NCBI GenBank assembly: GCA_030704615.1
Contig: CM060731.1
Span: forward strand, 79,236,001 to 79,300,000
Source: Takakia lepidozioides
Taxonomy: Eukaryota; Plantae; Bryophyta
Direction: 5' to 3'
Length of the DNA: 64,000 nt
Below the pieces are notes generated by a model. The model made no database searches and was not told where the DNA came from. It saw only the letters and a program-made list of their open reading frames with translations. The position numbers were made by a program, and so were the translations under genes. Below, piece by piece: positions 1-64,000 of this stretch. Within the stretch, counting starts at the first letter, position 1; every line of letters starts with the position of its first letter.

Positions 1-949
1 ATTTTGGGGGTTTTTTGGGTACAAAAAAGTCCATAGTGTCTTGATGGATGGATGGAATTGTTCACAAATTTATATTTGTGTCTATTCAAACATTGTATCT
101 AGTTGTAAAGTCCATATATGAATTGGTTTACAAATAGGTTTTTCAAATGACATTTGGGACATTAGATGGACTGTGACAGTTCATTGGAATTCCCTACAAA
201 AGTCAATAGCTTCATGAGATTGCATCCAAATAATTGTATCCACATGTACATATGGTAAGTGGCTAACATATTCTAAGTCCATTTGCTATGAATGTATAAT
301 TATGTGTATAGAATGAAGAATAATATGACAAGCAGTCAGTCGAAAACTGCAAATTGCAGTCCAAATTGAGTCAGTGTAGTCTGCATCTACCCATACATTG
401 ATGATAAACATTTATATTTTATTAGAGATTGCAACTTTGGCGTTGCAGTCAGACATAATGTAACGTCAACTGTACATCCGTTTACATCCGTTGGACTTAA
501 TGTTATCCATAAATTGAATCCATACAACGGCTTACACTAACCCATTAATATTACAGAGCCTCCTCCCAAACGGCTCGCAGTCAAGGCATGTGTTCGAAGA
601 CGCCTCCGGTTACCACAACCACTTGCAACGGTCTCCGCACCCGAGGAAACGGAAATACTTTCAGAGAACTCGAACCTAGTAATAACATTATCATCCGAAA
701 TGTTACTTGGAACTTTACTTGTTGAATCTCTTGATGCCCTTGAAGCCTGCCGGGATGTCCGCCATTCTTGCCAATCACGAAGCTCTTCTTTTTCTTTTCG
801 AATTCGCTCCTTGAATGTGACTGGGCAAAACAATTTTTCATATGATAAATGTCAGATGAAATGTGGAAGATTTGTAGAAAAAATGATAAGGTAAAAGTGC
901 AAGTGGAAGACACTTTCAAGATCAAATTTTCCATAAACAACAAACAGTA

Positions 950-1660
950 GAATAAGTACATACCAAGGTAATTAGGTTCATTTTGTTGTGGCATCCAAAC
1001 ACGAGGATCAACATATCTTTTATACCAAGCCCAATAGGCGTGGTCGCGACCAATAGGCTTACAAAAGCACTTGGCAGGGTTCTTGCTGATGTAATCTACG
1101 ACTGTTGAAGCTGCAGTCATTTTTAATATATATGGCCACACAGCTTTTGTCATATCATCCTGGTCAACCAAGCCCTTTGGTGATGGCTTGCATGAAATAG
1201 GGAAGAATCCAGTATTTGGTGGGTTTCAGATACCTATTGATGGCTCATCATCGACAAGGAGTATTTGTCTCTGCATTGCAAAGTGTATACCAGGGTACTT
1301 GGCAAGAACAGTGCGAATATCCTTAACAAGATATTTCATCTCAGGCATGATGTAACCGGTAGTGTATTTGCAATCCGTAGCTGACCAGATGAAGCAAAAC
1401 TTCTTTGCAATTTTCGTGGAAACTAAGCACTTGAGCATCCTACAAATAACATCTCTTTCAGCACATGACCAAATCGCCACGTGAAAATGTATCAACGCAA
1501 GGTTGAGAAACTTCAAGATTCTGAGCCGAGGAACCACAAAAAGTTTGTCGGGAACATGAACTGTAACTTTCCTGAAACGAAATCTCTCCTTAAGCAATTC
1601 ACCGCCGATTGGAGGTGGCCGGTAGCAGAGGAGTCCGTTGACACTCAATATTAACAACAT
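950..1660 (-). pseudogene. FCP1/NIF-like HAD-superfamily phosphatase domain, frameshifted or degenerate (probably TE cargo)
   Basis: ORF 1226-1660 begins LLILSVNGLLCYR (degenerate DxNGxL motif) and has FLNLALIHFHVAIWS, YLVKDI and LLVDDEP, the motif order of FCP1-like domains. It resembles the cargo at 61631-63168. Confidence 0.55.
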
Positions 1661-2539
1661 TCGTTTCCTCTTCTCCGATGTGGCAGATGAAGGTTAATGG
1701 ACGATGTCATCTTGCGCAATTCAAGGAAATAAATTTCAGTGTTCCCGTCGTCAGAAACAACACGATGTAGTATTTCTTAGTTTCAGAGTGACCTCTACGT
1801 TTGCCGAGACATAAGTGTCCCGACAATGGACTACTGTAAAAGACCAAGAGTAGACGATATATCGAACAGTTCGAGATCATGAAAAAATGAACGTCGGCTG
1901 TCAAGTGGAGGTTAGCGGACCCACCTTGTCGAGAGGCGTATTCAAGAAGTTTTGCGGCTCCATACTCGCTTGTATAAAAATTACAGAGTTAGATTGGGAC
2001 CGCAAACAAACTGCAAGCGAAAGTGGAGAAATGGTTTTGAAATTTACCATTGAAGGTCTCGCAGAGGAACAGTGGATTCCCGCGGGCTTGGATTGATGAG
2101 GCACCACAACATCCGAGGGAGTCATCATGTATTTGGAGTCCGCTCTTTTTTTCTTGTCAGCCTTTTGTCTGTTGGAAAGATTTCCTGCAGAGGAAAGAAA
2201 TGGCTCGGGGGCTCTTTTTCGCCTCTTTGGTGCAGAACGTTGTGCCACCAGTTCAGGGTCAGGTTGTGTTGATGTTGGAGATATTTTGCCATTGAACGAA
2301 GGGGGGAGTGGAGGGGCAACAATAGGCAAGCACAGAAAAATGTCCCTTGAGCACTCGACATCCTGGATGGAATGAAAACGCAACGAAGGAATAATTTACC
2401 TCGGAACTGCATTCCAATGCAAAGGTCGTTTGACAAGAAGGTCATAATCTGCAGGTTTTCTAACTTGGAGCGACAGATGAATATCAGACCCCAAACTAAG
2501 TGAAACTAGGAGAATGAGCAAGGAGCGAAAAATGAGTTT

Positions 2540-3202
2540 AAGTCACTTGACCTACAAAAACATAAACTTACTCAACCCAAAATGGATAACCTGTCACAGC
2601 AGCTCTGGGCTTCCTCCACTGCTCTCTGGAAACCATCTTCCGAAGGAACTAGAAGAGGCACAACTATCATCCTTTCTCCGTCCCTTACTCATTTTCTGAT
2701 CAGAAAAGAAACCTCGGAGCCAGGTAGAGTGCAATTTTGCACCCTCAAACTACCCGGGGACCTTGAACCCATTGGATTCATTACGTGCCCCCCAACAATC
2801 CCGTAGATCGCATAAACCTATGGAACCTGATCAATCACAGAATGACAGAAGGTGCTTGCTGGAGACTTCAATATGGTGGAAAATGAGGAAGATAGAAGGG
2901 GTTAGCAAACCCCTCCCCCCTTCACTATCATCTACATCACTACAACTACTAATTGCACCTCTATGGGTACAGCTTCATACCAGACAACTTCTTTGGTTCT
3001 CTCTCACTATTACCCAACCATCATGTGACTTTCCAGGCATCCCAAGCGACCCTTGCACCTCTCTATCTTGATTCATCGTGGGTATAGGCCTCATGGCAAA
3101 CTTCGGGCACTTAAGGGTTTTAATTTTTTTTCCCTTCAAATAATATTCAATAAGGTTTCAAAGGGCTTCCTCCCCTTTCTCTTTAAAAAAAAAAAAAAAA
3201 AA
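2540..3202 (+). mobile_element. Degenerate, internally deleted L1-type LINE remnant with poly(A) tail
   Basis: AP-endonuclease-like pieces (GTTIILSP; GGAGACTTCAATATGGTGGAA = GDFNMVE at ~2861), poly(A) at 3185-3202, and a 3' end resembling the reverse complement of the LINE 3' end at 34140-34220. Confidence 0.5.
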
Positions 3203-4223
3203 GAAATTGGTAAAGGGCTGGTGAAAAACAAGCGGCCGGACGCGTTTGGCTCCTCTTTGCGAATAGTGAAACCTACTTTCATCCACCATAAACCTGAAAA
3301 TTCATCCATTTATTTTTCATAAATTGTTTAATAAGAAATATGCTATCTGAGGGAGGTATTACCTTGAGAAGCATATCAGGAAGTAGTTTTTGGCGAAAGA
3401 GAGGAGGTTACGCCTGGGGAAGGCACAACAGAGGCTTAGCAATTTTTGACACTGAGGCGTGGTCTCCTCTTTAGAATAAAGATTTAGAATAAAGAGGAGC
3501 CAATAAACCCCTTTCATTTATGGGGGGACTGAACCAGGTCAATGCACAGGATCAGCATATATGCTAAACCACTGGGCCCATGTGCAACCCTTAAATCACA
3601 ATCAAAATTGTTGTTAAGGCCTCAGGTACATGCAGCACCTCCGCAAAAACTTGGGGATTACAAATGACACAAAGTTCAGTTGCCTTAAGCTGGTGATTGA
3701 GAATTACATTCAATGAAGATGGACTGACAACATTCTTTCATGTGAGAACTGAGAGTTGGGTAAAGGAGGGTCCAGTGCGAAGCTACTCTGCCCAACAGTC
3801 TACCAACTGAGCTAACTGTGCAGAGCACAAACTCTAAGCTGTGCAGCCACTAGAATCCCATGGTGGGTCATTAGACATACTGACATGCATGAACATGTGG
3901 ACTCCCAGCCTTTAAGTGCCTGAGAATATTTGGATCAGCAAGCACTTGGAAGCCTGTAAATAACATTTCCCTGAGAATGGAATTGTGACTTCACTGGTCA
4001 GTTACAAATCATATGGTCCTGATATCTGTCCACCCTCCAAGTTGATGAACCACAAGGGTGGCCTCATTACAGTCCTGTACTGTCGGCATATCTCTGCTCT
4101 TAAGAATTGTGATATCTGAAGTTGCACTCCTATTACTAGCTTGGAGCGTTCTACATCCAGATCATAACCATGGAGGCAAGCACAGCATGTTTCTGGTACA
4201 AGAGGAGGCCAAATATTACACCC

Positions 4224-7200
4224 TTAGATTACATTGGCTCTCGCAGTTGAAATAAAAGGGGGGATTAATATACTGCCTTTGCAGTTGGAAGCCCCAAGCT
4301 TCTGGGCCTGGAGGGAATTCCCACAATCCCTTGGCTGCAAAAAGAGGGTGCAAAAAATACTGTAAGTATCACTTTTGTTTTGAATTTTCCATTACTGTCA
4401 CCCACATTCAAAAAGCACTTGTATTATACTTGGGCTCCACAAATAAAATAACAATTGCATTTTGTCAGCAATCAGACTTACCTCGAGAGTCTTTTTGAAG
4501 CAAAGATAGACCTCTTTAATCTGCTTGCTGGAGCACTTAAGGAGAGGTTTAAAGCCTGTATAATTCTTGATGGCTGCTACAATATCGCTTGCTGCATAAT
4601 GGGTTTTTTCATCCGGGACAAAGCCAGCATTGTCCAATATTGCCTGTAATATCCAATAGCAAAAATCCAAATTCATTTTTATTACAGGGTAGATGCTAGA
4701 GGTACTTCAGACATGCAGTGCTGTATCTTTATATGCTGTGGTAGTTACATCAGACCATCCCACACCTGCATACATTTCCTTCAAAGTAAGATCTCCACAA
4801 TTAACCCCGCACCTGATCATTAGAGACTGTTTCCAGAAGTGTTGGAGTTGGGTTGGGATATGGTAGGCTAACTTGAGGGTTAGATGGCCTTGAACTAAGA
4901 TTGTTTATATTCCAAGCGATCGCGATATACTTTAAATAGTTGGAAGGAACGCTAGTAAAGGCAACTCCTCTAGCATTAGACACTGACCACCTATGATTGT
5001 AAATAGCAAAGCTGTTCACAAACTAAAGATTGTTAAGGCTAGATATCAGGCTCCCTATTTCATGTGTAGATAAATACCCTTTAACTCGACCAGCACAGAT
5101 AATTTGAACTCCACCCACAAAAAGAGAACAATTTATGTGTGTGCACAGGAGGCTTAGAGGGCCTGTGGGATGCTGTAGACCAACTCAGAAGGATGAAGGC
5201 AAACATACCGAAAGATCATATTTTTTGCGGAGAAGAATGCCCATCTCAAAATAGGTAGCCTCATCGGGAATAATTGGAAAGGCACAAGTCCCATGCTTCT
5301 CTGTCACCATATGCATTGAGATCAGACAATTACAAAACACATCATGTCACTGTTCTAAGTACCTTGGAAAACAACAGCAATGCTGCCCGCGAGTAAAATC
5401 TATATAGATTCTAGATTGCAAAAACTGAGGAACCTGAATTATGTAAGTGCATGAAAAGTTAAAATAACTTCCACCTATAAGACACCAAATTGAACCACAA
5501 AGAAGGGCCGGCATAAATGTGGTGTCTGTATCTGCCAAGGTATGGCTCATTATACTTACCCCACTGTTCAGATGATACAGAATTGCAGCCGCCATATTAT
5601 CAACAGTTTGTTGCCACAAGCAATATTCAATGACCAAGTTAGGATTGATCGTAAGATGACAGCAATAGTGGAATGCACACAATGATCTTCTATGGACTTA
5701 TATACAAGCTAAGTAAGCAAATTGGCAATGGAGTTGGACTGGAATCAGATGATTCTTATGTTAGAAGGTAAGAAGTAACACATAGAAGATGGATGCAGCT
5801 ACGGCACATAGGGCCCTCAAGCAGTTGCTGAGCTGACAAACATACCAATTTAGTCACAATTGGTTGGAACCTTTAATAGGTTGTGCGAGTCAACTGTATG
5901 GACATTGGATTGCTGGGTCATTGATACCCAATGTATTAACATGGACCAACTAGAAGTCTCTTCAGGCGTGGACCAGGTATCTAGACTTGAGACAAACCAC
6001 CCTCCATCTTAATTAGCCTGGTCAAGCTCATATGGCAACCACATGCCATGTGTGCAACTTCATAGCAAGGCTGCTAATCTGCTAAAAATGTCACTGGATT
6101 CAGCGACTGCATGCCCGGATTTAACATTCAGCAACTAGATTGCTGACCACTTGTAGCATTGGAGCACAAAGACAGCAGTAGCAAAACTGTTAATGTACCT
6201 CATGCTGCCAGAAGGTGCCTTTTGACTTCCCGTTGCACTGTTTTGGTGACGAACAGCTGAGCGTTGGCCAGTACTTGTATAGATCATCCATGATATCCAG
6301 AATCTGTTAAGCGGTGCAGATTGCCACTTCATTCTTGTGCAGTCAAGTTTATGCCATTAGCATTCATGAATGATCTTAGAAGCAAAGGCCCAGGAATCTG
6401 CTACTTTCAAGACCCTACAAAACAATGTGTTTCACTAAAAATCTGTTGAAGAGAAATGAAAATACCTTGGTATCATTGAATCCTGGTCCAGAACAGCACT
6501 CGGGCCAAGACCCATCATTGAACTCTGGCCATACACCATCTGCCATCACATTCATTTGAAAGCATGATCATATAAGTCAAAGAAAAGAAGTCTGGAAGGG
6601 CATTTCAGCAATACTTTTCTGACACACATCCACAGCAACTCCTCTAATCAAAATTGCTAGCCATCCAGGCCTTTTGAAACGTGATGGCTTCCCTCCAGTC
6701 TGCAATTATATTTAGGACAATGCTACAGGTTTGAGACTTACGGATGGTGAATTCCACAGGATCAGTTAAACTGCACAAGCCACAACCACACAACGACTCA
6801 ACACATGCTTCAGAAAACTCCTACCTACCCTATTGTCATGAGTGTCAGACTATGCTCACATTTAACATTCATACATACACCTAGTAATAGCAACATGAAG
6901 GTATTGAGGGCTAAAAGGAGGCTTCACAACTTCTTCTGCAACATATCAATCTCTGGTGCATGACTTTCAGAGTTGATACTTTGCTTCTTGTCTTCACATT
7001 CTACCTACAATAATGTCAGTCTTGATGCAGCGATACCATGCCACTGCACCCAACATTCAAATTCCAGTGGAGGGATCTCCATTTCGAGCATGCAAATTTA
7101 AAAGCAAAGTGATGGAACAGCTGCTTTAGGATCATAGTTCAGTTGTGTGTATAAGGGCCTGCCATGGTTTTGGTAGCAATAAACTAGCCATTGGATGGGA

Positions 7201-8308
7201 TTTGAGCCTTCTGGACTTTGGTGGAGTTAACCCCCTTTGATCTTTTGGTCTACAATTTGGTCTAAATTGGAGAGTGTCTCCGATAAAAACATACATATAG
7301 GTGGTCAATGTAGACTGTCAGACATAACGGCAACACATCAACGGTATGGAGAGACATACCTTTGACAGCAGGTGCCCTTAGACTCGCAGTAAGTTCCTGG
7401 CCATTGCTGTGAAAACAGGAAGTAATCGAAATTTGATGATTCTGTTCCCCGCCATAAGTTAGGAGTCCAAGTATTCAGTAGGACTAGACAATGACAATAG
7501 GGACCAGATCGTAATTACGAGCCTACTTCCACAAGAGCTAAGTACACGTTGTTGTATTCTCTTACAGATTCCACTAACAAGGTCAGACAAGATTACCAGC
7601 AACCAGCAGAGATTCTTGAGCAGGGAGACTGTGGTAGCCCACTTTCCCATGGGGCCAAGAAAATTGTTCCTGGATAGGTGTGATCATAAAATGCTTAGAT
7701 TTCGGAAGCCATGCCTGTCGCGCCTGTCATATGAGGAATCTCATAGGTTGCACCCCCGTAGAGGTTAACTTGACAAAGTATCATAGGACAGTCCTCTCAT
7801 CCCTCTAACGAATCATAGTCATCCTGCTTTGTACCGAAGGTGAATCAGTTTTACTTCTGATTGGAAGCCACTCATTCCTGATATAGTCATGTAACATAAC
7901 CTCAATCAACCTCCAATATGCACAATCGACTGAAGTATGTAGTTGGAAACGCTGTAATTCTCAAGAGTTTGAGAAAAATATGGCCACCACGGGATAGCTA
8001 TTGCGTCGGCTCAACTACTATAGGGGACAGTTTTGTGGATACCAAAAGGATGACATTGCCAAGGATTCATGGCCCTACGAGGAAGGAGAGAGACACACAC
8101 ATACACACAGTGACTCATTCATAAACTTACGTGCCACTGAAAAGATATGACTGCGCTAACCAAAAATACTCGCGAGCGGCTCGCTGCGTCCCTCTGAAGT
8201 GCCTTCCGCCAGGTCTTTGGCTAGAACCGATCCCAGGCAGCACAGGCCCGCCACCAAACCAACCCAATTCGTGACCATGCGGCTCGTTCTGTGCTGGGTT
8301 GCACCCAT
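4224..8308 (-). CDS. Ribonuclease T2, class II (RNS2-like). Exons: 8308-8161, ~7483-7360, 6770-6742, 6539-6466, 6303-6199, 5563-5560, 5300-5209, 4643-4482, 4334-4224
   Basis: Manual splicing at GT-AG sites with consistent phases gives a hydrophobic N-terminus, [51 protein letters not shown] and IKEVYLCF, ending at TAA 4224-4226. The exon 2 acceptor is uncertain. Confidence 0.9.
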
Positions 8309-10806
8309 TATTCTTGAAAGAGCAAGAAGATACAAAATTGGGTAAGGAACAGACGAGAGGGTGCGTGAACGAAAGGAGGAGATGGGTTAAGTCTGTAACG
8401 CGATCTTTGGTGCATAGATAAGCAAGTGTCTTACGTAATGACTATTGGGTATCTTGAGATCCAAGGGATTGTACCATTGTGGTGTGCCTGCAAGTACCCA
8501 CCACCTTCGTGCACCATTACCAAACACGCAGGCGCATTACAGGCTTGTGCTTGGCACTTATTAGGGTTAAAAGCCGTAAGCCCAGCCCTGTTTGGTTATG
8601 GTTAACAACAACTTCGAGCTCTCTAAATAGCTCCTTCAACCTCCGAAGCTCGGGTGTGCTGGCACACATGAAATTGGGTAGGCACATGGACGCCGCACTA
8701 AGTATCCACGCATCATGCATGACTGAGGAGCCCACAGTAGTAGTGCAGTGAGAGTGGCCCGAGTTGTGAAGGTTGCGATTGTATTGCCCATTTTACGGCT
8801 CATCGTCGAAGAAAGGGTCCACAAGGGGCCTAGAGGCCGTAGCCTGTAGTGAAAGAATTTGAATTCTCTATGCCACATGGCAGCCTGTGGATTTGATTCT
8901 ACATTGCACTTTTTGGGTGTCTTGCGATCATCACACGAGTTTGAGTTGATGTCGATTATCGTTGAAAAACTCGAAAATCTTTTGTACGCTGTGAGTCAGA
9001 TTCGATCCTTCACCTAATCAGCATCTTCATTCAGCGGTGGGATTCAACCTGCACTGATCTTACTCCCTAGTATTTGCCGCAGTAACCACATGAGTGAATC
9101 ACGGCCATGCTGCTGCCTTGGTGCCTGGAAGCAAATCAGTCTAATGCAGCATTTGCGTCACATTCCCCACCTCTCTAGGGTACCGGTTACGAAGCCTTAT
9201 GGATATGCAACCTCATCGGAACTCACATTGTGGGTGAGGTGCCTACGCTTTAACCCATCAATCAGGGTCAGCAGACTGTCCCTCTCTATATTCACCCAAA
9301 CCCAGGAAGACCAAGGAGTAGATCGAGGAGATGTATGTCGGGCCTCTTTTGTACATCACGGCCAGATTGTGGTTGTGCGTTGTATTTCAAGGGGTGACAC
9401 GAGGAAGAAGTGCATGCGGCAGTAGGAGCTGCAGCCTCTCTCTTGCAAGTCAACTGGGAGGTTCTGCGACTGTCGCCTTCCTCTTTCGCCCTTTTGGCCC
9501 ACCACATGGATTTGTAGATGTGTTCTGGGACGGTGAATACATTCTTTTCCTGTCTTCTCCTCTTCCTCTGCATAAAGTCAAATACAAACCACTTCCCCTT
9601 AAACTTTGGGGATCAGATAGAGCACATTCGCCACTGAAATCCACAACAATGTGGGATAAATTACGTTCTTCATAGGAGAGGAAGGTGCGAAATCAGGTTC
9701 TCTCTACCTGAGACCTCAATTCCTGTGGATGGTTTGCGACCCAGTTAAAACGGTCTGAATTGTCATATGGACACCGACAGCAACATGATCAGTATCCATT
9801 GTGTTTAAAAAGACAATACAAATTGGTTTCTTAATCAGGTCTTTCTTCCTCGCTCCGTGGTGTAGGAGGATGTGGAGACCAAAAAGAAAACGAATGAAGC
9901 AGGGCTACTCCTGATGGTGGGGATTCTTCTGGGTGGCTGTTTTGGTTACAAACCAACTTCCTGTCCTACAGCTCATGCTGCTACAGCCGAGGTTCCGTCT
10001 TTCTTAATCTTCTCTCAAATCCTGCAGACTTTAAAAGTCCCTGGAATTGCTGATCCGATTACTTTGTATAAATTGGAAGCGTGACCCAGTTTGAAGGTCC
10101 TCATTGTGCAATTTTGCCTTCTGTTGGGATTTATGAAGTTTCCTTCTACCTGTCAATGTTTGAAGTATGTCTAGAGGCAAATGTTCTATATTGGGTCCGA
10201 AACCCATAAATCTTGTGTAAATCCTGATGTGGAAGGGATCCTTTGCATCCCCAGATTTTTATAAAGGGAGCACCCACTAAAGTACCAGCTCAAAAGGCTA
10301 CATTTGAGGAGAGGGCTGTATATGCCCTTGACTATATTTTTGCAACTGAGCCTGGAGGCAAGGTATTGCCATCCCCCTTTCCCCATCCCATCTTTACCCT
10401 TCTTTGCTGAATGAAGATGTGGTGAGAAATCTCACAAATGAATATGCATTATTGTCCCACTTATGGGACAAAAGCACACGTCGAACAACAAATTACTAGA
10501 AATCAGGTAGGGACAGCCATTTTGTGGTGAAGGGAAAGGAGAGAGAAGTAGGGAGGGATGAGCAAAGAGACATACGGCTACATAGACGATGACATAAGGA
10601 GAGCGAAAATAAGCATGATGACTTGACAAACAGAGATAAACAGACCACTGAATGTCTTCCGCTTAATGACTTTAGTTTGCTGCCCTTGACAGGCAGCGAT
10701 CTTACTGGCCATCTGTGCTATGTCGACAGTTTTTGGAGGTATCCCTCTATCCTCCTCTTTGTCTCGGTTTTCTTTTCATTCCCTGGACTTGTTTCCAGTC
10801 TGTGAC

Positions 10807-13089
10807 ATGGGGGAGGACATCTTGGATGACCTCAAGGGTCTACCCACTCTCGGCACTAGACTGAAATTTAAACTCAGGGCAGGAAGCCTACCTTTGAACA
10901 GCAAACAGAAGCAGAGAGGAAAGGGGAAGTGGGCAGCATGGACATTTGTTGCAGATGCGGGCACCCATGTAAATGAGGTACAAACCATCTCTCTTAATCA
11001 ATCATGCTATGCCTGCTCTTTGTTGTTGCATTGATGAAAAGTAGGATTTGGGGGAATAAACAGTATGATGTACATGGTGAGCTGAGCTGAAACTAGTCAC
11101 TGATATCCCTTTCAGCAATTGCTTTCTTCTGCTCTTGTAGCAGGCAGGGTTTCCAATGTTTGCTTGACATGTCAAATGCTTGGTATTTACCTGTTTTGCA
11201 CAGCATTCCTTAACAGGTTTATGCCGCAAATTGATTTGAGATAAAGATACAAGCAGATGACTGTTAGCTGAGGATTTGTTCATGATGCAACAGGGATTCA
11301 GTGTAAAATGAAATTTGTTCCCAAGTTGGTGCTGATGTGCAGGATACGTTCAAGAAGAGGCTGGTTGCTGTCCCTCTCACCGTCGTTGGCATACATGGCC
11401 ACAAGCAAAGTATTGTGGTCTTGGAGATCGGGTGAAAATAGATATGGATAAGGACATGCAGGTAGCCCTTCCTCTTGCAACCCGCCATGGATCCAAGGTT
11501 GAATTTGTCCATTCCTCAAATGATCTATGCCATTGACCCTGTGTTTGGGTACCATTCTAGTCTAACATATTAGGTCTTCAAATTGTTTTGGCAATTATCA
11601 AAAAGCTGTGTCCTCTGTTGGAACATCACTGAGCTTGACAATTTCAGGTGATCACCAGAAAAGGTGTTGCAACAGCAACAGCAGCCAATATACAAGCCTG
11701 GTGTTGGCGTACTTATCAGAGCTGAAAGCAGACATAGTGGTAGAGCTTGGTGAACTGGAGAATGTACATGTTTTGAAGCAAATGCTTACAACTCTGACAA
11801 CCTATGCAAACAAGGAAGTGCCATCAAGGCTCAATTCCCTTCCTTCAGTTACTACCGATCCTGCCACAGTGCTTGCAGGCGAAAGGTTTGTATTGTCAAC
11901 CTTTCTTAATTTTGAGCACAAACATTTGGTAATTTTGCATACTTGCAAACGAATAATCTGGGTCATTCTTTTCCCTGTAATAAGTGTATCAACTGAAAAC
12001 CCCTGACTGATTAGGAACAGTCCAATTTAGTGGATACTTTTCAGCTTGCTTAGCAGAAAGCACTCGTGTCTAGGTTGGCTCTATTTGTACTTATATTGTG
12101 TGTCTGCCTTTATGCTTTGACATGCAAAAAATTGTCCTTTTGAGACAGCACTTAATGCAAGGAAATGTTCAGAACTGTTTCCTCTGTTTGAATCTCCACA
12201 TTATTCATTTTCCTGGAGTCTCAATTGGGCCATCAAGCATTTTGCCTGGTGGCCCTCCCTTAGCATTGTGCACCCCTCCAATCACCAGCCATTTTACCTT
12301 GTTCTAAAAACAGGGAAGTGACTAGAAAAGTACAATGTTTGTCATACGACAGCAGTCTGAAAATTTGTTGAAACTTGTGCATACTAAAATGTGTCAGGAT
12401 GGCAGGCTTCAGAAAATTGTGCCAGTAGCAACTAGGGACATGGTGATGCGTATAATGGTTGAAAGGGCATTACAGCCAGGGACCGCTGCTGTGGCAGGAG
12501 AGCTCTTGCATTTTGATGGCTTTGAGTTCTGTTTCAAGCAGTGGTATATCTCAAGATCTCTCTCCATGTATTTTATGGCTTGCAGTTTATATGTCATGCC
12601 GTTTGTCAGGTCATTATGGCTCTAGAGGCCTGCAAAATAAAGCTTAAAATATATTAAGATTGTAAGAGTATGTTGATTTTCTGGCCGGGAGAGCAGGCCA
12701 GAGCTGGTTCTGTCAACAGAGAATCCAGATTATCAGACAACATTAAAGCCAACACCTTAGACACTAGTTCCGTCAATTTTAAAAGATTAAAACTGCGAGT
12801 TTGATGGTAGTTTTTAATCTGGTGCTTAAAGCATGAAGAGCCTGTGTTGGATTTATAAAATTATACAGTCAGCATGGTTTACAGTTCACTGAAAGATCAG
12901 TTGAAGGGGAACAACAAAAAGCAGGTGCAGAAGACATGGCTCAATGACTCGGTACAGCCAGACCAGCTGCAGGCAATGGTACTGGCCCAACTGGCAGAGG
13001 ATGCTGATGTTGGAGGCGTGCTGGACGAAGTAGTGAGCGACTATGGCAGCTCCATTCTGCTGCAGGGCATAGGTGATTCAACCAAATAA
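10807..13089 (+). pseudogene. Fragmented CASTOR/POLLUX (DMI1)-like ion channel remnants
   Basis: Separate pieces resemble family motifs: LKFKLRAGS, WAAWTFVADAGTH (pore/filter), DIVVELGELEN, RDMVMRIMVERALQPG...LLHFDGFEFCFKQW and QAMVLAQLAEDADVGGVLDEV. Most of the gene is missing. Confidence 0.55.
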
Positions 13090-14388
13090 AACCTTTCATA
13101 CTTTTGAGTTCGAAGTTGATACTAAATAAAAAGCATGAAGAGTGATATTTGTGCTTAACATGTACTCACATGTACATGGTTGGGTGTTTGCTATTTACCT
13201 TGTAGGTGCTTTTGCCAACCCTGGTGAGTGCTTCAACTTCTGGGAGCTTCAGGCCCGAGCTTTGCATCATGGGGACCTTGTGGGTGCTCAATCCATTGAA
13301 CAAAGGGGAAGTTTTGAGCTGGAGTGAGGATGATGAAGTGCTTGTCCTAACAAGGCCAAGCATGTAAGGGGGAAACATGGAGTGAACTAATTTTTCCCTC
13401 TGAAATGTTGATTCACCCCAGAGGGAACTACCGAGTAATTTCGTAGCATGCCGAATCTCCAGAGAAGTTAAGAATCTAGTCTTTATCACAAGATTAAATG
13501 TATGGATGAAAAAGGTCGATTTTTGCCAAAGCAAACTTAAATTGTGGTGTCACTTCACCCTAATCGGGCGTAGTTGCCCCAACCTCCCCCAAGGACTCCA
13601 AAGTCCTCCCGGGTCAGCAGAAAAGATATTCCACATATTCTGGAAATATGCAAAGAACTTACATGTAATGGCAAAACAAAAAATGTCCTCATGCTAGAAA
13701 ATCTGATTCTGAGAAAAAATTGGAAATAGTTTTCAGTTCTTTCTTTCCTCCCCCCACCCCACACGCCCACCCCCCCCCCCCCCGGGCAATTAATACTTCA
13801 TAAACTCAAATAGATGTATTTGAATCATTTTTATCATTCACTGGTGAAATGCTGTTGTTTACGATATTGTAATATTGCAATTATTATTAAACTTTTTCAT
13901 TTTTAATTTTATAGTATGCCGATGAGGGTTTTTTAAAAATTTCCTACCAGAATTTCCAGGTAAATTTCTCTATCTGTTAAAATACCTTCATCACAGACCA
14001 TGTAAGCAGTGACCCTCTTGATGGAGGGTACCTGATAATGCTTATAACTTGTATTTCATGTTACTCCCCTACGAACCTACACATGACCCCCTTTCAAAGT
14101 TGGGGTGGCCATAATGCTCCATTGGACCTACTTGGTAGATTGGTCGTGTGTGGTGGGGCAGAGGCCCAAAACAACGATTTTACCTGACCTTGTTGATGGC
14201 CTTTTTGGAATTTCCTACTTTTAGGCTACCGCGAACTGCTCATGTGCCCAGCACGGCCTTGGGCTGTCTCCGTGGGTTTGGTGAAACTATCCACTAATGC
14301 TAGGAAAAGAAATATATTCGACTTTTCAGCTACCCGGCAACACCACATTCTCTGAAACTCTTTTATTTAAAAAAAAATGGTGTAAGGG

Positions 14389-14740
14389 CAGTGTTGGGCG
14401 GTTATTTGAATTTCTCTCTAATACCCGACGGTTACCTATCCGGGTATATATATATGTGTGACCGGCGGAGGTGAAAAAATGAAGTAACCGGTCCAGTTAG
14501 GAACCGGCGGAGGTCACGCATTCAAATAACTGAGCAAAAAACCTCTTAAAGAACCGCCCAATACCCGCGGTTATTTGATGAAAACCGTTGGTTATTTGAG
14601 GTTTTTGCAAGTGACCGTAACCGCTGAGGCTATATTTAGCCATAAAAATTTTATTAACCGCAACCGCGGTTAATAGTTTCCTAAAATTCGAAACAACCGG
14701 ACGCCAGTTAAGAAAAAAATCAAATAACCGCCCAACACTG
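14389..14740. mobile_element. hAT-type MITE
   Basis: 21-bp perfect TIR CAGTGTTGGGCGGTTATTTGA / TCAAATAACCGCCCAACACTG. Flanks GTGT(A)AGGG and GTGTAGGG fit an 8-bp TSD with a 1-nt indel. Confidence 0.8.
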
Positions 14741-15339
14741 GTGTAGGGGACGGAGACGGCTCAAGGCGTTTGTCATCAACAACGGCGACGGTGCATGGAG
14801 CCCGTCATCAACAATGGTGACAGGCAAGATCACCCGTTACCGTGGATTTGGCTAAACTATCCAGTAATGCCAGGAAAAGTAATATAGTCAATTTGTCCCT
14901 GCCCAATGACACAAAAACTTTAAAGCTTTTTATTTTTAAGCAAATGTTTTATGGATCGCCCATCAAAGCATGAAACTATGGGTAACATGGGATGCATTGA
15001 ACATCTTGTCTCTATTGAAGCCCAACCGGACCATAGTTTGTAATGTCACTCTAAGTTTGAAAAAAAATAAAAATAAATCCATGGTGACATTGTTGGAGCT
15101 CAAATTGTACCACGTGTTATTCTAATCATTGCCCTTCAAATGCTAACAACATTGAGAGATCGAGGTAAAGATCGAGTTCCAGATCGTCGAGGTAAAGTTT
15201 GATTTTGCTTTTGACTTATGTTGTTAATATTTCTATTTCATTCATCTATCGAACTCAATTGAGGTTTAAGTTTTTGGGTTGTTTTCAGTATGTCAACAAA
15301 TAGAATGTGAAAGAAATACGCTTCCACTCTAAGCCAATG

Positions 15340-16638
15340 CGGGGATGCTAAAGCGTGAGCCTGGAAGCATGAGCATGTGAGCCCATGAGCCGGGTCAGGC
15401 TCACGTCTATGAGGATCTAATACCGTGGAAGACAGACCCATAACCGCAGAAGTAGGCCCCACGCATAGGAAGAGGAAGACCACACTAATTGATATAGAGA
15501 ACAGAACCCAAATTGCAACATTGAATGACGTAAAATTGCGGACGTTGACGATGGCAGTGCTAGACGGTTCCCACATTATATTTTATTTTGGGTGGAATAG
15601 CCCTCCAAAAATGCGGTCGTTGACGACCGCAATTCAGAACGGCTCACACCAAAAAAAATGAAAATATCAAAATATCAAAATATTTTTGTTATTATTTTGT
15701 TATTTTGTTTTGGCGATAGCCCTTCAAAAATGCGGTCATTTGACGACCACAATTTAGGACGGCTCCCACTTATATATATATATATATATATATATAGCCC
15801 TCCAAAAATGCGATCGTTGACGACCACAATTCAGGACAGCTCCTACACCAAAAACGAATTATAAAATTATAAAAGTATAAAAAGCAGAAAAAAAATGTTT
15901 TTTTTTTGTTGGTGGGATAGCTCTCCAAAAATGCCCTCCAAAAATGTGATCGTTGACGACCGCAATTTAGGACGGCTCCCACCCAAAAATATATATATTA
16001 CTATTATTCTTATTATTATTATTTGAGTGGGATAGCCCTCCAAAACTGCAGGTGTTGATGACCGCAATTCAAGATGGCTCGCACCCAAAAGAACCAAAAA
16101 CAATATAGGATAGCCTTCCAAGAATGCAGTCGTTGGCGACTGCAATATAGGACGGCTCCCATCCACAAAGAGAAAAGAAAAAAACAACAAACAAACAATA
16201 TAAAAAACCAAACAAACAAACATATTGTTTTTCTGTGTTTTGTTTTTTTTTTTGGTGAAATAGCCCTAAAAGAATGAGGTCGTTCACGACCGAATTTAAA
16301 ACGGCTCACACCCCCCCCCCCCCAAAAAAAAAATTTAAAAAAAAACGTTGGTGGGAGAGCTGTTATGACCAGACGTGCTATTATTTTCTATTTCATGATA
16401 TATTCAAACTTGAATTTCACATCTTTTATGCTTGCAAACTAAAACTCATCACAGTTTGTATAGACATTATTCCGCGGTTATAGGTCCGAAGTGTTGTCCC
16501 ACGGATATAGGTCATGTTTCGTGTTGATGATGTGGCATGAGCCTAGAAAATTTTCCACGTGGCAAGCATGAGCGTAGGCTCACACGATGTCATCAACATG
16601 TGAGTATAGGCTCACAAACTCACGGCGTAGCGTCATTG
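15340..16638. mobile_element. Non-autonomous relative of the MULE at 41478-52980
   Basis: Left end CGGGGATGCTAAAGCGTGAGCCTGG matches CAGGGATGCCTCGGCGTGAGCCTGG. Right end GCGTCATTG matches GCGTCGTCG. Flanks AGCCAATG / AGCCAATA form an imperfect 8-bp TSD. GCGTGAGC/GCTCAC subterminal motifs are present. Confidence 0.7.
15531..16312. repeat. Array of about 8 ~50-bp repeats with a palindromic core, separated by variable AT-rich spacers
   Basis: Consensus ATAGCCCTCCAAAAATGCGGTCGTTGACGACCGCAATTYAGGACGGCTCCCAC at ~15533, 15597, 15716, 15794, 15917, 16032, 16109 and 16260. Core TGCGGTCGT-TG-ACGACCGCA. Confidence 0.9.
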
Positions 16639-16881
16639 AGCCAATACATTGTTACAATAAGGTAAATGCACAGATGGGTGGACCAAAAATTACGTAACAT
16701 GTTGTTTCTGCAATAACCTCCCTCCATGGTTTTATCCATATTTGTCCAACAAGTCAATATTTCATCTAAATTTATGTGTGACAGGGTTTCTAACTACAAT
16801 AAACTACGAAGACACCATCCACACGCGTTCATTGCCATTTTTCTGAGGTTTTGGACCCTGTAGTGGGCAAAGGTTTATACA

Positions 16882-18340
16882 ATGTCAGGGGTTGTGAGTT
16901 CAAGTTCTGGGGCGGGATCGTCTGGGGGGCGGAGGAAGAAAAAACGTACCCACGAGCGGGATAGCCAGGTCAACAAGCCAGACTACCCGGGACCGGATGC
17001 CTTGGATAGGGTGAAAGAAGTGGTAGCAGATTATTTCAAGGGTAGGGACTTGATGAGGCTGGAGAGTGCTTATGTTAGGCATGGATGGGAGGGGTTTCAG
17101 ATTTTTCAGCAAAATATGGAGAGGAAAATGACAAACGCTTTGGCGGGGGCTAAGTGGATGGCGGACAGGGACAAGCCGAAGTTCAATCGGTGGATCCAAA
17201 GCAGGGCGAAAGACGTCACGTGGAATTTGAGGCAGCTAATGAAGACATGGAAGGGCAGAACAACCGAGGGTCGAGTGCCCTCCGCCGAAGCTGAGTTAAT
17301 GCGGCGTGTTGAGTATTGGGCTTGCTCGGCAAGTCAAAATTCACATCGCCGGACTAGGGTTGTCTCTTGGAAGGCGGGGTCATCGGGCGGGGGAGGCACA
17401 ACTGGTCTTTATTACCTGAACAATAAAAAATGGGTTAGAGATTGGCCCTTACAAAGAATGAGGGTATGCTAAGGTCCGTCACTATAGGATTGTTGGTGAT
17501 TCTAGAATACCAGAGCGTTGGGAGCTAACGGAAAAAAAACCCAAGTCTAAAAATCCAGAAAATGCGTTGAGACAACATAACGACGAGTGTTTGGCAGTGA
17601 AGTTCCAGCATCCGGGTGTTATCTCGTATTTTGCTGTGAATGCACGTGAGGTAGAGGGTTACATTCGCTGGTGGAATGGGGGGACAATACGCGACATGAT
17701 GAACCTTGACAGAAAATGGGGCAACGATTCAGACAACGGGGTGGTTTTGGAACAAAGGGGAACGGAAGCAGAGTTCCAGGAATGCGATCGCTTGCTTCGT
17801 TTTCGGAAAGTGCGCAGTAAACTTGCATGGGCACTGGTGTGCGTCATGGATGTTGTCCACAAGAACGGTGTCATGCACAACGACTTGTCCCCCGACAACA
17901 TCTTGTTGCATTTTCCAGATGGCACCGAGGAGATCAAGATTGGGGTGTGTGATTGGGGCTTAGCCACCCCATTGGGCATACGCAAAGCCTCGCCGTACCA
18001 GTTTGAAAACCAAGACAAGCTGGACCGGGAACTCGCGAAAAGATGGTGGGTGGAAAAATATATTGCATCGGTTTTCAATGCAAATGTCACGCCCCACCCC
18101 CAGGACATGACGTCGGAGGCCTTTGTCGTTGGGAAGATAGCGGTACGAATAAATGGTGGCGCTCATTATGATCAAATTATGTTCCGGGATCAATTTACGG
18201 GAGGTTGTTGGCATTCAATGCTACAAAGGTTGTACGACAACAACAAGAATGAGATAGTCACATTAACACATGTAGTACTTCGGTTCATGGGCAAGCCATT
18301 CAATTGGCCTGAGCCGAAAGACGTATATAGGACGGAGTAG
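16882..18340 (+). pseudogene. Intronless protein kinase-like gene, frameshifted near 17460
   Basis: Catalytic loop HNDLSPDNILL, IGVCDWGLA (DFG equivalent), ECLAVKFQHPGVI and a GYAKVR lobe segment in a shifted frame between ORFs 16882-17472 and 17567-18340. Confidence 0.75.
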
Positions 18341-18562
18341 ACCATAGTCTCGTAGATATGAGATTTCTGGCGGTACAATGGTTCTTTTATGAAGACATAA
18401 CTCAATTTTGATCGTGCATGTAATAAATAAAGTCCCATTGTAAATATTACATTGCATATGCTCGACCCTGGCACCTGTCATCGCAACAAAAATGGTTTGT
18501 GTACTGGCTCACTGTTTATATTTGTAATGTTCCAAGGTTTCGGATATGGTTATGGGAAAACA

Positions 18563-19962
18563 ATATATTAGTTCCGTATGAGTTAGACAACAAACGTCTC
18601 ATCTCATTCAACTATGCGACACTACCATGAGAAGCATGGATCGGAAAGTAATAGGTGCACATGCGACCTCCGAACATTTGATACTAGGTCTCTACTTAAA
18701 CGTGTGGAGGTCGCATGTACACCTATTACTTTTTTATCCATGCCACTCATGGTAGTATCGCACAGTTGAATGAGATATGGAACATTTGTTGTCTAACTCC
18801 TATGGATCCAATATATCATTTTCTCAGTACCCTGTCAGAAACATTGAAAACATTCGCAGTTACAAACAGTGCCACAATACACGGCCGGTTTTGTTGAAAT
18901 GACATTTGTGAGGTTCGAGCGTATGCAATTTATTATTTACAACGGAATTTTATTTACTTGGGAGACCGGTACTGCTATTGGAGCGCAACTGATGGTGCGA
19001 GTTCTCTATTGATTGGAGCTGTCACAACCAATGTCAACAATCATATTTACGGTAAGGTGTTTCATGCTATTGTTGTTCCTCTAGTTGAATTCTGTAGTAC
19101 TCTTTTTGCTATTCCCATGCCAACATTCTCTGAGACTGTCATGTTCAAACAGACGTATCAGCCACCCCGGCCAGCTTGCAGGCTGCAGCCATGGCCCACC
19201 ATAAATTGAATGAATTGGAGATTTTGTGCGAAGTTCCTGGTTTCATGTCCGTGGTGGCTGATACGGAATTCGGAATATGGCAGTCGCAGTGGACCTGATG
19301 TTGTTGGCATGGGAGTAGCAAAACGATTCCTAAATAATTCTGCTACATGAACATCGGTAGTATGAAACACCTTGCAGTACATATGATTCTTGAGATTGTT
19401 TGCACGGATTATTTGTGTTTGTGCTTTCAAGTGGCGAACATTTCCACCATGGTGCGGAAGACGTGCATTGGCGACATTAAACGGTTGATGTGATATCATT
19501 TCACAAATGTATCACATCGCATTTGTGAAAATGTATCACATGAACCGTTCCATGTGGTCTACGGGAGTCTTCGATGGGTACGAGATCAATGTGGCCTACG
19601 AAATCTGCTTCCACCAACAAACATGTGATCATTTCAGAAGCGCTAGAACTTTGAAGCGACGATGGACAAGGTTCTTCATCCAGATGTTCAACATGTCGAG
19701 GTCTTCTGTAATGTCTCTTGCTTCGTAATGAAGTGCTTATCTAACTCTTATTTTTCCAATGCTAATATCTTCCATCTGGAACATATCCACACATGCATAT
19801 ATAACTTTAAAAAACAAATGCCAATCAAAACTGGAAGCTGGGGATGAAGCTTATAAAAGTTGAGATGGCCATTTATTTTTTTAAGGATTTTTGCACACAT
19901 ATGTGGATCTGTTCCAGGTGGAGAATATTAACATATTGGATAAAGTGGACATGGAGAAGCAC
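18563..19962. repeat. Three consecutive, mutually unrelated long imperfect inverted repeats (~18563-18816, ~18900-19510, ~19733-19962)
   Basis: Arm pairs read directly: GAGTTAGACAAC..GCGACCTCC / GGAGGTCGC..GTTGTCTAACTC; TCCCATGCCAACA..GTATCAGCCAC / GTGGCTGATAC..TGTTGGCATGGGA; CTGGAACATATCCACA / TGTGGATCTGTTCCAG. Confidence 0.8.
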
Positions 19963-20049
19963 CGCATTACAATGGGGAGACACTACAAAAAGAGCTTCAA
20001 ATGGCATACTATGTAACAGGTCCCAGTATAATCGAAGACGAAACCCCAT

Positions 20050-21295
20050 TCATTCAATAGGCGATTGAATGGTTGCCCATCCAAATGATTTTCGTTTGCT
20101 TTCAATATTTGCCACTATGTTCAACATACCATATATCAGGTCCCGGACTAATATCAGATCAATCGAAATTCATTCGATGGCTCAACGGATGGTTACCCAT
20201 CCAAATGATTTTCGTTCGCTTTGAAACTTGGCCAGTGTGTTCAATGTACCCTCTGATACGTCCCAGTGTAATATGAGATCAATCGAAAATCGTTCGATTG
20301 TCCAATGAGGCGTTCACTTGTCATCTGGTTTTTGTTCAATGCGAAAAAGAAATCCTGCAATGCGTGCACGGCTATTGCACCCATTGAACGGATGTGGTTG
20401 AAACCCCTCTTTTGCCCGCATGTATGCAACACATGTGCGGAGACACAACAGACGAATAAATCATTTGTCTCCCCGTCGACGCGATCCCCCCTCAAGCCAT
20501 TCCACAATTTAATTGAATTTAAATTTATTTTAAGCCAATGAATAGGTTTGCTCTGCCTTTCAGTGGGGGTTTCTGGCACGTATCGATCTTGTTTCTGGTT
20601 CAATTTTGTTCTGCGGCTTCCAGCATCCCACGGCTACTCCCCCGCCAAAATTTGGACCAATCAAAAATGCCCCAAAAAAAAAGTGTTCTCTTCGCTCACT
20701 ATTGCAGAACTCTCTATGAAGAGTACATGAAATAGAACACAAATCAAGTTTGGAGTACAAAACAGGGAAGAAAATGTGGTTTTGGGTCCAAATAAATTTT
20801 GATCGCTCCCAAATTTGGCACACACGTTGCATATAGGTACATTACACGCTCCATTCAAAAACGGAATAAAATAAAAATCGTGAGCACGCGAAACACAGTC
20901 CAACAGGTCGTAAAGCAATAGGAGCTCCAACATAATACATTCAACGGGTGAACGGATGGTTGCCCATCCAAAGCATTTTTGTTAGCTTCCAAACTTTGCC
21001 AGCACGTTCCAGACACCCTCTCACAGGTCCCGGACTAATATAAGCTCAATCGAAATTCATTCGATGGCTCAACGGATGGTTGGCCATCGAAATGATTTTG
21101 GTTCGCTTTGAGATGGCCACTATGTTCAATGTGCCATGTAAGAGGCCCCAGAGTAATATGAGATCAATCGAAATTTGTTCAATGGGCCAACGGATGGTTG
21201 CCCATCCAAATGATTTTCGTTCGCTTCGAAACTTGGCCAGTGTGTTCAATGTACCCTCTGATACGTCCCAGTGTAATATAAGATCAATCGAAATT
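20050..21295. repeat. ~120-bp tandem repeats in two blocks (~20050-20300 and ~20940-21295)
   Basis: GGTTGCCCATCCAAATGATTTTCG..GATCAATCGAAATT recurs at 20071, 20191, 20957, 21077 and 21195. Confidence 0.85.
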
Positions 21296-21401
21296 ATTTT
21301 GTGCTTTGAGAACTTTGTGGGTATGTTCGTAGAAAGATCATAGATTTTGCGAAATGATTATGAAATACGCAGGGACCAGGCGAAATTTGTTTGGGAGAGG
21401 A

Positions 21402-21710
21402 TGTCAAGTTATTTTACCACTAGTGTGAAGTTAGCTAGGAAATAGCTAGCTTTCATATATTGACATTTGGGATTGACCCAAGTGTCAATCCAGGGGCCAA
21501 TACATGTTTGGGCACCTGGCGTGGTTATCTTCACGGCAGATCGCGGTGGGCTCATCTTTCTTGAGTTGGCGTCTAGCTATGGCGCCGTAGTGTGGATTCC
21601 CCATGACGTGGGGTGCACTTGGCTCGACTTAATATATGAGTGATGTTTTTATGTGCAAGTATGTGAGTTTGAGAGAGCTTGTGTGCTTGTATCATTTCAT
21701 TTCCTTATCA
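21402..21710 (+). repeat. Terminal repeat A1
   Basis: Near-identical to 31464-31781 (about 8 substitutions and one 9-bp indel). Starts TGTC, ends TATCA. Confidence 0.95.
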
Positions 21711-21728
21711 CTCGAGAAAGATCAGCTC
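21711..21728 (+). promoter_or_regulatory. Putative self-priming primer-binding site
   Basis: CTCGAGAAAGATCAGCTC directly after A1 can pair at 17 of 18 positions (2 G:U) with 21548-21565 inside A1. No TGG-starting tRNA PBS is present. Confidence 0.6.
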
Positions 21729-23964
21729 GAGTCTGTGAGTGCCAAGTTAGTTGTAGCACTTGTGTTTTCAGATCATGAGAAGCGGTTCAGCCTAGAGTGC
21801 AGGGAGTCGTGCATGAGCCTATCCGAAGCGGATAGAGTGCAAAGGCGAACAGGTTGCAGGTTTGCCATGGATAGAGAGGCGGGTAGCCTATGTTGAAGAG
21901 CGGCGTTGCATAGCTCAACGCTATGGCAACCAAGTTTGGGCTTCTAGTGTGAAGCGGAGGAGATGTTGGCCACGAGTGGACGAACTGGTAGTCGTCTTCT
22001 TCAGCTGCAGGCTGAGTTAAGGAGCTGCAAAAATGTGGGCTGCGCATGGGAAACTAGCGTGTTGCAGGTTGGAGATGATATGATTTGTTTCAGGTATTTA
22101 TGCCCGAAACTAGTTGTTGCGGGTAGATGAGGAGCAGCCGAATGGTGGAGCTGCGAGGGGATGCATCGCAGCCCGTTGGGAGCTTTAGCTCCAAGCTCAT
22201 GAAGAGGTATGAGTGAAGAGAGGGGGCTGGTCCCTCTTGTGTGCAAATCAGTGCACTTGTGAAGCATGTGCTGAGTTGGAGTTTCAATCTGAAACTCAGC
22301 AGTGTAAGGGCTCTTGGAGTGGCGAGAGCGGGGCTGGAAAGGCAGCAACGAGGCGCCCTAGAGCCAGGGGATATGCATGAGAAGTGCAGGTGCACCAAGT
22401 TTGTAAAGGTGTGTATTTTCAGATTCGTTTTTGTGGGCTTCATGAAGAAATGGAGCTTATTGGGCAGCATAATGCTTGTTTGTTGAGTTTAGGGTGCCTC
22501 TGGTGGGTTGTGAGAGCCCAAGAGAGCATGGTAGCAGGTCTGGTGGCCTCGCAGAAGCCATAGCTCGTCGGCAACAGGTGCAGGAGCAAACCCCAGCTCG
22601 GGAACGCATGGGAACTCGTTGGGAGTTCCAGGGAACAGAGAATAGTGGCCGTGATGGGCCGTTGGGGTGGTATCACGAGATACCACGAGCCCAGGTCGTG
22701 ATGGTTGACCGTGACCGTTGACCGTGACCGTTGGAAGTCGTGGTGCGGACACAACGGGTGGGCACGGTGACCAGATCGTGGGGATGGCGGGCCGTGAAGG
22801 CTCGTGGGAGTGGTACCACGGGGTATCACGAGGCAGCCCGTGGCCAACGAGCGCCTAGGGCGGGCTGTGAGGAGTAGTGGCGGTTGGAGCCACGAAAGGC
22901 CGCGAACAGACAGAGTGAAAAAATAATAATAATAAATATTTTTAAAAAAAAACTTTTTTCACTCGTTTCGTGGGACCTTGATGGGGAGGCTGGGCTCTGT
23001 AGAACAACGGTTTTGAGCTAGCTGATCCGGCAGAAAAGTCGGAATTGCCTCCCTGTTGCGTTTTAACAAAGGGGATTACTCCCCTGCAGGTAATCTTTTC
23101 TGGTTTTCAGCCCAATTCTTAACTATGGGGGGAGACCAGCCTGCAGGTAATTCCTTTGGACAGAATGTTGTTGGGGCTTATATGTACCTCTATTTGCTCC
23201 ATTTTTGAACCTTCAGCGAATGGTGTGGTTTCCTGAGGTGGTTCCATTCGGAGGAATGGCTGGTGGACGTAAGGAGGCACTGGCGGACCCTGTGGAGGCT
23301 TGCATGGGGCCTTGGAGGCCAAGTTTCATGAGCTCGTGGAGGGGCGGTTTGAGAGTGTCTACAGGATGCTCTCATGGTCATGCAAGTGAGAGAAGAGAGG
23401 AAAAAAGAGGGTGTTGGGATGAGAGCGTGCTTGGGATAGGCATTGCTTCAGCTTCCCTTCCTCGTAGCTTTCCACCTTCTCTGTAGGCCGAGACTTTTCC
23501 GTAGGTGGAGGCAAGAGTCGGTCCGGGTTTGGGCTAGGTTGCAGGAGCGACATTGTGGAGAGATTTTTGGTGTGGGGCAGTTGTTGTTTTCATTCTTGTG
23601 TTTGGATCCCCTCCACACCTGCATGCTTGATTGTGCGCCATGCTAGTTTTGTGTGGGCGCTTGATTTTATAGGTGGTTGACTCGGGCTTGATCGCCGATC
23701 CAACCTAGAGCATGTGTCGATGGTGAGGCTGGGTTGATGACCAGTCAGACCATCTTTGTTTCTCCTGTGGTGAGGTTGGAGGTGATGACCAGCCAACCAT
23801 GGGAGTGCCTGCGGTGGATGCAGGTGCAGGTGCAGGTGCAGGCTAAGTTAGGAACCTAGTATTCCAAACCATAAGCCGCATCAGGTTCTCTACCCGGATA
23901 CCTTGTGGAGAAGGGGTTAGAGACATGTTCATAACCGGTTGAGTGTCAGTTTGTCAACACGGAG

Positions 23965-26524
23965 GTGCCACTAGTTGTTGGGGAAAGTGCCGGTACGAGC
24001 ACTAGCGATACTAGCGGGTATACGAGACGGGGTGTGCGGTTTAGGCCACCTTCACCTCATGTGTCTTCTACGGAAGGTTCTTATTCGGATTGTGCATCAG
24101 GAGAACTCACACCGGCAGTGCAAGTTGTTTCCTTGCCATTGTTGTGGGACACAATGGAGGAGATGTATGGAGCCACCAAGGGGCCACGTAGGTACTCTAG
24201 GGTGGTGGGCACCATTGAGTTGAATGATTTTATCGAAGAGTTTGATAGTTGGTGTGACTTGCAGCAAATGCGCAATCCACAACTGTTTACGCCTTTCATG
24301 GCATGGAAGGGGTTGTTTCAGCACCTTGAGGGGCCGCCCATGGATGATTACCATGAGTTTAGGCGGGGGCACGATGTTGAGATCGAGGAGTGGAGGATGT
24401 ACTGGTCACCCGACTATGTCTCCATCACTAGAGGCACTAGAGGCACAAGGGCAACAGCTACAATAGCAGCTTCCATGAGCAGTAGTGGGACGAGTGGTAC
24501 AGCAACTACGACGTCCACCCAAGCTACTGCTGCACCAGCACCAGTGGCGGTGCCTACTTTCAACCCTGTTGTGGAGTTCTTCGAAGAGTTGAGAAGGAAC
24601 TACCAAGGGGTGAGGACAGAGAAGTTGAGGAGCTTGCAAGAGTTCCAGAAGAAGCCTACTGAGAGCTTGAGGGAGGCTTTCACTCGCATGAGGCGCTTGA
24701 TTAATGTAACCCAAGGGGTTACGGAGGCTCAGGCAATCCAGTTCTGGTACGGGATATTGGACAAGGAGCTGAGGAGAAGGGTGCCGGATGCAACTCTCCT
24801 ACAAGCGGCCCAACCCACCTTAGCAAATGTGTTTTTGCTGGCGGAGCGGATAGAGCTCAACATGGTGGAGGAACGAGTGGTCATGGTGGGATTTGCTAAG
24901 GAGGCACCACGGGGTAGTGGTGCTCCTAGCCAACCACTACCTCAACGTGCTCAATGCAACAAGGGGGCTCAGGTGAAGCCCAGGGAAGGGCAGAGAGGAC
25001 CTCAGATGCAGGGGTCTCTCCCTTCATTTGCAAGCCAACAACGGGCGGATGTGGTGTGCTGGACATGTGGAGGACCCCATGTCAAGAAGGATTGCCCAGA
25101 GGGAGGCAATGGTTTGGCACCAGCACAGCCTGCACAGATGCAGTGTGGGCATTGTGGCAAGTACGGGCATGGAGAGGCCCAGTGCTATGGTTTGCACCCT
25201 GAGTTGCGCCCAGGCCGGTTCCAAGGGAATAATGGTGGCCGGGGCGAGGTGGAGCAGCCCAGAGAGGACGAGGTGGTCAGGCACGAGGTGCAGGCCAAGG
25301 GCAAGCTCAACATGGCCAAGGACGCGGAGGTCAGGGTGGTGACCAAGGCATGGCCAACCGGCTTCAGCAGCTAGAGCAGAGGCTCGCTGCCATAGCCACA
25401 GCTCAGGTGGTACCGGCTCCAAGGCCGGATGGTCCACCTCCTGCTCCTGAGGGAGGAGACATAGGAGGCATGGGATTCATGTGCGGGGCAGCACTACCAC
25501 TAGTGAGGGGTGCCACTACCATTACCACTATGGGTGGGGCAGCACTACCACTAGTGAGGGGTGTCACTACCACTACCACTGTGGGTGGGGCACCACTACC
25601 AGTAGTGTCGGGCAGCACTACCACTACCACTATGTGTGGGGCAGGACTACCACTAGTGCAAGTGGAGTCAGCTGTGGTAGTGACTCGAGGAGCAGCACGA
25701 GTTCCTGAGCCACGGGGTGTGGAGGTGGAGTTGGATTCACAGCGTGGGGAGGCAAGCCGTCAGGCCAGGCTTCCTCAGTCATTCACATTGGCGGAGACAG
25801 TGTCGACGCCGTCCATGGCACCTAGTTCTCGCCCGATTGTTACCGAGGCGGAGGTTAATATGTCATTGGGGGGAGCTACACGGGCAGCTCCACTACCTAG
25901 TGTTGCTAAGGCTACGGCAGCTAGTGTGCTGCTGGGGGTGGCCACAGCTGTGTATCAGGCTCCATTGTTCTCGGCTACCATGATTGCCTCACGGAGGCGG
26001 ATATGGAGCCGTGCCCTTTCCAGATACAGACATCTCTGGGAGGATCAGAGCAGGCTCGGGGCATGACACGACGTGAGTTGGCTATCCGATTACAGCCGGA
26101 TCATCCTACAGATGGCTCAGTGATGAGAGCCAAGGCCATTGTGACAGACGCAGTCTCGTACGATGTCCTTGTTGGTGGGGCAGTGTTGTACCCCATGGGC
26201 TTCACCCTAGATTTTTGGGAGGAATCAGCTTCCTATAGGCTTGGATGGCAGTCAGGGGAGGGCCAGCATGTGCAGCTCCCTGTGACGTTCATAGGAGGAG
26301 TTGCGGTTGCCCAGCGAGGCAAGATGCCAACACTGGCAGCATTCACAGCTGCAGTGACTTGGCCTGAAGAGTTGTTGGATGACAACACTCATTCAGAGGA
26401 TGTGTCACCTCCAAGAGAGCAGAATGACATGTATGGTATGGCAGAGTTGCCTACCATGGTTGCTCACACTCCATTGTGGGGTTCGAGCAAGGATTTGCAG
26501 CGGGTTACTGATTGTCGTGTGTAA
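23965..26524 (+). pseudogene. Gag (two CCHC zinc knuckles) plus linker and partial aspartic protease region, frameshifted
   Basis: CWTCGGPHVKKDC and CGHCGKYGHGEAQC knuckles, a retrotransposon-gag-like QKKPTESLREAF segment, and the protease-like tail YDVLVGGAVLYPMGFTLDF. No catalytic D(S/T)G motif was found. Confidence 0.8.
25481..25660 (+). repeat. 51-bp (17-aa) coding tandem repeat, ~3.4 copies
   Basis: GAALPLVRGATTITTMG-like units; GGGGCAGCACTACCAC at 25485 and 25536. Confidence 0.85.
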
Positions 26525-26596
26525 TAAGCCTGGGTAGAGGCTTTTGTACCAACAGGAGAGGAGGACAGTGCGGGGATTGCACCAGGACCACCTTAG

Positions 26597-27690
26597 TTGT
26601 CACCATTGGACACCACACCAATCATGTGGCAGTATCTGGATGAAGGCATTTGCTTTCTGGACTTGTTTGGCGGGATCAGCACCGGGTTGGCTGCTGTTCT
26701 ACAGGCAGGTGTACGAGTACGGCGTTACTTGTATGTGGAGAGGGATGAGACCGCACGATGTGTCTCACTCCGTCATGTTGCTCAGTTGGTGCAGCAGTAC
26801 CCTGAGTTGTTGCCGGTGTCTGCAGTTCGTGGATATCAACAGGACTTACCAGCAGACATCTCTTTGCTGGGGGCGCAAAATTTGGAGCGGGTTGGCTCCA
26901 TTGATTTGGTAGTGGCAGGTTGGCCCTGCCAAGGGCATTCATCAGCCGGGCATGGCAATGGATTGCGAGACTCGAGGTCGGGTCTGTTTTGGGAGATGGT
27001 GCGGGTTTTGCGCCACTTACAGCTTCATCAAGCTGTATCTCCAACATACATCTTGGAGAATGTGCCACTGATGGGCGATTCTCGGGCCAGGGTGATGGCC
27101 AGTGTGCTCAAGTCCGGTCGTGGCTTGGGTCAGCAGTATTGCTGGATGCAGCTGCGGTGGGGTCACGGGCTCATCGTCCACGGCTATGGTGGACTAACTT
27201 GATGCCCGCACTGCTCAAGCGTGCATTTGATAGGGTGCAGCGGCCAGTACACCTCACAGTTGATAGCATCTTGGACACGGGGAGGCAGTCTCAGGGTATG
27301 AGACACGATGACCGTCCGCCTTTGGCAGTGGTCAACAAGGTGGGTCGACCACAAGCAGCACTACCTACACTGCTCAGCTTCCCAGGATCGCATGCTTTCC
27401 GGGATAGTGGACCTGGCCTCCTGTGGGATGCTCAGTTGCAGCAGTTAGTGGAGCCTAATGCCAACGAGCGAGAGCGGGCTATGGGTTTTTCCACTGAGAC
27501 CACAGCGGTGCCTTCTCTTTCTGAGGCATCACGTCGTCAGGTGTCGGGGCAAGCAATGGATCTAAATTGCTTGACCTGGATTATCGGCTTGGCTATGGCT
27601 GAGCAACGTAGAATGCGGAGTGCACTTCCCTTGATGGTCTCTCTACCTACCGAGACGGTACAGGCAGTAAGTGGGGACCACGGGGTGTAG
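26597..27690 (+). pseudogene. C5-cytosine DNA methyltransferase (DNMT3-like) domain within the retroelement polyprotein; one frameshift near 27105
   Basis: Motif I LDLFGGISTG, IV DLVVAGWPCQG, GLFWEMVRVL, VI ENV, VIII AHRPRLWWTN, IX ERERAMGF and X RRQVSGQAM, in canonical order. Confidence 0.9.
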
Positions 27691-28029
27691 ATATCCATGG
27701 CACACGTGGGAGGTGCTTGAGGTTCAGAGGGAGTTGGCAGCCAAGGCGGCTGTGATGGATGAGGTTGGGGATTCTTCTCGGGTTGAGGAGGTCCTCAAGG
27801 ATGAGATGATGGGGCAGGATGAGGCCTTGTCATTGACTGAGCAGGCAGAGAGTACTGCTCAAGAGGTTGCGGCATAACAACCACGGGACGCGTCTCCTAC
27901 CTCTAAGTCTGCTGGACTTAAGGTTGTAGTTACGGAGGACAATTGGGAGCTTGACATTGGACCCATTATCACTGGAGGAGAGAGACGACGTATACGGCGG
28001 TTCCTGACAGGAATTGCTTTGCCTTCAGT

Positions 28030-28933
28030 TTGAAGGATTTAGGAGCACTGAAGGGTCAGGAGATTCGTATTGAGTTGGCCACGGACACGCCAATCTTTCA
28101 GAGACCCTATAGATACAGTGACATGGAGAGGTCTTTGATTCAGATGAGGACTCAAGATCTCTGGGAGGCTGGTTTGGTGGAGCTCTCTGGTGGAGAGTAT
28201 GCTACAGCCACGATGATGTTAGCCAAGAAGGATGTCTATGGCAATTGGACGGAGAGACGTATGTGCGGTGATTACCGGCCTGTAAATCGTCAGACCAAGT
28301 CCGATAAGTATGCCATGCCCACACCGGAGGAGATCTTTGATGCCATTGGGCATGCCAAGGTCTTTAGCACTTTGGACTTGCGGTCCGGATATCACCAGTT
28401 GCCGATCAAGGAGGCGAACAAACAGAAGACGACATTTTGGGGGATCAATGAGCACGGGAAGGATTGCCTATATCAGTGGCGGTTCTTGCCATTCGGGCTT
28501 AAGAACACTCCTGCAGAGTTCCAGAGAGTCATGGACAAGATTCTAGCAGAGGTGGACTTTGCTCGGTGCTACATAGATGACATCATCATCTTTAGTGCTA
28601 CGGTGGAGGAGCACGAGAGACACCTTCAGGTGGTGTTTGAGCGCTTGAAAACGCACGGATTGAAATTACATCGGGGAAAGTGCAAGTTCTTCCACAACCA
28701 GATTGAGTATCTGGGCCACATGATATATCCTAGAGGATTGGGGGTGTAGCAGACCAAGGTAGAGGCCATCGCACAGATTCCACGCCCCACGGATATGAGC
28801 TGAGTTTGAGCTTTCATGGGGTTGGCAAACTACTATAGACGGTTTTTCAAGGGATTTAGTGCTATTGCAAAGGCTCTAACCAAGCTAACCAAGGTAGATC
28901 AGGAGTGGCAGTGGGAAGATGAGCAAGAGCAAG
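28030..28933 (+). pseudogene. Reverse transcriptase (Ty3/Gypsy type)
   Basis: RMCGDYRPVN, FSTLDLRSGYHQ, LPFGLKN, YIDD and IEYLGH. The thumb region continues through in-frame stops to EQEQ at 28933. Confidence 0.95.
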
Positions 28934-30844
28934 GTACCACTGCAAGGGTGGGATCTATCCTCCCATCCACATGTGGAAGGTGACATGGCGCACGATTACG
29001 CACATGGTCCTTCCATACCATGCCATCTCGACCCTCCAGAATCAACACTCCTGAAGGCAACACCTCCCTGACCCTTAGAATCACACGTCCTACTGTGACA
29101 TCCAAGGTTGTGGGCGCTGTCTGCTGCAGATACACATAGTCCCCAGGGTGGAAACGCCAAACACCTGCCGATATCCCCTCCACGTATAGTGGCATACTCA
29201 ATGTGTCTCGGTGTTGGGCAATAGCAAGATTCTCAAAAGCCATAGGCATGACTCTCTTGAACAACTCTGCCCGCTGGGCACATGCTTGTGTCCACACATC
29301 CGGATTATCAAGGTTGAGGACTACTGCAACCTCCCTGCGAATAGACGCAGGCAAATCTGGCTCTCGGCCAAAGAGAAGGAAGTATGGTGAGAAGAAGACA
29401 AGTGATGCTTGTTTGCTAAACCTGTAGCCCATGGCTAGCCAAGGTACCTGAAGATCCCAATCTCCTAGGTGTCCCTTTTGCAAGCCATACTTGCGCAAAC
29501 CCCTCTTCACCGTCTGCACCACTCTCTTTGCCAAGCCATCGGCCTCAGGATGATCCCGAGATGTGGTACGGTGGTCTATCAAGGCTTTATCACACAAAGC
29601 CTGAAAACTCCCCAAGAACTCTCTCCCTTGGTCCGTGAGTACCTCAGCTGGAGCACCGAATCGGCTAAGCACACGATCCAGGAATGCATACGCAGCCCCC
29701 TCACTAGCCTTGTCAGGCAATGGAACCAACTCAATCCACTTGGAGAAGTGCTCCACCATTACCAACACATATCTGTGGTGGCGCATCGTCAATGGCAATG
29801 GCCCTGCGAAGTCAAGACTCCACCTTTAGCCTAATCCCACGATGGGTAAATGATGCAACTGTGGTGTAGGGCCGTTGAATGAAGCACGCACCCTGTCACA
29901 CACCATGCACCTAGCCACGAACTGTTGCACCTCTGTGTGCATACCACGCCACCAATACTGCCCCTGCAGTAAACTATGAGTGCGTCGCACTCCAAAATGC
30001 CCCAACTCCTCATGGGCATGCCGCACTAACCGTGCACGTTATGTTGGGTGAGGCACGATCCTCACCCGACCATCCTCCCACACGCGAAGCAGGTGTATCC
30101 CCTCCCACTTGAACCTCTTGGCTTGTTGCAGGATCCGATCTCTCTCTTTGGCAGTCACACTAGCTGCCGTGTCTCCAGTGCGGAGGTAGTCCAACACAAC
30201 CGAATCCTCATGTATATCTCTGGCACCATCTGGCTCATCACTAGCCTCAGGGTCCTCAGACACTCCGTCTATAATCATCCCTGTTGTAGGTCCAATCTGA
30301 CCTCCCGATGCCAAGATACACAAAAAGGCAGATGCATGTCATCCCGGCACCATCTCCTCGTCCGTCTCACCATGCCACCGAATTCCAGTGTTATCGTGTT
30401 GGCTTGTGCATGGATTGTGACTCAATCCATCCGCATCCCTATTGACCAAACCCGGTCGATGCACAACCTGAAAGTCATACTCCTGGAGTATAAGTGCCCA
30501 CCGTGCAAGCTTCCTTGTAAGCTTGTCTGACTCCATCAACCACTTGAGTGGCTGGTGATCCGTGATAAGGGTGAAGAGATTGCCGTATAGATAGCACCTG
30601 AAGTGTGCCACGGCCCACACTGCAGCTAAGCACTCCCCCTCATATGAGCTGTACTTAGACTCTGCAGCGTTGTTCGAGCGGCTAGCATAAGCCACTACGA
30701 ACTCTCTTCCCTCATCATCCACCTGTGTGAGCACCGCTCCAAGCCCTAGCATGCTCCAATCTGTATGCAGCTGAAAGGGACGCCCCCTGATAGGTCGTCT
30801 CAAGATGGGCGCCGAGGTCAACCTCGCCTTGAGCTCCTGAAAAG
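28934..30844 (-). pseudogene. RNase H plus DDE (rve) integrase, inverted relative to the rest of the element
   Basis: LHTDWS, YASRS, YEGECLA and TDHQPLKWL (RH); HEELGHFG..CMVC (HHCC zinc finger); LTDQGREF and EADGLAKR (rve core). Confidence 0.95.
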
Positions 30845-31002
30845 CTGCAGGGTTGCGTTGCATGCTATGTGGGCATGCTCGTGGTGCCGCCACTATGCTG
30901 GTGTGTGATTGATGCTCAAGAGGTTGGCACATGGGATGCTTGACACCACCTCTTGAGAGGGTTCCTGATGGAGATTGGTTATGTCCACACTGCTTGGGAT
31001 AG
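30845..31002 (+). pseudogene. PHD finger at the integrase C-terminus (one TGA, probably from CGA)
   Basis: Translation GLRCMLCGHARGAATMLVCD*CSRGWHMGCLTPPLERVPDGDWLCPHCLG* gives C4HC3 spacing with the conserved W. Confidence 0.9.
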
Positions 31003-31260
31003 TGACAGTGGATATGACTAGTGGCAGCTAACAAGACATGGGAGGCCAAGCTCATAGGAGTCAATACCCGAGATCTCAAGCTCAAGTTCACAGGTTGCAA
31101 GATGGCGACTAACGATGGGGCAACTCTTGTACCCGACCTCTTGATCTATCGAGTTTGAGTGTAGTAGGAATAGTGGTAGAGGACTTAGTGAGGCTATGGC
31201 CACTATCACATCTTGTGGCTACCTGGACTTAGAGGGACCTAAGCGCCAGCTAGGGGGGCG

Positions 31261-32133
31261 ATTGTGATGGACTAGTGGCTGCACTAGTGGTGGCTAGTGG
31301 CAGCCTAATGATGGACTAGTGGCTGCACTAGTGGTGACTAGTGGTTGTCTAGTGGCAGCCTAGTGGTGCTAGGCTAGTGATAGACTAGTGTTTGGTGTGC
31401 ACATGTGTTGTGTGATTTTGGACAGCGATGTAATTATGTAGCGATATGTATGCGCACGACAGCTGTCAAGTTATTTTACCACTAGTGTGAAGTTAGCTAG
31501 GAAATAGCTAACTTTCATATATTGACATTTGGGATTGACCCAAGTGTCAATCCAGGGGTCAATACATGTTTGGGCACCTGACGTGGTTATCTTCACGGCA
31601 GATCGCGGTGGGCTCATCTTTCTTGAGTTGAGCCTCACCGCGTCTAGCTATGGCACCGTAGCGTGGATTCCCCATGGCGTGGGGTGCACTTGGCTCGACT
31701 TAATATATGAGTGATGTTTTCATGTGCAAGTATGTGAGTTTGAGAGAGCTTGTGTGCTTGTATCATTTCCTTTCCTTATCATTGTGATGGACTAGTGGCA
31801 ACCTAGTGATGGACTAGTGGCTGCACTAGTGGTGGCTAGTGGCAGCCTAGTTGTTGGACTAGTGGCTCCACTAGTGGTGGCTAGTGGCAGCCTAGTGGTG
31901 GACTAGTGGCTCCACTAGTGATGGCTAGTGACAGACTAGTGGTTGGACTAGTGGTGGCTAGTGGCAACCTAGTGATGGACTAGTGGCTGCACTAGTGGTG
32001 ACTAGTGGTTGTCTAGTGGCAGCCTAGTGGTGCACTAGTGGTGGACTAGTGATAGACTAGTGTTTGGTGTGCACATGTGTTGTGTGATTTTGGACAACGA
32101 TGTAGTTGTGTAGCGATATGTATGCGCACGACA
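31261..32133 (+). repeat. B1 (31261-31461), A2 (31464-31781) and B2 (31781-32133) repeat block, preceded by a purine tract AGGGGGG at 31252-31258
   Basis: B1 and B2 both start ATTGTGATGGACTAGTGG and end GCGCACGACA. They differ mainly in the copy number of a CTAG-rich minisatellite. Confidence 0.9.
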
Positions 32134-32199
32134 AGGACCGTTCGTAACTCGTTATAACTTATTTGTTAACATCAATTTTCCTTGTTCTCCAGCTTTCGG

Positions 32200-33245
32200 A
32201 GTTCATTGCACATACCCATATACACGTCATGACCAAATTCGCACCTAATGCAAGTTAGCTGGTTGAGTGAAGCTTTGATAGTTTGGAGTGACTTTGACAT
32301 GATTCTGCCAATGTGACAATAGGAAAATATCAGAAGAAGTAACACGACGAGGAGAATTTGTGGAATGAATACTTTTCTGACCCCATTCAATGGTGGGACC
32401 ATCGATGCAAGAAGATGAATGTTTGTTGGATTATAGAGAGTAGCGATTGCAATGAGCGTAGAACTGTTGTTGATATGTTGAGTTGGGGGTGCTTCCTAGA
32501 ACAAGTCTCGGTTGTCATCGTCAACTGCTAGCAACAAGGCAAGGTTGTATGCATGATTCGTGCAAGGCATGGATAGCTGAAGGAACCAGGATAGAGTGTG
32601 GGTGCAGATTCACCCAAGAGGGCCGGATATCAAGCTCCAGATTAACTATGAAGCTACAAGAAACCTGCATAGGTAGATGGTCAACTGGCAGCAACGGCAC
32701 AATTGATAAAAATCAGACATGTTAATGAAGGCATCTTCTCAGCACATTTCACCCTATTTTTCCCTCTTATCAGAATCGGCCCAAAATTTCCATGTTGAAT
32801 CTGCAAGTTAGCTGGTTGAGTGAATCTAGTTTAGAGTGACTTTGACATGATACTGCTATGTGACAACAGGAAAGTATCAAAAAACAAGTAACAGACATGA
32901 GGAGAAGCTGTGGAATGAATACTTTTTTGCCCCCAATCAATGATGGGACAACCGAGGCAAAAAGGTGAATGCCTGTTACATTTCAGAGAGTAGCAGACGC
33001 AATTGAGCATAGGAACTAGTGTGATAAGCTGAGTTGGGTGTTTCCTAGAATAGATGTAGGTTGTCATTGTCGCTACTAGCAGCAAGGCAAGGATTGAATG
33101 CATGATTTGTGCAGGGGCATGATAGCTGAAGGAGCAAGGATAGAGTGTGGTCCAGATTCATCCTAGAGGGCCAAATTCAAGCACAAGATTACCTATGATT
33201 CCCTGTGGATCAATAACTACAAGAAACCTCCATGGGTAGATGGTC
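32200..33245 (+). repeat. ~555-bp tandem duplication, also present inside the CACTA at 35113-36000 (+) and 37270-37630 (-)
   Basis: AAGTTAGCTGGTTGAGTGAA..GAGTGACTTTGACATGAT at 32252, 32805 and 35457, and as the reverse complement at ~37290-37335. Confidence 0.8.
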
Positions 33246-36199
33246 TATTCCGTGGAACTCACTGAAGTCTTGCATTATGAGGATGAGAACTGCTTGGCAG
33301 CTTACTTGCATGAGGCCTTGACCCTTAGGCAATCCCCAGAGCAGTAGTAGCTTTTGGGCTGCTTTTTTACTTTGTGTTTTTCATTTGTCCCATAAGCTCT
33401 TTGAGCTTTCCGCAAATGTAATAAAGTACCATTTTTGTTTCATTTCATTTTGTTTCATGGCACGTCTTTCATCGTTTGTGCATTTCTAATGCATGATTAG
33501 TTCTCTTGTATGGCATTACTAGTCGACTCACTACAAACACCAAAACTCCAAAGCATGAATCACTATGAATGATTGTTCAAGTAATTTCGAGCACTTCATG
33601 TAAAGTAGTAAAGCAGTGGTTGCGCCAACTTCCGCAGTCGCAATTGTCACTAGGCATGTAGCACTGCAAGTTATGTGGTCTATTACCACGGGGCGCCCCG
33701 GGCCCGTGGCCACGTGGCAGCAGTGCTGCTTGTCGTGGCGCCACCACGTCGGCGTCCACATCGTCGTCCACGTCCGCGTCCATGTGTCACCGCGCTTCGG
33801 TGAGTCGGTCCACTCATCCGGAGGGAAAAGTCAAAGTCAGCCCAAAAGGTCAGACACACGGGCCGCCCGTTTGGTTACGCCACGTGGTTCTTCAGCATTA
33901 ATCGCATTAATCGTAGAGCAGTTGTTCGCGCGTCTGCGTCCTTTACCACTCCAATCATTGGATGTCCAACCCAACTACCACGTCTGTTGTAACTAGTTGT
34001 TTGTAACTTCCAGTCAATCCCAGTTTTTTGACTTTTACAATTCCAAATGAGTCGTTACCCCAGTGGTAAATGACACGAATGCTTCTAGTGTACTTTTTTT
34101 TAACACCAGCTGGATCTTAGTATTGATATATATATATACTTATTTATTTGCAGAAAGGGTTAGTAGCCCTTGAGAACTTTATTATAAGTTATTGTGGGGA
34201 AAAAAATTAAAACCCCGGATGAGTCATAAGGCACACACACTGCAAGCAGTGAAGAACGAACCCTTTCTCTCAGTACGAGAGAATGATCAGTGAAGAAGAT
34301 CTGTCTGCCCTAGGGCTGCAACTAAGGGTGAAGCCACTATGTCTGCAGGATTGCCTGACTATGAGAATTCAATAGCAGAGCCCTAAGCTATGCATAGTAA
34401 CCCAGTTTGCATTTTATGAATGGTAGAGAAGAACACCTCAGGAACTCGTTGCCCAAAAACTATCATTCAAAACATCATAGCAAAATAAGCAAGTTGGGAT
34501 CGTCTGATCCCTTCCAAACTGGATGCACCCTATGAGAACCGCGAACCTTGTTATCCCCTGGAAAGTGAAACAACCCTATCTGTACTGAAGCCTGGAAGCA
34601 GACGATGAGGGCCTAAGGTGCTTCCAGTTGATATCTCGATCGAACTCAGGAAACACTGTGCAGGGTCGAGCAATCACTACAACAGATTGCGGCTTTTACG
34701 ACTCTGTGCTATGACTACAAATGCAGTTATGAAAGCCATTTACGACTTCATGACTCTGCAGTCGTAGAACCCTAGTCAGTTATGGCATGGCAGATATGAC
34801 TCGCCAGCCTGGCTATGACATGGTGCCTGAGCAGCTGTGGGGGGTAGTCATACACGCTGGCTTTACTGAATGACTGAACGGGTCCATGTCAGCCGCTGTA
34901 TAAGAGAGACACGTGCTCTCTACAGAACACGCCACGTGTCAGACTGCGACACCATCCGACTGCAGAGGAGGGAATCAGACGCATGTGTCGCATCGTGATT
35001 TTGACACGTGGTTCCTCATGTCAATTGACACGCGTCGCTGGGGGGGGGGGTTGGGGATTTAATTTATTGTTATAATAATAATAATTATTATTATTATTAT
35101 TATTATTACTTTTGACCAACATTTTGGGTGTTTCCTAGAACAAATCTAGGCTGTCATTATCAGCTGCAAGGCAAGGAAGTATGCATGATTTGTGCAGAAG
35201 CAGTGATAGCTGAAAGAGCAGGGATAGAGTATGGGTCCAGATTCATCCACGAGGGCCAGATTTCAAGCACATGATTACCTATGATTACCTGTGGATTTAG
35301 CTATAAGAAACCTGCATGGGTAGATGGTGAACTGGAAGCCGCAGGAATAGCGGCACAATTGATAAAATCAAGCACTGCTAATAAAGGCACCTTCTTCAGC
35401 ACATTTCACCCTGTTTTTCCTTCTTATCAGAACCGGCCCTAAATTTCAATGTCTGCAAGTTAGCTAGTTGAGTGAATCTAGTTTGGAGTGACTTTGACAT
35501 GATATTGCCAATGTGACAACAGGAAAGTATCGAAAAACAGTTAACGGAGATGAGGGGAAGCTGTGGAATGAATACTTTTCTGACCCCAGGCAATGGTGGG
35601 ACAACCGAGGCAAAAAGGTAAATGCCTGTTGGATTACAGAGAGTAGCAGAGGCAATTGAGAATAGGAATTAGTGTGGTAAGTTGAGTTGGGTGTTTGCTG
35701 GAACAAATGTAGGCTGTCATTGTCAGCTGCTAACAGCAATGCAAGGATATATGCATGATCTGTGCAGAGGCATGGATAGCTGAAGGAGCAGGGATAGAGT
35801 GTGGGTCCAGATCATCCAAGAAAGCTGGATTTCAAGCTCCAGATTACCGATGATTCCCTGTGGAAGGATAGCTACAAGAAACCTGCATGGGTAGATGGTC
35901 ATGGGTAGATGGTAGATAGTTTGGAGTGATTTTGACATGATACTGCCAAAGTGACAATAAAAAAGTATCCATAAACAGGTAACAGTAGCAGACGCAATTC
36001 AGCATAAGCACTAAGGCAAACTCTCCTTCCCCGAAAGGGTGTGTTTTGGTATTTGAGCGAATAAATATTTTATCTAAGAATATAATTTCAAAAATTCGTT
36101 ATTTAATAATGTGCCACTGTCCACCATTCCACAACTTCTCCTCGTCTCTGTGACCTGTTTCTGGATACTTTTCTGTTGTCACATTGGCATCATGTCAAA

Positions 36200-37220
36200 G
36201 TTCAGATCGACATCTAGTACAATTCCAGCTTGGACGATGCTACCACGAACCTCTTTGCTATTTTGCAGGGCTGCCAGGCTTGCACACATGTTGCAAATGT
36301 AACAAACGCGATGTGGTTGCGCTGCAGTATCACTTCCCACACCACTTGCTCATAGACCTCTCCAAAGGGCCTCCATCATGCGCCGCTGTTGTGCATATCC
36401 TGGGATCATCATCCTCCATGCACCCCAATTCGGCATACAAGTCCACAAGGGCATAGTTCAGAACAACATTTGTTTAATTCCAGCTTGGACGATGTCATCA
36501 CAAACCCCGTCTTCACTCATTGCCTAGTCTAGTTAAGTGCAATTATGGGCTAGGCTGGTACCACATCTCATTCAGCCATATTATCAAAACAGCCATGTAT
36601 CCTTGTAGTTGCACCCCGCAACCTTGGCATACATGTCCACTACGGCAACGTTCAGAATCACATCAGATACAATACCAGCTTTGACAATATCACCGTGGAC
36701 CTCTGTACCCTTTTTCAGGGCTGCCAGGCGTGCATTTGACATACATATCCACCAAGGCAGTGTTTAGAGTGACATCTAGTGGTACAATTCCAGATTTGAT
36801 AATGGACCTTTGCATCCTTTCCAGGGCTACCAGGCTCGCATTTGACATACATGTACACCAGGGGAATGTTCAGAATGACATCAAGTACAATTCCAGCTTT
36901 GATGATGTCACCATGAACCTCTTGGCCCCTTCCCAGGGCTGCTAGGCTCGCATATGCATATTAACAAACACAAATGAACATGACCTGGTTTGGCTTCATT
37001 CTTTCCCACATCATTTGTTCTTAGGTTTCCAAAGCCTTACTCCCACACCTATGCTATACACACCTTACAATCATGGCAGTCCACAACACCACATCTCATT
37101 TAGCCATGTTGTCGAACTCTTCCTTTGCATCAGGCTTGCTGCACCCACATTTGGCATACATGTCCACTAGGGCAGTGGTCAGAATGACAACTAGTACAAT
37201 TTCAGCTTTGATGATGGCAC
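36200..37220 (-). pseudogene. Degenerate PLS-class PPR gene fragments inside the CACTA
   Basis: Minus-strand reading gives TALVDMYAKCG, FDNMAK*DVVLWTAMI, MKPNQVMF, VAVVDMYAK and YALVDLYA. Confidence 0.75.
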
Positions 37221-37922
37221 ATGGCCAAGAGATATCCCAATATCCCGCTACCAATGGGTTCAATGCATACTCTTGTCACATTGGCAGTATCATGTCAAAG
37301 TCACTCCAACTAGATTCACTCAACCAGCTAACTTGCAGAATTGAACATGAAAATTTAGGGCCGATTCTGATAAGAGGGGAAAATAGGGTGAAATGTGTTT
37401 CAGAAGGTGCCTTCATTAGCAGTGCTTGATTGTATCAATTGTGCTGCTGTTGCTGCGGCTTCCAATTGACCATCTACCCATGCAGGTTTCTTGTATCTAT
37501 CCTTCCACAGGGAATCATAGATAATCTGGAGCTTGAAATCTGGCCCTCTTCCACACTCTATCCCTGCTCCTTCAGCTATCTATGCCTCTGCACAAAATCA
37601 TGCATACAACAATCATTCCAGCAAACACCCCTAACCCTACTTATCAATGAGCAATGAGCTAACTTACATAATTCAATATGCATCTCAAGGCCGAGTCTGA
37701 TGAGAGGGCAAAACAGGCTGAAATAGGTCAAAGAAGAACCCATAGAGGATTTGACCGACCATCAACCCAAAATGACCTCTTGTGTGTGCTGCTTGTGTCT
37801 TGTAGTCAGGTAATGTCGGATTGGTCTGTGAGAACCAGCACGGTGCAGATGAGCAGGCAGAGATTGAAACACGGCCTGCTAAGACCAAGCTGACTCTCCC
37901 AAGAACCTTGAAACATCAGGAA

Positions 37923-38055
37923 AGCTGAGGTACTCACGGACCAAGGGAGAGAGTTCTTGGGGGAGTTTCAGGCTTTGTGTGATAAAGCCTTGATAGACCA
38001 CCGTACCACTTCTCAGGACCATCCTGAGGCCGATGGCTTGGCAGAGAGAGTGGTA
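37923..38055 (+). pseudogene. Captured integrase fragment of the retroelement family at 21402-32133
   Basis: GCTGAGGTACTCACGGACCAAGGGAGAGAG..GCCGATGGCTTGGC closely matches the reverse complement of ~29517-29650. Confidence 0.85.
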
Positions 38056-41000
38056 CCAAATCATGGTACTAACAGGAGCCAACAGCCCACATTTGCAGGA
38101 TGGACAAACTTCTTCACATCGTACATTAAGGAAAAGCCACACCTTGCCATTGCGGTTGTCGCACCATCGTGAAGGATCTTTAAAAATCTCATGCCAACTC
38201 TACTCCGTGCTGCAAATGAAGGGCCGAGTCTGATGAGAGGGCAAAACAGGCTGAAATAGGTCGAAGAAGAAGGTGCCCTCACCACATTGTCCTCGACCTT
38301 GTGTCATGACCCATGGAGGATTTGACTGACCATGAACCCAAGAGGACCTCTTTAGTGTGCTGCTTGTTTCTGTAGTCAGGTAATGTCGGATTGGTCTGTG
38401 AGAACCACCACGGTGCAGCTAAACGGGTAGAGATTGAAACACGGCCTGCTAAGACCAAGCTGACTCTCCCAAGAACGACGAGCTCCCAGCCAAAACTCCT
38501 CGCACACATACCCTAGCGTTTCTAGGGTTGCTTGCTTCAGATGCGAAGGTTGCTCCAACTGCGGCCTCCCATGCAGGTTTGCCTTCCCTCCCGCTCGCTC
38601 TAAGTCCCAGCCCTCTCTCTCTATCTCCCTCCCTCCCGCTCACTCTAATTCTATTCACGGCTACCGTGATGGGCAACTTTTTAAGTTTTTAAACCTTCTT
38701 GCAAACCCTATAAGCAATTTTTTGATTTTTTTTAAAAAAAATTAAAGGAAGCCTCAGGCCCTTGAGGAGGGGGAAAAATTAACCCCCTTTCATTTGGGCC
38801 ATGAGACCTACAGGACGATCAACGCCCAAACATATCGTCACGAACAATCCCACACACGGGGTAGGGCAGCGGGTTTGAACCCCGAACCACCGGGGCGACA
38901 CACTGTGCACCTCTAGCCGATGTGTTTTTTTCAAATCTTTTGCACTTTGATTTTTTTTCTTAAAATTCATTCTAGTGGTTAGAGTCTCCGACATTTTTTC
39001 AAAATATAAATATTGATATATTATATATATAACCAGGAAAGCATGTGTCGACACGTGCAGTCATGTAGTGATTCATCCATGTGATGATATGGCAGAATGC
39101 ATTAGAGTGAGAGTCATAAAGTCATATGTCCATCTAGCAATTTGTACACGTCATTCCAGTGTAGGTATGAGCGTGACTGGTAGTCATATCTGTCATGCCA
39201 ATATTCGTGGTCAAACATGTTTGACCTGTGTTGCGCAGAGTCCGGAGTCATGCAATCGCATATATGCCTTCCCCGGACCTGCGTTATGACTTCAAAAGGC
39301 ATCTACGACTTCAAATGGCATTTCTGCCACAAATCTGTCATGACTGCGCAGCCATAGGAGTCATAAAAGCCGCAATTTGTTGTAGTGAATGGTCACGCCA
39401 GCAAGCGGGTGGAAGGTCATTCCAGACGCAGATGTCGATCTCTGGAGAGTTACAGATAAGTCCACGAAGGCCCAAGGTGCTCTGGAAGGTAGCAGGAATT
39501 GCTGCCGCATTGCTTGAATTCCGCTCAATATCTGTACATGTTTTGGACCAAGTTTTCCTTGATTCTATCCCCAGATCATAGAAGATATATGCAAGCAAGG
39601 CAGAAATGGTTAGGGTGTCACCCGAAAAAGGTCTTTTGCAACGGGCTTTCCATAGGTGCCAAAGTGTGGAGCTTCTGAGGGTCTCAAACGCAGGGCAAGA
39701 TATAGCTCTCTGTTTAGATCCCTGATTGTAATTTAAAAGGATGTCCAGGGGGGATAAGACCCTAGGGTTCCAGAATCTGTAGAACACTCTCACCAGAGGC
39801 CAAACCCTGGCTGGCGCTTGACATTGAAGGAGACAATGCTCAAGGGATCCCATGATGTTTTGTGTACAACATTTACATAAAAGAGCTGTCTGGAATTGCA
39901 GCCATTCCCCCACTTTTAGCACCCTATTTGCCACTTGCCAGAGGAAGGTTGCTATTTTTGCTGGTCGACTTTTGATCCAAACAGAGCCCCATATGGCTAG
40001 CCAGTTTTCGTTCCTGAAGCCGTAGTGGTCCCATTTGGCTTCCCACTTATTCTTCAGGCAGTGAAAATTGGAGAGGACTTTGTAACCTTTCCTTGTGGTG
40101 TAGGAGAAGAAGGGCTCAGGCTCTCTAGCAAACTTCCATGACCACTCCATTGGGTCAAGTTCCAACTTAGCAAGTGGACGACCCAGAATCCAAACAAAGG
40201 TGTTGCAGTCCAGCCATTGCTGCAATGGCGTAAGGAGATCTGGTTTGGGGTCCAGGGGTTTGCCTGGAATCGACCATCCGCATATTCTGACAGGGGTAAG
40301 TGGCCCTGGAGGTATGTCCAATGGTTTATTGAGAGAAGGGTAAGAGTGAGGGATGTAGGGTCTATGTTGAATGAAAATACAGAGTGGTGGGTGGGAGCGA
40401 TGTCTGTGTCAAAAAGAATGGTAAGGTTATTTTGTAGGATGACCAGTGCCCAAAAAAGGGAGGGGGGGAAGAGATGGACCAACTTGAAGAGATGCAATCC
40501 ACGGTTGAGGTAGAGAGCTAATGAGGTCTTGATAACCAGTGGTCGCTCTAGCCTGTCCAACAATGCGGGCTATGGTTTGTAGTGGCTTAAAGGCATTATT
40601 GACCCAGATATTGTTGATTTGGCAGATCCCGAGACGGTCCCAGGAAGACCAGCGTTTGGCTTGATTTATTTTTGTTGAGGAGAAGGATTGTTTGTATTAA
40701 GGAACAAGTGCTGGCGAAGAATCTTATAGAATGAAGAGGGTGGTTTCTGAACAAGGAACTGTTGAAACTTGCCCCAGGCCCTCCAAATGTTGATCCAAAG
40801 ATTGGAGCCAACCGGTTTATGCTTGAAACCATGTGCAATCCATCGTAGTGAGGGAGCCCAAGAGGAGACCTTCAGAGGGGAGGAGAGAGAGATGTTGTCG
40901 TAGACCAGGAACTTCCATAGACCCCCTTCTGGCCCCAAGAATCTAGGAATCCATTTGGCCAACAAAGCTGAGATCTGGGTATCTGGGTCTATGATCCCTA

Positions 41001-44000
41001 GCCCCTTTTTTTTTCTTTGGGCAACATATTTGACTCCAAGCCACCTGAGGTCTCTTACTCTCAGTAGAGTTCCCCGCACGGTCCCCATACATAATTTCTA
41101 AGGAGTCTTCTAACCTCTTGGATCTGAGAAGAATTGGGACGCCAAACTGCCGCATAGAACCAAATCCCCGCAGATAGAATTTGATTGGCAATGATGACCC
41201 TTCCTGTTATGGAGAGGTGTTTGCCTCCCCAGTAGGAGAGCTTGTGCTTGAGCTTGGTTAAGACCGGTTTGAATTTCTGAGCGTCAGTGAGGTCTATCCC
41301 AAAAGTATAGCCCAATAGGGTTGTACTTTCCCCTGGACGAAGCCATTTAAGGCCGTGGTTTGCACCCCAATTAGGAGAGGCACCAAGCCCTAAAGTTGAA
41401 ATATCACCCACTAGCAGGGCAGAGGTCTTGTCCCAATTGATCTTGAAGCCAGAGGCTGAGCAGAAGGCATTGAGGGTCAGGGATGCCTCGGCGTGAGCCT
41501 GGTCGCGTGAGCGCAACTGCGCTCACACCACGTCACCTTGCGCCAATGCCACATCACGGGGCTCACTCTACCTCATCACACTTGAAGACCGCGTCACCAC
41601 GCGCCCAGAAAGAAGTGGAGTGTATTCCCGCGGATTGGCACCCTTTACCGCGGAAACAAGCTGGACGACATAATAAAAGGCATTGAATAAAGGATGGATG
41701 AATGTACAGTTGGATGATAAACATATGGATGAGTGTAAAAAATGAATGTAGATGGATGAATGAGGGATGGATAAGAGTCAAATGGATGAATGTATAATGG
41801 ATGTTGAGCAATGACAAACATTCATGACAGGAAGATGCATGACTAAAACTTTAGACGAATGCACAACGTATATGACATGAGTGTGGAAGGTTTGTCAGGT
41901 GGATTAAAGAGTACAGAGGATGAATGCACAATGGATGTTGAACAAAGGAAAACATTCATGAATGGAGCACGCATGAATACACTGTAGATGAAAGCACAAT
42001 GGATATGACAAGAGTGAGGGAGGTTTGTGAGATGGATTTATACATATTGAAATTAAATGGTAGTTGATTCTTTGATTATTTTTCTTTCCAAAGGAACAAC
42101 TACGGTGGAGGAAGGGGATTCAACGTTTTCCAAAGAGGAAGAAACAGAATAGTAAAAGAACATAGTTCAGTCTCAGAGTCAGTACAATGTATCCCCACTT
42201 CCTCTGCATCTAAGTCTAAGTATTTAAGAACTCCGGATCTATGCTGGCTACACCTACGGCCGGACAGTAAAAATTCAGGGGATAGGGACTCGGCCGTGTG
42301 AAGTGCCATTGCTTCGGCATAACCACGAAGCAGAAAATTGGAAAGGGGGTTGTCGAAAACAGACTCGCCACAAATGACTGTATGTCTTGAAGATCCACCG
42401 CTGCTTTTCCTGAAAGACAGCCTGAAAAAGTTATTACTGTAACTTTCATGTTATTGAGAAATTGAGTATGACTCCCAAAGTGGGTTTAGCACTTACTCAC
42501 ATGAAAAGTCGTTTTCGACCTGCTTATCTTCGGGATCGTCATCATTTCGAATTTGAATCCGATCAGTCTGTGTGCCTGAAGTGGAGCCAAACAAAAGGGG
42601 GAGGAGCACTGTGTTGTAGAGGTCAGAATCACCCTCCATGCCAAAAAGGCTTCTTCCGCCTGCCTTGCATGCATGGTAAGTTGTTCATGCACCAGACAGG
42701 AGGACATGAACAGTTTGGTAGGGGGGATTTAAGCAAATGGAACTGGTGAAAGAAAATCAATTCGGAACGGAGAGAACGAACCTGTGGACACAGAAAGATC
42801 GACCACCCGTGTAGAGTGGTGGCTGCATGACTCCAACAGTATTTGCATGAACGTTGGGGATTTTTCCTTTACACCTCTCCAGGGAGTGCCATCAAGTCTC
42901 TTCAGGGTCTGACTGGACTGAATGAAGTTGTACAAAATGTCATCGACATGCGGCTCATAGGGGGGGTTGACGAAACAACCCTGGTCAAAAATCTCAAAGC
43001 TGCGGATGGAGGATGGTGTCTTGGAGGTGCGAATCCTCCGCAGGCAGATCGCCTCGAACATCCTCGTCAACCAAAGATAGCAGGTTAGTGTGGTAAACAC
43101 AATCTATAGTGGAAGTGTGTACATAGGCTATTCAGAACTCAGGCACAAAACAATCATTTTTATCACGAATCGGTGATGATAGGTGTCGATCATGACAGAT
43201 TCTACTAGAGTGGAGCTGCAGAGAACATTGAAACTCATCATGAAAGCATAAGCAGAAGGGAGACGACATACCAGCTGACCAGGGAAACCCCCTTTCACAA
43301 GGTAGAGGCTGTTCACACAATTCCATGTGCGCAAAACTTCAAACCCTGAAGACTTGAGGTATGATGCCAATGCCCGACGACTATCATTGTCATATGACTG
43401 AAAAAGCAGAAGTGTCCTTGCATCAGAGAGGAAATTATTACAGAACCCGAAAACCCAACTCCAGTAGTTGTCCTCGAATTTGTTCCAGCCTGGCGTCTTG
43501 CCCTTTGGAAGAACTTCTGGCACAGCCTGGCCATCCGGGATGTCGAGAATGACAATGTCAGCCGCATATGTTTTCTGCACACCGCACACGAAGGTGGGAC
43601 CTGTGCTCACCTGCAACAGACATGTTTTTTATAAGAACGATGGCAAGAATGTTTTCAAAGAACCAGACTGAAATACTGCCAATGAAACTTTCAGAGAAAA
43701 AAAAAAGAAATTGGAAGTCTCACCAGATTGAGGAATGAGATTATGTTGTCCCAGGTAGGCGAAGGCACCCCAATGTATCCTCTCTTTCGACTCTGCATCA
43801 TCGCCAGCCAACCCTCATTGACAATTTTAATCTCTCCTGCCGAATCAGAACGGGAAGGGTGTGGCTTGGCATCGAACACGCACTGAACTGTGCGAGTATA
43901 TCTTCCAGCAGTGAAGTCCTGCCCACTCTCCATCTCCTTTTCTTTCTCCTTCCCCTTGTCATTTTCCTTCTCTTTGGACTTGTCTTTGTCCTTTGGCTTT

Positions 44001-44466
44001 GCTGGTGAGATGGCTATGACATCAAGAGCCTTGTCTTTTGGTTTGCGGCCCGCCTTCTTTCCCTTCTGCGGCGTTCCCTGAGCATCAGGCTCCTTGGCAG
44101 CCAATGTTGCTATGTTTCTTTGGTACTCTTCGTCAGTCAGAGGCGCCAACATCTCAACATTATTGTTCAAATATTTCATATGCTGTTCTTGAAAGGTCGT
44201 GTGCTCCGGTGGGCAGTCAAGGTACCAGCCACAGTCTCTGAAGTGAGAAGGACTCCAGTCTTTCAATATCCCTGCAGTATACATGGTTGGATCGTTTGCA
44301 AGGTCCGACCACATGTCAAGATAGTCTGGAATACCGCTCAGGTGATTTCCTTCCATAAGCACATATTTCGTGTACCTGTTAAACAGAAGATAAATCCCAA
44401 CCCACCAAAGCGCGAAGTGAGTAAGATACAAGTAGCACAGAATGAAATGGCTCTAAGAACTGCTCC

Positions 44467-45240
44467 AAGGACCTTTCAGGACTACACGACTGCTCCGGAT
44501 GTGAATGTCGTCAACGCCATTCAAAACATTCCATTCAATGATACTGTAAAAACACCCTAATCCACATGAATGCAAACTCTCGCTTTGGATTGACACAGAC
44601 ATAGAAGTGAATGTCGTCAACGACATTCACTTTGGATTTGTGAATACACTGCTAATCAAGCCTAATGATTTCTCAAAAAAGGCAAAATCATTTGATGGAA
44701 AACAGAAAGTCGACTTAGGAACCCTCCCCAAAAACTGGTTTCCAATTGACATTCATAACGAACATAACACTAAGGACCTCATAATAACAGTGGATGTGAA
44801 TGGCGTCAACGCCATTCACAAAATTACCAACAAGGAACCATTTAATTAGCTCCCAATCCATATAAATTCAAATTGTCGCTGGTGAATGACACAGACATAG
44901 AAGTGAATGTCGTCAACGACATTCACTCTGGATCTCTGATAACACAGCTAATCAAGCCTCAAGATTTCTCACAAGAGGCAAAAGCAATGCAGAACAACTG
45001 ATTGTCTGCATTGACATTCAACAAACTGAAGTGAGGAACCCTCACTGTAAAATCTATGGACATTACAAAAACTTACATAACTCTAAGGACCTCTCAACAA
45101 CTCTGGATGTGAATGTCGTCAATGCCATTCAGGGACATTATCAATTCTAATCAGGGACACTATAATTACCCCCTAAGCTCCTAATCCAGGTGAATTCAAA
45201 TTCTCGCTTAAGAATGACTCAGACAAATATGATTACAATC
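44467..45240. repeat. ~300-bp tandem repeats carrying 24-bp palindromes
   Basis: GTGAATG(T/G)CGT-CA-ACG(A/C)CATTCAC at 44501, 44607, 44796, 44903 and 45109. Confidence 0.9.
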
Positions 45241-47084
45241 CTTATGAAGCCAAATTATTTCCCAAAAAATGCAGTAGAGTTTCCAGTATGATATTGCACC
45301 TGTACACAACTTGCATCATGGCCCACTCTCCTCCAACATGACTGTCAAAGTCGTTGGACCGTAAAATGTTACCATCTTTGGAGAACTCCCGGAAAAAACA
45401 GTTTCTCCAGGTGAGACCTCTCCACTTCCTTATGTATGCCTTCAATGACATTTGGGGAGGGGAAACAATCGAAATGTTCAAGTCCTTCAAAGTCTGTTCC
45501 AGCACAATGACGACGCGCTTTTCGAGCTGCAAATTGTATATTTGTCAGTATTGCAAATAAGGTACTCATCACATAATTGAAGAAAAGAAAACGGCTTATT
45601 TGAATACACACCTGACTGTAGCCTTGTGGAGCCAGTTATCAAACACCAAATCACTGATTCCTTCCACCTTTGTGTCAGGCTGTATGGTGCTCTTTGGGAA
45701 CTGATTCAAGTCCTTTACTGTCTGATCTGAGTTCCATATCTCCAGCCACCTTATTTTTGTTTGTGGGTCGACCATGGATATGGCCAACCGGTGCAATTTC
45801 TCCTGCTGCAACTCCGGATGCACATGCTTGTCATAGTGAGATTTGATCTGCTGAAGGAACTCAGAACCAAGTCCAGGATCTACTATTCTAAGCTGCTTTC
45901 CGAAGGCGGACATCAATTTGGTTCTTCGCATTTCAAACTCCTTCTTTATTGCTGCTTCCACACCTTTTGATGTCCTTAGTTCCTCTGGTGTAGTGCGGTA
46001 ATATTCGGATTTTCCCTTCTCAGTTGCCTCTGCCAGTTCTTGTTGCATTGATTCAAATAGTGATTAGCACCGAAGGGACTACAAACATGTATTCGAAAAG
46101 TAAACCGAGTACAGACTCGAGCTTACCGCATACATGTACTCTAGAAACGCCTCTCGAGTCAAAGAATACCAAGTGCCTACAGCTCTTCCTGTTTCGCACT
46201 TCTTGATTATATTGGGTGGGAGTACTGTCCGAAAATCATCCAGCTTCATCAGACCAATCCTCTGAATTTGGAATAGTGTGTGGACCAAGCTTGTTGTCAC
46301 ATGCGATTTCTCTGTCGATCTGCAAAAACATTGCAAACATTGCACTCCTTAACTCTGTTTTTTGGGGATTAACAAGACACTACAGAGGGAATGAAATCTC
46401 TAGGATGACTTACTTGTTCACGTCGTGCATAGCTGTAAGAAGCCTAGCGATGTCGTTTCCAGGATCCAAAACCATTGCCTCCACAGCAACATGCTTGTCT
46501 TTGTCTTTCGCATGGTGTTTCTGGATGTATCCCATCCATGCCAGCAATCGGTGGTTGCCGTCCCAGACGTAGAACATGTGGTTGCAGAATTGTTGGGTGT
46601 TCTTTCCCATCATGAGGCCCAGCTCGAACTCCTCATTGGCATCTTTCCAGCATTCATCCCAGTTATCACTGATCTCTGGAGACACTAATGTGATTTTCCC
46701 ATTTATATCCGTTAGTGACACATAAAAAACTTGAGCACCAAGTCTGTATCCATGCACAAAATCACTCTCCAATTTTGTTATGTCCTGGGAAAGAGGTGGA
46801 CGCACAACAGGCATAGATATCATCCGGCACAGAGGGATGTCCAGACGCCCTCCAGATACGAGCATGTCCCTTATAACCTCCTGAGAGTTTACCTTCTGGA
46901 ATGACATGAGTTCTTTCACCTTGTCAAGGTAGTGCACTTCAGATTCATCTGCTTCATCTGTATTCTCTGAGCTTTTTCCAGACTCCTCCCCATCTCCAGA
47001 TCCTTTCCCCTCTGATCCTGTAGGCTTGGACCTCACAGTTTTCTGCACGATGCCATTCAAATCTGACTGAGTAATCTGCAAATA

Positions 47085-47660
47085 GTGAACGGTGGTAACG
47101 ACCATCACTCTGTCTCGAAGAAACTCACAAGGAATGGTGTGAAACAAATTCAGAACCATCTACACAAGCAAAGCTGATCCTGCCGAATTCAAAACAAAAG
47201 CGAGAGCGATAGTGAACGGCGTTAACGACAATCACAAAAGATAAGGACCTGCCGGATCGGTGTTGTGTAATGACAGATATGTGTAAGTGATTGGCGACAA
47301 CGACATTCAGTATAGTTTAGGGTGGACAGTAAGTGCAGATTATTCAGATTGACTCCATTGTGATTACCGTTGCAAGCATTCACGGTTTCTGTCTATGTCG
47401 AGAGTACTTTGCAATCCATACTCTACCTGAATCGAATGGCGTTAACGACGCTCGCAATTCAGCAGACTTCAATCACATGTTCCTGCTTAAGAAGGGAAGA
47501 GGAAGGACTGCTTGAAAGGCAATCAGACAGACTGTTTGATCTGAACAACGGTGATTGACGGTACCGTTAGTCACCCACTCATTGTGGGGTAAACCCTTAA
47601 CAGAGGAGTACAAAGCAAATCACCGTTGTTTCGTGGTGATGGTCGGTAGCGACAATCCCT
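47085..47660. repeat. Cluster of about 7 diverged GTGA-N16-TCAC imperfect palindromes
   Basis: Copies at 47085, 47212, 47287, 47360, 47432, 47551 and 47636, all 24 bp long, in otherwise unrelated sequence. Confidence 0.7.
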
Positions 47661-48871
47661 TTCTGGGACATTGAACTCAATCTCTACGCAGATCTTCAAC
47701 AATGAAATGTAAGTTACAGAAAACTCACTGGTGCCTTCTTAGGTTTTGAAATTGGATCCCCTTCTGCAGCTTTCCTCTTCCCTCTCACATCTGCTGGAAT
47801 TTTTGTCTGCTCTAGGGTTTCTGGACCTTCTCCCGGTTCAGCGTTCCTCGTGCTTCCACCTCCTTCAGTTTCCCTGCGAGACATCTGTGCATCCACAAGC
47901 TGGTTTCCAACGCGCACTGTTATCGCCGACTGTGTCACAGCCGCTGCCTCAGTCTCGGTCTGCCCTTGTGAATCAGTCTCCGCGTTCACCTGCTGCCTTG
48001 GCCCTGTGTTCTCCAACAAACGACGCCTCGTCATTTGCTCTCTTGCTCTGCGTCTCTCTCTAAGGGAAGTAAAATAAAGAGACTTTCTTGTCTTTCGTAT
48101 AGTAGAAGGAACCCTCTCCAGCTTGACTACCACTCTCCCTCTAAGCGCGAAAAGTTGGAAAACGAAGTGACTCCCGATTTCTTGCGGGATTGCGTTCGTT
48201 GTTGCTTGTCTCTAGAAGCATCGGATTCCCTCTCGCGTGACCGTTACACATAGTCGTTCCCTTATTAGTGTACAGCTGTTCGAATTCAGTTATCGATGTC
48301 TGGCGTGTGTCGCCCAAAATAAACGGCGTGTTCTTTATTAGAACGGTTCCAATATTTAAAAATAACAACGAATCCCAGAAATCTTGGCGCACAATCTTAG
48401 ACAAATATATGTAAATGAACGAGAGTTTGATGACAAATTTTGGGATATCATACACGGTCATCCTTGTTAGCCAACCCCACGTTCGTTTCACATTTTGAAC
48501 TTTCCAGGTGCGCATGATCATTGGTAGTAGTATAAAGATACATTTACTTAATCTGCAATCCCACCCTCAGACCCTGTGGCATGCTTCCAGGAAGTCGGCT
48601 TGTTATTGTGTTTGTTAATGAGGTTCTGATTAACGGTTTAACAGCTGCCGACATTGCTCCTAGGGATACTCTGACCACTGGGCCCACAAGAAAAGTAATT
48701 AAAATGGACGGCTGCATATCTGGAAAGAATAACAGAATATGCACAGTCGTCGTCTGAGCTTCCTCCGCCATATTCTCTGCTCATTCTTCAACTGTGTTCT
48801 GGAGACATCAGTAAACTGATTTACACTGAAGGTCTGCGATAGCAAAGTATCAACGTACGCGAGGAAGGAAG

Positions 48872-51800
48872 ATGGCTTCCTCTGAAGCGGAGTTCTTCTC
48901 TGACGACAAACCAGTGCCGTTCTCCCAGGAAGTCCTTGACAATGGATTTGCAATTGTTCTGGAACATGTCTTGGCTACCCGTTTTCAGCTTCAGAATGGC
49001 TCCATCTTTTTGGAGAAAGAGGTGTACGATTTGAAAGGGAAGTTGTTGAAATACTCTTTCCAAAACCGTGATGAGACGGCTCATATCAGCCAGTGGAGAG
49101 TGCGCCCTGGTCGATACAGAGTACTTGGAGAGCCTTGGCGAAAGTCCCTTGGGTCATATGTGACGCCCGGGACTGCTGCTTTGGTCGTTGAAGACAAGAG
49201 GGAGGTGGTGGTGAAAAAAGAACAGACGTCCTCCACTCCAATCGTTGAGCTTTCGGATTCGTCCGATGATGACATAAGTGAAATTCCAAATCCAGTCCTT
49301 CCTATTGTGGTTGGAGAAGCTGATGAAGAAGAGATTTGTAGTGTCATTCCAAAATTACGGGCGATGGGAGGAATGGCTGGATTCAAAAGTGAGTTGTGAG
49401 GAATTGATTGGGAATCTTTGAAGCAGGTGCCTGTGAAGTTCTTGCCAGAGACTTTTGATGGCGATATCCTATTCGAGCTGCCTCCTCCTCCGCGAGTTGG
49501 AGGTGTAACAATCATGATGCATGGAATGGACAAGAAACACGACGGGCACCCGTGGTGCAGAACAAAAACATCCAATATTCAGAATGATGACAAGCTTGTT
49601 TTCAGGAGAACAGTTTGCAATGGACACCTTAGGTGTGATAATTTGAATTGCAGACACTTTCTTCAGTCTGGGGTTCATAATCAAAGCGAATGGGAGGGTC
49701 TGGCGGAAAATCCATTTCAGCCTGGGACTGCCCCTCCACCGGCAAACACTTTCGTCTGCAAATTCTGCAAACTTGTGCTATCCTGCTTGGCGCTCTGCGG
49801 AGCAAGAATGTACTATGTTGTCCACCGTTTGAAAACAATGACAAGAGCTTGTGTGCATTTTGGATTCCATAACCATCCTGTCTCGAAGGGGGATTACAAG
49901 GAGAGTGTTGAGACAGTATCGAGGTTGATTAAACAGGAGTTTGGGAGAAACCCATCCGCAACAACATCTGCAATTGCTCTTGGCGCAAGCAAGTCCTTCT
50001 TGGAAAGCCATATTTTGAGTGGAGGGGATTTTGTGGGGACTAAACTTGACGGTGCAGCATTGGACCTGGTCATGGATCATTTCTCCACTTTAAGTTCACC
50101 TAACATTCGGCATCAGATCAATGCATTACGAATGGGCTCTGGTATCAGAGGCTACATAGACAACATTTTGGAGTTGAAACGAGTGAGCAAGTACGATTAC
50201 ATCCAGGACAATGTATTCCCAGGTCAAGGTGCCATCAAAGTTTTTCTTTTCAAAATGTCGACTGTTGGGGAGAGCAGTGGGGTTAGCCTCGTGAAGCGGA
50301 TGCAGAAGACTGGGGACTTGCAAAACTGTTTTCTTATGTTTGATCATGTGAAACGAGTGAAGGATTGGACGACAATGGCTTGTCATGTCTACGATCCAGT
50401 GTACCAATGAATTATGACAATTGCAGTTTGTGACATGCAATCCGAGGATACGGAATCCCAGAAGCTCATGTGGAATTCCCTGATATGTGTCATGGGCTGC
50501 CATCTCCAAATTTCGCAGGTTTCATGGCGGATAGTGCTCAAGCAAATTTCAATGTTGTTCGTATTGTCTTCGGATCGGGCGACCCAAAAGTGCCAATGCG
50601 AGGAAGAGAGCGTACATGTCTATTCCATTGGACACAATCTCTGGAAAAACATACAAAGTCGGACATCAAACCAGAGATGCAGACTCAGCACCGTAAATTG
50701 TGCAAAGAGTACAAAGATGCTAGAATAATGAAGGAGGCGGACACTTTGTTCCAGACAATTCGTGCCTGGTGGTTCTCTTCTGGAGCTGCATCACTTGAGA
50801 GTATGAGAGCATTGGAAGATTGGCTGGCGTTTTGGCACTTCCGGTATAGACAGTGGGGAGCAGCCATGGCAGTGGTACGAGGCTTATATTTCTTGCTTTA
50901 TTCATACATTTACTTTCCATTTTATTGTCTCCTCGCTTTCTTTATGTTGTTTTCTGTTCACTGTTTTGAAGTATGGTTCTGCACTTTGCAGAACATGTCC
51001 ATTGAGGAAAGTGCGGACATGCCATCTTGCAATTTGGCAGAAACTGTGCACAATGCATGGTTGCAGCAGTCTGGGAAACGAGGTCAGGATTTGTATGTGG
51101 CAACAACAGATGATTTGATACGTGCCTTGCAACAACAAACCCGATACCGTGATTTCTTACGAGGTAGGGTTGGTGGCAAGGGTCCGGACAAATGGGAGTT
51201 GATGTTGCGTGTTGCAAACAGATCTGGGGATCCAATGAAGATAGCACGGGCGGTGAGCATGTATGCCCAGGGAACGCCACTTGTTTCTAGAGTTCCACAT
51301 CTTGAAGGGGAGGAGAGATTCGGCTCCTGTAAGAGGAAATTGAATACTCCACCTGGTTCGGATTCCGATTCCCACAGGGCAGACCGTGATAACTTCTCGA
51401 AGCCTCGTGTTCCCCTGCATGACAGCTCCATGTCCGGAACCTCCATTGTGGAGGAACCTCCAACACGACGGCAAGCTCCAGCATCAAACAGTGCCACTGA
51501 AATGGTGCAGGAGAGAAACAACCCCCTTGATGTGCTTGAGTCCGCATGCCCCGACCACGTTTGACACATAGAACGCACAAGTGTAGGGTCTCGTGTGAAA
51601 TGTACAGCGATCAGGGCAACTAATTTCGAGAAGTGCACTTCATCTATATCCAGAGGTGGTGCCCGAACTCCTGCTCCGACTTTCACGGGCTTGATGCGTC
51701 CATACGGTCAACCAGAAGCCAAGAACCACAAGTTCTGGTTCTGCGCAGATGATTGTGCTAGATGTGTGCATGGAACTGTGCGTCCTTCCGTAATGATGAA

Positions 51801-52378
51801 GCCATCTCCTCCAACCATTTTGGCCCGTGAAGGTGGGAACACATCTCAGTTTTCAGGAGATTGAAATGCTGGAGGAGGCAGGTTTTTCCCTTGCGAGATA
51901 ACCCCAACTCCATACATGTGCTACTACTTCTGCATCCTCCTGGGTCCCCCCGGCAAATCCTGACTTGTGGCCAACCAAACGAGATGGAAAGCTCGTTCGG
52001 CATTTCCCTCCAACCGCTGAACACTTTGGCAAAGTGGAGTCCGCAAGAATGCTCCAAGCTCGTGTTGGAAGCACCACAAAAGTACCCCATCCAGGATATG
52101 GTCGGGTATTCACAATCATCACTTCCACATCTGCTGTTCATGACAGGACCTACGACATCACAGTTTCCAATTTCCCCAATTGCACATGTCCTGATTTTGT
52201 GAATATGCTATCAACCAGTTTGGGCAAGAGAGGTAAATTCATACCCTGCAAACATTTGTATTTCATATTTTTGAAGAGGATGGTTTGCGATCCCAAACGT
52301 GACAACTTAATTCACCAGGCCACTATGAGTTTCAATGAGGTCGATACTCTATTGCAGCGGGATACAACACATGGGTAG
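48872..52378 (+). pseudogene. MULE transposase (WRKY/GCM1-like Zn domain, DDE core, C-terminal SWIM); stops, frameshifts and an intron at ~50876-50991
   Basis: DGHPW..C..C..GFHNHP, FDHVKR (D1), FMADSA (D2), CLFHW (CxxH), NLAE (E) and SWIM NCTCPDF..PCKHLY. Confidence 0.85.
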
Positions 52379-55300
52379 CATCAACTATGCAATGTGGTAT
52401 GTGGACGACCATGATTTGAAATGTGTAATTCACATCAATTCGTCGGCGGTGCAATGATATGGCCTCCAACTATACGGAGTGAGCTCTGAGTGGCAACTTT
52501 TAAAAGCACATTTGTCATTGCACCATTCGAAGTCTACATGTCTTGCTATCGCTATGCACTACAATCATCTTTTGAAGATGATCCTAACTGTCATTGTTAT
52601 TTGAGGAGGGAGAAAGGTCTTCCCGTGGCAGCCTTTATGGCGCACACTTTGTGAGGATATTTTCTCGTCCTCGTAATTGTAAAAGTGAAACAAGCATTTG
52701 TAATTGCACAATGTTGGATGCTACAATTGTAGGCCTCATGGTAGTCTTGATTCTATTTAGGCAAGATTCCCTGCATTAATTCCACGGTCATAGGACCATC
52801 CTCGGTTATAGGCGGCGCATATTAATGCTGACGTGGCAGATGACGGACAGTGCCACGTCATCATTTGCCACCACATCAGCATGCTGACATGACGCTCACG
52901 CCACGTCAGCGTGGGTGCAGGCTCACGCCACGTCAGCTGGCGTGAGCGTACGCTCGCGCGCTCATGCCATTGCGTCGTCGATTGAGGGTTGCCTCAGTGG
53001 AGTCCAAGTTTTGCTGATTAGCTTGAAGCATAAAAAAGGTATCATCGACAAACATTGAGTCAATGACCTAGGATCTTTGCTTGGTAATGTAGATGGTTAT
53101 CCTGAGTCCTTTGATCTGCGTGTCATTCTGAATCATGTATTCCAAGGAGTCTGCCACGACAAGGAAAAGGAATGGAGAAAGAGGACAGCCCTGGCGTACT
53201 GATCTCTGTAGGGGGAAGGAGGCTGAAAGTTGACCATTAAGAATGATTCTACTTGATGAAGAGGTTAGGAGAATCTGAACCCATTTACAGAAAGACTGTG
53301 GGAACCTAATCCTTGATAGGGCTGCCAGTAGAAAGCTCCACTCAACTCTATCAAAGGCCTTCTCAAAATCTAGGAGGAGCATGGCTATTGCTTGGTTAGT
53401 TCTGTGAGCAAAATGGGGGAGCTCTTGAGCTAACAGCAGGTTGTCTAAGATATACCTTCCTTTCACAAACCCTGTCTGGTTGGGGCGAATGATGGAAGGA
53501 AGGAGTGGTTGAAGGCGCAAAGCCAGAGCCTTTGCCACTATCTTGTAAGCCACATTCACTACAACATGAGATTGCGGCTTTTATGACTCCCATGGGTGCG
53601 CAGTCACGACAGATTTGTGGTAGAAATGCCATTTGCAATCGTAAATGCCTTTGAAGTCATAACACAGATCACGACGAAGCCGTTTATGCGACTGTATGAG
53701 TCCGAACTTTGCGCAACACAGGTCAAACTAGTTTGACTAGGAATATTGCCATGGCGGATATGACTACCAGTCAGGGTCATGCCCATATTAGAATGACGTG
53801 TGCATATTGCTAGACGGACATATAACTTCGTGACTGCCACTCTAATGCATTCTGCCAGATCATCACATGTCGTCATCACATGGTGAGTATGTGACATGGA
53901 ACAACTTATGAGGTGTCTACATATGATTGGTTAAGTGGTTTTGATATTGTGGTGCGGGGGATGCAAGTGAAGGGAACGGTTGCACACAAAGTAGATTAGT
54001 GGGCCGTTTGCACTTTGTGGAGAAGAATGGAACTGAAGCCAACATGCTAGAGAGGCGATCCGGAACCGCACTCTATTTGTGACGTTACGTTTAAATGGTG
54101 GCGTGCATTTCAGTGTTTGTTGATCGCGGACAACATCAAAAGCAAGCCTCATACTGCGGAATGACAGATGAACAAATGATGCATTCAGGGGATAGGCAAA
54201 TTCATGCATATCATTCAATTCACTCATGAGAGTGATGCAAAACATTGCTCAACAAAAGTCTCTGAGCAGTGACCAAGAACACCAACAAAATATGAAATCC
54301 AGTACACTCTAACATATCGCCCTGTGTATGCCGTCCCTGTAGCAGGCCGTCCCTGCGCTCGACGCCGTGTGGTAGAGGAATAGAAGCTTGGCAATACGGT
54401 CTGTTCAGATCCACCCAATCGCACGCCAGAACATGGCCTAGCTGAAAACAAAGATCCAGGCTACGAAGCTACGAATAGCATTGAAATGAGGTTGCAGGCA
54501 AAGTTCAGACACAAAATGGAAGTGCAAAGGAGATGCACGATTATCATAGGTTGAAACCAATAGGACATGGGACCTTGAGGAGATGGTACCAAGCAACATA
54601 ACCGTAGAGATGCGGGTACTTCTGCCCACAGGCAGCGAGTTTCTTGCTGCAAGCGGAAAGACAGAAAAAATGAGGGACGGCCTCCCTCCTATGGATCCCG
54701 CTCTCTCCCAGCTTCTACACAGGCCTCTTCGGCATGTCGGCTGATGCGTAGTGCTTTAGCTTGCAGTGCAACATCACAAAGCTTGTGCTTTCGTTGAATT
54801 TCAGCCATGCTCCGATGCCATGAAGCAGTGTGGAGAGTTTGACGTCGACGGCGCATGAGGACGCTCTTAGAATGCATAACAATGGTGTTGAAAGAAAACA
54901 ACGCTTGTGGGAAGAGAGCAGGAGAGAAGAAGAGACGAACTTGCGAGTATAAGAATTGGAGGGAAGGGCAGACATATACCCCTATCTCCCGCCATCCTAA
55001 GAACCAAGCAACGGAATGGGGCGAAGTTGCGAGGCTGGGGAGTGCATGGCGTATCAATGAACTGCGAATTCCTAGAACACAAATCGTAATTCCACGTCAG
55101 GTGTGGGGAGGCGGGGAAGTACTAGTCTCGTTGTCAATTACTCCTGCAAAGGTGAGCCTCATATCAGAAGGCCGGGTTCCTCTCAATCGTATATGTCATA
55201 CATTCCACACTGATCTCTTGAAAACAAAATTAAGCTTGCAGATTTTCGTGTATCCATGCTAGGTTCCACAGTGAACATTGACATATAACCATTTACACAT

Positions 55301-56253
55301 GGAGCCGGTGGTGGTGGGGGCTGCTCTACCAGTACAAACTGGTCGAAGGCAGTAGGTGTCATGCAATTGCAATTGCCATACATTCCATTGGGTTTGATTG
55401 ATAAAATAATATTAAGTTTGCCATGGGGGGGTGTTCTAAGAATGGGAGAGCCCATGAATTCAGCTTCTTGTATGATAAAACAACTGAGATAACAGCTCAT
55501 GTTGTTATCTCTAATGCACATATCCCCAAATGACCTGCCCCAAGCTAGAACAGCAGCAGGATGACATCAGTGAATAATGATGTGGTGCAAGGCATGGAAC
55601 ACCTGCAGGGCAGCAGCATTGTATTGCTGAATGTACTGCACCCTGCTTGAGCCATTCACAGATGGGGGACTCTACAAGTGAGTCACATGGTGTTATATCT
55701 GGGGCATGAGAGAAACTGCCCATAAAATGTATCTGCGCAAAGAACCCATTCAACCAGCCAGAGCATCATCTACGCGGATTGCCGGATTCTTTTGGGAAAA
55801 AATGCAAACATAATAAGTAGGGACCAAGCTTAAAAGCACACCACTGGTATTCAATGGTCCATAAACACGAGCCTGCCCAATATAAGACCCACAAAATCAG
55901 TGGGGCAATTATGTAATGTAAATTGGAAGGCACATGCACTTTGTCATTGTTTCATTTTGTCAACAATGTACCCAAAGGCAGAACTGATGTGTAAATCTGC
56001 ATGCCATTCAAAAGTCTATAGTGACATAAATGTCATGTCACGTTGCCAGACAAACACGCCATGTAAGTTGGACACCTCCAACACCCTGCAAAAATGACAC
56101 CCCCAAGGGCAACCCTTAGTGCCAGTCTTACGAAGCCCACATTATTCATGAATCAACCGGGATTACATATTGAATTTTGCCCAATACCACCCTTCATATA
56201 CTTGAGATAGAGAAAGGCAGTTGGGGGGGGGAAGTCATACCTCATTCCAGGTA

Positions 56254-59200
56254 CTAGTACACGTCCACATCAACCAACTCCTCATCACTAGACTCTGAAT
56301 CTCCATCGCAACTGTCCTCCGTGGGACATGGATGTGCTTCCTCAGATCGCATGTCTCTGTAAAGTGAAGCAACCTCTTCAGGTGTCACTTGGATGGTCTG
56401 GCCTACCCTGTCACCAGCAACATTGGTCTCTTCAATGTGATTGGGGGCTAAGAGGCCTGATACACTTGCAATATCATCGTTGCAAATGCTCACATCACAA
56501 ACAGCCCTGCGTGACCTGGGTTTTTTTCCAGCACCACGTTCCATCTCGGTTCATTCACACACTTAGAGAAAAAAAACTCGCTCGACCTGTGATGGGAGCA
56601 CAAAAGGCTGTTCAAGTGGAGGCAACAAGTGGGAGAAATTCACCAATGTGAAGCCAGAGTCATCCTGCTTCATTGACACAGGCTGAGAGCCCACACGTCG
56701 TGCACGTACCCATGAACACAATAGCACCGTGGTGTGTGTGGAGCCATAATCCAATTCTAAAATCTCCTTTATGACACCCACATACCGTATGCTTTCCACC
56801 ACCTGCTCACCTGAAATGCAAGTACAGTCATGCTGGAAAACAGTAGAGACCCCCGAGTCATATGTCACAAAGGGGCTGTTGAGTCCATCTGGAGTTACCC
56901 TGAAGTGGTTTCCATAAGCCGACATGCTCTTGTATGATGTTGCGATTAATGATGGGGGTTTGGACATGTCCAACAATTCCTTGCAGGCTGAATCAGTAGC
57001 ATGGTTGGCAACACTTGACACATGTTGGCGGACTGCTGTTACCAGCCATTCTGCAAAGTGAGGGAGAGCGCGGATCTTGTTTTGGTTAGCAGCATTTTCA
57101 GTCTCCAACCTGGATTTCTCCACCTCATAGGACCTGCCAACACACGCACAACCACATCAATTTATCTAGTGCAACCCCTGCAGCCGATGGAAGAACTACT
57201 GCACACACACCTATACAAAGCATACCCATGCATAGCAGTGCCAGAAGCTGTGACATGCACTCACGTTTGCCACTTACCCCAACATAATGCTCAAACTGGG
57301 AATGACGTAGTCGTGGACAAGCTACAACAATTCGAGGGTCAACCTCCGTGGTCGACCAACTCCTTCCAACACCCAGCCCGACACTGATTCCTCCTCTCCT
57401 GCATCCCACACTCTCCACCTAGTAGCATCAACAGAAGACAAGTACTTTGTACAAAATCCCAATGCCTCGTCAAACACGTAGCCCTCCGCCATACTGCCCT
57501 CAGGCTTCGCCAAATTTCGCACATACCCTTTAAAATCCTTCATTGCTCTCTCCACCGGGTACATCCACCGAGAAGCTACAGGTCCACACAAATCCAGCTC
57601 ATCCACCAAGTGGATAAGTAAATGTGTCATAACATAAAAAAAGGAGGGTGGGAACTCTTTCTCCAGAAGACAAAGAGTCACTGCCACCTCCTTCTTCAAT
57701 TCCTCATGCTCGGTGGGATCAATGAATTTTGCACAAAGCTTGCGAAAGACACGAGACACTCTTAGTATGGCATTGTGAACCCCAGGCGCCATCAACCCAC
57801 GTAGAGCAAGTGGGAGGATCTGTTGCATGAGCACATGATAATCATGTGACTTCAATTGGCTCAACTTTTGTTTGACCACATGCTTTTTGAAAGCAGAGGC
57901 ATAGCCAGTATGGCATAGCCAGATTCGTGATAATCTCCAGGAACACCCGCTGCTCTGGTTTTGTGAGCACATATGGCGCATCAGGCATTACCAATGTATC
58001 CACTCTAGTGGGATGGCGTCGTAACCAAAGAGGCTTTCGAATGCCCTGCAATTCCAGATCGCGGCGAATTTTCTCGTGTCCTTTTTGCCGAAAAGAGTCT
58101 TGATTATGTTCTCCGTCACGTTCTTCTCGCAATGCATGGTATCAAAAGTGTGGCGGATGAGAAGATGCTGCACCATGTGGTCTAACAAATTAGGTACATT
58201 GCAATGCAGTCATGAATGATGTTAACAACACAGGTTCAGTAAACAAACAATCATGCACAATGAAAACCAATGCACTGTTATGTTCCCAAAACACAGGTGT
58301 GGTAATCGCACCTCCCAGTAAGGCAAGTCAAACAGAATGGACAGTCGTTTTACGCCATGGAGCTTGGAGGGATCATTCTGTGCGCCTGCAGTCCCACCAT
58401 CATCAATCCATTGTTTGTAATGTCGTGCACGCTCCTTGATTTCGGTGGCTGTCATTGTATGTGGAGCAGGTCTTATGTCTCGCGCCCCATTAAAAAGTCT
58501 AGATCTTCTATAGGCATGATTGTGGGGAAGATAGCGTCGATGCCCCTGGAATATCAATTTCTTGCAAGCTGGGGAATATCTGGAATCGACTTGAGGTCCA
58601 CATGCTGGACAAGCAATGTACCCTTGGTGAACCTGACCTGATAACAAGCCATAGGCGGGGAAGTCATGTATGGACCACATGAGGACTGCACGCTCGGTAA
58701 ATGCCCGCTCTCCTTCAATGGCTGCCACATCCACGGCTGCAACTCCCACCCACAATGTCGCTAGCTCCTCCACAAGTGGTTGCAGGTAAACATCCACATT
58801 TTCACTTGTCACAGATTCCTTTCCAGGAATGAGGAGTGTTAAAATGACAAAAAAATTCTTCGTTACCAACCATGGAGGCAGATTATAATTGAGCACCATG
58901 ATGGGCCAAGTCGACCAAGAAGCAGATTTTGTGCCATAAGGATTGACCCCATCCAGTGCCAATCCAAGACGCAGATTTCTTGGATCTGAAGCAAAATCCG
59001 GCCATGTGTTGTCAATATGGCACCAAGCCTTACTGTCTGCAGCATGCCGGACCATGTCATCTGCACTTCTATGATTGTTGTGCCACTTCATGAGCTCTAC
59101 GAGCATCTTAGCTCGGAACATCCGTTTCAATCTAGGTATGAGAGGAAAGTGTCACAACACCTTCTTGGGCACCTTCCCACGACCGTCCATGTATCGGGGA

Positions 59201-59571
59201 CTGTGGCACTTGGGGCAATTTGCAGCCTTCTCGAGGTCTCCACGAAACAATACACATCCACGCTCATAGGCATGGATCTGTTTGTATCCTAGACCCATCA
59301 TGGCGATCATATTTTTGGCCTCGTACTGCGATTTGGGCAAGGTGTTCTGTTTGGGCAAAATCTCCAACCTCAACAATGAAAATAACTCATCCACAAATGT
59401 GTTGGTACATCTGTGAGTGGCGCAGGAATTGAGCAACATCAATGTGGTGGTCAATCGGCTGTGAACGCTCCCATTGTATAAGGGGATTTGGGACTCTCGC
59501 ATGAGTTTTTCATGCTGAAGATCATTTGGCGCGCCTGCTTCTTCTTCGCCCATATTTTCCCCATCAGGCAT
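56254..59571 (-). pseudogene. CACTA TnpD-like transposase (Transposase_21, DUF4218 and DUF4216-like regions), frameshifted
   Basis: DPRNLRLGLALDGVNP, NYNLPPW, HDFPAYG, DTMHCEKN, LKSHDYHVLMQQILP, RWMYPVER and YVGVIKEILELDY. Confidence 0.92.
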
Positions 59572-61630
59572 TTAAGAGGGATTTGCGCTATTCTCAACAG
59601 CCTCGTCATTGTCCAAGTGAAGGGCATTTAGGGCAGGTGTGGGATTCTCCCGGAGGGTATCTGATATTTCAAATGCATAGCACGGGCAATCTGGCCCCGT
59701 AGCCCATTGCCGTCTTGTCCCTCCAAATTGACGTCGTTCGCAACACTCTCTACACTACATTCAGCCTCCACTTCAGAGTCGGATGTAATGTAGCCCTGTG
59801 AACGCAAATGAAATCAGAAATTGGGATATGATGAACAAGCTTTTTTCAAAACTCCCAGACAGCGAAATTTCATTTAAACACTGTCATGTAAGTAAACACT
59901 TTGTAGAATTGCACTAGTTCAATATAGGTGAATGCCGCAAGTCTCCCCCGCACTTGCGAATCAGGAGACGAAATTGGTCGGCCACGGACTTCGTTTCGAA
60001 GCAGCTTGCGGAGCTCAGACACAAAGACAAATGAAAATTACTCTTGTATAATACGGCAAGGTAGGAACACAGTTTTCATCGAAAAACAAAACAAACATAC
60101 CCTCTGTGATAGAGGGAGACATCCCCACATACAGACAGCTATCTGCACATACCGACAAAGTGAAAGCTCTCATCAAATATGCCCAAGTGGGCAGTGCGTT
60201 GAAGGCATGACACATGGCAGCAAACTGCCCAAAGCCCAAAATGCGTGGAGCCTTCACACATGGCAGTCAACAGCGACCATGTAGTCATGACCGTGACTAC
60301 ATGACTCCAGAACAACCAATGGAAGAACGCCACGTAGTTGAAATGTCCATGATCCGCGGTCATGAAGTCATGGACATGATTACTCTGACGCACTACCAAC
60401 TACATGACTCCATCACTACGACTCCATGACTCCAATACATCCAACGGAAGAACGACATGTAGTTCGGACTCCAATCACTCCCATGACTGTCCAAGATTCA
60501 AAAAACAGCGAAAAAAATGCGGACATGCGCGGGCGTCGTTTCCTTGACGCAGGACCATCCGGAATTCTGGGGGGTTGGGGATGTGCAGAAATATCTGCCG
60601 GTCTTGTCGGTGTGTTGACCTCAGTCGGCGAATGAGTGAGTTCAATAACCTTCTCGCTGACGGTTGGCAATGGAATTCGGTTTCTTTCTTTCTGCACATC
60701 CTGAACCGAATTCAAACAGAAAAAAAGGGATTACCTTGGAATACAACCCCACAGAAGTTGCCGCTTCACAGGAAGGTCATACGTTGCAGCTTTTCTGGCC
60801 TGGAGTAAAGAGAGAAAATCAGAGGATGAACAGAAACACGATAACAATAAAACGCATGGATGAAATAGAATTAAGTCACCTGACTTCTCAACAGCTGAGG
60901 TGTCCAGCCTTCGTGATCCGGTGACCCGCTTGGAATTACGACATGATGAGGAGGCAGTTGAGCGATAGTTGCAACCAATTGTTCGGTAGACTCATGTAGA
61001 TGCCCTGTGACGGCGTGTGGTGGAAAGTGTTTGGAGAAGGACGGCTCCAAAGAGGATTCCCCAAGATATTGAGAGTCACTTTCCACTATGCAGCCAACCC
61101 CAATTAAATCATCGACCCTACTAACGGTGGATTCACCTTTTGACATTTTGAGCCTCGAAACAACATCCAAAACATTGATGGGATCACTCTCCATAACAGC
61201 AATGGATGCCTGAGTAAACAACAAGTTGTCAGGTCCTTGGAAAGCTTCTGGCCTGATCATTTCTACATCGTCAACAATATCAGACGATATTGTTTCGCCA
61301 ATTGGAGATGCATTTGTGGCATGGAGTACATATTGATATGGGCATACCTGCAAATGAAATATATGTCAACAAAGTTGAGTTGGAAGAATGCGTGACCACG
61401 CGTGGTTCCGAAAAGAAATTGACAGACATAAAGGAACAACGAATCCATTGACCGTTACATATGGTTTGGCAATATAACAATTTCCATGCAAAGCAAAAGA
61501 ATATCAGAATAAGACTGAAATTCCATGGTCTTCACAGTCAATTTTAAATAGTAAACTGTGTCCACAGTAGGACGCAAAAATTTCCTTATCATTTACTCGA
61601 AAATCACGATATTATGAATTGTCAATATAG

Positions 61631-63168
61631 TCAAGAAGAGGCTTTGAACTGTGGATCGTTAACTTTGAAAGGTGGAAATCCTATTCTCCTTGCTTTCAAG
61701 AAGCTAAGCAATAAATCTCTAAGTTTGAGAAGGAAGTAATCGTCGACGTCGATGTTCTCAAAAGACTTGAGAAGAAGACAAGATTCAGGAGGGCTCAGCA
61801 AACACTTCAAAGCCGTATCATCAATCAGCAGAGTGTTACTCTGATTGTAAAAACCTTCAGAACTGTGCCATACTTTAAGGAGTGGTTTCAAGAACACATG
61901 AGGTTGATCTTGTCCCGTTCGGTAATTTGGGTGCAGATTGCTTGGGCAAATGATACAATCTTCCTGCGACATGATGAACGTTGGTCGTGGAAGACCACGT
62001 AGGAGCAAATCTAGAACGACATTTAAGTTTTTAGGCACCATGCAGCTCCAGATACCTAAATGAAATGCTTGTGTAACTCTTGCCAAACTTCCCGGTACAT
62101 CTTCCGTCTAAAGATTTGCCGATACCCAACAATAGCAGGAATGCTGTAATCAGATTCCGAAAAACGTGGAGCAGGTCCTGGGCTCTGGCACTTCGTTATT
62201 TTGCATAGCACTCCATTAACGTCAAAAATTATCAAGCGAGGTCTTCTCACAGGTGGAGATCCAGGCTGCCGGATCTGTGAAGGAGTGATAAAGACACTTA
62301 AGTAAATCAAGAAAAGAAGAATCCCATGAACAGATAAGGAACTCAATGACCTCAGAATCCCAATACATTCTCAAAACTAGTCACTTTAATATCCCATGTT
62401 CCACTTCCAGGGCCTCTAGGTACTGTAGATGTGCATCCCATTCCTCCTTGTTCTTAGGCCATGGAAAGTCCCAGCGATTAATGAATTTCACTCTAGCATC
62501 CTGAAAGTAGATATCCTTAGGTATTCCAAAACGGTTCTGCTCATTGAAGGCCCAAGTGTCCATTTTTTAATGCCTCAACTTCTCCAGGTAGGGCTTCAGA
62601 TGACCCATCAGAAAATCATCCTTGTATGGATCTACAAGTGCTTCGTATTTAGGTAGGAAGATGACCAGGCTCAGTGGATTGAGGAAAGACTTGTACATGT
62701 TCCCAACGACGTCGATAAGTAGGGTGTTAGACCTGTAGGCTTTAGAGTCGGGGTCTACGAACAAGTCGTAAAGTCGTTTGAAGTAGATTGGGGCCTTAGG
62801 TAGCGTAGGCCAATATGTGTTGAAAATAAGTCTCTGTTCCACACATTGGTCGGAACTGTAATGCATGACCTTGTGGGCGTTCCTCCCGAACAAGGCTGAT
62901 TTGAAATCCATGACAGTCTCTTCTTTGCTAGTGTTCCATAAGATGACCCAACGTTATCGTTGAATTTCCTAGGCTTCCCCCTCAACTCATAGTACATCCT
63001 GGCGTGAGCAACTTTCTCCGGGAATGTTATGTCGAATTTTTGGGCTTTATTTGGGTCGTTCAGGAGCTTAGAAATCTTCAGCAAACGATTATTGCTATCT
63101 GACCAGAGGATAATTGATGGCCATTCGGCGTAGTAATCCCTCTGCTCCCGGTTAGTAATCTCCTCCAC
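61631..63168 (-). pseudogene. Two tandem FCP1/NIF-like HAD phosphatase domains carried in the CACTA
   Basis: RLIIFDVNGVLC, FHLGIWS, VFLKPLLKVW and NTLLIDDTALKCLLSP. An upstream diverged copy has IILWS, YFKRLYDLF and NTLLIDV..KSFLNP. Confidence 0.65.
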
Positions 63169-63220
63169 GAGTTCCTGATTTGGAAAATGTTTACATCAGC
63201 ATGGAATTGAACTAGAAAGG

Positions 63221-63416
63221 AGCACACGCGATCGCGCATGCTTGCTTATCATGCTATGCATCTCTTAGAAAGAAGTCGTCGATGAATCTGATATAATCAT
63301 CTAGTAGAAGCACACGCGATCGCGCGAGAATGATAATGAGAAAACGTAAAGAAATATCCAAAAGATGATTATCATAGAAGCAGAGAAGAATATAGAAGCA
63401 CGCGCGATCGCGCGAG
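63221..63416. repeat. 88-bp-period repeat with palindrome CGCGATCGCG, 3 copies
   Basis: AGCAC(A/G)CGCGATCGCGC at ~63221, 63309 and 63397. Confidence 0.75.
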
Positions 63417-63628
63417 GTAAATGTTGATGTACTATACATTTGCAGCCATAATTGTGTGTTGGCCTCTAATGACGAAGAATTTTGAATTGTTAATATCTTT
63501 TTGATGCCTTGGTTTCATCGCAGACACCTGGGTTGGCACCTGTTCAGTAATCTTATGCTCAGGTGTGCAAGTTCTCCCCACCCAGTGCCTCATGAGGAGC
63601 CACAATCCCCGGCACTATGCTTATTATG

Positions 63629-64000
63629 CAACGACGCAATGGCGTGAGCGTACGCTCACGCAGGAGTGACGTGGCGTGAGCCTGCACACACGCTGACGTG
63701 GCGTGAGCGTCATGTCAGCATGCTGATGTGGCGGTAAATGATGACATGGCACTGTCCGTCATCTGCCACGTCACCATTAACATGCGCCGCCTATAACCGT
63801 GGATGGTCCTATGACCGTGGAATTAATGCAGGGAATCTTGCCTAAATAGAATCAAGACGAGCATTGAGGCCTACAATTGCAGCATCCAACAGTGTGCAAT
63901 TACAAATGCTTGTTTTACTTTTACAATTACGAGGACGACAAAATATCCTCACAAAGTGTGCGCCATAAAGGCTGCCACGGGAAGACCTTCCTCCCTCCTC
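63629..64000 (-). mobile_element. Terminus of a second copy of the MULE, in opposite orientation, running off the window
   Basis: 63629-64000 is the reverse complement of ~52605-52980 with few differences and begins at the same terminal base. Confidence 0.9.

Follow-up and report, generated by a model that had tools for sequence, protein, structure and literature searches.

The element at positions 21402-32133 of the window (the whole stretch of DNA analysed, 64 kb in length) belongs, in decayed form, to a retrotransposon lineage found in algae and bryophytes, whose inserted copies start and stop midway through the terminal repeat, at the two halves of an internal palindrome. Its split terminal repeats are a lineage-wide trait. 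The layout has been noted once before, and we take it as a variant of the LTR retrotransposon life cycle whose mechanism appears undescribed.

The window is plant DNA rich in transposons. The first-pass annotation had claimed the order A1-ORFs-B1-A2-B2 for 21402-32133, with termini TGTC at 21402 and GACA at 32133, AGGA on either side and the palindrome GACA-GC-TGTC (31458-31467) at the B1/A2 junction, and all of these were found in the sequence. Repeats A1 (21402-21710) and A2 (31464-31781) differ by 8 mismatches in 309 positions plus one 9-nt indel, and B1 (31263-31461) differs from B2 (31783-32133) by 6 mismatches in 199 aligned positions, the tandem repeat being 152 bases longer in B2. The motif GACA-NN-TGTC occurs a single time in the 64 kb, and GACA-GC-TGTC is among ten perfect 10-bp palindromes within the element. 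Chance could explain the palindrome taken alone, but its conservation among relatives exceeds chance. Repeat A1 likely holds the promoter, the transcription start and R-U5. The structural features are the following:

21398-21401, plus strand: left target-site duplication AGGA, 4 bp; one copy in empty-site contigs
21402-21710, plus strand: repeat A1, left attachment end TGTCAAG; many contigs begin at 21402
21554-21565, plus strand: predicted self-primer, matching the complement of the primer-binding site at 11/12 (fold z -4.06, region hand-chosen); likely 5' end of the RNA
21711-21722, plus strand: primer-binding site, abutting A1, not tRNA-like; pairing kept and letters different among three families
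31252-31261, plus strand: polypurine tract preceding B1; found at this place in 56 relative loci (counted with duplicates)
31262-31461, plus strand: repeat B1, an 11/22/44-bp tandem array with terminal CACGACA
31458-31467, no strand: palindrome GACA-GC-TGTC, two attachment ends abutted over a 2-nt spacer
31464-31781, plus strand: repeat A2
31777-31786, plus strand: A2/B2 joint, reverse-transcription-defined ends connected head to tail; here the joint is blunt
31782-32133, plus strand: repeat B2, right attachment end CACGACA
32134-32137, plus strand: right target-site duplication AGGA

Between the repeats lies a gag-pol with a Ty3-type DDE integrase, read as follows:

23935-25374, plus strand: gag; Retrotrans_gag match under the curated threshold, motifs resembling zinc knuckles read by eye
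25925-26524, plus strand: likely protease region, a putative label; no Pfam match, conserved at the same place in relatives
26597-27690, plus strand: C5 cytosine methyltransferase, Dnmt3-like, frameshifted (PF00145, E 2.5e-13)
27955-28932, plus strand: reverse transcriptase and connection region, stops inside (PF00078, E 2.4e-32)
28933-30845, minus strand: inverted block with RNase H and DDE integrase (PF17917, PF00665)
about 28962-29825, minus strand: DDE integrase core within the inverted block (PF00665)
about 30342-30845, minus strand: RNase H within the inverted block (PF17917)
30846-31000, plus strand: PHD finger, integrase C-terminus, containing a stop; read by eye

The methyltransferase has DNMT3A as its best match among solved structures (E 6e-7), and Ty3-G Gag-Pol is the best solved-structure match of the integrase alignment (E 1.3e-22). 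The PHD finger is supported by precomputed PF00628 matches on homologues and by PHD structures matched by the alignment. No tyrosine recombinase was found in the nine ORFs scanned, where there is an rve integrase instead. The closest named proteins come from the liverwort Calypogeia fissa (integrase 80%, reverse transcriptase 74%), which points to a bryophyte as the likely host. To judge from its sequence this copy is dead, with stops, frameshifts, an incomplete catalytic triad and the inversion of RNase H and integrase. Its integrase is without one of the three catalytic acidic residues, a triad that is intact in most of the 29 alignment rows. The domain order in relatives is reverse transcriptase, RNase H, integrase, inverted in this copy only: the inversion (28933-30845) has clean breakpoints in the assembled sequence and was absent from all 34 relative loci mapped. 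The first-pass annotation had named neither the methyltransferase nor the PHD finger nor this inversion.

Contigs from sequencing runs were aligned to the left end (21350-21470). The stretch was found in five runs, four of them from one sample, with X1, X2 and X4 representing one sample. The summed depth of X1 contigs was ~36-fold higher in the bin 21400-04 than in 21395-99, and contigs with loose sequence ending just before 21402 numbered 23 in X1, 21 in X2 and 15 in X4. Agreement among those loose ends was low (0.38-0.48), that is, they represent many different flanks. X1, X2 and X4 each also contained contigs joining the left flank to the right flank via a single AGGA. The depth jump, the unrelated flanks and the single-AGGA contigs together indicate that the family starts at TGTC and that 4 bp are duplicated. 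Many contigs begin at 21402 with different flanks; the predicted empty site was recovered in the three runs, although the flank itself is repetitive and the site may be paralogous. At the right end (contigs on 31000-32400) depth drops after 32127, in a deep family, and one contig connects a B end with another repeat. No loose end was seen at four boundaries among the matches listed for these contigs, which is neither for nor against normal LTR ends. These elements are abundant in the organism's sequencing runs.

Relatives were collected from metagenome assemblies, in which repeat collapse could inflate a short form or hide a mirror form. The best 80 of 562 loci were retained. Of these, 57 allowed A or B to be placed; they fall into two families, F1 and F2, whose integrases are about 70% and about 50-56% identical to this copy's. 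The other 23 were too short, without ends or in other families; three of them (L003, L060=L062 and L076) have the same B1/A2 junction. After 10 duplicates had been removed and the window element added, 25 elements had the long form, with B1-A2 present, and 23 ended after a single B (best 80 of 562 loci), the short form A-ORF-B being about as common as the long one. Not one of 21 intact left ends had B before A, as in a normal LTR; truncated A (L023/L024), rearrangement (L065/L069) or no A1 in range (L011, L028, L031, L032, L040, L064, L071) kept other loci out of this count. Viral contigs scanned for relatives contained none.

A 4-bp target duplication is present in most of the 19 complete elements, perfect in 10 and with one mismatch in 7, and is missing from two (L022 and L034); L061, whose ends are decayed, and L072, at a contig end, do not enter the count. 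At other lengths a single perfect duplication was seen at 3 bp and none at 5 or 6 bp, and control cross-pairs of flanks gave 0/342 perfect at 4 bp. Duplications are found on both long and short forms. The suggested check that copies start with TGTCAAG, end with CACGACA and carry 4-bp duplications thus gave 17/19 elements at three of four positions or better, with conserved ends. The termini TGTCA(T/A)G and CA(C/T)GACA are kept from family to family even at 49-74% integrase identity to this copy, and the B1/A2 spacer is 2 nt in 25/25 (GC 11, AC 7, GT 5, AT 1, AA 1), variants that, apart from AA, read as transition decay of GC. The start of B and the end of A vary between families (GTTG/TTCA in F1, ATAC/CAAT in F2) and, since they are not conserved, are unlikely to be attachment sites. 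The attachment sites thus likely lie inside the LTR and not at the reverse-transcription ends.

The primer site annotated earlier after A1 is present and bounds the LTR unit, but its complement lies in A itself. Priming by a tRNA was rejected, because the site has no TGG start and pairs with A. Similarly, B+A had been taken as a conventional LTR with TG..CA ends: the unit is indeed bounded by purine tract and primer site, whereas its TG..CA ends vary among relatives. In three families the 12 nt that follow A1 can pair with a segment of A near position 150-165, with different letters in each, and complementarity is 12/14 in this copy, at best 14/14 in F1 and at best 13/14 in F2. This pairing beats at least 195 of 200 shuffles in 9/22 rows, the remaining rows being decayed or rearranged, and TATAAA stands about 30 nt upstream of the self-primer in 5/8 relatives checked. 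Self-priming of the Tf1 type, with RNA starting mid-A, is the likely mode of copying. Because the primer site pairs mid-A and the purine tract abuts B1, linear B-A-ORFs-B-A is expected from reverse transcription.

The earlier proposal that B2 is a fresh copy of B1 gained support in family F2, where B1/B2 distance is 0.094 within elements against 0.127 between them (permutation p 0.0002, n 13) and A1/A2 are likewise closer within elements (n 7). The F1 test of B1/B2 was not significant (p 0.07, n 7). B1 copies do not group apart from B2 copies, and the two are not always faithful twins, differing by a 15-nt repeat unit in 5/13 F2 elements and by 152 bp here. Loss of the 15-nt unit was considered as a cutting scar and rejected: it occurs in B1 (4/13) as well as in B2 (1/13), and slippage fits. 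Furthermore, the A2/B2 joint is length-changed in 10/24 elements against 0/25 at B1/A2 (Fisher p 0.0002), or in 8/24 with two 1-nt losses excluded (p 0.002). The variants include microhomology deletions, filler DNA (in L018) and apparent leftovers of primer site or purine tract. A joint this ragged beside an exact B1/A2 junction agrees with the first-pass annotation's view that A2/B2 arises from newly joined ends. The ragged joint and the B1/B2 sharing in F2 suggest that B2 is the B of the 5' LTR, shifted to the right end in each cycle by end-joining.

The account towards which we lean, by a small margin over an even chance, is that a two-LTR circle, closed by end-joining, is cut open by integrase within the internal palindrome. 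RNA from mid-A would be self-primed after A1 as in Tf1; the complementarity is seen, the start site presumed. Linear B-A-ORFs-B-A would then be made, as the anatomy and the element-specific variants of B1/B2 and A1/A2 suggest, and both cDNA ends would be fused by end-joining, the ragged joint being observed and its agent supposed. Integrase would cut the 5'-LTR GACA^GC-TGTC with a 2-nt stagger, a postulated step giving two CA-3'OH ends, and would insert both with a 4-bp stagger; the ends, the spacer and the duplication are observed. The product A-ORFs-B-A-B would keep R at both ends and an intact palindrome, and so could replicate again. Short A-ORF-B would come from one-LTR circles or doubly cut DNA and, having no 3' R, would be a dead end. 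Integrase cutting of 2-LTR-junction palindromes is described for foamy virus and HIV-1 in passages of PMC1180852, PMC1905944 and PMC4372172, and junction cleavage is presented as routine for IS2 minicircles in part of PMC3299598. Of the circle model in the earlier annotation, the ends, the duplication and the joint fit, but the mirror product was seen in 0/21 and the short form is left unexplained. A two-LTR circle carries two identical palindromes, hence the mirror form A-B-A-ORF-B would be expected; its absence from 21 left ends has p about 2e-4 if it made up one third of copies. Assembly collapse could hide it, against which B-A-B was assembled in more than 20 cases. All the evidence for the circle comes from integrated copies. 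One idea for the asymmetry is that the 5' palindrome is nearer a DNA end, another that a retained self-primer might mark one end, by analogy with Tf1, where the self-primer is reportedly retained.

Insertion might come before joining, integrase cutting the 5'-LTR palindrome of linear DNA and inserting both new ends so that a chromosomal break is left, to be closed by host end-joining as A-ORF-B-A-B or by single-strand annealing as A-ORF-B, with no circle necessary. This would give the same ends, duplication and ragged joint, would match the filler in L018, which resembles host break repair, and would tie both forms (25 long, 23 short) to one event. It demands a chromosome break for each insertion, however, and would account for the lack of any mirror form only if annealing won there every time; we regard it as unlikely, though the least so of the alternatives. 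For Ngaro and PAT a templated splint model has been proposed, and a similar route here would have RNA running from A1 to B2, B1-A2 as splint, B2 and the joint inherited, and a DDE integrase merely substituting for the tyrosine recombinase. The same layout in Ngaro/PAT/VIPER (as given in part of PMC6681497), the single arrangement shown by those elements, which fits the absent mirror form, and the discordance of some B1/B2 pairs would suit such a route. We nevertheless consider it improbable, given that the conserved primer site complementary to mid-A implies an RNA start inside A, that B1 and B2 are not distinct classes, and that the A2/B2 joint is hypervariable while B1/A2 is exact. As for an isolated rearrangement, or an assembly error, in a normal LTR element, the private inversion in this copy and the fact that no contig among the matches listed spans a whole examined stretch could be read that way. 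Set against them are 24 distinct relatives that carry B1-A2 and 20 whose left end has A with no B before it (among the best 80 of 562 loci), other copies of the same organism starting at 21402, an existing empty site, and the layout published for Klebsormidium (in the Fig. 4c legend of PMC5890265). This alternative, raised in the first-pass annotation, is thus refuted at lineage level by the relatives' junctions, the duplications and the same-organism copies, with no normal B+A LTR at any of the 21 left ends, and has next to no probability left.

The reverse transcriptases of this lineage form a clade of 38 rows (support 99/97) with Klebsormidium, Closterium, Marchantia and Calypogeia, unclassified matches serving as outgroups. 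The Klebsormidium rows P0190/P0197 may be the published KnitGypsy-Dnmt3 copies, and common descent with those elements is possible. The window element with F1 and, on the other side, F2 straddle a deep split within that clade, a split of weaker support, so the trait is likely old. By the usual marks of Ty3/Gypsy, the order of reverse transcriptase, RNase H and then integrase within gag-pol, the Ty3-type DDE integrase, the TG...CA termini and a duplication within 4-6 bp are all present. Two full terminal LTRs are missing; the canonical structure therefore fails while the pol ancestry holds. A Dnmt3-related methylase within pol and a DIRS-like layout, the marks of Gypsy-Dnmt3, are found as well, the methylase of this copy being frameshifted. 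The first-pass annotation knew of no described Gypsy lineage of this kind, which proved wrong as regards the layout: KnitGypsy-Dnmt3 of Klebsormidium nitens (de Mendoza 2018) is given DIRS-type repeats and Gypsy domains in the legend of Fig. 4c (PMC5890265), a legend that does not give ends, duplication or mechanism. Like that element, ours has Gypsy domains, a Dnmt3-like methylase in pol and DIRS-like repeats, and it extends the layout to bryophyte-like hosts. In the text covered of PMC5890265 nothing is said of termini, a palindrome, a primer site, a short form or how the layout arises, and neither there nor in the supplementary text files is a target duplication mentioned. A streptophyte Gypsy-DNMT3 is mentioned in passing in a portion of bioRxiv 10.64898/2026.05.21.726589. 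A search of openly accessible papers returned no account of the ends or their duplication, of the palindrome, of self-priming, of a short form, of attachment sites inside the LTR, of a ragged A2/B2 joint or of a mechanism.

The split direct repeats A1-ORFs-B1-A2-B2 are shared with Ngaro, PAT, VIPER and TATE (PMC6681497, in part), which have a tyrosine recombinase; this lineage has a DDE integrase in its place, and its copies end in CA and are flanked by 4-bp duplications. With Tf1/Sushi and Tcn1 it shares a primer site complementary to the LTR and not to a tRNA, and the order reverse transcriptase, RNase H, integrase; those are ordinary two-LTR elements, as treated in sections of PMC6317226, whereas here the attachment sites would lie inside the LTR, and a PHD finger is present with no chromodomain seen. 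As described in parts of the foamy virus and HIV-1 papers, processed ends arise when integrase cleaves a palindrome formed by two abutted ends, and the same is proposed here. In the viruses that palindrome marks where the two reverse-transcribed ends meet, and cleavage gives back the normal provirus; in the present lineage the palindrome is templated, distinct from that joint and internal to the LTR, and cleavage would permute the element. The circles of IS3, IS30, IS21 and IS256 likewise combine a DDE enzyme with abutted ends and a 1-2-bp spacer, but in DNA transposons whose transposase builds the junction from flanking host DNA with no internal template (relevant part of PMC3299598).

We tentatively propose, at somewhat less than even confidence, an old streptophyte Gypsy clade in which the attachment sites moved into the LTR and replication proceeds only via end-joined circles. 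The two-LTR circle has long been treated as a dead end; in this clade it would be an obligatory intermediate, with some rule that restricts integrase to the 5'-LTR copy of two identical palindromes. REXdb is based on LTR finders that require two terminal LTRs (according to part of PMC6317226). Such finders likely miss these elements. The lineage would offer a handle on the regeneration of split direct repeats, previously linked to tyrosine-recombinase elements. If the circle account is right, nature would provide here a lineage whose integrase regularly acts on an internal palindrome and not on linear cDNA ends, and the long-debated productivity of two-LTR circles would become testable in a system that depends on them.

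The Gypsy retrotransposon copy of the window has as its target site repeated sequence itself, and its insertion point is bordered by a 120-bp tandem array on one side and a family of ~550-bp repeats on the other (20005-21349 and 32249-37610). The rest of the window contains the following features:

17462-18340, frame that encodes a protein-kinase domain (PF00069, E 3.9e-8)
18424-18956 and 19025-19402, long inverted repeats adjoining the protein-kinase frame
39338-40408, 53068-53580 and 56563-59151, pieces of LINE-type elements (zf-RVT, RVT_1), together with a CACTA-type block (Transposase_21, DUF4218, DUF4216)

In addition, a 132-bp stretch on the minus strand (37923-38054) matches the integrase of the element (29518-29649) at 94.7% identity and is embedded inside a different repeated stretch, being possibly a captured fragment. 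Within gag-pol there is a 51-bp tandem array (25485-25658) that, judged by eye, resembles the reverse complement of the array found in the direct repeat B.

Among the best 80 of 562 metagenome relatives, two loci carry internal deletions and retain both ends and the 4-bp target-site duplication (L015, 8360-11337; L058, 9484-11759). These copies were possibly mobilised in trans. Another locus, recovered twice (L065 and L069), is rearranged (L065 2752-3279 and 11283-11630): a reversed A end starting at its own TGTC terminus is placed ~97 nt into A1, and B2 ends after ~14 nt. This arrangement could have arisen by nested insertion or by auto-integration.

The final ~45 nt of B (window 32081-32133) have deeper contig coverage than the remainder of the repeat, and several contigs enter within them. 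The terminal motif found here is also present in F1, the family of metagenome relatives with ~70% integrase identity to the window copy, which suggests that several families share one attachment sequence.
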